Source: Actinomycetota bacterium
GTDB lineage: Bacteria; Actinomycetota; Thermoleophilia; Gaiellales; Gaiellaceae
Reading direction: 5' to 3'
Assembly: GCA_046730515.1 (NCBI GenBank)
Contig: JBKPJA010000007.1
Location: forward strand, 1-42,651
Length of the DNA: 42,651 bases
The notes beneath the pieces were generated by a model, which searched no databases, was not told the origin of the DNA, and saw only the letters and a list, made by a program, of their open reading frames with translations. Position 1 is the stretch's first letter, and the number at the start of each line of letters is the position of its first letter. The translations under genes and the position numbers were made by a program. Positions 1 to 42,651 of this stretch are shown here, piece after piece.

Positions 1-471
1 GAACGCGACCGCGGCGAGCTTGCGTTGCTCGAAGCAGCGCTCGCGCGCGACATGCCTGTGCTCGCGATCTGCCGCGGGTCTCAGGTACTCAACATCGCGC
101 GCGGCGGTGACCTCGTCCAGCACCTGCCGGATGTCGTCGGCGACGAGAAGCACAAGCACACTCCCGGCACGTTCGCGGATCACGACGTGATACTCGACGA
201 GGGGACGAAGCTGGCCGGTGTCCTCGGCGGCCATTCGCCGGTGAAGTCCCACCATCACCAGGGGTTCGGCCGTGTCGGCGACGGATTGCGCGTGGCCGCT
301 CACGCGGAGGACGGAACGATCGAAGCGGTCGAGGCGACCGACCGCCGTTTCACCGTCGGTGTCCTGTGGCATCCGGAGGCCGGCGAGGACGAGAAGCTGT
401 TCGCGGAACTGGTGCGCGAGGCGGCGCGTTACCGCTTAGAGTCGCAGCGCCAAAGAGAGGAGGTGGCCTGA
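1..471 (+). CDS. class I glutamine amidotransferase / gamma-glutamyl-GABA hydrolase-like protein (peptidase C26, PuuD-like), 5'-truncated by window edge
   Basis: Frame-1 ORF is open to the window edge. It has LAICRGSQVLN (nucleophile Cys elbow) and HHHQG...WHPE motifs typical of PuuD-type amidotransferases. No start codon lies inside the window. Confidence 0.75.
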   Translation, partial: ERDRGELALLEAALARDMPVLAICRGSQVLNIARGGDLVQHLPDVVGDEKHKHTPGTFADHDVILDEGTKLAGVLGGHSPVKSHHHQGFGRVGDGLRVAAHAEDGTIEAVEATDRRFTVGVLWHPEAGEDEKLFAELVREAARYRLESQRQREEVA

Positions 472-828
472 ATGGCCAATCCAGTTGCGTGGTTCGAGAT
501 CGTCGGCAAGGACGCCGACACGCTGCAGAAGTTCTACGGTGACGTCTTCGGCTGGAAGTACGAACAGGCGCCGGGGCCGATGAAGTACGGGATGGTCTCC
601 GCCGGGGACGGCGGTATCGGCGGCGGCGTGGGGCAGGCCCAGGAGGGGCCGGGTCACGTGACGGTCTACGTCGAGGTCGACGATCCGCAGGCGTACCTCG
701 ACAAGGTCGAGCAGCACGGCGGCAAGACCGTGATGCCGGTGACGGACGCCGGGATGGTCACATTCGCCCTGTTCACCGATCCCGAGGGTCACATGGTCGG
801 TGTCTTCAAGGGCGGAGGCCGAGGCTAG
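472..828 (+). CDS. VOC (glyoxalase/bleomycin-resistance fold) family protein
   Basis: 118-aa ORF whose ATG abuts the upstream stop (TGAATG). The N-terminus PVAWFEIVGKD..FYGDVFGW and the C-terminal FTDPEGHMVGV are typical of VOC proteins. Confidence 0.75.
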   Translation: MANPVAWFEIVGKDADTLQKFYGDVFGWKYEQAPGPMKYGMVSAGDGGIGGGVGQAQEGPGHVTVYVEVDDPQAYLDKVEQHGGKTVMPVTDAGMVTFALFTDPEGHMVGVFKGGGRG

Positions 829-839
829 GACAAGTGCAG

Positions 840-874
840 AAGGGTCAGGCCCCTCTGTGCTCTGACCCTTTTTT
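840..874 (+). terminator. intrinsic terminator-like hairpin with T tract
   Basis: AAGGGTCAG (840-848) pairs with CTGACCCTT (862-870) and is followed by TTTT. It sits 12 nt after the VOC stop codon. Confidence 0.5.
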
Positions 875-885
875 AAGGTAGGCCG

Positions 886-2232
886 GTGAGCATCACCGTC
901 GTCAATCCCGCGACAGTGCAGACGATCGCCGAGCTCGACGCTGCGGGAATCGAGGAGACAGACGCGGCCGTCGCCCGCGCGACGGCGGCGTTTCCTCGGT
1001 GGCGTGCCGTCACCCCGCCGGATCGCGCGCGACTGTTGCGCCGGCTCGCGTCGCTGGTCGAGGAGCACGGCGAGGAGCTCGCACGGATCGAGTCACAGAA
1101 CGTGGGCAAGCCGATCGCCGGCGCACGCGCGGAGGTCGGGATGGTCGCGGAGGTCTTCCACTTCTACGCCGGCGCGGTCGACAAGCATCACGGCGCGACG
1201 ATCCCGGTCGCCGGCGGCGTCGACATGACCTTCCGCGAGCCGCTCGGCGTCGTCGGGCTGATCGTCCCGTGGAACTTCCCGCTGAACATCTCGAGCTGGA
1301 AGCTCGGGCCCGCGGTTGCGTGCGGGAACACCGTCGTGTTGAAACCCGCAGAGTTGACGCCGCTGTCGGCGTTGCGCCTCGCGGAGCTCGTGCTCGAGAC
1401 GGGCATCCCTGAGGGCGTTGTCAACATCCTCGTCGGGCCGGGCCGCGTGGTCGGACAGCGCCTCGTCGAGCATCCCGACGTCGCCAAGATCGGCTTCACC
1501 GGCTCGACCGAGGTGGGGCGCGGCGTGATGCAGGGCGCGGCCGGGACGATCAAGCGTGTCACGCTCGAGCTCGGCGGCAAATCGGCGAACATCGTCTTCG
1601 CAGACGCCGATCTCGAACGGGCGGCTGCGTCCGCGCCCTATGCGGTGTTCGACAACGCCGGCCAGGATTGTTGCGCGCGTTCGCGCATCCTCGTCGAGCG
1701 CTCCGTCTACGACCGCTTCAGTGAATTGCTCGTCGCCGCCACGCGCGGGGTCAAGGTAGGCGACCCGCAGAGCGAGGAGACGGAGATGGGCCCGCTGATC
1801 TCTGCACAGCAGCGCGAGACCGTCGCCTCCTTCGTCGACGGCAATCCGTTGTTCCGCGGCGAAGTTCCCGCTGGACCCGGGTTCTGGTTTCCGTGCACCC
1901 TTGTCGAGGCGACCAACGACGACCGCGTTGCGCGCGAGGAAGTGTTCGGCCCGGTCGCGGCGCTGATCCCCTTCGACGACGAGGACGACGCGATCCGAAT
2001 CGCGAACGACACGCCGTACGGCCTGTCGGGGTCGATCTGGACGGAGAACGGCGCGCGCGCCTTGCGTGTCGCGCGGGCCCTCGAGACCGGAGTGCTGTCG
2101 ATCAACTCCAATACGTCGGTGCGGCCGTCGACCCCGTTCGGCGGCTTCAAGCAGTCGGGCTTCGGCCGTGAACTCGGGATGCACGCGCTCGACGGTTACT
2201 CGGAAGTGAAGAACGTCTTCGTGGCGATGTGA
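886..2232 (+). CDS. NAD(P)-dependent aldehyde dehydrogenase
   Basis: 448-aa ORF with a GTG start. It has the ALDH motifs GFTGST, ELGGKS and the catalytic-Cys region GQDCCARSR. Confidence 0.9.
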   Translation: MSITVVNPATVQTIAELDAAGIEETDAAVARATAAFPRWRAVTPPDRARLLRRLASLVEEHGEELARIESQNVGKPIAGARAEVGMVAEVFHFYAGAVDKHHGATIPVAGGVDMTFREPLGVVGLIVPWNFPLNISSWKLGPAVACGNTVVLKPAELTPLSALRLAELVLETGIPEGVVNILVGPGRVVGQRLVEHPDVAKIGFTGSTEVGRGVMQGAAGTIKRVTLELGGKSANIVFADADLERAAASAPYAVFDNAGQDCCARSRILVERSVYDRFSELLVAATRGVKVGDPQSEETEMGPLISAQQRETVASFVDGNPLFRGEVPAGPGFWFPCTLVEATNDDRVAREEVFGPVAALIPFDDEDDAIRIANDTPYGLSGSIWTENGARALRVARALETGVLSINSNTSVRPSTPFGGFKQSGFGRELGMHALDGYSEVKNVFVAM

Positions 2233-2999
2233 TGGCCCGTCTCGAAGGCAAGGTCTGTGTGATCACCGGCGCCGGCGGGGGAATGGGCCGAGAGGCCGCG
2301 CTCCTGTTCTGCGACGAGGGCGCACGCGTCTGCGCTGCGGACATCGACGGTGCCGCGGCCGAGCAGACCGCCTCGGACGCACGCGACGCATTCGCGGTGC
2401 AGGTCGACGTCGCCGATCCGGAGAGCGTGAGGCGGATGTACGACGAGACCGCCGAGCGGTACGGCGGGATCGACGTCCTCTACAACAACGCGGGGATCTC
2501 CCCCGCAGACGACGGTTCGATTCTCGAGACGGAAGCGGATGCGTGGCAGCGGGTCCAGGACGTGAACACGAAAGGCGTCTACTTGTGTTGCAAGCACGGC
2601 ATCCCGCATCTGCTCGAGCGAGGGGCAGGATCGGTCATCAACGTCGCCTCGTTCGTCGCGCTCGTCGGCGCTGCGACGTCGCAGATCTCCTACACCGCGT
2701 CGAAGGGAGCCGTTTTGTCGCTGAGCCGTGAGCTGGCGGTGCAGTTCGCGCGGCAGGGGATTCGCGTCAACGCGCTCTGCCCAGGCCCCGTCGAGACGCC
2801 GCTCCTCCTGAGGATCTTCGGCGACGACCCGGCGGCCTACGAACGGCGGCGCGTGCACTTGCCGATGGGACGACTTGCGAAACCGCGCGAGATCGTCAAC
2901 GCCGCGCTGTTCCTTGCGAGCGACGAGTCGTCGTATGTGACCGGTGCAACCTTCCTGGTCGACGGCGGCCTCACGGCTGCGTACGTCACCCCTGAGTAG
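2229..2999 (+). CDS. SDR family oxidoreductase
   Basis: Has TGAGGGMG (TGxxxGxG), NNAG and YTASK (YxxxK) motifs. Its start (GTG 2229 or ATG 2232) overlaps the ALDH stop codon. Confidence 0.9.
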   Translation: MMARLEGKVCVITGAGGGMGREAALLFCDEGARVCAADIDGAAAEQTASDARDAFAVQVDVADPESVRRMYDETAERYGGIDVLYNNAGISPADDGSILETEADAWQRVQDVNTKGVYLCCKHGIPHLLERGAGSVINVASFVALVGAATSQISYTASKGAVLSLSRELAVQFARQGIRVNALCPGPVETPLLLRIFGDDPAAYERRRVHLPMGRLAKPREIVNAALFLASDESSYVTGATFLVDGGLTAAYVTPE

Positions 3000-3054
3000 T
3001 GGGAGGCGCCGAGATGGGTTTCCCGTCGTCTCGGGCGCTACGCTCCGTGTGCCG

Positions 3055-3140
3055 GCGGGCGTGGCGGAATTGGCAAACGCGCTGGGTTTAGGTCCCAGTG
3101 GGGCGCAAGTCCCTTGGAGGTTCGAGTCCTCTCGCCCGCA
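3055..3140 (+). tRNA. tRNA-Leu (anticodon TAG)
   Basis: Manual cloverleaf fold. Acceptor GCGGGCG/CGCCCGC; anticodon stem CTGGG/CCCAG with loop TTTAGGT; 17-nt long variable arm; T-arm GGAGG-TTCGAGT-CCTCT; discriminator A. No CCA is encoded. Confidence 0.9.
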
Positions 3141-3264
3141 CTCCCGTCGAAAGTCCGGCCGCTTTCGCAGCCATGACGACTTTCGAGGGGGCATTCTCGC
3201 GACAAGCGTGAGTGAGCCGCGGCCGCGCATGTCGGCCGCGACGGCAGATGTATTCAGTGTGTGC

Positions 3265-3522
3265 ATGGCACAGCGGTCGCCGAGCAATCTGCCGCTCTGG
3301 GCGCGGGCCTATCGCGCCGCGTCGTCGGCGACCCTCCTCATGCTGATCCTCGGCACGCTTGCGGCTGCCGCCCGGCAACGTTTTGGGGCTTATCTCTTGA
3401 TCGCTTATCTCGTGGTGCAAATCGGACTCCACATCGGGATTGGTCTTTACGGCTACCGCGAGGTGATGGGGCGGGAGTGGCCTGCCGTTCCCCCGCTATC
3501 CGACGACGACGACGACGATTAG
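3265..3522 (+). CDS. hypothetical small membrane protein with poly-Asp C-terminus
   Basis: This is the 3' part of ORF 2944..3522, downstream of the tRNA. It has two hydrophobic segments (ATLLMLILGTLAAAA, AYLLIAYLVVQIGLHIGIGLYGY) and ends in DDDDDD, encoded by (GAC)5GAT. No clear SD; start uncertain (ATG 3229 is also possible). Confidence 0.35.
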   Translation: MAQRSPSNLPLWARAYRAASSATLLMLILGTLAAAARQRFGAYLLIAYLVVQIGLHIGIGLYGYREVMGREWPAVPPLSDDDDDD

Positions 3523-3525
3523 CGA

Positions 3526-4107
3526 TTAACCGACGAGGCGCTCGATTTTCGTTGCCGCCCGCGCCAGCGCCGCCTCGTCGAAGAGGTACGGCGTCGCGTT
3601 CGCCAGCCGGTGCGTCGGTCCGTCGAGGTCGTCGCTGCCGTCCCCGGCGTTGATTGCATAACGAAGAGGGATCTCGTGTGTGACCACGAGGATTTGCGAT
3701 TCGGGGCGATCGATCAACCTGCGGTACGCGCGCGCGTATCGGCGCGCCGCGTCGTTCAACGACTCTCCACCGGGAAAGACATCGTCGCGTGTATGACCCC
3801 GTTTCCAGTCGCGATAGTCGTCGAGCGTCTTCCCTTCGAGCTCGCCGATGTCGATGTCGTCGAGCAACGGCTCGGTCTCGAAGGGCACATCGCGTCCGGC
3901 GAGCGCGATCTCCGCGGTCTCGCGCGTGCGGCCGAAGCGTGAGTGCACGCAGACCTCGATCGGAACGTGCGCGACCTGTCGCCCGAGGAGTCGGGCCTCG
4001 TCGCGCCCCTTGGCGGTCAACGCGACGGGCACCGATGGATCGCCGTTCACCCGGCGCTCCAGGTTGAGTGTGGACTCGCCGTGGCGCGCGACGACGTAGA
4101 GACGCAT
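3526..4107 (-). CDS. histidine phosphatase (phosphoglycerate mutase) family protein
   Basis: Has the RHGES catalytic motif directly after the proposed start (MRLYVVARHGESTLN) and a downstream VVTHEIPLR His motif. I chose ATG 4107 over the ORF-track start 4152. Confidence 0.8.
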   Translation of the reverse strand: MRLYVVARHGESTLNLERRVNGDPSVPVALTAKGRDEARLLGRQVAHVPIEVCVHSRFGRTRETAEIALAGRDVPFETEPLLDDIDIGELEGKTLDDYRDWKRGHTRDDVFPGGESLNDAARRYARAYRRLIDRPESQILVVTHEIPLRYAINAGDGSDDLDGPTHRLANATPYLFDEAALARAATKIERLVG

Positions 4108-4145
4108 CGGACCGAGCCTATAACTCGTCTGGTCTAATGGTCTGA

Positions 4146-5486
4146 ATGGCACCTGTCGTCGAGCAGCTTCCGGACAACAAAGTCCGCATTACCGTGGACG
4201 TCTCGCGCGAGGACGTCCACCATGCAGTCGAGCACGCAGCCTCCGACCTCGCCGCGAGCGTCAAGATCCCGGGCTTTCGGAAGGGCAAGGTGCCGCGCCC
4301 GGTGCTGGTGTCGCGCATCGGCAAGGAGCGCCTCTACACCGAGGCAATCGAGAGTCACATCGGCGGCTGGTACGGGAACGCGGTCGCGCGCGCAGGGATC
4401 CGTCCCGCCGACCGTCCCGAGCTCGACTACGAGCTGCCGGCTTCGGACAGCGAGGACTGGCGCTTCACCGCGACCGTCCCTGTGCTGCCCAAGCCCGAGC
4501 TACCCGACTGGACGCAGCTCGAGGTCGCGGCGCCAGAAGGGGAGGTGCCGGTGGAGCTCGTCGACGCGGAGCTGGACGTGCTGCGAGGGACCGTTGCGGA
4601 GCTTGTCCAGGCGGATCGGGCCGCGCAACCCGGCGACACGGTGGTCGTCGACCTCGTTCGTGAGGACGGCGACAGCAGCCAGCGCGACTACGTCGTCGAG
4701 CTCGGCTCCGGGCGGCTGATTCTCGAGCTCGAGGAGCAGCTCGTCGGTATGTCCCCCGGGGAGACACGGGAGATCCGGTTCGAGGTACCGGGCGACAACC
4801 TCGCGATCGTGCAGGCGACCGTCAAGGAAGTGAAGGAGAAAGTCCTGCCGCCGCTCGACGACGAGCTGGCGCGGGCTGCGTCAGAGTTCGACACCCTGGA
4901 CGAGCTGCGCTCGGAGATCGAGGGTCGTCTCCAGGCGCAGCTGGACGCGCAGGCGAAGGAGGCGCTGCGCCGAAACGCTCTTGACGCACTCGTCGAGGCA
5001 GCGAGAGTCGATCCATCCGGCCCGCTGGTCGATACGCGCACGCGGACGCTGCTGCGCGAGCTCGACGAATCGATGCGCCGCCGAGGCGGCACGCTCGACA
5101 CCTATCTCCAGGTAACCAACACATCGGCGGAGGAGTTGGTCGCGCGGGTCCACGAAGAGGCAAAGCGGTCGGTTGCGGGCGAGCTCGTGCTCGAGGCGGC
5201 GGCCGACCAGCTCGGAATTGAGGTCTCCGACGAGGACGTCGACGCTTCGATTCGCGAACGGTTCGAGGAACCCGAACGAGTGATCGCGCAGCTCCGCGAG
5301 AGCGGCGTGTACGAGCAGGAGCGTCAGAGCCTGCGCATGGCCCGCGCGCTGGATCGCATCGCGGCGGAGGTCAAGCCGATCTCACTGGAGCAGGCCGAGG
5401 CGCGTGAGGCAATCTGGACCCCGGACAAGGAAAAGCCCAAGACCGAGACGAAACTGTGGACCCCCGGCAGCAAGGAGCGTGCATGA
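4146..5486 (+). CDS. tig: trigger factor
   Basis: Has the ribosome-binding signature GFRKGKVP near the N-terminus. The 446-aa length and its position upstream of clpP-clpX also fit. Confidence 0.9.
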
Positions 5487-6076
5487 CCCCTGAGAATCTC
5501 GTCATCCCGTCAGTCATCGAGCAGACCTCGCGAGGCGAGCGTTTCTTCGACATCTACTCGCGACTGCTCAACGAGCGGATCATCTTCCTGGGTACCCCGA
5601 TCGACGATCAGGTTGCGAATCTCACAATCGCCCAGCTGATCCATCTCGAGTCGGAAGACCCCGACAAGGACATCTCCATCTACATCAACTCGCCGGGTGG
5701 CCAGGTGTACTCCGGGCTGGCGATCTACGACACCATGCAGTTCATCAAGCCCGATATCCAGACGATCTGCGTCGGGATCGCCATGTCCATGGGCGCGGTG
5801 ATCCTCTCCGGGGGAACGGAAGGGAAGCGGCTCGCGCTGCCGAACGCCAAGATCCTGATCCACCAGGTCTCAGGGGGGTTCCAGGGGCAGGCGACGGATA
5901 TCGAGATCCAGGCGCGGGAGACGATCGCCCTCAAGCGCCGGCTCGAGGAGATCCTGGCCGAGCACACCGGGCGCGACCAGGAGCAGGTGGCCAAGGACAT
6001 GGAGCGGGACTACTTCATGACCTCGCAAGAAGCGCTGGAGTACGGCATCATCGACAATGTGATCGCGCATCGGTAG
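5483..6076 (+). CDS. clpP: ATP-dependent Clp protease proteolytic subunit
   Basis: Strong ClpP similarity ([27 protein letters not shown] catalytic Ser region, LIHQ). ATG 5483 overlaps the tig stop codon (ATGA). Confidence 0.95.
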
Positions 6077-6109
6077 ACGGATCCGGCGCGACGTACTAAA
6101 AGGAGACCC

Positions 6110-7378
<1,269 letters not shown>

Positions 7379-7387
7379 GGTTCGCCG

Positions 7388-10300
7388 TTACTCCTCCGGC
7401 TCGCGCCGGATCTTTAGCCCTTTCGGCTTCACGGACAATCGGCGTGCCGCGACGTGCCTCTCCGCTCGTCGAGGCCGCTTGACCTCGGGCTGGGCGCGCT
7501 CCGGAGGCTGCGGTGGGAGGTGCACCCAGGTCGCCCGCGACGGGACGCCGTGCCTTTCCGTGATGAACAGCATGTACCAGCCGGGCGGTGCGATGTTCGG
7601 CTCTCGCGGGATGCGCACTTCGAGACGGCAGAAAGTGCGCCGCGCGATCGGGAGGTCGACGAGCCGTTGCTCCGTGTCGACGGAATGTGTGGTCGCCATG
7701 GGGCGGATGAGCTGGGCCCAGCGAATGTCGCGCGCCTGAGGCGTGTGGATCTCGATCGTCTCGCCGTAAGCGACGTGGTGCGGCGCCTCGTCGATGAAGG
7801 GCCGCGGACCCTTGAACAAATAGGGCGGGTGGTAGAGCTCGAGCCTGAGCTCGTCATCGCGCCGATGCGGGTTGGAACCGGCTGTGATCACGCGTGCATC
7901 GGGGAGAAGCAACGCCACCGAGTGGTAGAGCCGTGGAACAGTCGCCTTTGCCCCGAGCACCCAGTTCCCTGAACCGGGGTGGTAGGTCTCGGCATACAAC
8001 GCGGCTTGCGTCGGATCTTCACCCGCGCCGCTGCCGCCGGTCGCCACCACCGTGCGGTCCGGAAGGATGACTGCGTTCACGTGCATTCGCGCTTCGTGCA
8101 GGCTCCCTGTTGCGACGTACTTCTTCGTCGCAGCGTTGAGATCGATGACATGCGCAGCGGTGATCGCCGGATCTCCGCCGCCGAGGATGAGGACCTTCTG
8201 CTCCTGTGCCGGCGGTAGGAGGACGCTGGCGCCCTGGTCGCGATGGTCGAGATCGAACGACGCGGGGATCGTGACGCCCGTGAGCCCTGCACCAGGGTTG
8301 GCGAGGTTCAGGATTCCCGGCTTGAGCCCGCCGCTCCCGCCGAGGTGGGCACCGCTGTAGAAGATGCGGCCGTTCTTGAGCAGCGTGAGGTGGGGGTAGA
8401 GCGGCCAGCCTTGCCCGGCCTGCTGGCGGGTCCAGCCGGTTACGGATGAGTAGATCTCATCGCGATTCGGCCCACCGGACGTAACGAGGATGCGACCGTC
8501 GCCCAGCGTCAAGAGCGTCGGGTACCAGCGACCCTCGGCCATGTCCTGCACACGGATCCAGTCTTCGGAGGCGGGATCGAAGAAGTAGCCGTCCGGCAAT
8601 CCGGTGAAGCCGTAATCCTTCGTTCCGCCGGCGACGAAGAGACGTCCGTCCGCAAGGAAGGACTGGCCGGCGCAGAAGAAGTCGGTCGGTGTGAACGGCT
8701 GGTAGAACGAGCCGTGCTCGTAATCCCAGACGATGCTGCGCAAGCCGGTCGTGTAGAGCTCGTCGTTCCCGGAGCCGGCGAAGAAGAGAATCTTCCCGGT
8801 GTGCATGAGCGCAGCGTGAACGGCCAGGACTTGCGAGTCGCAAGGCAGGAGCTCCCACACGCCCTGCGTGGCCGCCTCGCTCAGGTCGAGCGGGGTCGCT
8901 GTCATTCCTCCCATGCCGCTCATCGGTCCCATGGGAGGCGGCGGCGCAGGCATGACGTGCGGCGACGGCATCGTCATCGTCTCGCCGTCCTGCTTCGGTT
9001 TCCCGCCGTCACGCGGCCGCTTGCGCGGGCGGCAGCGGTAGATGTCCACGACGGGACATTCGTTCGCGCCGTCGTCGAGCGGTAGCGTCAGCGGAAGCGC
9101 CTTCAGTGCGTCTTCCGTCAGCCACACCCACTCATGTGCGCGAACGAGTCCGGCGAGTCCGCGCATCATGTGCTCCTCGATGTGACAGTGAAAGAGGAAG
9201 TCGCCTTTCACACGGACTCGGCAGGCGTCCGGCGGTGGGTCGCACTGCAGCTCCTCGAGCTCGCACGGTAGTCGGAGTGCGCGCGGCACTTCGGTCTCCG
9301 TGACAAAGCTCTCGACCGGACTCAAACCGTGCACGTCGGCCGCACCGCCCGGGGGTTTCGGTAGTCGCCAGCGCGCCGAGTGCGGATGGAAGTTGTGCCA
9401 GACGCCCGCCAGGTCGAGGTTGAAGAGGAACCAGCGGAGGTGTTGACGGCTCTGGGCGACGATAGTCGGGGTATTGCCAACGAAAGCACGGCCGTTCAGG
9501 CAGAACGTGGAGGCGCCGCCACCGTCGGAGACGACGATGTGGTCGTGGTTCGCCTCGGTTTCGTCGTTTCGCCACGTCACGGTCGTGCCGGGAGGAACCT
9601 GCAGGATCTGCGGCTTCCACTGGTTGTCGATCGCTCGGATTTGAGGCGGCGGCCCCGGCGCGGGCGCTCCGGCGCTTACCTGCACCTCGCCCCACATCGT
9701 CGGGCCGTGGATCTGGCAGTGGTACCGACACGTCCCCTCATCGGTGCCGAACGGGAACTGAAACGTGTCTCCCGGCGTCAGCGTGTTGCTGAGGAAGCTG
9801 CACTCGATGCCCGTCCCCACCATCTCATGGACGAACATCGGCACCTCGTGATCCGGGCACGGAGCCGCGGGATCGCGAACGATGAGCCCACCGAAGAGCC
9901 CGCGGTTGACCATTTGCGCGACGTTGTGGGAGTGGTCGTGGAATGCCCACGCGCCGATCGTTTCCTCGGTCGCGTCGAACACGTATGTCCAGCGCTCTCC
10001 CGGACGAATCTCGTCACTCCTCCGCCCGTCCGGGGCGTGCACGCCGAACGGCCACGCTCCATCGGAGTCGATCCCGTACTTGACGCCGTGGACGTGGAAG
10101 CTGTGGCACGCATCGGGATCGCCGTTCAAGACGTGGATGTGGAGGCGCTCACCGGGACGGGTCCACAGAAGGGCCCCGGGAACGCGCCGGTTCCACGGCG
10201 GCTCGTTGACGTCGGCGGGCACCAGCTTCGCTGTATTGGGAACGGTGTAGTCCGGGTCGAGGTACTCGCGGTAGACGATCGCGTTGACGGTCGCGGCAGC

Positions 10301-10450
10301 GATCTCCTGCGGAGAGACACGGCCGAGTTCATGGCCCTCGTTGAACATGCAGTCGCGGCCGAAGCGGCGCGCACACGTGACAGGCGCAAGTGGGCTGTAC
10401 CGATCGAGCGGCTCGATCTTGAGAAAGGTGTCCCGACGGCTCGGCTCCAC
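7388..10450 (-). CDS. fusion protein: multicopper oxidase (with inserted blue-copper-like loop) + Met-rich linker + galactose/glyoxal-oxidase-like copper radical oxidase with DUF1929-type C-terminal domain
   Basis: A single open frame carries both modules. MCO ligand motifs: FHVHG, FHDH, HNFHPH, HCHIEEHMMRGL. CRO ligand motifs: FFCAGQ, RWYPT, LYHS, ATTHSVDTEQR, plus repeated GDGR/DGR Kelch-like blades. I propose GTG 10450 as the start, preceded by AGGAGA; ATG 10348 is an alternative. The ORF-track extension to 10816 overlaps the LLM gene and was rejected. Confidence 0.8.
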   Translation of the reverse strand: MEPSRRDTFLKIEPLDRYSPLAPVTCARRFGRDCMFNEGHELGRVSPQEIAAATVNAIVYREYLDPDYTVPNTAKLVPADVNEPPWNRRVPGALLWTRPGERLHIHVLNGDPDACHSFHVHGVKYGIDSDGAWPFGVHAPDGRRSDEIRPGERWTYVFDATEETIGAWAFHDHSHNVAQMVNRGLFGGLIVRDPAAPCPDHEVPMFVHEMVGTGIECSFLSNTLTPGDTFQFPFGTDEGTCRYHCQIHGPTMWGEVQVSAGAPAPGPPPQIRAIDNQWKPQILQVPPGTTVTWRNDETEANHDHIVVSDGGGASTFCLNGRAFVGNTPTIVAQSRQHLRWFLFNLDLAGVWHNFHPHSARWRLPKPPGGAADVHGLSPVESFVTETEVPRALRLPCELEELQCDPPPDACRVRVKGDFLFHCHIEEHMMRGLAGLVRAHEWVWLTEDALKALPLTLPLDDGANECPVVDIYRCRPRKRPRDGGKPKQDGETMTMPSPHVMPAPPPPMGPMSGMGGMTATPLDLSEAATQGVWELLPCDSQVLAVHAALMHTGKILFFAGSGNDELYTTGLRSIVWDYEHGSFYQPFTPTDFFCAGQSFLADGRLFVAGGTKDYGFTGLPDGYFFDPASEDWIRVQDMAEGRWYPTLLTLGDGRILVTSGGPNRDEIYSSVTGWTRQQAGQGWPLYPHLTLLKNGRIFYSGAHLGGSGGLKPGILNLANPGAGLTGVTIPASFDLDHRDQGASVLLPPAQEQKVLILGGGDPAITAAHVIDLNAATKKYVATGSLHEARMHVNAVILPDRTVVATGGSGAGEDPTQAALYAETYHPGSGNWVLGAKATVPRLYHSVALLLPDARVITAGSNPHRRDDELRLELYHPPYLFKGPRPFIDEAPHHVAYGETIEIHTPQARDIRWAQLIRPMATTHSVDTEQRLVDLPIARRTFCRLEVRIPREPNIAPPGWYMLFITERHGVPSRATWVHLPPQPPERAQPEVKRPRRAERHVAARRLSVKPKGLKIRREPEE

Positions 10451-10453
10451 GAT

Positions 10454-10522
10454 GTCTCCTGACGATCGCAGCGACGGGTGACTATCCCAGGCTCGCCGCC
10501 AAAAGACAAGGAAGCAGGAGAC
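10454..10522 (-). promoter_or_regulatory. long-range anti-SD/SD stem in the LLM-oxidase intercistronic spacer
   Basis: On the minus-strand RNA, GUCUCCUG sits 2 nt after the LLM stop (plus coordinates 10515-10522). It is perfectly complementary to CAGGAGAC (10454-10461), which contains the SD of the GTG 10450 start. Confidence 0.4.
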
Positions 10523-10524
10523 TG

Positions 10525-11316
10525 CTAGCGAGGCGGACCGGCGGCTACCAGCCGAAGCATCTCGTCGAGCGGACCGCGGCGGTCGTGCAGGCTTTCGAGC
10601 CACCAGGTCGCTCCCGCGCGCTCGAACTCGCGCGGCAGGATGCGGTCCTGATAACCGATCACGGCGACGTCGAAGTCGCTGCGGCCGATCGTCTCGATCG
10701 CACGTGCCACGTCGTCCCCGGACAACGTCATTCCGGTGGGATCCGAGCTGTCCGCGCACCAACCGTCCCAGCGCGCCGCTCGTCGCAACGAAGGCAGGCG
10801 GTTGCCGCCGATCCAAATCGGCAGCGGCTGCTGAACGGGCGCGGGCGCGAGCCTTACGCCGTCGACGGTGTAGTGCTTGCCGCGATGCTCGACGACCTCT
10901 CCGGACCAGAGCGCACGTAGGACTTCGAGCCCCTCGTCGAGCATCTGCGCGCGCATTCTCGGGTCATCCGACTCGCCGAACTTCGAAAACTCGGAAGCCA
11001 CCCCGCCGAGCCCGGCTCCGAACACGACACGGCCGCCGCTGATTACGTCCAGCGTCGCGACCTGATGCGCCAGCACGTGTGGGCGGCGCCGCGGGACAGG
11101 CGTGACCGCCGTGCCGATGCGAATGCGTTTTGTCGCACAGGCAACGGCGGTCAAGGTCACCCACGGATCCGCAGCGGGGGGTCCCCAGACGAAACCCAAG
11201 TGATCCCAGGTGAAGAACCCGTCCCAGCTGTTCTCCTCGGCTGCGCGCGCGACGCGCACCGCGGCGTTGGTATCGGAATACGTGCCGATGTTCGCGAGAC
11301 AGATCCCGTAGCGCAC
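10525..11316 (-). CDS. LLM-class (luciferase-like) flavin/F420-dependent oxidoreductase
   Basis: 263-aa ORF with a GTG start. It shows luciferase-like monooxygenase family features (MRYGICLAN.., WDGFFTWDHL, FGAGLGG). The cofactor cannot be decided by eye. Confidence 0.8.
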   Translation of the reverse strand: MRYGICLANIGTYSDTNAAVRVARAAEENSWDGFFTWDHLGFVWGPPAADPWVTLTAVACATKRIRIGTAVTPVPRRRPHVLAHQVATLDVISGGRVVFGAGLGGVASEFSKFGESDDPRMRAQMLDEGLEVLRALWSGEVVEHRGKHYTVDGVRLAPAPVQQPLPIWIGGNRLPSLRRAARWDGWCADSSDPTGMTLSGDDVARAIETIGRSDFDVAVIGYQDRILPREFERAGATWWLESLHDRRGPLDEMLRLVAAGPPR

Positions 11317-11340
11317 ATGCGGAGACTAGAGTCCTGCGCC

Positions 11341-13071
11341 GTGGGGTTCACGACGCGACCGGAGCTGCGCGGCACGTTCGGGATGGTCGCGTCGACGCAC
11401 TGGCTCGCGTCCGCGGCCGGGATGTCCGTGCTCGAGCGCGGAGGCAACGCGTTCGACGCGGCAGTCGCCGCGGGATTCACGCTGCAGGTCGTCGAGCCGC
11501 ACCTGAACGGGCCCGGCGGCGATCTCCCCGTCGTTCTCTACAGCGCGCGCGACGAAGAGGTGCACGTCATCTGCGCACAGGGCACGGCGCCGGCCGCCGC
11601 GACCATCGAGCACTTCCGCGCGCTCGGCCTCGACCTCATTCCCGGCACCGGTCACCTCCCCGCGGTCGTTCCCGGCGCGTTCGACGGCTGGCTCCTGCTG
11701 TTGCGCGAATTCGGCACCTGGCGGCTCGCGGAAGTCCTCGAATTCGCGATCGGCTATGCGGAGAACGGCTATCCACTGGTGCCGAGGATCAGCGCCGCGA
11801 TCGCACAGATGGGGGAGATATTCCGAACTGAGTGGACGACGTCGGCGGAGGTCTACCTGCGTGACGGTGTCCCGACGCCCGGAAAGCTCTTCCGCAACGC
11901 GGAGCTGGCAGCCATGTACAGGCGCATCGTCGAGGAGTCGCGCGGCGGGACGCGCGAACAGGAGCTCGAGCTCGCACGTGCGCTCTGGTACGACGGTTTC
12001 GTTGCGGAGGCGATCGATCGCTTCGCGCGTACCGAGGTGATCGACAGCACGAGCCGAAGGCACGCAGGGCTGCTCACCGCCGACGACATGGCCGCGTCGC
12101 ACGCAACGCTCGAACGGCCCCTGTCACTGGATTACCGCGGTCACACCGTGTTCAAGACCGGCCCGTGGGGTCAAGGCCCGGCCTTCTTGGAGCAACTTGC
12201 GCTTCTCGAGGGCTTCGACCTCGAGGCGATGGGACGTGAGAGCGCCGGCTTCGTCCATACCGTCGTCGAGTCCGCGAAGCTCGCATTTGCCGATCGCGAA
12301 GCGTGGTACGGCGATCCGGACTTCGTCGAGGTTCCACTCGACCTGCTCCTGAGCAAGGAGTACGCAGCCGAACGCCGCACGCTCCTCGAGGACACCGCCT
12401 CCACCGAGCTTCGTCCGGGAGGCGCGGACCCGCGTCTGCCGTCGCCGACGCGGGGCGAGGTCGCCGCAGGTGTGGGAGAGCCGACGCGGGCGGGCGACAC
12501 TTGTCACGTCGACGTCGTCGATCGCGACGGCAACCTCGTGGCTGCGACGCCGAGCGGCGGCTGGCTGCACAGCGCACCCGTCGTGCCCGGGCTCGGTTTC
12601 CCGCTCGGGACACGCGCCCAGACGTTCTGGCTCGAGGAGGGGTTGGCGAACTCCCTTGCACCGCGCAAGCGCCCTCGCACCACGTTGTCGCCTTCACTCG
12701 CTTTTCGCGGCGGCGATCCGTACTGTGCGTTCGGCACGCCCGGCGGCGACATGCAGGACCAGTGGTCGCTGCTCTTCTACCTCCAACACACCGACTTCGG
12801 CCTCGACCTGCAAGCTGCGATCGACGCACCGTCGTTCCACACGAATCACTTCGCGAGCTCGTTCTATCCGCGTGACGCGCATCCGGGTCAGCTGGAGATC
12901 GAGGGACGCTTCCCGAAGGCGACGATCGCCGAGTTGCGCGAACGCGGCCACGACGTCGTCGTCACGGACGACTGGTCGCTCGGACGCGTGAGTGCGACCG
13001 CGCGCGAAAACGGCCTTCTCAAGGCCGCCGCAAACCCGCGCGGTGTGCAGGGCTACGCAGTCGGCCGTTGA
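11341..13071 (+). CDS. gamma-glutamyltransferase family protein (Ntn hydrolase)
   Basis: Has the FTTRPELRGTFGMVASTHWLAS N-terminus typical of cytoplasmic GGT-like proteins, the autoprocessing region GDTCHVDVVDRDGN, and GTPGGDMQ. GTG 11341 was chosen as start; ATG 11317 is an alternative. Confidence 0.85.
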   Translation: MGFTTRPELRGTFGMVASTHWLASAAGMSVLERGGNAFDAAVAAGFTLQVVEPHLNGPGGDLPVVLYSARDEEVHVICAQGTAPAAATIEHFRALGLDLIPGTGHLPAVVPGAFDGWLLLLREFGTWRLAEVLEFAIGYAENGYPLVPRISAAIAQMGEIFRTEWTTSAEVYLRDGVPTPGKLFRNAELAAMYRRIVEESRGGTREQELELARALWYDGFVAEAIDRFARTEVIDSTSRRHAGLLTADDMAASHATLERPLSLDYRGHTVFKTGPWGQGPAFLEQLALLEGFDLEAMGRESAGFVHTVVESAKLAFADREAWYGDPDFVEVPLDLLLSKEYAAERRTLLEDTASTELRPGGADPRLPSPTRGEVAAGVGEPTRAGDTCHVDVVDRDGNLVAATPSGGWLHSAPVVPGLGFPLGTRAQTFWLEEGLANSLAPRKRPRTTLSPSLAFRGGDPYCAFGTPGGDMQDQWSLLFYLQHTDFGLDLQAAIDAPSFHTNHFASSFYPRDAHPGQLEIEGRFPKATIAELRERGHDVVVTDDWSLGRVSATARENGLLKAAANPRGVQGYAVGR

Positions 13072-13073
13072 CA

Positions 13074-14900
13074 ATGACGCGCCGTCAACGACGCGCGCTC
13101 GAAGCGATCTGCGAGACCTTCGTTCCCGGCGCGGCAGCGGCGGGAGGAGCAGACGTCCTCCTCGAGCTCACCCCGGCAGACGATCGCCGCGCGCTGATGG
13201 CGCTTCTCTCAGTCTGGGATCTCGGTGGGCGGTTCAGCCGGCGCTCGCCTGAGCGCCGCGAGCAGATCCTCCGCGCGTGGCGGGACAGTCCACTCGCGCT
13301 TCGCCGTCGCGTCTTTCACGGCCTGCGCCGCGGCAGTCTGATCCCGTACTACTCCCGAACCCCACCGAGTAATGGTCTGTTACAAGGCGGCGAACGGCGG
13401 ATCCGACCACTCCGCGTCGATCGCCACACGCAACTCGAGTGCGACGTGTGCGTGATCGGCTCGGGCGCCGGCGGCGGTGTCGCTGCGGCCGTCCTCGCGC
13501 GGGCCGGGCTCGACGTGGTCGTCCTGGAGGCGGGCGCGCACTACGAGGACGGCGACTTCCGCTTTTCCGAGCTGGACGCCTACCGCCGCCTCTACGTCGC
13601 GGCGGCAGCGCTGACGACGACGGAAGGAAGCGTCGGTCTGCTCGCAGGAGCGTGTCTCGGTGGCACGACGACGATCAACTACACGACGTCCTTCCGCACT
13701 CCCGAGGAGGTTCGCGCGGAATGGGGCGAGCCGTTCAGCTCACGCGACTTCGACGCGAGCCTCGACGCCGTGTGCGAGAGGCTCGGCGTCAACGAGGACG
13801 AAGGACGACCGTCGAAGCGCGACGAAGCGATGGGCCGCGGACTCGGGCGGCTCGGCTGGCACGTCGAGGCGATGCCGCGCAACACGCGCGGCTGTGAGCA
13901 AGGCGTCGTCTGCGGACGCTGCGGCTTCGGCTGTCCGTTCGGTGCCAAACAGTCGACGCTCGTGACGTGGCTCGCAGATGCTCAGGCCGCCGGCGCTCGT
14001 ATCCTCGCCTCGACGCGCGCAGACAGCATCGAATGCGTAAACGGCGCCGTCCGCGCCGTGCAGGCACAAACGAGTGACGGCTACACAGTGAACGTGCGCG
14101 CACGTGCAGTCGTCGTGTGCGGCGGTGCTCTGCAGACACCTGTCTTGCTGCGCGCATCCGGACTCGAGAACCCGAACATCGGCCGTCACCTCCACCTCCA
14201 CCCGACCACAGGCGTCTGCGGCATCTTCGACGAGGACATTCGGCCGTGGGAGGGGACGATGCAGGCGCTCTACTCCGACCAGCACCGCGATCTCGACGGC
14301 GCAGGCTACGGCCTCAAGTACGAGACTGCGCCCGTTCATCCGGGAGTGCTCGTCGCATTCGCGCCCTGGGAGAGCGCAGACGAGCACGCGGGGCTCATCG
14401 CCCAGCTTCCGCATCTGACCGGCATCGGGCTCCTCCTGCGCGACCGCAGCGAAGGCGAGGTGGTAACGGGTCGGGCCGGCGGCCCGCGTGTTCGGTACCG
14501 GCTCAAGGCGGCCGATATCAGCCACGTCCGCAAGGGCCTCGACGGCGCCGCGCAGATCCTCGAGGCGGCAGGCGCGCGGCGGATCTTCTCGTCGCACGCA
14601 CGCCTGGTCTCCTACGAGCCGGGCAAGGCCACGCGCGAGCAGTTTCTGCGCGACGCGGAAGCGGTCGGGTTCGGCCCCGGCCGCTGCACGTTCTACGCCT
14701 TCCACCCGATGGGCTCGGCGCGAATCGGTTCGTCCCCCGCAACCTCGGCGACGAAGCCGGACGGCGAGATCTGGGAAGCGCGCGGGCTCTACGTAATGGA
14801 CGGCTCCTCGTTCCCGAGCGCGAGCGGCGTCAACCCGATGGTTACGATCGAGGCGATCGCGCATCTGAACGCGACGCGGCTCGCGGCTAAGCTCGCCTGA
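13074..14900 (+). CDS. GMC family FAD-dependent oxidoreductase (long-chain alcohol oxidase-like)
   Basis: Has the FAD ADP-binding motif VIGSGAGGGV and the C-terminal GMC signature FHPMGSARIG. The N-terminal RRALEAICETFVPG resembles fatty-alcohol-oxidase-type proteins. The start lies 2 nt after the GGT stop codon. Confidence 0.85.
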   Translation: MTRRQRRALEAICETFVPGAAAAGGADVLLELTPADDRRALMALLSVWDLGGRFSRRSPERREQILRAWRDSPLALRRRVFHGLRRGSLIPYYSRTPPSNGLLQGGERRIRPLRVDRHTQLECDVCVIGSGAGGGVAAAVLARAGLDVVVLEAGAHYEDGDFRFSELDAYRRLYVAAAALTTTEGSVGLLAGACLGGTTTINYTTSFRTPEEVRAEWGEPFSSRDFDASLDAVCERLGVNEDEGRPSKRDEAMGRGLGRLGWHVEAMPRNTRGCEQGVVCGRCGFGCPFGAKQSTLVTWLADAQAAGARILASTRADSIECVNGAVRAVQAQTSDGYTVNVRARAVVVCGGALQTPVLLRASGLENPNIGRHLHLHPTTGVCGIFDEDIRPWEGTMQALYSDQHRDLDGAGYGLKYETAPVHPGVLVAFAPWESADEHAGLIAQLPHLTGIGLLLRDRSEGEVVTGRAGGPRVRYRLKAADISHVRKGLDGAAQILEAAGARRIFSSHARLVSYEPGKATREQFLRDAEAVGFGPGRCTFYAFHPMGSARIGSSPATSATKPDGEIWEARGLYVMDGSSFPSASGVNPMVTIEAIAHLNATRLAAKLA

Positions 14901-17308
14901 TGGACTCGCTGTACAAGCCGCAAGGCGTCGAGGAGCGCTGGCAAGGCATCTGGGAAAGCGAGGGCCTCTACAACGCCGAGGCCGACGACCCACGGCCGAA
15001 GTTCGCGATCGCGCATCCACCGCCGAACGTGACCGGTGATCTCCACCTCGGTCACGCACTCCAACTCTCGTTGGCGGACACAATCGTCCGTAAGCGGCGG
15101 ATGCAGGGGTACAACGTCCTCTTTCAGCCGGGCTTCGACCACGCAGGCATCTCGACACAGAACGCAGTGGAGAAGCACCTCGCGGAGCAGGGGAAGACGC
15201 GTCAGGACCTGGGCCGCGAGAAGTTCGAGGCGCTCGTCTGGGACTGGCTGCGCGAGTACGGCGGGAAGATCATGCTGCAGTTCCGCCGCATCGGCGCTTC
15301 GCTCGACTACCGGCGCGAACGGTTCACGATGGACGACGCGTACGTCCGCGCGGTCAATCGCTTCTTCGTTCATCTCTACGAGAAGGGGTGGATCTATCGC
15401 GCGAACCGGATCATCAACTGGTGCCCATTCCACCTCACGTCGCTCTCGGACCTCGAGCTACAGCACGTCGAGGTGGACGACGCGCTGACGTACGTGCTCT
15501 ATCCGTTCGCCGACGGCGGGGAAGGCGGCGTGACGATCGCGACCGCGCGCGTGCCGACGATCCTCGCCGACGTCGCGGTTGCGGTGAATCCGTCGGACGA
15601 ACGTTGGCGCAACGCTGTCGGACGCGAGGTCATCGTCCCCTGGGTCGAACGGCGCGTTCCGGTGATCACCGACGAGCGCGTCGAAATCGAGTTCGGAACC
15701 GGCGCGCTCAAGATCACACCGGGCCACGATGCCAAGGACTACGAGATCGGACGCGACCATGGCCTCCCTGAACTAACCGTCATCGGTCCCGACGGGCGGA
15801 TGAACGCACAGGCCGGTGAGCTCGCCGGGCTCACGCAGGAAGAGGCCGAAACCCGCATCCTCGACTGGCTGCGAGAGCGCGGCCAGCTCGAGAAGCGCGA
15901 GTCGTATCGCCACACGGTCGCCCTCTGCGACCGGTGCAAGTCGCGAATCGAGCCGCGGATCTCGCTGCAATGGTGGTGCGCGATGGACGGGCTGAAGCAG
16001 CCTGCGCTCGAAGCGCTGCGCAGCGGCCGCGTCCAGTACCACCCGGAATCGCAGCACCGCTTCGCGATCGCCTCGCTCGAGGAAGCGCCCGACTGGAACA
16101 TCTCGCGACAGATCTGGTGGGGGCACCAGCTGCCTCTGTGGGAGTGCCCGAACGGCCACGTCATCGTGCAGGAGGCAGAACCGGACGCGTGTGCGGAGTG
16201 CGGCTCGCGCGAATTGACTCGTAGCACGGACGTCCTCGACACGTGGTTCTCGTCCGCGCTCTGGCCGTTCGCCACGCTCGGCTGGCCCGACGACACGCCC
16301 GACCTGCGGACGTTCTATCCGGGCGATCTCAACACGACCGCGCGCGACATCATCCGGCTCTGGGAGAACAGGATGATCTTCAGCGGCCTCGAGCTGGTGG
16401 GGGACGTCCCGTTCACCGACGTCGTTATCCACTCACTCGTGCACGCGCCGAGCGGCGGGCGCATGTCGAAGAGCCTCGGCACGGGAATGAATCCGATGGA
16501 CAACATCGAGCAGCACGGTGCGGACGCACTGCGTTACGGCTTGATGAAGATGGCGTCGTTGCAGGACGTGACATTCTCCGAAGGCGCGATCGAGGAGGGG
16601 CGCAAGCTGGCGAACAAGCTCTGGAACGCGAGCCGGCTCCTCCTTCAGGCGGGAGTGACGGGCGTCGATGAGCGTCCGTCCGCGCTCGAAGAGCGATGGA
16701 TCCTCGCGCGGCTCTCACAATCGCAACGCGCGATCGAGTCGTACCTCGAGGAGTTCGACTTCTCGCATCTCGTCGACGAGCTGTACCACCTCACGTTCGA
16801 CGACTTCTGCGACTGGTACCTGGAGGCGATCAAACCGCGCATCTACGCCAGCGACGCCGACGCGCTCGCGACGGCTGCAGCCGCCCTCGAGCGATTGTTG
16901 AAGCTCCTGCACCCCGCGATGCCGCACGTGAGCGAGGAGATCTGGAGCAACCTGCCTGCGCGCGAGACGCGGTTGATCGTGGCTCCCTGGCCGCAGGCGG
17001 GGGACGACACGGAGGCGTCCGCTCTGCAAGAGGTGCAAGACGCGGCCGAGATCTTCCGCCGCAGCGGCGTGCGCGTCGCGCTCGATGGAGAGCAGGCGCG
17101 CATCTTCGAAGCGGTCGTCAAGCCCGAACGCCAGAAGGCCGACGGCAACGCCGCCGTCGAGATCGAGCGGCTGCGGAAAGAGATCGCGCGGGCGGAAGGC
17201 ATGCTCGCGAACGACCGCTTCGTCCAGAGCGCACCGCCGGAGGTGGTCGACGCGGAACGCGACAAGCTCGAACGGTATCGCCGTGAGCTCGACGCTCTCA
17301 CCAGTTAG
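14900..17308 (+). CDS. valS: valine--tRNA ligase
   Basis: Has the class I motifs PNVTGDLHLGHAL (HIGH) and RMSKS (KMSKS), plus the C-terminal coiled coil. The ATG shares 1 nt with the GMC stop codon (TGATG). Confidence 0.95.
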   Translation: MDSLYKPQGVEERWQGIWESEGLYNAEADDPRPKFAIAHPPPNVTGDLHLGHALQLSLADTIVRKRRMQGYNVLFQPGFDHAGISTQNAVEKHLAEQGKTRQDLGREKFEALVWDWLREYGGKIMLQFRRIGASLDYRRERFTMDDAYVRAVNRFFVHLYEKGWIYRANRIINWCPFHLTSLSDLELQHVEVDDALTYVLYPFADGGEGGVTIATARVPTILADVAVAVNPSDERWRNAVGREVIVPWVERRVPVITDERVEIEFGTGALKITPGHDAKDYEIGRDHGLPELTVIGPDGRMNAQAGELAGLTQEEAETRILDWLRERGQLEKRESYRHTVALCDRCKSRIEPRISLQWWCAMDGLKQPALEALRSGRVQYHPESQHRFAIASLEEAPDWNISRQIWWGHQLPLWECPNGHVIVQEAEPDACAECGSRELTRSTDVLDTWFSSALWPFATLGWPDDTPDLRTFYPGDLNTTARDIIRLWENRMIFSGLELVGDVPFTDVVIHSLVHAPSGGRMSKSLGTGMNPMDNIEQHGADALRYGLMKMASLQDVTFSEGAIEEGRKLANKLWNASRLLLQAGVTGVDERPSALEERWILARLSQSQRAIESYLEEFDFSHLVDELYHLTFDDFCDWYLEAIKPRIYASDADALATAAAALERLLKLLHPAMPHVSEEIWSNLPARETRLIVAPWPQAGDDTEASALQEVQDAAEIFRRSGVRVALDGEQARIFEAVVKPERQKADGNAAVEIERLRKEIARAEGMLANDRFVQSAPPEVVDAERDKLERYRRELDALTS

Positions 17309-18323
17309 CTGGCTTGAATCGCTGTCGCCGTGGCCCGAGGAGTTCGGGCTCGAGCGCATGCGCGAGTTGCTGCGCGATCTCGGCGAACCACAGCTCGCGT
17401 ACCCCTCGATCCACGTAGTGGGGACGAACGGCAAGTCCACTGCAACGCGCACGATCGCGGCACTGCTGCAGTCCGAAGGCCTGAACGTCGGCGCCTACAC
17501 GTCGCCCCACGTCTCGGGCTGGCACGAACGTCTCGACACCGATCCGGAGACGTTCGAGCACGCGGTCGAGCGAGTGCGTCCGTACGCAGAGGGAGCGACC
17601 CAGTTCGAGGTGCTGACGGCGGCGGCGCTGACGGAGTTCCGCGAGCGCGCCGTCGACGTGGCCGTCGTCGAGGCGGGTCTCGGCGGACGCTACGACGCCA
17701 CGAACGTGATCGACGCGCAGATCGTCCTGCTGACGAACGTCGGCCTCGACCACACCGAGGTGCTCGGCGGCACGCGCGAGGCGATTGCCGGCGAGAAGCT
17801 CGCCGTCGTCAAGCCGGGCGCGACGCTCGTCCTCGGCGAGCCCGAATGGACACGTCTGGGGTCAGACGCCGGCCGTGTCCTGAACGGCGGTGCCCGCAAG
17901 GCCGCCGAAAGCTTCGTCGGCCGTACGATCGGCTGGGAGATCGAGATCCACCTCCCCGGCCGGCTCGAGTGGCGCGGCCCCAACGAACTCTGGGACGGCG
18001 CGCACAACCCGGAGGGCCTCGACTGGCAGGCACTTCACCTCCCGCAGCGAGACTGGGTCGTCGTCGCGTCCATCCTCCGCGACAAGGACCTCGACGCGAT
18101 GCTCGACCGCCTCGCCCGAGCCGGCCGGACGCTGATCGCCACCAGCTCGTCCAATCCGCGGGCGGTCGGCGAGAAGGAACTCGCGGAGCACGCCGAACCG
18201 TACTTCGAGCGTGTCGAAATCGATCCAGATCCTCGCGAGGCTCTCCGTCGCGGCCGTGTCCTCGGCCCCGTTCTCGTCACGGGCAGTCTGTACCTCCTTG
18301 CCGATCTCTGGCGAGAGGGCTAG
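17283..18323 (+). CDS. folC: bifunctional folylpolyglutamate synthase / dihydrofolate synthase
   Basis: Has the Mur-ligase P-loop VVGTNGKST. SWLESL...FGLERM matches the conserved FolC N-terminus, so I prefer in-frame GTG 17283 (26-nt overlap with valS) over ATG 17358. The start remains uncertain. Confidence 0.8.
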   Translation: MSSTLSPVSWLESLSPWPEEFGLERMRELLRDLGEPQLAYPSIHVVGTNGKSTATRTIAALLQSEGLNVGAYTSPHVSGWHERLDTDPETFEHAVERVRPYAEGATQFEVLTAAALTEFRERAVDVAVVEAGLGGRYDATNVIDAQIVLLTNVGLDHTEVLGGTREAIAGEKLAVVKPGATLVLGEPEWTRLGSDAGRVLNGGARKAAESFVGRTIGWEIEIHLPGRLEWRGPNELWDGAHNPEGLDWQALHLPQRDWVVVASILRDKDLDAMLDRLARAGRTLIATSSSNPRAVGEKELAEHAEPYFERVEIDPDPREALRRGRVLGPVLVTGSLYLLADLWREG

Positions 18324-18333
18324 AACCCGTCCG

Positions 18334-18447
18334 ATGGCCGCAGTCGGTGAACGGATCAGCGTCTTCGCGTTCGCGGCCTTTATCGTCGCGGCGATTATCG
18401 GGCTAGCCTTTGCGGCCGGATACCTGATCGGAAGGATCTTCCTGTGA
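18334..18447 (+). CDS. hypothetical 37-aa single-TM protein
   Basis: MAAVGERISVFAFAAFIVAAIIGLAFAAGYLIGRIFL. It occupies the folC-ndk position where actinobacteria usually carry a small membrane protein. Its stop overlaps the next start (GTGA). No SD. Confidence 0.35.
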   Translation: MAAVGERISVFAFAAFIVAAIIGLAFAAGYLIGRIFL

Positions 18448-18962
18448 TCGCCAGCACCTTCAGCGGGGTGCACGACTTCTTCAGCTCCGGGACCTGGGGC
18501 GTGCTCTGGCGGCTGGCGCTATTCGTGCTCGCCCTCTTCTGGCTCAGCCTCGCTTACTGGGTGTACAAGGATTCGCGCCGGCGAGTCGAGGATTCGTTCT
18601 TGGTCTGGACGTCGGTCGCGCTCGGGCTGATCCCGTTCGTCGGGCCGTTGATCTACATGCTCTTCCGTCCGCCGGAGTATCTGGAGGACATCCGCGAGCG
18701 CGAGCTCGAGATCCGCGCGATGGAGGATCGGCTCTCGCGCCGGGACCTGCACTGCCCGGTATGCCGCGCGGAGGTCGGTGCGGACTACCTCGTCTGTCCG
18801 GTGTGCACGACGAAGCTGCGGCAGGCGTGCTCGAACTGCAAGGCGCCGCTCGAAGCGCTGTGGCAGATTTGCCCGTACTGCGAGACCGCGGTCGAGCCTG
18901 CGGCGGTCGGCGAGTTCCCGACGTTCGAAGCACGGCCGAGACGGCGACGGCGCTCTGAGTAG
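18444..18962 (+). CDS. membrane protein with PLDc_N-like two-TM N-terminus and double zinc-ribbon C-terminus
   Basis: The N-terminal region WLSLAYWVYKDSRRR...LIPFVGPLIYMLFRPPE is followed by CPVC..CPVC..CSNC..CPYC. GTG start with GGAAGGA 7 nt upstream. Confidence 0.7.
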   Translation: MIASTFSGVHDFFSSGTWGVLWRLALFVLALFWLSLAYWVYKDSRRRVEDSFLVWTSVALGLIPFVGPLIYMLFRPPEYLEDIRERELEIRAMEDRLSRRDLHCPVCRAEVGADYLVCPVCTTKLRQACSNCKAPLEALWQICPYCETAVEPAAVGEFPTFEARPRRRRRSE

Positions 18963-19057
18963 ACTCCGGCGCTCGTGGCACTCGAGCACGTTACGCGTCC
19001 AAGTTACGCGCGCGAGATCATCGCGGGATGAGTTCCTTCGTCCGCGGGAGCATCTGA

Positions 19058-19477
19058 ATGGCGCTGGAGCGTTCCCTGATCCTCATCAAACCCGACGCAA
19101 TCGAGCGCGGGCTCGCCGGCGAGATCGTCGCCCGCATCGAGCGGCGCGGGTGCACCCTTCGTGCCGGGAAGCTCGTTCTCGTTTCCCGCGACCTCGGCGA
19201 GCGCCACTACGACGAGCACAAGGAGAAGCCGTTCTTCGGCGAGCTCGTCCAGTTCATCACGTCCGGTCCGACGCTCGCGCTCGTCGTCGAAGGCGAGGGC
19301 GCGATCGCGACGCTCCGAAAAACCGTCGGCGCGACGAATCCCGCAGACGCCGAGCCCGGCTCGATCCGCGGCGACCTTGCTCTCTCGATGCCCGACAACC
19401 TCATCCACGCTTCCGACTCGCCGGAGTCCGCGCAGCGCGAGATCGCGCTCTGGTTCTCGGACGATGAGCTCGTCTGA
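19058..19477 (+). CDS. ndk: nucleoside-diphosphate kinase
   Basis: MALERSLILIKPDA.. N-terminus and the catalytic His region NLIHASDS; 139 aa. Confidence 0.95.
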   Translation: MALERSLILIKPDAIERGLAGEIVARIERRGCTLRAGKLVLVSRDLGERHYDEHKEKPFFGELVQFITSGPTLALVVEGEGAIATLRKTVGATNPADAEPGSIRGDLALSMPDNLIHASDSPESAQREIALWFSDDELV

Positions 19478-20231
19478 CCTGCCCGACTACGTCCAGGCGA
19501 ACGTCGCCCACTGGACGAAGACGAACACCGAGTACACAGACGAGGCTGCTCGGAGCTCGTGGGCACAGGAGGAAATCCACTGGGGCGTGTGGCAAGCGCC
19601 CGAATCCGAGCTCAACGTCCTCGGCGACGTCAACGGTCTCGACATCGTCGAGCTCGGCTGCGGTACGGGCTACTTCTCCGCCTGGCTCGCTCGTCGGGGC
19701 GCCCTCGCCGTCGGGGTCGATCCGACGCCTGCACAACTCGAAACGGCGCGTCGGATGCAGCGCGAGACGGGGATCGAATTTCCCTTGATCGAGGCGCCGG
19801 GCGAAGACGTTCCCCTCCCTGATGCGTCATTCGACATCGTGCACTCGGAGTACGGGGCGTCGATCTGGGGCGATCCCTACCGCTGGATTCCGGAAGCTGC
19901 GCGTCTAGCGCGACCGGGCGCGCGACTCGTCTTTTTGCGGAACTCGACCCTTGTCAATTTGTGCATGACGATGGAGGGGATCGGCGAGCAGCTGGTTCGA
20001 CCGCAACGCGACATGAATCGCATCGAGTGGCCCGATACGGGCGAGGTCGAGTTTCACCTATCGCACGGCGAGCTCATCGATCTCCTTCGTGCAAACGACT
20101 TCGAGCTCGAGCGGTTGATCGAGCTGTATGCGCCCGGAGATGCGGAAACCCACCAGTACTACAAGTGGGTTACCGCCGACTGGGCTCGGCAGTGGCCGGC
20201 CGAGGAGCTCTGGACAGCTCGTAAGCGATGA
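19464..20231 (+). CDS. class I SAM-dependent methyltransferase (copy 1)
   Basis: Has motif I VELGCGTGYFS and the post-I region GVDPTP. ATG 19464 overlaps the ndk 3' end by 14 nt. The upstream part of ORF 19161.. is out of frame over ndk and was rejected. Confidence 0.8.
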   Translation: MSSSDLPDYVQANVAHWTKTNTEYTDEAARSSWAQEEIHWGVWQAPESELNVLGDVNGLDIVELGCGTGYFSAWLARRGALAVGVDPTPAQLETARRMQRETGIEFPLIEAPGEDVPLPDASFDIVHSEYGASIWGDPYRWIPEAARLARPGARLVFLRNSTLVNLCMTMEGIGEQLVRPQRDMNRIEWPDTGEVEFHLSHGELIDLLRANDFELERLIELYAPGDAETHQYYKWVTADWARQWPAEELWTARKR

Positions 20232-20986
20232 GCGGCGACCATGTCGCGCGGAATCGGCAGGCCTGGGACCGAGTCAGCAGCGAGTACCAGGCCGAGCACG
20301 ACGAGCAGCTCGGTGTCGACGAGGTCGTCTGGGGCGGCTGGTCGATCCCCGAACGCGAGCTCGGCGTGCTCGAAGACGTGGCGGGCAAGGAGATCCTCGA
20401 GCTCGGCTGCGGCGCAGCTCGCTTCTCGATCAAGCTTGCGCGTCTCGGTGCGCGTTGCGTCGGTGTGGACGTGTCGCCGCGGCAGCTCGAGCATGCACGT
20501 CGGTTACAGGCCGAGACCGGCATCGAGTTCCCACTTGTCGAGGCGAACGCAGAGAACGTGCCCCTTCCGGATGAAAGCTTCGACGTCGTCTTTTGCGATC
20601 ACGGCGGCATGACGTGGGCCGATCCATACCGAACCGTGCCGGAGGCAGCGCGTCTCCTGAGGCCGCGTGGCCTGCTCGCGTTCAACATGTCCAGTCCGCT
20701 TGCCACGATCTGCACGGACGAATCGAGTGACGGCTCAACCGCCGAGTTGAGACGCGACTACTTCGGCATGCACCGAATCGAGGACACAAGCTGGGAGGCG
20801 ATCGAGTTCCAGCTGCCTTATGGCGAATGGATTCGTCTGCTGAGGTCCAACGGCTTCGAGGTCGAGGCGCTGATCGAGCTGAGGCCGCCGCCGAGTGCAA
20901 CGACGACGTACACGGGGTGGGTGCCGCTGGACTGGGCACGGCGCTGGCCGGGAGAGAACATCTGGAAGGCGCGCAAGGTCGCGTGA
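20228..20986 (+). CDS. class I SAM-dependent methyltransferase (copy 2, tandem paralog)
   Basis: Has motif I LELGCGAARFS. It aligns colinearly with copy 1 along its full length (for example ETGIEFPL[IV]EA..E[DN]VPLPD.SFD[IV]V). ATGA overlap with copy 1. Confidence 0.8.
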   Translation: MSGDHVARNRQAWDRVSSEYQAEHDEQLGVDEVVWGGWSIPERELGVLEDVAGKEILELGCGAARFSIKLARLGARCVGVDVSPRQLEHARRLQAETGIEFPLVEANAENVPLPDESFDVVFCDHGGMTWADPYRTVPEAARLLRPRGLLAFNMSSPLATICTDESSDGSTAELRRDYFGMHRIEDTSWEAIEFQLPYGEWIRLLRSNGFEVEALIELRPPPSATTTYTGWVPLDWARRWPGENIWKARKVA

Positions 20987-21576
20987 GCGCGCCCCCTGTG
21001 TCGCCGATCCTGCTCGCTTCGACCTCGCCGCAGCGGCGAGCGATCCTCGAGCAGCTCGGAATCCCATTCGACGTCGTTCCGCCCCGGTACGAGGAGGACG
21101 ACCCGCTCCACGGCGACGCCGTCAAGGTCGTGCGCCGGCACGCGCGCGAAAAAGCCCACTCCCTCGCGGAGGAGGCAGGCGAGCGGCCAGTGCTCGGCGT
21201 CGACACGGCTGTCGTGCTCGGGGGCCGCATCTACGGGAAACCTGAACACGTCGCCGATGCGGAGCAGATGCTCGACGATCTCGGCGGCAGGACCCATCTG
21301 GTCATCTCCGGTCTCTGTTTGGTGACGCCGGGCTGGGAGGTCGTCGAACATGAGTCGACCCGGGTCACGTTCCGCGAACTGACGCCGCGCGACCTTGGCG
21401 CGTACGTGGCGACGAGGGAGTGGGAGGGGCGGGCAGGGGCGTACGCGATCCAGGGCCGTGGCGCCGGCCTCGTCCGGCGGATCGAAGGCGACTACTTGAA
21501 CGTCGTCGGTCTCCCGGCGGCGCTGCTAGTGCGTCTCTTGGCCGAGCACTTCGCCGGCGCGTACGGATTCGGGTAA
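20983..21576 (+). CDS. maf: Maf family nucleoside-triphosphate pyrophosphatase
   Basis: ILLASTSPQRRAILEQLGIPF is the typical Maf N-terminus. GTG 20983 overlaps the upstream stop codon (GTGA). Confidence 0.9.
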   Translation: MSAPPVSPILLASTSPQRRAILEQLGIPFDVVPPRYEEDDPLHGDAVKVVRRHAREKAHSLAEEAGERPVLGVDTAVVLGGRIYGKPEHVADAEQMLDDLGGRTHLVISGLCLVTPGWEVVEHESTRVTFRELTPRDLGAYVATREWEGRAGAYAIQGRGAGLVRRIEGDYLNVVGLPAALLVRLLAEHFAGAYGFG

Positions 21577-21701
21577 GGCGGTTGCTGCGAGCAGCAGTCT
21601 GCGGACTCCTGGCTGCAGCTGTACTGCCGGCAATCGCCTCGGCCGATCAAACGATTCAGCAGCAACTTCCGTTCGACGATGTTCTCGTTAACAGCTGCTA
21701 A

Positions 21702-22829
<1,128 letters not shown>

Positions 22830-22884
22830 CGGCGACATTCTCCGCCGACCGCGCTAGGGCGCCGCTTACGGTGCCGACCTTCAG

Positions 22885-22907
22885 GACGCGCGGCTCGGCC
22901 GCGCGTC
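22885..22907 (+). promoter_or_regulatory. GC-rich intercistronic hairpin between mreB and mreC
   Basis: Perfect 10-bp stem GACGCGCGGC / GCCGCGCGTC with a 3-nt loop. It lies 56 nt after the mreB stop codon. No T tract follows. Confidence 0.4.
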
Positions 22908-23007
22908 CGTCTCAAATGAACCCTTCGACACAATCGAACGGACGAAAGCACGAAATCGCGGATATTGGCCCACCTCGCCGCCCACCGCGATAACCTAGGT
23001 CGCTGCC

Positions 23008-23943
23008 GTGCCTCGCACCCGTAGCAGCAGCGCGGTCCTCGACGCGCCCGTCTCCAGGCCTCGGCCACAGCCGTTTCCTTCGCGTGCGCGCTCGGCGCTC
23101 AAGCGCCGCGCCGTGGTGGGAGTGCTGCTCGTCCTCTCGCTCATTCTGATCTCCGTCTCGTTCCGACAGCCGACGTCGGGCGCGCTGCACGGCATGGAGG
23201 TCGGCGGGGCCACCGTCTTGCGACCGTTCGAGGTCGGGGCCGAGCGGATCGCGCAGCCGTTCCGTGACACCTACGGCTACTTCAGCGGGCTCGTGCACGC
23301 CAAGAGCGAGAACGCGCGGCTGCGCAGGGAGCTCGACCAACTGCGCGCGAGCTACATCCAGGGGCAGACAGCCGAGCAGAAGAACATCGAGTTCCGGAAG
23401 CTGCTCCGCTACCTCGACTCCGCACAGTTCCCGCGCGACTACCTCGCGGTGAACACACGCATCATCGCGCGTGCTCCGAGCGAGTTCGATCAGCAGATCG
23501 AGATCGCCGCCGGTTCGAACGACGGCATCACCGTCAACACGCCGATCGTCACGCAGGACGGGCTCGTCGGTCGTGTCACCGATGTCGGTCCGAGCTTCGC
23601 GCAGGTGCAGCTGATCACCGACCCGGAGAACGCGGTCGAGGCACGTGACCTGCAGAGCGGCGCGATCGGCCTCATCCGCCACGGGCAGGGACAGACGATG
23701 ATCCTCGATCGCGTGCCCAAGTCGCAGGACGTGCAGGAGGGCAACACGATCGTGACGGCCGGCACGCGCTCCAGGCAGTACCCGTCGCTCTACCCGGCCG
23801 ACATTCCGATCGGCCGCGTCATCTTCGTCGGGCAGAACGACACCGCGGACTACAAGCAGGTGCAGGTGCAGCCGTTCGTCGACTTCGGCGCGCTCGACTC
23901 AGTCACCGCCTTGATCCCGCGCAAGGGCGTCAGAAGCCGGTGA
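23008..23943 (+). CDS. mreC: rod shape-determining protein MreC
   Basis: Short basic N-terminus, a single TM (VVGVLLVLSLILISV), a coiled-coil segment and beta-rich C-terminal domains. Its position lies between mreB and mreD. Confidence 0.9.
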   Translation: MPRTRSSSAVLDAPVSRPRPQPFPSRARSALKRRAVVGVLLVLSLILISVSFRQPTSGALHGMEVGGATVLRPFEVGAERIAQPFRDTYGYFSGLVHAKSENARLRRELDQLRASYIQGQTAEQKNIEFRKLLRYLDSAQFPRDYLAVNTRIIARAPSEFDQQIEIAAGSNDGITVNTPIVTQDGLVGRVTDVGPSFAQVQLITDPENAVEARDLQSGAIGLIRHGQGQTMILDRVPKSQDVQEGNTIVTAGTRSRQYPSLYPADIPIGRVIFVGQNDTADYKQVQVQPFVDFGALDSVTALIPRKGVRSR

Positions 23944-24467
23944 CGGCGTACGACTCGGCGAAGGCCGCGGCCCTCCTCTTCGTCGCCGCAATCATCCAGA
24001 TCTCGATTCTCTCAGGAGTGACGGTGCTACACGGCCGGGTAGAGCTCCTGCTTGTCACCATCGTGTGCGTTTCGCTGCTGCGCGGAGCGATGTTCGGCGC
24101 GGTGGCGGGATTCAGCGCAGGACTTGTCGCCGACACCGGTGTATTCGGAATGCTCGGCTTCACGTCGCTGTTGCTGACGCTTGCTGGTTATTGGACCGGA
24201 CGCTACGGCGAGACGACGGGTCGCGACCGCGCGCATGCACCGCTGCTCTCCGTCGCGGTGATCACCGTGCTGTACCAGCTCGGTGCGCTGATGCTGCACT
24301 TCATGCTCGGCCAGGCCGCGCCGGCGCGGCTCGTTCTGTTCGACAGCCTCGCTCAAACGGTGGTCTTGAACGTCCTGCTGACGTGGCCCGTTTACGCCGT
24401 CGTCCGGCGCGTCTTGCGCCGGCCGGAGTGGACGGAGCGCACGCAGGAGGTTCGCCTCCTTGGCTAA
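23940..24467 (+). CDS. mreD: rod shape-determining protein MreD
   Basis: 175-aa polytopic membrane protein. GTGA overlap with mreC, and it overlaps the mrdA start. Confidence 0.8.
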   Translation: MTAYDSAKAAALLFVAAIIQISILSGVTVLHGRVELLLVTIVCVSLLRGAMFGAVAGFSAGLVADTGVFGMLGFTSLLLTLAGYWTGRYGETTGRDRAHAPLLSVAVITVLYQLGALMLHFMLGQAAPARLVLFDSLAQTVVLNVLLTWPVYAVVRRVLRRPEWTERTQEVRLLG

Positions 24468-26460
24468 GCGTGTCCTCTCGCGCTTCCTGCCTCCGGACCC
24501 GAGTGTCGCCGAGCCGTATCGCCTGACGCCGCGGCTTGCGCTCCGAATCGCAGCGCTGGGAGTACTCGCGATCGTCGTCTTCGCTGTCCTGTTCCTCCGA
24601 CTCTGGGCGCTGCAAGTCCTTTCCGGTGCGCAGTACCTCCGCGCAGCGCAGAACAACCAGCTGCGTACGGTGCGGATCCAGGCGCCGCGCGGTCCGATCC
24701 TCGACAGCCAAGGACGGGTGCTCGTCACGAACAACGCCAGCACCGCGGTGCAGATCTGGTCGTCGGATCTGCCGAAGCAACGCCCCGTGCGAGTCCAGGA
24801 GTTGCGGACGCTCGCGCGCGTGCTGAACGTCCCCCTCTGGCAGATCGCGGCAGCGATTCGCAAGCACCGCAACGACCCGCTCACGCCCGTCACCGTCAAG
24901 TACGGAGTCACCCTCGCGCAGATCGGCTACCTCACCGAGCGGGAGGAGAACTTCCCGGGCGTCCACTTCGCGCAGACGTATCTCCGGCAGTACCCGTACG
25001 GCCCGCTGGCGGCGCAGTTGCTCGGCTACGTCGGAGAGATCTCTCCGCCGCAGCTCAAGACGCTCAAGGGCTACCACGCCGGCGATTTGATCGGGCAGGC
25101 GGGCGTGGAGGGGACGTACGACAAGTTCCTGCGCGGAACCGCAGGCGTTGCAACGCTTGTCGTCGACTCGCTTGGCAGGCCGCGGACGAACCTGCGGACG
25201 ATTCGCCTGCCCGCTCCGGGCAACGCGCTCCGTCTGACGATCGACCTGAAGTTGCAGCAAGCCGCGGAACAGGCGCTGCAGATCGGCATGCAGGACGGAC
25301 GCAACTCGGCCTGCACCGGCTGCTGGGCCGCAAACGGCGGCGCGATCGTCGCGCTCGATCCGCGTGACGGCTCGATTCGTGCACTCGCGTCGTGGCCGAC
25401 CTACCATCCGAGCGTCTTCACCGGTCGCGTGTCCGAGCACGCGCTGGCGGCCGAGGGACTTACTCCTGGAACCGCGAAGCGGATGAACTATCCGCTGCTC
25501 GATCGCGCGCTCGATGCGACGTATCCTGCGGGCTCGACGTGGAAGCCGGTCACCGCGTTGGCGGCGATGGAGGAGCACGTGCTCAATCCGTACTCGACGC
25601 TCGCGTGCACCGGCTCGTACAAGGTCGCAGGGCAGACGTTCCACAACTGGGATCCGTTCGCCGACTCGCAGATGACGCTGCCGACCGCACTCGCAGCGTC
25701 GTGCGACACGTACTTCTACCAAGTGGGCTACCGCTTCTACGGCATGCCGGGCCCGCGGCTCGAGGCTTGGGCATACCGCTTCGGTTTCGGCCAGAACACC
25801 GGTGTCGATATCGGTCCGGAGTCGACCGGACTCGTGCCGACACCGGACTGGCGGAAGGCGACCTACACGAAGAAGACGGATCCGTGCTGCTGGCGGATCG
25901 ACCGGCTCTGGAAGCCGGGTGACTCGATCCAGCTCGCGATCGGGCAGAAGGACCTGCTGGTCACGCCGCTGCAGATGGCGCGTTTCTACGCGATGATCGC
26001 GAACGGCGGCAAGCTCGTCACTCCGCACTTCAAGGAGGACGTCGAGCAGGCGCCGGCCAACGGCCAGCGCGGAGCGGTGTTGCCGACCGCGCCGCCCTCT
26101 GCGCCCGAGCCGACGAACGTGGACGCGGCTGCCCTCGCGGTCGTGCGCCAAGGTCTCTATGAAGCAACGCACGCATCGTTCGGGACCTCGACGTCGATCT
26201 TCGGTTCGTTCCCGGTCGCGATCGCGGGCAAGACGGGAACGGCAGAGAAGTTGATCGATCCGGGTGACGGATATCCTCGGTTGTTCGACCAGTCCTGGTG
26301 GTGCGGGTACGGGCCTGCAGACACACCGCAGCTCGTGGTCTGCGCGCTGATCGAGAACGGTGGCCACGGCGGGACTGCCGCCGCCCCGGCGGCGCTGCAC
26401 GTGTTCGAGCAGTTCTTCCACAAGCAAGCGACACAGCAAGGACCTGTGCACTCTGATTAG
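24460..26460 (+). CDS. mrdA: penicillin-binding protein 2 (elongasome transpeptidase)
   Basis: Has an N-terminal TM anchor, the SxxK motif in GSTWKP and the KTG motif in AGKTGTAE. Its position lies between mreD and rodA. Confidence 0.9.
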   Translation: MAKRVLSRFLPPDPSVAEPYRLTPRLALRIAALGVLAIVVFAVLFLRLWALQVLSGAQYLRAAQNNQLRTVRIQAPRGPILDSQGRVLVTNNASTAVQIWSSDLPKQRPVRVQELRTLARVLNVPLWQIAAAIRKHRNDPLTPVTVKYGVTLAQIGYLTEREENFPGVHFAQTYLRQYPYGPLAAQLLGYVGEISPPQLKTLKGYHAGDLIGQAGVEGTYDKFLRGTAGVATLVVDSLGRPRTNLRTIRLPAPGNALRLTIDLKLQQAAEQALQIGMQDGRNSACTGCWAANGGAIVALDPRDGSIRALASWPTYHPSVFTGRVSEHALAAEGLTPGTAKRMNYPLLDRALDATYPAGSTWKPVTALAAMEEHVLNPYSTLACTGSYKVAGQTFHNWDPFADSQMTLPTALAASCDTYFYQVGYRFYGMPGPRLEAWAYRFGFGQNTGVDIGPESTGLVPTPDWRKATYTKKTDPCCWRIDRLWKPGDSIQLAIGQKDLLVTPLQMARFYAMIANGGKLVTPHFKEDVEQAPANGQRGAVLPTAPPSAPEPTNVDAAALAVVRQGLYEATHASFGTSTSIFGSFPVAIAGKTGTAEKLIDPGDGYPRLFDQSWWCGYGPADTPQLVVCALIENGGHGGTAAAPAALHVFEQFFHKQATQQGPVHSD

Positions 26461-26628
26461 CGGCCCTCCCAACGACATCGGCGCGCGTGCTGCCCGCGAT
26501 CACTCGGCGCGTTGCCGCGTCCTCAGTCGCGCCCGTAGCCTCCGGCTACGACCGCTCCCTGCGTCCTTGCATCGCTTGGTGCTCGCGACCGGCCCGCGTA
26601 CCGAGCCCGTTGGAAGGACCGCAGACTA

Positions 26629-27810
26629 ATGGCCGTGGAATACGCACCGAGAACGGAGCTCCGCGCGCGCCGCCGCGACGCGGCAGACGTCGCTGCGTTC
26701 CTCCGCAGGCTCGACTGGATCCTCGTCGCATCGGTGGTCGGGCTCATCGCCTACGGCTTGTGGGCGATCGCCGGCATCACGCGTCACGACGTTCCCGGCA
26801 ACCCGAACTACTACGTCGTGCGACAGGGCGTGTACGTGGCAGTCGGGTTCGTCGCCTTCGTCGCGGTGCTTGCGATCGATCCGGACTGGTATCGCCGGCG
26901 GTGGCGGCCGATCGGCATCGGGACGGCGCTGATGATCGCATTGGTCTTCCTCGCTGGGTCCGCGACTCGCGGCTCGAAGCGCTGGCTTCACTTCGGCTTC
27001 TTCCGGTTCCAGCCGTCGGAGTTCGGGAAGGTGCTCTTCGTGCTCGCGCTGGCCGGCTTCATCGCCGGCCGCACGAAACAGCTCGGTACCTGGCGTACCA
27101 CGTTGCACGTCGTCGGCCTGGCGTGCGTTCCGATCCTGCTCGTGCTCGTCGAGCCCGACGTCGGAACGTCGATGGTGTACGCCGCGGCGCTCGTAGCCAT
27201 CCTCTTCGTCGCCGGCACGCGTTGGTCGCACCTCGCGACTCTCGGCGTCGCCGCTGCTCTCGTCGCCACGCTCGTCCTGTGGGCGGCTCCGGCCGCGGGC
27301 TTCCACGTGCTGCCGGACTACCAGGTCAATCGACTCACCGGGTTCTTCCACCCCTCGAGCGATCCGCAGGGACAGACCTACAACATCATCCAGTCGAAGA
27401 ACGCCGTCGGTGCAGGCGAGCTCAATGGGCGCGGTCCGAACGGCGCGACCCAGACGACGCTGCACTTCCTGCCTGAGCACCACACGGATTTCGTGTTCGC
27501 GTCGCTCGCCGAAGAGCGAGGCTTCGTCGGCGCCTCGATCCTGCTCGCGCTCTACCTGCTCGTCATCTGGCGCGGGATCCGCATCATCGCGGTCGCGCGC
27601 GACGCGTTCTCAGCGATCGTCGCGGGCGGGATCGTGTTCGCGCTGCTGTTCCAGATCTTCGTCAACGTCGGGATGACGATGGGGATCGCGCCGATCACCG
27701 GCATCCCGTTACCGTTCCTCAGCGTCGGCGGCTCGGCGATGATCGCCAACCTCCTTGCGATCGGGATCCTCCTGGCGATCCACGCGCGCGCACGGGCGCC
27801 GCGCCGCTGA
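26629..27810 (+). CDS. rodA: SEDS family peptidoglycan polymerase RodA
   Basis: 393-aa polytopic FtsW/RodA/SpoVE family protein (..HTDFVFASLAEERGF.., ..PITGIPLPFLSVGGSAM..). GGAAGGA upstream of the ATG. Confidence 0.9.
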   Translation: MAVEYAPRTELRARRRDAADVAAFLRRLDWILVASVVGLIAYGLWAIAGITRHDVPGNPNYYVVRQGVYVAVGFVAFVAVLAIDPDWYRRRWRPIGIGTALMIALVFLAGSATRGSKRWLHFGFFRFQPSEFGKVLFVLALAGFIAGRTKQLGTWRTTLHVVGLACVPILLVLVEPDVGTSMVYAAALVAILFVAGTRWSHLATLGVAAALVATLVLWAAPAAGFHVLPDYQVNRLTGFFHPSSDPQGQTYNIIQSKNAVGAGELNGRGPNGATQTTLHFLPEHHTDFVFASLAEERGFVGASILLALYLLVIWRGIRIIAVARDAFSAIVAGGIVFALLFQIFVNVGMTMGIAPITGIPLPFLSVGGSAMIANLLAIGILLAIHARARAPRR

Positions 27811-27891
27811 CGCGGCTCGATCGCCCAAGCGCTACGCGCCCCAGTTACCGGAGGTGCCAACGAGGCCACGATCATTCCCTCGCTTTGGCGA

Positions 27892-28092
27892 TCACGCGGC
27901 TTCGGGAATCGGCCGCAGCTTCGCCCGCCTCGTCTTGATCGCCCGGAGGCGCTGCGTCAGCCGTGCCCACGCCCAGGGCTCGACTTCCTTGTAACGAACG
28001 GCGGACTGGCCGCGCGTCGCCTCCAGGTACTCGAACCAGGCGTCGGCCTCCTCGATCAGTAGCAGCTCGTGGGCTTCTCGTTGTCCGGTCAT
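27892..28092 (-). CDS. hypothetical 66-aa protein
   Basis: ATG preceded by GGGAGGGAGG 4 nt upstream. Genome-typical codon bias. I recognise no family. Divergent from rne. Confidence 0.5.
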   Translation of the reverse strand: MTGQREAHELLLIEEADAWFEYLEATRGQSAVRYKEVEPWAWARLTQRLRAIKTRRAKLRPIPEAA

Positions 28093-28268
28093 GAGGCCTC
28101 CCTCCCGCTCTGCCGATGGGCCGAAGGGTAGGTCCGGCCTCGGACGGCAGAGGCCCCGGTCAGCCCGTTGCTACCCTTAGGTCAGATGTACCTCTCTGAC
28201 AGCTACGACCTGCCGCGCGCGCTCTGCGTCACGTTCGCGAGCGCCGGCGCGCAGGAAGGAGTTTCCCT
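28093..28268 (+). promoter_or_regulatory. rne upstream/leader region with nested stems
   Basis: 176-nt spacer with lower GC than the flanking genes. Stems include CTGCCG...CGGCAG enclosing GGCCG...CGGCC, and GTCAG...CTGAC. GGAAGGAG lies 8 nt before the TTG start. A regulatory role is inferred only by analogy to E. coli rne autoregulation. Confidence 0.3.
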
Positions 28269-30773
28269 TTGCGTTGGTTCCGACGTCGCCGACAGGCACC
28301 CGAGCAGGCGCCGATTGAGGCTGCCGCTCCCGATGAAAAACCCGAGCCCGTAATTTCTTCGCCCACCCCTGAGGCGGGCACAACCAAACAAGCAACGAAG
28401 CCGAAGCGCCGCCGCGGTAGCCGAGGTGGCCGCGGCCGCAAGAAGTCGACGACGCCTGCGCCGCAGGCGAAGGCGAGCGAAAAGAAACCGGATCGCAAGT
28501 CGCAGCCGCGCCAGCGCGAGCGGACGCAACAGCAACGGCGGAGGCGCGAAATCGCGAAGCCTCGTCCACTACCGAAGGCGAAGCGCGAGCTCTTGATCTC
28601 CCTCGACGTCGGCGAGCAGCGCGTCGCCGTTCTGGAGGACGACAAGGTCGCGGAGGTCTACCTCGAGCGGCCCGAGCGTCGCTCGATCGCCGGCAACATC
28701 TACCTCGGCACCGTCGACAACGTCCTGCCCGGGATGGAGGCCGCGTTCATCGAGATCGGCCTCGAGAAGAACGGCTTCCTGTACGTCGACGAGATCGTGA
28801 CCCCGGAGCTCGAGGGGAAGGCGCGCTCCGGTCGCAAGATCCAGGATCTGATCAGCCGTGGCGAGACGATCATGGTGCAGGCCGTCAAGGATCCGATGAA
28901 GACGAAAGGCGCGCGGCTGACGACGGAGATCTCGCTTCCCGGCCGCTTCGTCGTCTTCGTTCCGACCGGCGAAGGCCAGGGCGTGTCGCGCAGGCTCGAC
29001 GACGACGAGCGTCAGCGCTTGAAGGAGATCATCAGGCAGATCGCTCCGAAGGACGGCGGCGTGATCGTCCGCACTGCAGCCGAGGGCGCGTCCGCGGAGG
29101 ACGTCGAGCGTGACCTCGTCTTTCTCCAGAAGCTGTGGAAGTCGATCCAGCAGCGCTCCAAGGACGCGCAGGCGCCGGAGCTGATCTACCAGGAGTCCGA
29201 GCTGCCGCTGCGCGTCGTGCGCGACCTCTTCACCGACGACTTCGAGCGCGCGCTGGTCGACAACGAGCGCGCGTACAAACGCATCGTCGGTTACCTCAAG
29301 AAGACGTCCCCGCACATGGTCGAGCGCGTCGTCCGTTACAAGGAGAAGCAGCCGTTGCTGGATGCGTTCGGCGTCGAGTCCGAGATCCGTTCGACGTTGA
29401 GCCGCCGCGTCGATCTTCCGTCAGGCGGCTATCTCGTCTTCGACTACGCGGAGGCGTTCACGGTCATCGACGTCAACACCGGAAGGTTTGTCGGCTCGCG
29501 TGCAAAGGCCGGCGGCGCGCGTCTCGAGGACACGATCACGAAGAACAACCTCGAAGCGGTGAAGGAGGTGGTGCGCCAACTCCGCCTGCGCGACATCGGC
29601 GGCATCATCGTCATCGACTTCATCGACATGGCGAATCCCAAGAACCGCGCGACGGTCGAGGAGGCTCTTCGCACTGAGCTCGAGCGCGACCGCACGAAGA
29701 CGTATGTCGTGGAGATCTCGCCGCTCGGCCTCGTCGAGATGACTCGGCAGAACGTCACCGAAGGCCCGCGCGAGGTGATGACGAAGAAGTGCCCGACCTG
29801 CGGGGGCGACGGGATCGTCGTCTCGGAGGAGACCGCTGCGCTCGACATCGAACGGAGGCTGCGCGCCCTCGCGGCCGGGTCGCGTTCGCAGGCGTACCGG
29901 GTCGAAGTTGCAGCGAAGATCGCATCACTCCTCGTCGGCCCCGGGGCCGAGCGGCTCGTCGAGCTCGAGGCGCAAATGCGGCGCCGGTTCTTCCTCGTCG
30001 GCAAGGACGGCGTACATCTCGATCACTTCCTCGTGCTCGGGGAAGGGAAGCGCGACGACCTTGCGGTCGAGGGGCCGTTCGACGAAGGCGCCGAGGTCGA
30101 GCTGAAGCTCGGCGAGGTCGGTCTCTACGACGCACAGGCCGGCGTCGGGAAGCTCGACGGCTATGACGTCTACGTCGCGGACGCTGCGAAGCTCGTGGGT
30201 AAGAAGGTGAAGGTGCACGTCGAGCGCGTGCTCGACGGCATTGCGTACGCGACGCTCGCTGACGCGCAGAGGCCGGACGAGGCTCCGATCACGGCGGAAC
30301 GCGAGGCGGAGAAGCCCACGCGTGCTCCTGCAAAGAAGCCGCCGCCGAAGGCCGAGGGTGAAGCGACGGAAGAGGCGACGCCGAAGAAGACGGCGCCGAA
30401 GGCCAGGGGTGAAACGACGGAAGAGGCGACGCCGAGGAAGACGCGCCGAGGCTCGCGCGGCGGGCGGGGCCGCAAGAAAAAGACAACGGCCACCGCAGCT
30501 TCCGCGTCAGGGAACGGCGCTGGCGAGGCGCAGCAGGTTGCAAAAATCCACGTCCCCGATCCCTCACTCGGCGAGGACGAGGAAGCCGAAGCGACCGTCG
30601 CGGAGGACGGCGCCGAGGAGCCGAAGCCGAAGCGCAAGACGCGGCGCGGCAGCCGAGGTGGCCGCAATCGGCGCAAGAAGACCACGACGACCACAACCGC
30701 GCAGTCCGAGACCGAGCCGGAATGGGGCTATGTTCCCATGTCGGAGTGGGGCGACGACCTTTCGGAGAAGTGA
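28269..30773 (+). CDS. rne: ribonuclease E/G family endoribonuclease with Arg/Lys-rich N- and C-terminal extensions
   Basis: Has an S1 domain (IYLGTVDNVLPGMEAAFIEIG), the catalytic core (VIDFIDM) and the Zn-link motif CPTCGGDG. The flanking low-complexity basic tails match other actinobacterial RNase E proteins. TTG start. Confidence 0.9.
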   Translation: MRWFRRRRQAPEQAPIEAAAPDEKPEPVISSPTPEAGTTKQATKPKRRRGSRGGRGRKKSTTPAPQAKASEKKPDRKSQPRQRERTQQQRRRREIAKPRPLPKAKRELLISLDVGEQRVAVLEDDKVAEVYLERPERRSIAGNIYLGTVDNVLPGMEAAFIEIGLEKNGFLYVDEIVTPELEGKARSGRKIQDLISRGETIMVQAVKDPMKTKGARLTTEISLPGRFVVFVPTGEGQGVSRRLDDDERQRLKEIIRQIAPKDGGVIVRTAAEGASAEDVERDLVFLQKLWKSIQQRSKDAQAPELIYQESELPLRVVRDLFTDDFERALVDNERAYKRIVGYLKKTSPHMVERVVRYKEKQPLLDAFGVESEIRSTLSRRVDLPSGGYLVFDYAEAFTVIDVNTGRFVGSRAKAGGARLEDTITKNNLEAVKEVVRQLRLRDIGGIIVIDFIDMANPKNRATVEEALRTELERDRTKTYVVEISPLGLVEMTRQNVTEGPREVMTKKCPTCGGDGIVVSEETAALDIERRLRALAAGSRSQAYRVEVAAKIASLLVGPGAERLVELEAQMRRRFFLVGKDGVHLDHFLVLGEGKRDDLAVEGPFDEGAEVELKLGEVGLYDAQAGVGKLDGYDVYVADAAKLVGKKVKVHVERVLDGIAYATLADAQRPDEAPITAEREAEKPTRAPAKKPPPKAEGEATEEATPKKTAPKARGETTEEATPRKTRRGSRGGRGRKKKTTATAASASGNGAGEAQQVAKIHVPDPSLGEDEEAEATVAEDGAEEPKPKRKTRRGSRGGRNRRKKTTTTTTAQSETEPEWGYVPMSEWGDDLSEK
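30345..30446 (+). repeat. in-frame tandem duplication (2 x 51 nt) inside the rne C-terminal tail
   Basis: Unit 30345-30395 and unit 30396-30446 encode PKAEGEATEEATPKKTA and PKARGETTEEATPRKTR. Only a few nucleotide differences separate the units. Confidence 0.85.
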
Positions 30774-30796
30774 ATCTCCGGTAGACTGCCTGCCCT

Positions 30797-30819
30797 CGCG
30801 GGCCGGATGCCCGCGTTTT
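30797..30819 (+). terminator. intrinsic terminator/attenuator-like hairpin between rne and rplU
   Basis: CGCGGGC-CGGAT-GCCCGCG followed by TTTT. It ends 8 nt before the rplU ATG. Confidence 0.5.
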
Positions 30820-30826
30820 CCACGTC

Positions 30827-31399
30827 ATGGCTACGAAGTCGAAATCCGACAGCTACGCGATCATCGCCGTAGGCGGCAAGCAGTACGTCGTCCGCGAAGG
30901 CGATCAGCTGCTCGTGGACCGGCTCGCGACGGACGAGGGGAAGACCTTCCATCCCGACATCCTGTTCGTCGGCGGCGACGGCAAGGCGCAGCTCAATCCG
31001 AGCGGGACGACCGTGACAGCGCGCGTCGTCGGCCATGCGCTCGGCGACAAGGTGCGCATCGGCAAGTACCGGCCGAAGACGGGCTACAAGCGACACACCG
31101 GCTTCCGCGCGAAGCTGTCGCAGATCGAAATCGAGGCGATCGGCGCAGGCAAGCGGACAGCCGCGGCGAAGCCCGCCGAAACCCCCAAGCAACAGACCGC
31201 GACAAGGCCGGCGCAGGCTGCCACCCAGCCGCCGCGGGGCTATGCGGAATTCACGGTGGCCGAGATTACGGAGAAGGCGAAGCGATGGAAGCTCGAGTCG
31301 GTCGAGGCAGCGCTCGGGTACGAGCGTGCGCACGCGCAGCGGAAGGGCGCAATCGCTACGCTCGAATCGGTGCTCGAGGCGAAGAAGGAGAAGCAGTAG
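30827..31399 (+). CDS. rplU: 50S ribosomal protein L21 with ~85-aa C-terminal extension
   Basis: The YAIIAVGGKQYVVREGD core covers about 105 aa, and the frame continues another ~85 aa. Its stop codon abuts the rpmA ATG (TAGATG). Confidence 0.9.
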   Translation: MATKSKSDSYAIIAVGGKQYVVREGDQLLVDRLATDEGKTFHPDILFVGGDGKAQLNPSGTTVTARVVGHALGDKVRIGKYRPKTGYKRHTGFRAKLSQIEIEAIGAGKRTAAAKPAETPKQQTATRPAQAATQPPRGYAEFTVAEITEKAKRWKLESVEAALGYERAHAQRKGAIATLESVLEAKKEKQ

Positions 31400-31654
31400 A
31401 TGGCACACAAAAAGGGACTCGGCTCGTCGCGCAACGGCCGCGATTCGAACCCCAAGATGCTCGGCGTGAAGATCTTCTCCGGCCAGGACGTCAAGGCGGG
31501 GATGATCCTCGTGCGCCAGCGCGGAACAAAGTTCCGTCCGGGTGACGGCACAGGTATCGGCCGCGACGACACGATCTTCGCGACGCGCAACGGGACGGTC
31601 GCGTTCCGCTCCAGCGGCGAGAAGCGATTCGTCGAAGTCAACGGCGCGGAGTAA
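31400..31654 (+). CDS. rpmA: 50S ribosomal protein L27
   Basis: [24 protein letters not shown] is the canonical L27 N-terminus; 84 aa. Confidence 0.97.
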
Positions 31655-31660
31655 AAACGC

Positions 31661-32851
31661 ATGTTTCACGACCGCGCCCGCATTCACGTGCAGGCGGGGC
31701 GCGGCGGCGACGGCAGCCTCCACTTCAGGCGTGAGAAGCATGTCCCGAAGGGCGGTCCCGACGGAGGTGACGGCGGCCGCGGCGGCGACGTCGTCTTCCT
31801 CGCGGATCCCGATCTGCGCGACCTCTCGTCGTTTCGACGACGTCGGTGGTTTGCCGCGGGAAGGGGCGAACCGGGCCGCAGCTCGTTGAAGCACGGCGCG
31901 GCCGGTGAGCCGATCGAGCTCCGCGTACCCGTCGGCACGCAGGTGTTCGATGCGGACGACCAGCTGATCGCCGACCTCGCGACTGCAGGTGCACGCGTCA
32001 CGGCGGCGCGCGGTGGGCTCGGCGGCCGCGGGAACAAGCGCTTCGCGACACCGACGCGGCGGACACCGCGCTTCGCCGAGACCGGTATCCCCGGCGAGGA
32101 AGCGGACTTCGAGCTTCGGCTCAAGCTGATGGCCGACGCCGCGCTCGCGGGTCTACCGAACGCAGGCAAATCGTCACTGCTCGCACGGATCTCCAACGCG
32201 CGGCCGAAGGTCGCCGAGTATCCGTTCACGACGATCGAGCCGGTGCTCGGCACGGTCGATTCGCCTGACGGCGCGCGGCAGCTCACCGTCGCCGACGTCC
32301 CCGGTTTGATCGAAGGAGCAAGCGAGGGCGTCGGGCTTGGTCACGCATTCCTCGCGCACCTCGAGCGCGCCCGATTGTTGCTGCACGTAATCGACGCGTC
32401 GGAGGGTGACGCAGACGAGCGTTGGCACGCAATCGACCGCGAGCTCGCGGCGTACGGCGCCGGGCTGGACGAGCGTGCACAGGTCGTCGTCCTGAACAAG
32501 ATCGACCTCGAGCCGGATCCCGCGTTTTCCGTCGACGACCCCCGCATCGTTCGCGTGTTTCGCGTGTCGTGTGCGACCGGGGCGGGCGTCGAGGAGCTGA
32601 AACGCTCGCTCTTTCAGCTCTGTCCGCCGGCCGAGACTCCGTTCGCGGAAGCTGACGGCCTCGTCGACTTCCTCGTCTACCGGCCGCGTCCGAATGCGCG
32701 GCACTATCGGATCCTGCGCACCGACCGCGGTTTCCGCATCGCGGGTCGGCCACCGACCGACGACGCGGAGCTCGAGGCAGCGCTGAAAGCCGCAGGCGCA
32801 CGCAAGGGAGACGAGGTCGAGGTCGAGGGCGAGGTGCGTGAGTGGGGCTAA
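31661..32851 (+). CDS. obg: GTPase Obg
   Basis: Has the Gly-rich Obg fold (GGDGSLHFRREKHVPKGGPDGGDGGRGG), G1 LPNAGKSSLL and G3 DVPGLIEGAS. Confidence 0.95.
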   Translation: MFHDRARIHVQAGRGGDGSLHFRREKHVPKGGPDGGDGGRGGDVVFLADPDLRDLSSFRRRRWFAAGRGEPGRSSLKHGAAGEPIELRVPVGTQVFDADDQLIADLATAGARVTAARGGLGGRGNKRFATPTRRTPRFAETGIPGEEADFELRLKLMADAALAGLPNAGKSSLLARISNARPKVAEYPFTTIEPVLGTVDSPDGARQLTVADVPGLIEGASEGVGLGHAFLAHLERARLLLHVIDASEGDADERWHAIDRELAAYGAGLDERAQVVVLNKIDLEPDPAFSVDDPRIVRVFRVSCATGAGVEELKRSLFQLCPPAETPFAEADGLVDFLVYRPRPNARHYRILRTDRGFRIAGRPPTDDAELEAALKAAGARKGDEVEVEGEVREWG

Positions 32852-33537
32852 CGGTCGCCGCGTTCTACGACGTTCACGGCAACCTGCCCGCGCTCGATGC
32901 CGTGCTCGCAGAGTCGGATGTCGTTGCTGCTGACGCGGTCGTCTTCGGCGGCGATCTCCTCTGGGGGCCGTGGCCGGCGGAGTGTCTCGAGCGCGCAGAT
33001 TCGCTCGGCGATCGGACCCACTTTGTCCGCGGTAACTGCGAGACGCTCGTTCTCGAAAGCGCGTCCGCAGACCATTCGTGGGCGCGGGATCGATTGGACG
33101 AAGAACACCTGACACGGATCTCGCGTTGGCCTTCGGCTCTCAGCCTCGATGTGGACGGCCTCGGACCGACGCTCTTCTGTCACGCCACACCTCGCAGCGA
33201 GGAAGAGATCCTCACGCCGGAGTCGGCGGAGAGTGAGTGGCGCGACGCACTCGCCAGGGTGACGCAACGAACCGTCGTCTGTGGCCACACGCATCTGCAG
33301 TTCGACTTCTCGGTGACCGGAAGACGCGTCGTCAATCCTGGCAGCGTCGGCGCGCCAACCGTTCGTCCAGTCGCCTGGTGGGCTTTGCTCGGCGCGGGCG
33401 TCGAGTTACGGACGAGCGCGTACGACACCGAAGGCGCGATCGAGGCGGCAAGCGCGTTCCTCCCGGATGTCACCGGCTTCGCGAGGTGGCTCCGTGAGAC
33501 GCCGTCGTACGAGTCGCGCGTTTCGAGCCTGGCATGA
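32842..33537 (+). CDS. metallophosphoesterase family protein (YfcE/MJ0936-like)
   Basis: Has the motifs DVHGN, GGDL, GNCE, GHTH and NPGSVG in the canonical order. The GTG start overlaps the obg 3' end. Confidence 0.75.
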   Translation: MGLTVAAFYDVHGNLPALDAVLAESDVVAADAVVFGGDLLWGPWPAECLERADSLGDRTHFVRGNCETLVLESASADHSWARDRLDEEHLTRISRWPSALSLDVDGLGPTLFCHATPRSEEEILTPESAESEWRDALARVTQRTVVCGHTHLQFDFSVTGRRVVNPGSVGAPTVRPVAWWALLGAGVELRTSAYDTEGAIEAASAFLPDVTGFARWLRETPSYESRVSSLA

Positions 33538-34085
33538 CCGGTGTGCTCGGCGGAGCGTTCGATCCACCGCACAACGGTCATATCGAACTCGCGCGGGCGG
33601 CAAACGAACAGTTCGACTTCGACGAGTTCGTGATCCTCGTCACCGAACACCCGGGTCACAAGGACGTCGCCGCGGATGCCGTAACGCGGTTGCGGCTCGC
33701 TCGTGCTGCTTTCCCCGACTACGAGGTCGAGCCCGATCCACACGCGCGCACGATCGACCTGCTTCGCGCTGCCCGGTGGAGCGATCCGCTGTTCCTCATC
33801 GGTGCAGACGAGTTCTGCGACTTCCTCGAGTGGAAGGAACCGAATGCCGTCCTCGAGCGCGTGCGCCTCGCGGTCGCAACCCGGCCGGGCAATCCACAGG
33901 ATCGGCTCGACGCCGTCCTGGCCGAGCTCGAACATCCGGAACGTGTGCTCTTCTTCGAGATCGAGCCGCTTCCCATCTCATCTCGCGAGGTGCGGGAGCG
34001 CGTCGGTCGCGGTGAGCCGATCGACGATTTGGTGCCAGCTCGCGTCGCCGAGCTGATCGCGGAGCTGGGCCTGTACCGTGGCTAA
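33534..34085 (+). CDS. nadD: nicotinate-nucleotide adenylyltransferase
   Basis: GGAFDPPHNGH ((H/T)xGH nucleotidyltransferase motif) and ISSREVRERV near the C-terminus. Confidence 0.9.
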   Translation: MTGVLGGAFDPPHNGHIELARAANEQFDFDEFVILVTEHPGHKDVAADAVTRLRLARAAFPDYEVEPDPHARTIDLLRAARWSDPLFLIGADEFCDFLEWKEPNAVLERVRLAVATRPGNPQDRLDAVLAELEHPERVLFFEIEPLPISSREVRERVGRGEPIDDLVPARVAELIAELGLYRG

Positions 34086-34452
34086 CATTCGAGCTCTGAC
34101 AGCGCTCGAACAAGCACGCCGCATCGCCGGCATCGCCCAGGACAAGCTGGCGCGAGACGTGGTCATCCTCGACATGCGGCCGGCGTGCAGCTACACGGAC
34201 TTCTTCGTCATCTGCACGGGCCAGAACCCGCGGCAGACCGCTGCGATCTACGACGAGGTGCACCTGCGGCTGAAGGACGACGTGCGTCTGCTGCCGCAGT
34301 CGGTCGACGGCGCGCAGGAGTCCACGTGGATCGTCGCGGACTACCTCGACGTCGTCCTGCACATCTTCACCCCCGACGCGCGCGCGTACTACCGGCTCGA
34401 AGAGCTGTGGGGCGACGTACCGAACGTCGAGGTCGAGGCCGCAACGGCTTAG
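34078..34452 (+). CDS. rsfS: ribosome silencing factor RsfS
   Basis: 124 aa with the Iojap/RsfS pattern (DVVILDMRPACSYTDFFVICTG.., WIVADYLDVVLHIF). It overlaps the nadD stop codon. Confidence 0.9.
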   Translation: MANIRALTALEQARRIAGIAQDKLARDVVILDMRPACSYTDFFVICTGQNPRQTAAIYDEVHLRLKDDVRLLPQSVDGAQESTWIVADYLDVVLHIFTPDARAYYRLEELWGDVPNVEVEAATA

Positions 34453-34465
34453 GAGCACCTAACAA

Positions 34466-34507
34466 GGGTCAGCAGACCCCCTCCGGGGGTCTGACCCCTT
34501 TTCTGTT
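34466..34507 (+). terminator. intrinsic terminator after rsfS
   Basis: GGGTCAG(CAG)ACCCCC - TCC - GGGGGTCTGACCC hairpin followed by CTTTTCTGTT. Confidence 0.55.
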
Positions 34508-34518
34508 CGAGGTACACT
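34491..34518 (+). promoter_or_regulatory. candidate promoter of tRNA-Ala
   Basis: TACACT (34513-34518) lies 11 nt upstream of the mature tRNA 5' end. A -35-like CTGACC (34491-34496) sits at 16-nt spacing and is embedded in the 3' arm of the rsfS terminator. Confidence 0.3.
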
Positions 34519-34529
34519 GGCGCGACCCA

Positions 34530-34602
34530 GGGGCCATAGCTCAGTTGGGAGAGCGTCTGGCTGGCAGCCAGAAGGTCGCCGGTTCGAGCCCGGCTGGCTC
34601 CA
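34530..34602 (+). tRNA. tRNA-Ala (anticodon GGC)
   Basis: Manual 73-nt cloverleaf. Acceptor GGGGCCA/TGGCTCC with the G3:U70 alanine identity pair; D-arm GCTC-AGTTGGGA-GAGC; anticodon loop CTGGCAG; T-arm GCCGG-TTCGAGC-CCGGC; discriminator A. No CCA is encoded. Confidence 0.92.
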
Positions 34603-34603
34603 T

Positions 34604-34876
34604 GTGAATCGCGTGAACGATCGCGGTGGCTGGCCTACCGACGCGTCGATCGATCGTTCCGAGCACGAGCTCGAGGATTGGGAGGTGCTCACCGACGCGC
34701 TCGTCGGCGCGCTCGCCGTGCGCGGCGTCATGAACGTCGACGAGCTGCGCCGCGGGATTGAGAGCATGCCGCGCGAGGAGTACGAGCGCGCCTCCTACTA
34801 CGAGCGTTGGCTGTCCTCGATGGAGACGATCCTCACCGAGAAAGGCATCCTCGGGCCGGGCGAGCTCGACGAGTGA
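34604..34876 (+). CDS. nitrile hydratase beta-subunit-like protein, N-terminal-half homolog
   Basis: MNRVNDRGGW parallels the canonical NHase beta start MDG[IV]HD[LT]GG. ..EDWE.., RRGIESMPREEY and SYYERWLSSMETILTEKGI parallel the beta helical N-domain (recalled R. rhodochrous sequence). Confidence 0.75.
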   Translation: MNRVNDRGGWPTDASIDRSEHELEDWEVLTDALVGALAVRGVMNVDELRRGIESMPREEYERASYYERWLSSMETILTEKGILGPGELDE

Positions 34877-35151
34877 GCTACCGGCCTGGGCAGCGGGTTC
34901 GAATCGACGCGCGCGATCACGAAGGCCATCACCGCACGCCCGGTTACCTCAAGGGAAAAACCGGCACGATCGAGCGCGTGTACGACTCCTTCACGAATCC
35001 GGAAACACGCGCGTACGGCGGCGACGGTCTCCCGAAGCAGACGCTGTATCTCGTCGGCTTTCGGCAGCGTGACGTCTGGTCTGACTATGGCGGACGCGAC
35101 AGCGACAGGATCTACGCCGACATCTTCGACCACTGGCTCGAGCAGGCATAA
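34873..35151 (+). CDS. nitrile hydratase beta-subunit-like protein, C-terminal SH3-like-half homolog
   Basis: YRPGQRVRI..GHHRTPGYLKGKTGTIERV..PE..G..LPKQTLYLVGF..RDVW....DIFDHWLEQA is colinear with the NHase beta C-terminal domain. The GTG start overlaps the upstream stop codon (GTGA). Confidence 0.75.
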   Translation: MSYRPGQRVRIDARDHEGHHRTPGYLKGKTGTIERVYDSFTNPETRAYGGDGLPKQTLYLVGFRQRDVWSDYGGRDSDRIYADIFDHWLEQA

Positions 35152-35153
35152 AA

Positions 35154-35187
35154 GAGGGACAGGCCCCCTCTCGGGGGCCTGTCCCTC
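35154..35187. terminator. bidirectional terminator hairpin between convergent genes
   Basis: Perfect 15-bp stem GAGGGACAGGCCCCC / GGGGGCCTGTCCCTC with loop TCTC. It lies between the stop codons at 35151 (+) and 35209 (-). Confidence 0.7.
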
Positions 35188-35208
35188 TCACTTCCGAGCC
35201 GATTCGGT

Positions 35209-36843
35209 CTACTCGGGTGGAATCTCCGCATAGACGCGGTCGATGTCCACGCCCTGCGACCGACGGAAATAGCGTGCTCCGAGGTACCAGAGCAGGCCGA
35301 ACGCCACCGTGCCGCCGAGCCAGTAACCGAGGTTGGCCTCGGTCTTCACGCCGAAGAACGGGTAGTTGATCAACGCCCAGTAGAGGAACGCCGTCGTCAG
35401 CAAGCAGCCGATGCCGGCGATCACCGACAGCGGAATTCCGGCGATCTCCTTCGCCGAGACCGACGCTTGGTACAGCGCCCTGCGTCGATATGGAAAGGCG
35501 ATCGCGGAGAAGCCGATCAGAGTGTGAGTGATCAGCTGCGCAAGCGTCGCGTAGGCGATCACCTGGAAGAAGTTCTTCGCAACGTAGACCGCCCAGGCAA
35601 ACGCGGCGATTGCGCCGGCGATCGTGATCACGGTCGCGATCAGGGGGACGCCGCGGCGAGTCACACCCGCGACCTGCTTGGGCATGATCCCGTCGAACGA
35701 CCACGCGAACAGCGTGCGCGGCGGCTGGAGCGCGGTTTCCGCGATGATCACCGGCCAGAAGAGCACGAACGTGAGCACCATGAAGATCGCAAACGCCGTG
35801 TTCCCTACCTGGAACGAGCTGAGTGCGAAGTACGCTCCGGAGGTTCCGAGCTGCGACGGCAGTCCACCCGCGTTGGCCGCGGTAAGGAAGTCCTTGCCGA
35901 AGCCGTAGAAGAAGATCGCGACGAAGACGATCACGCTGACCAGAATCAGCATGCTCGCGGCACCCATGCGGTTCGCTGTCTTCAGCGAGTTCCCCTGACG
36001 CAACTCACCGGCGAAGAACGTCGACCAGTACGCGTAGATCGAGATGCTCGCAATCACCGCGATCACCGGGATCGTCTTCGTAAACGAGAACGCCGGATGC
36101 ACGTTGACCCCGTTCTTCTGTGCCGCGGCGATCGTCGCGTGGTACGTGTCGGGATTCCCGGTATAGGGCTTCGCCAGCGAGTTGAAGTCGCCGATGAACG
36201 AGTGCTTGCCGGCAAACAAGGCGACGAGCGTCGCGATGATCAGGCCGAACAGCGAGAAGCCGAGCAGCGTGAACATGAAGCGCTTCGCCCAGGTCCAGCC
36301 CGCCCCGACCGCGATCCCCGCCACGATGATCGCGGCACAGCCGAGGCCGAACTGCCAGTTGTGGCTCGAAGCCACGGTGTTCCCCCAGCTCACGAGCTTG
36401 TGATGGTGTCCGACGACGCCGATCACGATCAGGCCCGGGGCGACCGCCGCCACCACGAAGAACAGCGCCTCGAACGCCATCGAGAGGAAGCTCGACAGCG
36501 AGATGCACGAGGCGGAGATAGTCCCTAACGCCGGGTGCAGCGTGCGGCTGACGATGACGTAGTCACCGCCCGAGCGCGGGATCGCCGCGGTCATGAAGCC
36601 GAAGGAATAGACGACGCCGAGCGCGAGCGGAATCGTCAGCAGTGCCGCCAGCAGGAAGTTCCCGCCCGGGAATCCCGCGAGAGCGCCGAAGAGCGCGATC
36701 CCGATCACGAACGGCGGCGCGCCCGTAATGAAGTTGATCGCCATCGCCTGCCACGGCTTCACCTCCCGCACCAGGCCGGTGGATTGACGCACGAACATCG
36801 CCGGCTGGGCCGGTGCGGCCGCGCGCGAAGCATCTGTTGCCAC
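35209..36843 (-). CDS. APC superfamily amino acid/polyamine-type permease
   Basis: 544-aa polytopic protein with at least 12 hydrophobic segments and an APC-like pattern. GAGGAGGG lies upstream of the ATG. Confidence 0.85.
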   Translation of the reverse strand: MATDASRAAAPAQPAMFVRQSTGLVREVKPWQAMAINFITGAPPFVIGIALFGALAGFPGGNFLLAALLTIPLALGVVYSFGFMTAAIPRSGGDYVIVSRTLHPALGTISASCISLSSFLSMAFEALFFVVAAVAPGLIVIGVVGHHHKLVSWGNTVASSHNWQFGLGCAAIIVAGIAVGAGWTWAKRFMFTLLGFSLFGLIIATLVALFAGKHSFIGDFNSLAKPYTGNPDTYHATIAAAQKNGVNVHPAFSFTKTIPVIAVIASISIYAYWSTFFAGELRQGNSLKTANRMGAASMLILVSVIVFVAIFFYGFGKDFLTAANAGGLPSQLGTSGAYFALSSFQVGNTAFAIFMVLTFVLFWPVIIAETALQPPRTLFAWSFDGIMPKQVAGVTRRGVPLIATVITIAGAIAAFAWAVYVAKNFFQVIAYATLAQLITHTLIGFSAIAFPYRRRALYQASVSAKEIAGIPLSVIAGIGCLLTTAFLYWALINYPFFGVKTEANLGYWLGGTVAFGLLWYLGARYFRRSQGVDIDRVYAEIPPE

Positions 36844-36860
36844 TGTCCCTCCTCTCTCGA

Positions 36861-37829
36861 TTAACCCACGACGAACTGGTGAGAGACGATCCGCTCGTCC
36901 CCCAACGAGACCACGACCCCGTGCAGGCGGCCGGTGTTGTACTCCGACCCCGAGTTGAGTGCCAGCGTGCGTCCGATACGCGTCTCCCCTTTCGACTCGT
37001 GGATGTGACCGTGCAGCGCAAGCAGAGGTTGCACCTCCTCGATCAGCTGCCGAACCGCATGACTTCCGACCGGGACGATCACTGGTGCGCCGCCGGCGTA
37101 GCGCGGAGTGAAGTCCGCCTTCAGCTCGGGTGCATGGTCGAGCCTGCTGTCATACGGCGGCACATGCAGGTTGAAGATGGCCCGCGCCGGATCTTCGAGC
37201 TGGTCGGCGAGCCCTTTCAGCCGCCCGTAGAGCGCGTCCTCGTCGAGCTCCCGCGGGCTGTTCCAGGGCGTCGGGTTCGCGTACGAGGACGACAGCATCT
37301 CGTGCGCGCCGACCCGTACGATGCGGTCGTCGCAGAAGACGATCGCCGGTGACGCCGCGAGCAGCTCGTCGACGTACCAGGGATCGTCGTTGCCGGCCAT
37401 TACAAAGAGGTCGGATGCGCCGTTCTTGCGTTGCTCTGCCAGGTCGAGCCAGCGCTGCATCTCGTCGCGCGCGACCTCCGCGAAGAGATCGTCGGTGTCG
37501 GCGCCGCGGTTCGCGATCTCCTCACCGGATGCGATCCAGGGGTAGTAGCCGTTGAATCGGATCGCGCCGACGAGCTCTTCGAGCTCGTCTCCTTCGTGGA
37601 CGACGCGTTTGCTGCCGAGGAACTCCGCCTGGAAGGTGCCGTCGGCCGTCCGCTCGATCGGAACGATCGCCTTGCCGAGCAGGTCGCCGCCCATCACCGC
37701 CGCGTCGACGCCGTAGAACTTCGCCGCGCCGAGAAATTTCCGCCAGAGGAGGTCGGAGCCGTGAATGTCCGACGCGTAGAAGAGCCGCACGCTGGTCGCG
37801 GTCGCTTCCTTTTTGCGCCGGAACGGCAC
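36861..37829 (-). CDS. metallophosphoesterase family protein
   Basis: Has the motifs SDIHGS, GGDL, AGNDD and HGHIHES in the canonical calcineurin-like order. GTG start with GGAAGGGG upstream. Confidence 0.8.
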   Translation of the reverse strand: MPFRRKKEATATSVRLFYASDIHGSDLLWRKFLGAAKFYGVDAAVMGGDLLGKAIVPIERTADGTFQAEFLGSKRVVHEGDELEELVGAIRFNGYYPWIASGEEIANRGADTDDLFAEVARDEMQRWLDLAEQRKNGASDLFVMAGNDDPWYVDELLAASPAIVFCDDRIVRVGAHEMLSSSYANPTPWNSPRELDEDALYGRLKGLADQLEDPARAIFNLHVPPYDSRLDHAPELKADFTPRYAGGAPVIVPVGSHAVRQLIEEVQPLLALHGHIHESKGETRIGRTLALNSGSEYNTGRLHGVVVSLGDERIVSHQFVVG

Positions 37830-37835
37830 TCAGTA

Positions 37836-37886
37836 CCCCTTCCGGCAATAGTCAGTGCATTTCTGGCGGAGCATCACCGGAAGGGG
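37836..37886 (-). promoter_or_regulatory. SD-sequestering hairpin upstream of the metallophosphoesterase gene
   Basis: Perfect 10-bp inverted repeat CCCCTTCCGG (37836-37845) / CCGGAAGGGG (37877-37886) with a 31-nt loop. On the minus-strand RNA the 3' arm contains the SD GGAAGGGG for GTG 37829. The 5' arm starts 2 nt after the NTase stop codon. Confidence 0.45.
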
Positions 37887-37888
37887 CA

Positions 37889-38629
37889 CTAGGTGATCTC
37901 CTCGGGCGTCTCGTACCACTGCACGCGCTCCCCGACGCGCGCGCGCAGCTTCCACTTCGTCGACTTCGGCTCCGCGTCGATTCGCTTGCGCAGATCGTCG
38001 AGGCGCGAAACGACAACGGCTTCGTCCTGCGGCGCGAGCTCGAAGCGCGTTACCGCGCCGCGCGCACGTTCGATGTTCATCGTCGTCGTGCGCCAGAGCC
38101 CCCAGTCGGCCGCGCACAGCTTGGCGATGTAGTCGACGTTGATGCCGTCCTCGTTCGCCGTGAGCTTGTGCCCGTGGAGAAGGTTCATGATGTCTCGTTG
38201 ATCCTTCTCGTTGATTGCGAAGATCTGCAGCTTCGTGAGGAGAAGATCGCCGAGCGGGATCGTCCGCTGCACGACCTCAAGGCGCCGCTCGAGCGGCCAC
38301 ATGTGACACATCTCGAACCGCCCGACGAGGACGTCGACGCGGCGCTCGTTCGTCGTGTCGTAGAAGAGCAGGCGTCGATGGCCGTTCAGGCCGTTGAACT
38401 GCCGGTCGCCTTCGTAACCGAGCGCCTCGAACAGCTTCGCGACATCTGGTCCTTCACCGCGGGCGGTGATGAAGTCGATGTCGTTGTAGGTACGAGCGAG
38501 CAGCGGGCGCTCGTCGAGCGAGACCTCGATCGCAAGGCCGCCGAGCAGACGCAGCCGTACGTCCGTCGCCGCGTCCAACACGCGGAGCGACTCGCGGACG
38601 ATGTCGGCCTCCGGGGTCACGACGCTCAT
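37889..38629 (-). CDS. Pol-beta-superfamily nucleotidyltransferase (Lnu/ANT(2'')-like small-molecule NTase fold)
   Basis: LLGGLAIEV...YNDIDFI fits the hG[GS]...D.D NTase signature, as in lincosamide/aminoglycoside nucleotidyltransferases. ATG 38629 overlaps the TIM-barrel gene stop codon (ATGA). The upstream 244 codons of ORF 37889..39361 were rejected. Confidence 0.65.
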   Translation of the reverse strand: MSVVTPEADIVRESLRVLDAATDVRLRLLGGLAIEVSLDERPLLARTYNDIDFITARGEGPDVAKLFEALGYEGDRQFNGLNGHRRLLFYDTTNERRVDVLVGRFEMCHMWPLERRLEVVQRTIPLGDLLLTKLQIFAINEKDQRDIMNLLHGHKLTANEDGINVDYIAKLCAADWGLWRTTTMNIERARGAVTRFELAPQDEAVVVSRLDDLRKRIDAEPKSTKWKLRARVGERVQWYETPEEIT

Positions 38630-39573
38630 CGAACTTCCACCGGGACGGCGCTGTCCAGCAGGCGGGCAGAGCGTGCAATGCCTGCTTCCAACTCCACCGT
38701 CGGATCTTCGTGCTCGATCGAGATCGACGTGACACCGCGCCCGGCGAGAACATCGAGGAACGCCCGCCACCACGAAGCCTCGTGGCCGCGGCCGACGACG
38801 GCGAACGTCCACGGCGCACCGGACTTCGTCGGTGACCAGCGGTGGTCGAGCAATCCGTTCAGGATCAACTCCTCGTCGTTGAAGACGACGTCCTTTGCGT
38901 GTGCGTGGCCGATCCTCGGGAGTCGCCGCGCGACCGCAAGCGGATCCATTCCCTGCCAGAAGAGGTGGCTCGGATCGAGGTTCGCTGCCACGTTCTCCGA
39001 GATCGCGGCGAGCCGCTCGAACGTCTCGGCGTTGTAGACGCAGGTGCCAGGATGGAGCTCGATGCAGATCTGGAGCTCTGGATGCTCGGCCCGCGCGAAT
39101 ACCGTCAGGTCCGACCAGTATGGAAGCACGAACTCTTCCCACTGCCGATCGTGGACGCCGGCGAGATACGGGAGCCAGCCGCCGCCGTCGAAGTGCGCGG
39201 AGCGATCGCCCGGTGCGCCCGGCGGACACCCCACCATCGCGATCACGCGGTCGACGCCGAGCCGAGCCGCTAGCCGCACCGCGTTCCGGAGGTCGTTGTC
39301 GTGTCGCTGTGCGACTTCGCCGTCCGGATCGAGCGGATTCCCCGACGCGTTCAGCGCCCATACCCGGAAGCCCAGCTGCTCGATCCTTTCGAGCCAGCTG
39401 CGGCCTGCCGTCGCATCGCCGAGGAGCTCGGGAACGTCGCAGTGCGGGGAGCCGCCGAAGCCACCGACGCCGATCTCCAGGTCAGTGATCTGAGGGGCGG
39501 TGGACCGGAGCAGATCGAGGGTGTCGTCGAGGGTTCGGTCGAGGAACGCCTCGAGTACGACACCGAGCCGCAT
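38626..39573 (-). CDS. sugar phosphate isomerase/epimerase (xylose-isomerase-like TIM barrel)
   Basis: 315-aa ORF with an AP_endonuc_2/IolE-like pattern (..IELHPGT.., ..HAHAKD.., ..SIEHED..). Confidence 0.8.
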   Translation of the reverse strand: MRLGVVLEAFLDRTLDDTLDLLRSTAPQITDLEIGVGGFGGSPHCDVPELLGDATAGRSWLERIEQLGFRVWALNASGNPLDPDGEVAQRHDNDLRNAVRLAARLGVDRVIAMVGCPPGAPGDRSAHFDGGGWLPYLAGVHDRQWEEFVLPYWSDLTVFARAEHPELQICIELHPGTCVYNAETFERLAAISENVAANLDPSHLFWQGMDPLAVARRLPRIGHAHAKDVVFNDEELILNGLLDHRWSPTKSGAPWTFAVVGRGHEASWWRAFLDVLAGRGVTSISIEHEDPTVELEAGIARSARLLDSAVPVEVR

Positions 39574-39585
39574 CGCAGGGCGAAC

Positions 39586-39622
39586 GTACCACTATGCGGA
39601 CTGCACGTCTAGATAGTGGAAC
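39586..39622. promoter_or_regulatory. 37-bp conserved element (copy A), candidate operator in a divergent promoter region
   Basis: GTACCACTATGCGGACTGCACGTCTAGATAGTGGAAC is 29/37 identical to the reverse complement of 42524-42560. Its ends form the imperfect dyad GTACCAC / GTGGAAC. Confidence 0.5.
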
Positions 39623-39650
39623 GGGCGGCGGCGGACGTTAGTGTCCGCTC

Positions 39651-40592
39651 GTGACGAGTGACGAGCCCGTACGCGTCGCGCTGCTTGGTGCCGGTCGCAT
39701 GGGGCGGGCGCACCTGGCCGCGCTCGCCGCGGCGCGGGATGCCGAGGCGGCCGCGGTGGTCGAGCCCGTGGAGACGACGCGCGCGCAGCTCCAGGCGGAA
39801 GGGTTTGTCACCTATGAAGCGGTCGGCGAGCTGCTCGACGCCGGCGGCTTCGACGCGGCGCTGATCGCCGCCCCAACCGACCTCCACCTCGAGCTGGTCG
39901 CCACCCTTGCGCGAGCCGGCACTCCGATCTTGTGTGAGAAGCCGTGCGGCCTCAGGCCGGAAGACACCGCCGAGGCGGCGCGGATCGCGGCGGAAGCGCG
40001 CGTTGTGCTGCAAATCGGCTACTGGCGCCGGTTCGTTCCGGACTTGATCGCCCTGCGTGAACGAATCGCCGCCGGGGAGCTCGGCGAGCCGGCGCAGATC
40101 TGGTGTTGGCAGTGGGACGAGCGGCCGCCTTCACCGGCGTTCCGCGCGCGCAGCGGAGGGATCCTGCTGGACATGGGCGTGCACGAGTTCGACCAGATCC
40201 GCTGGCTCACCGGTCAGGAGATCCTCGACGTGTCGGCGGTCGTCGCGACGGTTGTCTCCGAGCCGGCGGTTGCCGGCGATCCCGAATCCGTCGCGGCGGT
40301 TGCACGCCTCTCGGGCGGAGCGGTCGCGACCGTATCGCTCGGCCGCCGCCTGGCGTCCGGCGAAGGATGCTGGGTCGAGGTGATCGGCACGGAAGGACAC
40401 GCGCGCGCGATGTTCGTCTGGGGCGAGGAGGGGCTGCGCGTCATTCAGCGTGCGCTTGTCGCACAACTCGATGCGTTCGCGGCGGCCGTTCGCGGCGCCG
40501 AACCACAGGGTGCGACCGGTGAGGATGCGCTGCGAGCGATCGAGACCGCCGACCGCGCCGCCCACTCGCTCGGCGCAGCGGCCCTGCAATGA
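39651..40592 (+). CDS. Gfo/Idh/MocA family oxidoreductase
   Basis: Has the N-terminal Rossmann motif VALLGAGRMGRAH and the EKP motif (ILCEKPC). GTG start. Confidence 0.85.
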   Translation: MTSDEPVRVALLGAGRMGRAHLAALAAARDAEAAAVVEPVETTRAQLQAEGFVTYEAVGELLDAGGFDAALIAAPTDLHLELVATLARAGTPILCEKPCGLRPEDTAEAARIAAEARVVLQIGYWRRFVPDLIALRERIAAGELGEPAQIWCWQWDERPPSPAFRARSGGILLDMGVHEFDQIRWLTGQEILDVSAVVATVVSEPAVAGDPESVAAVARLSGGAVATVSLGRRLASGEGCWVEVIGTEGHARAMFVWGEEGLRVIQRALVAQLDAFAAAVRGAEPQGATGEDALRAIETADRAAHSLGAAALQ

Positions 40593-41707
40593 ACGACCTT
40601 CCCGACATCGGGATCGGCATTGTCGGATACGGCTTCATGGGCCGTGCCCATGCCTACGGCTACACGGTCGCTCCACACATCCGATCGCTGCCGTGCCGTC
40701 CCCGGCTTCGAGTGATGAGCGGACGCGACGCGGAGGCCGTCGAAGCCGCCGCAAAGCGCTACGGCATCGCCGAATGGACGACCGATTGGCGCGAGGTCGT
40801 CGCGCGCGACGACGTTCAGATCGTCGACGTGTGCACACCGCCCGGGACGCACGCGGAGATCGTCGAAGCGGCGGCCGCGAACGGGAAGGCGGTGCTGTGC
40901 GAGAAGCCGCTTGCGACGAACTACGCGAACGCTTTGGCGGCAGCGCGCGCTGTGGCTGCCGCGCGCGTTCTGAACGTGATCGGTTTCAACTACCGGCGGC
41001 TCCCCGCGGTTGCACTCATGAAGCGGCTCGTCGACGAGGGAAGGGTCGGCGAGATTCTGTTGTGGCGCGGCCTGTGGCTTTCGGACGAGTTCCTCGACCC
41101 GTCGATTCCATTTGACTGGCGGTTCGATCCCGAGCTTGGCGGCTCGACGATCGCGGACCTCGGTGCGCATCTGATCGATCTCGCGCTGTGGATGGTCGGG
41201 GAGGTCGAAGAGGTCGCAGCGCAGTCCGAGACGTTCACGCGGGAACGAAGCGGACGGCGTGTCGACATCGACGACGCATCGTCCGCGTTGCTTCGGTTCG
41301 CAGGCGGCGCGCGCGGGACATTCGAGGTCGGCAAGGTTGCCGCACGCCGTCCGTGCGATTACTTCGTCGAGGTGAACGGAACGCTGGGAACGCTGCGCTT
41401 CGAATATCCGCGGCTGAACGAGCTGTGGTTCGGCGACGCGCGCGAGGACCCGACGGTCTATGGCTTCCATCGCGTCCGCGCAGAGCATCCGACGCATCCA
41501 TATGCGGCCGAGTGGTGGCCGATCGGGCAGGGCGTCGGCTACGGAATGACGTTCGTCGCGCAGGCTGCGGATCTGCTCGAACGCTGGCCCGACGGCCCCT
41601 GGGAACCGGATCTCGCGCACGGCACGCGCGTGCAGGCGGTATGCCAGGCGATCGAGGCCGCGGCCGCCGAGCACCGCTGGATGCGCGTGCTGGAAGCGCT
41701 CGCCTAA
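40589..41707 (+). CDS. Gfo/Idh/MocA family oxidoreductase
   Basis: Has IGIVGYGFMGRAH and VLCEKPL. ATGA overlap with the upstream gene. Confidence 0.85.
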   Translation: MNDLPDIGIGIVGYGFMGRAHAYGYTVAPHIRSLPCRPRLRVMSGRDAEAVEAAAKRYGIAEWTTDWREVVARDDVQIVDVCTPPGTHAEIVEAAAANGKAVLCEKPLATNYANALAAARAVAAARVLNVIGFNYRRLPAVALMKRLVDEGRVGEILLWRGLWLSDEFLDPSIPFDWRFDPELGGSTIADLGAHLIDLALWMVGEVEEVAAQSETFTRERSGRRVDIDDASSALLRFAGGARGTFEVGKVAARRPCDYFVEVNGTLGTLRFEYPRLNELWFGDAREDPTVYGFHRVRAEHPTHPYAAEWWPIGQGVGYGMTFVAQAADLLERWPDGPWEPDLAHGTRVQAVCQAIEAAAAEHRWMRVLEALA

Positions 41708-42507
41708 GCCGTGTAGCCGAGCGCCGTCGAGATCTCGCCCGCGCCGTTGACGAGGAGGGGGACGGCTTCGTCGCGAATCTCATCGAGCAGGAAGTTGCGC
41801 ATGCCGCCGATCGACACGGCCGCGCGGACGCGCCCTGTGTAGTCGAAGATCGGCGCGCCCAACGAGGCAATCCCCGGCGTCACGTCTTCGTCACTGACGG
41901 CGAAGCCGTCTGCAAGCGAGCGCTCGAGCTCCGCGAGGAGCTCCTCGCGTGTGGCAGGGGACTGCTCTGTCATCGCAGCGAGCGGGCTCTGCCGCTCGAC
42001 GTAGGCATCCCATTCCTCCCGCGGCTCCCATGCGAGCAGCGCGCGCGGGCCCGCACCGAGGTGGAGGGGCAACGATCCGCCGAGTCGCAGCGCAAGCGAC
42101 TGCACGCGCAACCCGTCGAGCCGCTCGATGCAGACGGCGTCGTCGCCGCGACGGACGCATAGGAAGACGGTCTCGCCTGTGCGCTCGTGAATGCGCTCCA
42201 TCACCGGCAACGCGGCCTGCCGTTCGTCGAGCCGCTCGATCACCGCGCTCCCGAGCCGGAGCAGGCGCCAGCCGAGCCGGTAGGTACCTGGGCGCGACCC
42301 CGCCTCCACCATGTCGAGCGCCTGCAGCCCTGTCAGCAGCCGGTAGACGGTCGTCCGCGGCTCGTGCAGGACTTCGGAAAGGCGGCGCGGCGTCGCCTCG
42401 CGCTCGTCGGCGAGCGCCTCGAGCAACACGACCGCCTTGGCGAGTGAGCGAACGGGGTTCTCGCGGATGATCGCCTTCGTCGAGCCCGAGATTTCGGCCT
42501 GCGCCAC
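41704..42507 (-). CDS. IclR family transcriptional regulator
   Basis: Has the N-terminal wHTH (VRSLAKAVVLLEALAD...RTTVYRLLTGL) and an IclR effector domain. GTG 42507 chosen as start (GGAGGG 4 nt upstream). Its stop codon overlaps the convergent Gfo gene stop codon. Confidence 0.85.
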   Translation of the reverse strand: MAQAEISGSTKAIIRENPVRSLAKAVVLLEALADEREATPRRLSEVLHEPRTTVYRLLTGLQALDMVEAGSRPGTYRLGWRLLRLGSAVIERLDERQAALPVMERIHERTGETVFLCVRRGDDAVCIERLDGLRVQSLALRLGGSLPLHLGAGPRALLAWEPREEWDAYVERQSPLAAMTEQSPATREELLAELERSLADGFAVSDEDVTPGIASLGAPIFDYTGRVRAAVSIGGMRNFLLDEIRDEAVPLLVNGAGEISTALGYTA

Positions 42508-42523
42508 GTTCCCTCCGTCGCCG

Positions 42524-42560
42524 GTTCCACATCCTAGACACCCAGTCCGCATGTTGGTAC
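42524..42560. promoter_or_regulatory. 37-bp conserved element (copy B, inverted orientation)
   Basis: The reverse complement, GTACCAACATGCGGACTGGGTGTCTAGGATGTGGAAC, matches copy A at 29/37 positions. It lies between the iclR start (42507) and a plus-strand ATG at 42575. Confidence 0.5.
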
Positions 42561-42574
42561 TGTCGCCGCACCCC

Positions 42575-42651
42575 ATGGCGGTGACGGCAACAGCGGCCTC
42601 ACGCCCATCCGGGGCGGAGTCGCGCGGCGCCGGGATCGAGCTGCGCGGGGT
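42575..42651 (+). CDS. possible 5' end of an ABC transporter ATP-binding protein (3'-truncated)
   Basis: The frame MAVTATAASRPSGAESRGAGIELRG is open to the window edge. The IELRG ending resembles the first beta-strand of sugar-type ABC ATPases. Only 25 codons are visible. Confidence 0.3.
   Translation, partial: MAVTATAASRPSGAESRGAGIELRG

Follow-up and report, generated by a model that had tools for sequence, protein, structure and literature searches.

The question raised by this locus is whether one bacterial gene really joins a multicopper oxidase (MCO) to a copper radical oxidase (CRO) in a single polypeptide, and how such a protein may work. The window, i.e. the whole stretch of DNA that was analyzed, covers 42,651 nucleotides of an Actinomycetota contig (JBKPJA010000007.1). 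The gene and its start signal were located as follows:

7388..10450, minus strand: whole gene of the MCO-cupredoxin-CRO fusion protein, 1020 codons plus stop (ORF list and translation, domains)
10456..10460, minus strand: Shine-Dalgarno-like AGGAG, 5 nt upstream of the GTG start (sequence read)

The frame runs from GTG at 10450 to the end of its stop codon at 7388; with TTG at 10816 as the start, the ORF would be at its longest. The GTG start is supported by the position of AGGAG and by the N-termini of homologues, which start 3-5 residues ahead of the conserved RRDIFLKIEPL. A 1020-aa protein on a JGI contig (P0001) shows 99.6% identity to the window protein in BLASTP. The first-pass annotation had described an uninterrupted 1020-codon frame, which held, with the strand to be corrected to minus; all the motifs it quoted were found in the translation, and the codon it gave for the cofactor Cys, 8672-8674, is that of C593. 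Its central claim of MCO and CRO in one chain also held, as a single gene encodes the full ligand sets of both, with four MCO motifs and five CRO residues present and aligned to solved structures. These motifs are FHVHG (118-122), FHDH (170-173), HNFHPH (352-357) and HCHIEEHMMRGL (421-432) in the MCO half, and FFCAGQ (591-596), RWYPT (641-645), LYHS (841-844) and TTHSVD (920-925) in the CRO half. The Pfam domain check recovered Cu-oxidase families, Glyoxal_oxid_N, Kelch_6 and GO-like_E_set.

The CRO half and the end of the protein are divided into three features:

7811..8884, minus strand: seven-bladed kelch propeller of the CRO, aa 523-880 (phmmer, Foldseek to GlxA)
7511..7810, minus strand: galactose-oxidase E-set domain, aa 881-980 (GO-like_E_set 88 bits)
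7388..7510, minus strand: C-terminal tail, aa 981-1020 plus stop, basic, non-conserved and disordered (pLDDT below 50)

The key residues of the propeller are C593 (the Tyr-Cys partner), W642-Y643 and Y842-H843, and the fifth copper ligand, H922 of TTHSVD (codon 7685-7687), comes from the E-set domain and aligns to ASTHVTD of GlxA. The half was matched to GlxA (PDB 4unm) by phmmer with an E of 7e-81, DFFCAGQ, RWYPT and LYHS aligning directly to their GlxA counterparts, and by Foldseek with a TM of 0.71 (target-normalised) and E of about 1e-46. In Pfam, Glyoxal_oxid_N was found at 37.5 bits, exactly at the cut-off, along with Kelch_6 and GO-like_E_set, which we take to be the former DUF1929; the GlxA equivalog model gave 358 bits against a cut-off of 800. 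In relatives the position of the tail is occupied by a LodA-like or NHL/SGL domain.

The N-terminal half is composed of four features:

10286..10450, minus strand: N-terminal segment, aa 1-55 (RRDIFLKIEPL..YSPLAP..C26..GRDC34MFN.GHE.GR), near-invariant in 56 sequences
9851..10285, minus strand: MCO cupredoxin domain 1, aa 56-200 (Cu-oxidase_3; aligns to domain 1 of PDB 3gdc and ceruloplasmin)
9116..9517 plus 9818-9850, minus strand: MCO cupredoxin domain 2, aa 312-445 plus the strand aa 201-211 (Cu-oxidase_2)
9518..9817, minus strand: inserted circularly permuted plastocyanin-like cupredoxin, aa 212-311 (Pfam Copper-bind after re-permutation)

The N-terminal segment has no Pfam match; its aa 4-18 form a strand in the full-length AlphaFold2 (AF2) model of the fusion protein, in which the pLDDT is about 90 on average over aa 1-30 and 75-78 over aa 31-50. 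Domain 1 carries the trinuclear-centre histidines H119 and H121 (FHVHG) and H171 and H173 (FHDH), and H116 and D172 are further invariant residues. Domain 2 carries the other four, H355, H357, H421 and H423, together with the canonical type-1 (T1) copper site of H352, C422, H427 and axial L432. HNFHPH (motif L3, HxxHxH) and HCHIEEHMMRGL (motif L4, HCH) both align with domain 6 of ceruloplasmin. Pfam scores were 51 bits for Cu-oxidase_3 and 45 bits for Cu-oxidase_2, and E-values were 1.9e-11 in one search and 6e-14 in another for 3gdc and 5e-13 for ceruloplasmin. With the GlxA match of the CRO half, the similarity is far beyond chance.

The MCO half is of the two-domain, trimer-forming type, the trimer itself being inferred only from fold similarity. 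Its best fits were two-domain trimeric proteins (3gdc, TM 0.63; nitrite reductase cores, 0.58; SLAC-type laccases, 0.54-0.60), whereas three-domain laccases fitted poorly (TM 0.21-0.30); the MCO-only model was of moderate quality (pLDDT 62). The MCO had been called complete, which held only in the two-domain sense, as the trinuclear centre probably needs the trimer.

A second T1 site is present in the insert, formed by C245, H248, M252 and H304, all of them invariant. In native order the insert covered only positions 64-98 of Copper-bind. After re-permutation (aa 262-312 followed by aa 212-260) it covered positions 13-98 of 99 with 25 bits (cut-off 21.2), and it matched about 30 PDB cupredoxins over most of its length, among them plastocyanins, amicyanins and PDB 5fc9 (E 1e-7), with the Cys, His and Met lined up. 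The insert has a pLDDT of 66-94 in the full-length model. The domain 1 equivalent of the canonical T1 position is degenerate, HDH and not HCH. The first-pass annotation did not notice the extra T1 site, the two-domain type, the Met-richness of the linker or the lack of a signal peptide.

The two halves are joined by one further feature:

8885..9115, minus strand: MCO C-terminal tail (C465, C473), then the Met/Pro/Gly-rich linker (MTMPSPHVMPAPPPPMGPMSGMGGM), aa 446-522 (pLDDT and alignment)

The AF2 model is disordered over aa 475-518 (pLDDT below 50). Met makes up 10.8% of the linker against 2.3% of the whole protein, and MxM, MPxM or MxGM motifs occur in 47 of 56 linkers. Linker length ranges from 16 to 81 aa and exceeds 200 aa in Pedococcus; in Pedococcus, Actinoplanes and Arthrobacter a His/Cys/Asp-rich stretch of 100-250 aa replaces the Met-rich linker. 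The pTM of the full-length model is 0.79, which suggests that the halves are held in a fixed arrangement and not as beads on a string. Four non-ligand cysteines, C26 and C34 of the N-terminal segment, C465 of the MCO tail and C537 of the first CRO strand, are lost together in one clade among 38 full-length genome copies, and this joint loss is suggestive of an inter-domain staple.

The distribution of the fusion was surveyed in genomes and metagenomes. Ligand positions are invariant in 56 metagenomic sequences, and the 25 ligand and cofactor positions checked are unchanged in the 38 full-length genome copies, bar L432; the only difference is a conservative swap of this axial residue to Met in a 39%-identical paralogue (L039). 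Uninterrupted full-length orthologues are found in cultured Nitrosospira, Variovorax, Nocardia, Amycolatopsis, Actinoplanes, Pedococcus and Arthrobacter, and the fusion is also present in MAGs of five phyla. All of the best 120 homologues have MCO and CRO Pfam domains, and in about 115 of them the match spans 89% or more of the query. When 1.84 billion representatives were searched with the MCO half, 91 matches came up at E<=1e-30, and CRO domains were present in all five scanned representatives of about 900 aa or more, down to 38-39% identity. Among the representatives scanned, an MCO of the fusion type is nearly always accompanied by a CRO, and the halves are strictly co-inherited. One complete stand-alone MCO of this type (P0143) and two CRO relatives, 45-51% identical, without an MCO (L051, L057) were also found, so the halves can work apart.

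No signal peptide was seen in any fusion family member examined, and no hydrophobic N-terminal stretch is present (median of the maximum 15-aa Kyte-Doolittle mean, 1.0); three distant plain two-domain MCO relatives that were read have signal-like N-termini. No paper on an MCO-CRO fusion was found in the full-text literature searched, and the statement that no characterised enzyme has this architecture held to that extent.

The neighbourhood was analyzed as well, beginning with the adjoining gene:

10525..11316, minus strand: F420-dependent luciferase-like (LLM) oxidoreductase gene, upstream of the fusion gene, co-directional and 74 nt from it

This gene scored 172 bits for Bac_luciferase and 173 bits for TIGR03619 (cut-off 167). 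Among related loci it adjoins the fusion gene only in a near-identical contig (L001), and in one other locus (L026) a 38%-identical LLM gene lies about 3.6 kb downstream. The oxidase-rich block of LLM and GMC genes described by the first-pass annotation is present here but not conserved in relatives, and it therefore carries little weight; no neighbour gene conserved family-wide was found among the related loci. Other redox partners recur in relatives. A LodA_N plus LodA_C domain follows the CRO in about 15 of the best 120 homologues and is absent from the window gene; by alignment this LodA-like domain keeps the Cys and Trp of the cysteine tryptophylquinone (CTQ) cofactor, and a gene for a LodB-like flavoprotein comes after the LodA-bearing fusion gene. 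A copper-amine-oxidase-like gene forms a tight operon with the fusion gene in one locus (L081), lysyl-oxidase-like genes lie just upstream of it in two (L084, L038), and tyrosinase-VWA genes are also among the neighbours of some relatives. We infer that these recurring aldehyde-forming partners (LodA-like, copper-amine-oxidase-like and lysyl-oxidase-like) favour an aldehyde as the substrate.

The residues, folds and ligand invariance described above, the co-inheritance of the halves and the lack of a signal peptide are shown; the working of the protein can only be proposed, and we regard the following proposal as equally likely to stand or to fall. The protein would be an enzyme of one chain in which three redox modules contain six predicted copper sites in total, and the CRO would be re-oxidised via a blue-copper relay. 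The first module would be the two-domain MCO core, with four trinuclear-centre histidines from each domain and the canonical T1 (H352/C422/H427, axial Leu) wired to the trinuclear O2-reducing centre by the HCH bridge; in the inferred trimer, MCO cores would join three chains, each trinuclear centre being formed between neighbouring chains. The second would be the permuted plastocyanin-like domain inserted in domain 2, with its own T1 (H304/C245/H248/M252), and the third, past the Met-rich flexible linker, the GlxA/glyoxal-oxidase-type CRO with its Tyr-Cys cofactor residues. The radical-copper site may act on the hydrate of an aldehyde or, with less likelihood, on a small alcohol. A partner amine or alcohol oxidase would probably supply the aldehyde, and in relatives the candidates for it are part of the fusion (LodA-like) or products of adjacent genes. 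Electrons would then pass from the CRO site to the inserted T1, the canonical T1 and the trinuclear centre, where O2 would be reduced to water; this transfer is inferred, and no copper-copper distances are available. At the minimum, the relay would perform the one-electron oxidation of inactive Cu(II)-tyrosine to the active Cu(II)-tyrosyl radical; at the maximum, both substrate electrons would be drained and no H2O2 released. The built-in activator suggested by the first-pass annotation is still an inference, and it gains support because the inserted blue-copper domain could act as a relay; it is also in keeping with GlxA, the nearest CRO that has been characterised, where maturation depends on DtpA, a separate peroxidase (PMC4736821). 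Relay from an extra T1 cupredoxin to a two-domain MCO has a precedent in Nmar_1354, where the distance from the pendant T1 to the core T1 is 13.5 A and from there to the trinuclear centre 12.6 A (PMC11761707), and copper nitrite reductases provide examples of tethered redox partners (PMC7201279, PMC13324648). The cytoplasm, an inferred location that is in line with the lack of a signal peptide, would be a suitable place for an oxidase that forms water. The fusion design is present in five bacterial phyla and, if the proposal is true, may be a self-activating or peroxide-free oxidase.

Two other explanations concern the reality of the fusion and of its active sites. That two genes were wrongly merged by an assembly join or a lost stop is very nearly ruled out for this gene and is refuted for the family. 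Four related loci are broken, two with one frame change at or just past the linker (L037, L038) and two with several frameshifts (L043, L053), but these copies are in MAGs or are pseudogene-like (Nitrosospira Nsp11). A stop or frameshift near 8890-9030 would have refuted the fusion, and the result was negative: this stretch encodes the linker (aa 474-522), is open in the window gene and is open in about 45 of the 49 related genomic loci spanning it, which are independent, in one frame and include isolate genomes and a complete Actinoplanes chromosome. It is also most improbable that one half is a degenerate, non-catalytic scaffold such as a binding-only kelch propeller. The borderline Glyoxal_oxid_N score and the low GlxA equivalog score would fit this reading, but it is already disfavoured, as the catalytic residues of both halves are all invariant over wide divergence.

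Against the relay itself, it can be argued that CROs react fast with O2 alone, so internal electron transfer must compete, and that loading six copper sites in the cytoplasm would be unusual. It remains possible that the chain carries two independent catalysts with no electrons between them, the CRO giving aldehyde or acid plus H2O2 and the MCO separately oxidising phenols, amines or metal ions with O2. The fusion would then merely co-localise two pathway steps, e.g. in oxidative cross-linking or in polymer or peptide breakdown. A long, disordered linker of variable length would suit two such modules as well, each half has stand-alone versions, and the tyrosinase-VWA, lysyl-oxidase-like and copper-amine-oxidase-like neighbours are a typical oxidative cross-linking set; lodA operons with MCO and tyrosinase genes were noted earlier (PMC4417212). 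However, an MCO of the fusion type almost never occurs without the CRO, a T1 with no bridge to the trinuclear centre makes more sense as a relay than as a substrate site, and the pTM and the four co-varying cysteines point to a fixed interface. Less likely, the MCO half together with the Met-rich linker serves to handle copper and mature the enzyme and has no part in turnover: a CueO-like cuprous oxidase with a Cu(I)-binding arm would capture copper, load the CRO and drive the Tyr-Cys cross-link. In favour of this reading, Met-rich segments typically occur in proteins that handle Cu(I) and point to copper delivery, the linker has MxM and MGGM motifs, its replacement in three genera is His/Cys/Asp-rich, copper supply would be a problem without a signal peptide, and helper proteins are required for GlxA maturation (PMC4736821). 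However, to keep a trinuclear centre and two T1 sites unchanged even in copies of 39% identity would be costly for a one-time step, and the Met-rich segments are in the linker and not over the T1 site, where that of CueO sits.

The relay reading can be compared with the closest known systems. GlxA of Streptomyces lividans/coelicolor (PDB 4unm, 5lqi, 5lxz) gave the top match to aa 523-980 in both sequence and structure. The two have in common the Cys, Trp-Tyr, Tyr-His and His constellation, in which a stacking Trp immediately precedes the cross-linked Tyr, and a C-terminal E-set domain. However, identity is only about 29%, the inserted domain of GlxA (about residues 111-190 of 4unm) is absent here, and GlxA has no MCO and depends on DtpA (PMC4736821). 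Neither the membrane anchor nor the cslA partner of GlxA was seen for the window gene. Fungal galactose oxidase and glyoxal oxidase (AA5) have the same fold and ligand set as the CRO half (E about 1e-27 to 1e-29), and in them, too, the Cu(II)-tyrosyl radical state has to be reached by a one-electron oxidation. Separate peroxidases or chemical oxidants activate them; they are secreted by eukaryotes, carry carbohydrate-binding or WSC-type modules, release H2O2 and have no attached oxidant module. The CTQ-dependent amino-acid oxidases LodA and GoxA (PDB 2ymw, 3weu; PMC4417212) share the LodA domain with some relatives only, and a 2015 survey of LodA fusions listed catalase-like, pfam14518 and VWA fusions, not a CRO fusion (PMC4417212).

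For the MCO half, the best sequence and global fold fits are two-domain MCOs (Arthrobacter 3gdc; SLAC-type 3cg8, 3ta4 and 4wtq) and the A-domain of ceruloplasmin. The motif order HxH, HxH, HxxHxH, HCHxxxHxxxxL with T1 in domain 2 matches that of type-B two-domain MCOs; since the T1 position of domain 1 is degenerate yet a second T1 lies in the insert, there is no clean fit to type A, B or C. Small laccases are exported (SLAC by Tat), unlike the fusion family, which lacks a signal peptide. Nmar_1354 (MCO4 of Nitrosopumilus maritimus; PDB 9cck; PMC11761707) matches both the MCO half and the re-permuted insert and shares the two-domain trimer-type core with an unbridged extra T1 cupredoxin. This cupredoxin is C-terminal and of native topology, whereas the window protein has a circularly permuted one within domain 2; Nmar_1354 acts on hydroxylamine and lacks a CRO. 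Copper nitrite reductases with a tethered cupredoxin or cytochrome (PDB 6the, 6hbe; PMC7201279, PMC13324648) offer a natural redox-partner fusion on the same two-domain trimeric scaffold, but they have a mononuclear nitrite-reducing T2 and no trinuclear O2-reducing centre, their electrons enter from the tethered domain and no second enzyme is attached. The C-terminal cupredoxin of 6hbe matches the re-permuted insert.

The fusion of a multicopper oxidase (MCO) to a copper radical oxidase (CRO) is real and widespread. It is uncharacterised, and its architecture is more complex than the first-pass annotation described. The gene was located on the minus strand, in a frame of 1020 codons which runs from a GTG start at 10450 to a stop codon ending at 7388. 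The longest possible ORF begins at TTG 10816 (1142 aa); the GTG start is supported because an AGGAG ribosome site lies five bases 5′ of it and because the starts of homologues fall 3–5 residues ahead of the conserved RRDIFLKIEPL. The uninterrupted 1020-codon frame proposed in the first-pass annotation has held, with the minus strand assigned here, and the copper motifs quoted there were all found where they had been placed. The gene, its marked positions and its neighbours are as follows.

4146-7378, tig-clpP-clpX with a single clpP, clpX being convergent with the fusion gene
7388-10450, minus strand, the MCO-CRO fusion gene
8672-8674, minus strand, codon of the thioether cysteine C593
8840-8842, minus strand, codon of the conserved cysteine C537
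9056-9058, minus strand, codon of the conserved cysteine C465
9827-9829, minus strand, codon of the invariant H208
9935-9937, minus strand, codon of the invariant D172
10103-10105, minus strand, codon of the invariant H116
10349-10351, minus strand, codon of the conserved cysteine C34
10373-10375, minus strand, codon of the conserved cysteine C26
10424-10444, minus strand, residues 3-9 of the protein (PSRRDTF)
10460-10456, minus strand, AGGAG ribosome site
74 nt upstream of the fusion gene and co-directional with it, the gene of an F420-dependent luciferase-like (LLM) oxidoreductase
11065-17308, a divergent group of GGT, GMC oxidoreductase and valS beyond the LLM gene, with frames overlapping at 13068-13071 and at 14900

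The long GGT frame from 11065 overlaps the LLM gene, and a later start near 11341 is implied by the JGI call. Among related loci, the LLM gene next to the fusion gene and the clpX/LLM/GGT-GMC-valS arrangement as a whole were found only in the near-identical contig L001.

A protein search gave 1033 matches at E≤1e-10. All 120 listed matches (55–100% identity) carry both MCO and CRO Pfam domains, and about 115 of them cover at least 89% of the query. A genome scan restricted to one genome per species gave 74 loci. Full-length copies in a single frame were present in Nitrosospira sp. Nsp1, N. briensis Nsp8, Variovorax sp. YR216, Nocardia concava NBRC 100430, Amycolatopsis vastitatis, two Pedococcus, Arthrobacter sp. 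H35-D1 and three Actinoplanes, one of which is a complete chromosome; further full-length copies come from metagenome-assembled genomes (MAGs) of Acidobacteriota, Actinomycetota, Pseudomonadota, Planctomycetota (Gemmataceae) and Myxococcota. Two separate genes or a frameshift, which the first-pass annotation had named as grounds for refutation, were looked for in the relatives and the fusion was not refuted. The frame is broken at four loci: once each in L037 and in L038, at the linker or just behind it, and several times in L043 and L053 (Nitrosospira Nsp11), where the frameshifts look like sequencing errors or pseudogenes. The breaks may be true splits or sequencing errors. The ligand and motif residues are invariant in an alignment of 56 sequences, and 25 ligand or cofactor positions are unchanged in 38 full-length genome copies, the one exception being the axial L432, for which a 39%-identical paralogue has Met. 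When the MCO half was searched among representatives, 91 matches were obtained at E≤1e-30, and all five of those scanned that had at least about 900 aa carry CRO domains. On the basis of these 91 representatives and five scanned proteins, this type of MCO and the CRO are co-inherited near-obligately. The idea of the MCO module as a general sink fused to other enzymes was rejected, as in the representative search it was found essentially only with a CRO.

The C-terminal half belongs to the copper radical oxidase family by its fold, its ligands and its cysteine; its radical state and its alcohol or aldehyde oxidase activity are inferred. Pfam reported Kelch_6, Glyoxal_oxid_N (exactly at the cut-off) and GO-like_E_set, which we take to be the former DUF1929, and both Pfam and Foldseek recovered the seven-bladed kelch propeller, with a C-terminal E-set domain behind it, that defines the fold. 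In a phmmer search of PDB the best match was GlxA of Streptomyces lividans (E 7e-81), with DFFCAGQ aligned to DLFCTGH, RWYPT to RWYPT, RLYHS to RNYHS and ATTHSVD to ASTHVTD. The equatorial and axial tyrosines and the two histidines which bind copper (Y643, Y842, H843 and H922) are thus placed against GlxA and are invariant, and so is the thioether cysteine C593; formation of the cross-link itself is not visible from sequence. Foldseek with the full-length AF2 model (pLDDT 81, pTM 0.79) placed GlxA first (E about 1e-46, TM 0.71), with galactose oxidases and other AA5 structures next, at TM 0.60–0.80. Orthology with GlxA was rejected on the NF052501 equivalog, which scored 358 bits against a cut-off of 800 and matched aa 737-1100 of the 1142-aa ORF.

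The N-terminal half is an MCO, probably of the two-domain kind by its sequence and fold matches. Cu-oxidase_3 (51 bits) and Cu-oxidase_2 (45 bits) each exceed the Pfam cut-off, and the four histidine motifs supply the eight trinuclear-centre histidines and the His, Cys and His of the type-1 (T1) site that an MCO must have. The L1 and L2 motifs (FHVHG, FHDH) align to the domain-1 motifs of the Arthrobacter two-domain MCO (3gdc) and of ceruloplasmin, and L3 and L4 (HNFHPH, HCHIEEH) to ceruloplasmin domain 6. A 15-sequence profile of this half matched 3gdc at 6e-14 and ceruloplasmin at 5e-13, and by sequence it is related to two-domain MCOs and to the A-domain of ceruloplasmin and factors V and VIII. 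A model of aa 1-478, of moderate quality (pLDDT 62 vs 81 in the full-length model), matched 3gdc at TM 0.63, the nitrite-reductase core 6the at 0.58 and SLAC-type laccases at 0.54–0.60, whereas against three-domain laccases the same model gave only TM 0.21–0.30 with rmsd above 20 Å. Two-domain trimeric proteins build the trinuclear centre between chains, and the low pLDDT of the copper loops in our monomer model is consistent with such an inter-chain centre; the trimer is inferred from sequence and fold similarity. A three-domain laccase with the insert as its middle domain was not adopted, since the fold search favours two domains, and it is not fully excluded. A type-A two-domain MCO, with T1 copper in both core domains, was rejected on the sequence of domain 1, which reads H171-D172-H173 at the position of the HCH of 3gdc. 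The MCO half is not a clean fit to type A, B or C, because its second T1 site lies in a permuted, inserted cupredoxin. H116, D172 and H208 are invariant and lie outside all assigned copper sites, H116 and D172 being at positions of the lost domain-1 T1 site.

This insert of 100 residues splits MCO domain 2, of which the first strand is aa 201-211 and the remainder starts from aa 312. It is a circularly permuted plastocyanin-like domain with a complete and invariant set of T1 ligands, as inferred from its sequence. In the order of the chain it presents C245-x2-H248-x3-M252, a Pro-rich turn and then the plastocyanin half PGTTVTWRN...HDH304IVV, so that it has the ligand pattern of plastocyanin and amicyanin (His...Cys-x2-His-x3/4-Met) without the native strand order, the His half coming after the Cys-His-Met half. 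In native order the insert covers only positions 64-98 of the Copper-bind profile (its last third); with the halves swapped back it scored 25 bits (cut-off 21.2) over positions 13-98 of 99 and matched about 30 PDB cupredoxin entries over most of its length. The Cys, His and Met of the re-permuted insert aligned with those of plastocyanin and PDB 5fc9, and H304 is invariant. As no trinuclear-centre histidines flank its Cys, this T1 site lacks a direct bridge to the trinuclear centre. Tandem cupredoxin repeats resembling the insert were seen in an 818-aa database protein, P0242 (seven Cupredoxin_1 and six Copper-bind stretches), which matched query aa 213-297 with ten stretches.

The two halves are joined by a disordered linker (aa 474-522; 16–81 residues across the family) which is rich in Met (10.8% vs 2.3% overall), and MxM, MPxM or MGGM occurs in 47 of 56 sequences. 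A stretch of 100–250 residues takes the place of the Met-rich linker in Pedococcus, Actinoplanes, Arthrobacter and Jiangellales; the only one read, from Pedococcus locus L040, is rich in His, Cys and Asp. Four cysteines which are not copper ligands are conserved as a set: C26 and C34 in the N-terminal segment, C465 in the MCO tail and C537 in the first CRO strand. All four are missing together in the long-linker clade, and from this co-variation it is possible that they form a disulfide pair stapling the halves or a four-Cys metal site at the interface.

A cytoplasmic location is suggested by the absence of a signal peptide: no Tat or Sec signal was found by N-terminal reading and hydrophobicity. 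The N-terminus is conserved from about residue 5 without a hydrophobic stretch, and AF2 folds aa 4-18 into structure. The strongly conserved family consensus RRDIFLK is Tat-like, yet Tat export was rejected as charged residues follow, no hydrophobic region is present and PR or PRH replaces RR in several members. Signal-like N-termini, Tat-like or lipoprotein-like, were seen in three plain two-domain MCOs among the more distant relatives whose sequences were read.

Further domains of the relatives are added C-terminally. Among the best 120 homologues, about 15 carry LodA_N and LodA_C and about 29 an NHL/SGL lactonase-like propeller. The cysteine tryptophylquinone (CTQ) of LodA is formed by C516 and W581 (PMC4417212); with the 20-residue offset of PDB 2ymw applied, an alignment with LodA shows this Cys and Trp retained in the LodA-like domain of the Variovorax copy. 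A gene for a LodB-like flavoprotein directly follows the LodA-type fusion in all five genomic loci (L020, L019, L003, L005 and L033). All-against-all ORF clustering of 53 loci gave no family-wide conserved neighbour, so a conserved operon partner was rejected; synteny in this clustering is only lineage-specific, e.g. Amidohydro_2 in Nitrosospira and relatives.

Quinone-cofactor amine oxidases of three families, LodA-like (CTQ), copper-amine-oxidase-like and lysyl-oxidase-like, recur fused or adjacent to the fusion. Locus L081, whose protein is 71% identical to that of the window, has a tight operon at 3004-10713 of tyrosinase-VWA, copper-amine-oxidase-like and fusion genes; a lysyl-oxidase-like gene lies directly upstream of the fusion in L084 (4635-5360) and is seen again in L038 (5442-6011), and a faint copper-amine-oxidase match stands beside the gene of homologue P0011. 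PQQ-propeller genes lie near the fusion gene in L082/L083 and L084. In these two lineages (L082/L083:1801-3914 and L084:9565-11618) the PQQ-propeller protein is followed by a small protein of 142–145 aa; the PQQ proteins are 45% identical, and that of L084 bears a lipoprotein-type signal. Aldehydes are the product of all these partners (LodA-like, lysyl oxidase, copper amine oxidase, and PQQ or GMC alcohol dehydrogenases and oxidases), and an aldehyde-oxidising CRO like glyoxal oxidase or GlxA would fit this. This reading is possible and is offered as a lead and not a demonstration, the substrate being inferred from the neighbours. In Piscinibacter (L079/L080; 6326-7860, 13796-17369) the triple-fusion gene comes right after genes for 2-dehydro-3-deoxygalactonokinase and a KDPG-type aldolase and is followed by aldehyde dehydrogenase, DHDPS-like and mandelate-racemase-type dehydratase genes, a sugar-acid context which echoes the lactonase-like NHL/SGL domains of other variants. 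Sugar oxidation, suggested by these domains and by the galactonate-pathway genes, is only a weak lead.

The protein holds three copper-redox modules with complete and invariant ligand sets, in an arrangement that the full-length AF2 model predicts with confidence to be compact. In the mechanism we propose, the chains would trimerise via the MCO core and the copper-tyrosine site of the CRO would be oxidised internally, electrons passing from it to the insert T1, the canonical T1, the HCH bridge and the trinuclear centre, which would reduce O2 to water. An axial Leu, as in this canonical T1 site, raises the potential. The minimal version is the built-in activator suggested in the first-pass annotation and the maximal version would be a peroxide-free oxidase; the presence of two T1 sites rather than one and the apparently cytoplasmic location fit this maximal version. 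Precedents are the two-domain MCO Nmar_1354 of Nitrosopumilus maritimus, in which a pendant T1 lies 13.5 Å from that of the core (PMC11761707), and copper nitrite reductases with tethered redox partners (PMC7201279, PMC13324648); GlxA maturation depends on the peroxidase DtpA (PMC4736821). Whether there is some form of electron transfer between the modules could, in our judgement, go either way: it is inferred from sequence and model, without electron-transfer or copper-distance data.

A less likely reading is that the halves are independent catalysts which are merely co-localised; the compact model speaks against it. It is also conceivable, and in our opinion unlikely, that the MCO half and the Met-rich linker serve in copper delivery or maturation; the Met motifs speak for this, and so does the stretch rich in His, Cys and Asp which takes the linker's place in Pedococcus. 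Degeneration of one half is very unlikely with the ligands invariant on both sides, and an artefact is all but excluded by the single-frame copies, one of them in a complete chromosome, the four broken loci being the only observation in its favour. Beyond inter-module electron transfer, a bolder reading may be entertained, which is inferred and no more than possible: a new mechanistic class in which a radical-copper "oxidase" acts as a dehydrogenase and passes its two electrons singly, through two blue-copper sites, to a trinuclear centre, with four-electron reduction of O2 to water and no H2O2. The MCO-cupredoxin module would then also be the terminal electron sink for the fused CTQ quinoprotein domain in triple fusions, and with LodA-, lysyl-oxidase- or copper-amine-oxidase-like partners a route from amine to aldehyde to acid would be completed. 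If true, this would allow radical-copper chemistry in the cytoplasm.

No description of the MCO-cupredoxin-CRO architecture was found in the full-text literature searched, and a survey of LodA fusions does not list MCO-CRO-LodA, while it notes lodA operons with MCO and tyrosinase genes (PMC4417212). Database names are generic only ("galactose oxidase-like domain-containing protein", "FtsP/CotA-like multicopper oxidase", "LodA/GoxA family"). CROs are valued biocatalysts which inactivate by slipping to a non-radical state; their practical use depends on the addition of a peroxidase or a chemical oxidant, and they are damaged by the H2O2 they release. A natural enzyme carrying its own oxidant module would show a solution to both problems and provide a template for engineering, and, if the proposal is true, it would be the first case of an MCO as internal electron acceptor for another copper enzyme. 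The data also raise two questions: how copper reaches six sites in a protein that lacks an export signal, and what the recurrent association with quinone-cofactor amine oxidases implies for the way soil bacteria, ammonia oxidisers among them, metabolise amines and aldehydes. As there are cultured hosts, all of this is open to direct testing.

Relatives with other organisations were also observed. A divergent fusion subfamily (42–45% identity; database proteins P0127, P0129, P0132, P0146, P0171 and P0217) has an extra N-terminal transthyretin-like domain of ~110 aa, and a signal peptide is absent there too. CRO relatives without an MCO, 45–51% identical, lie at L051:1020-3542 and L057:7337-9991; neither has an N-terminal signal peptide, one has N-terminal FG-GAP-like repeats (by eye only) and the other a long C-terminal extension ending in hydrophobic segments resembling membrane helices. 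An Acidobacteria gp4 MAG (L039) carries three tandem paralogues at 2180-3769, 4195-6990 and 10144-11271, which are an MCO-only-like gene (26–28% identity), a full fusion (39%) and a full fusion (66%) truncated by the contig end.
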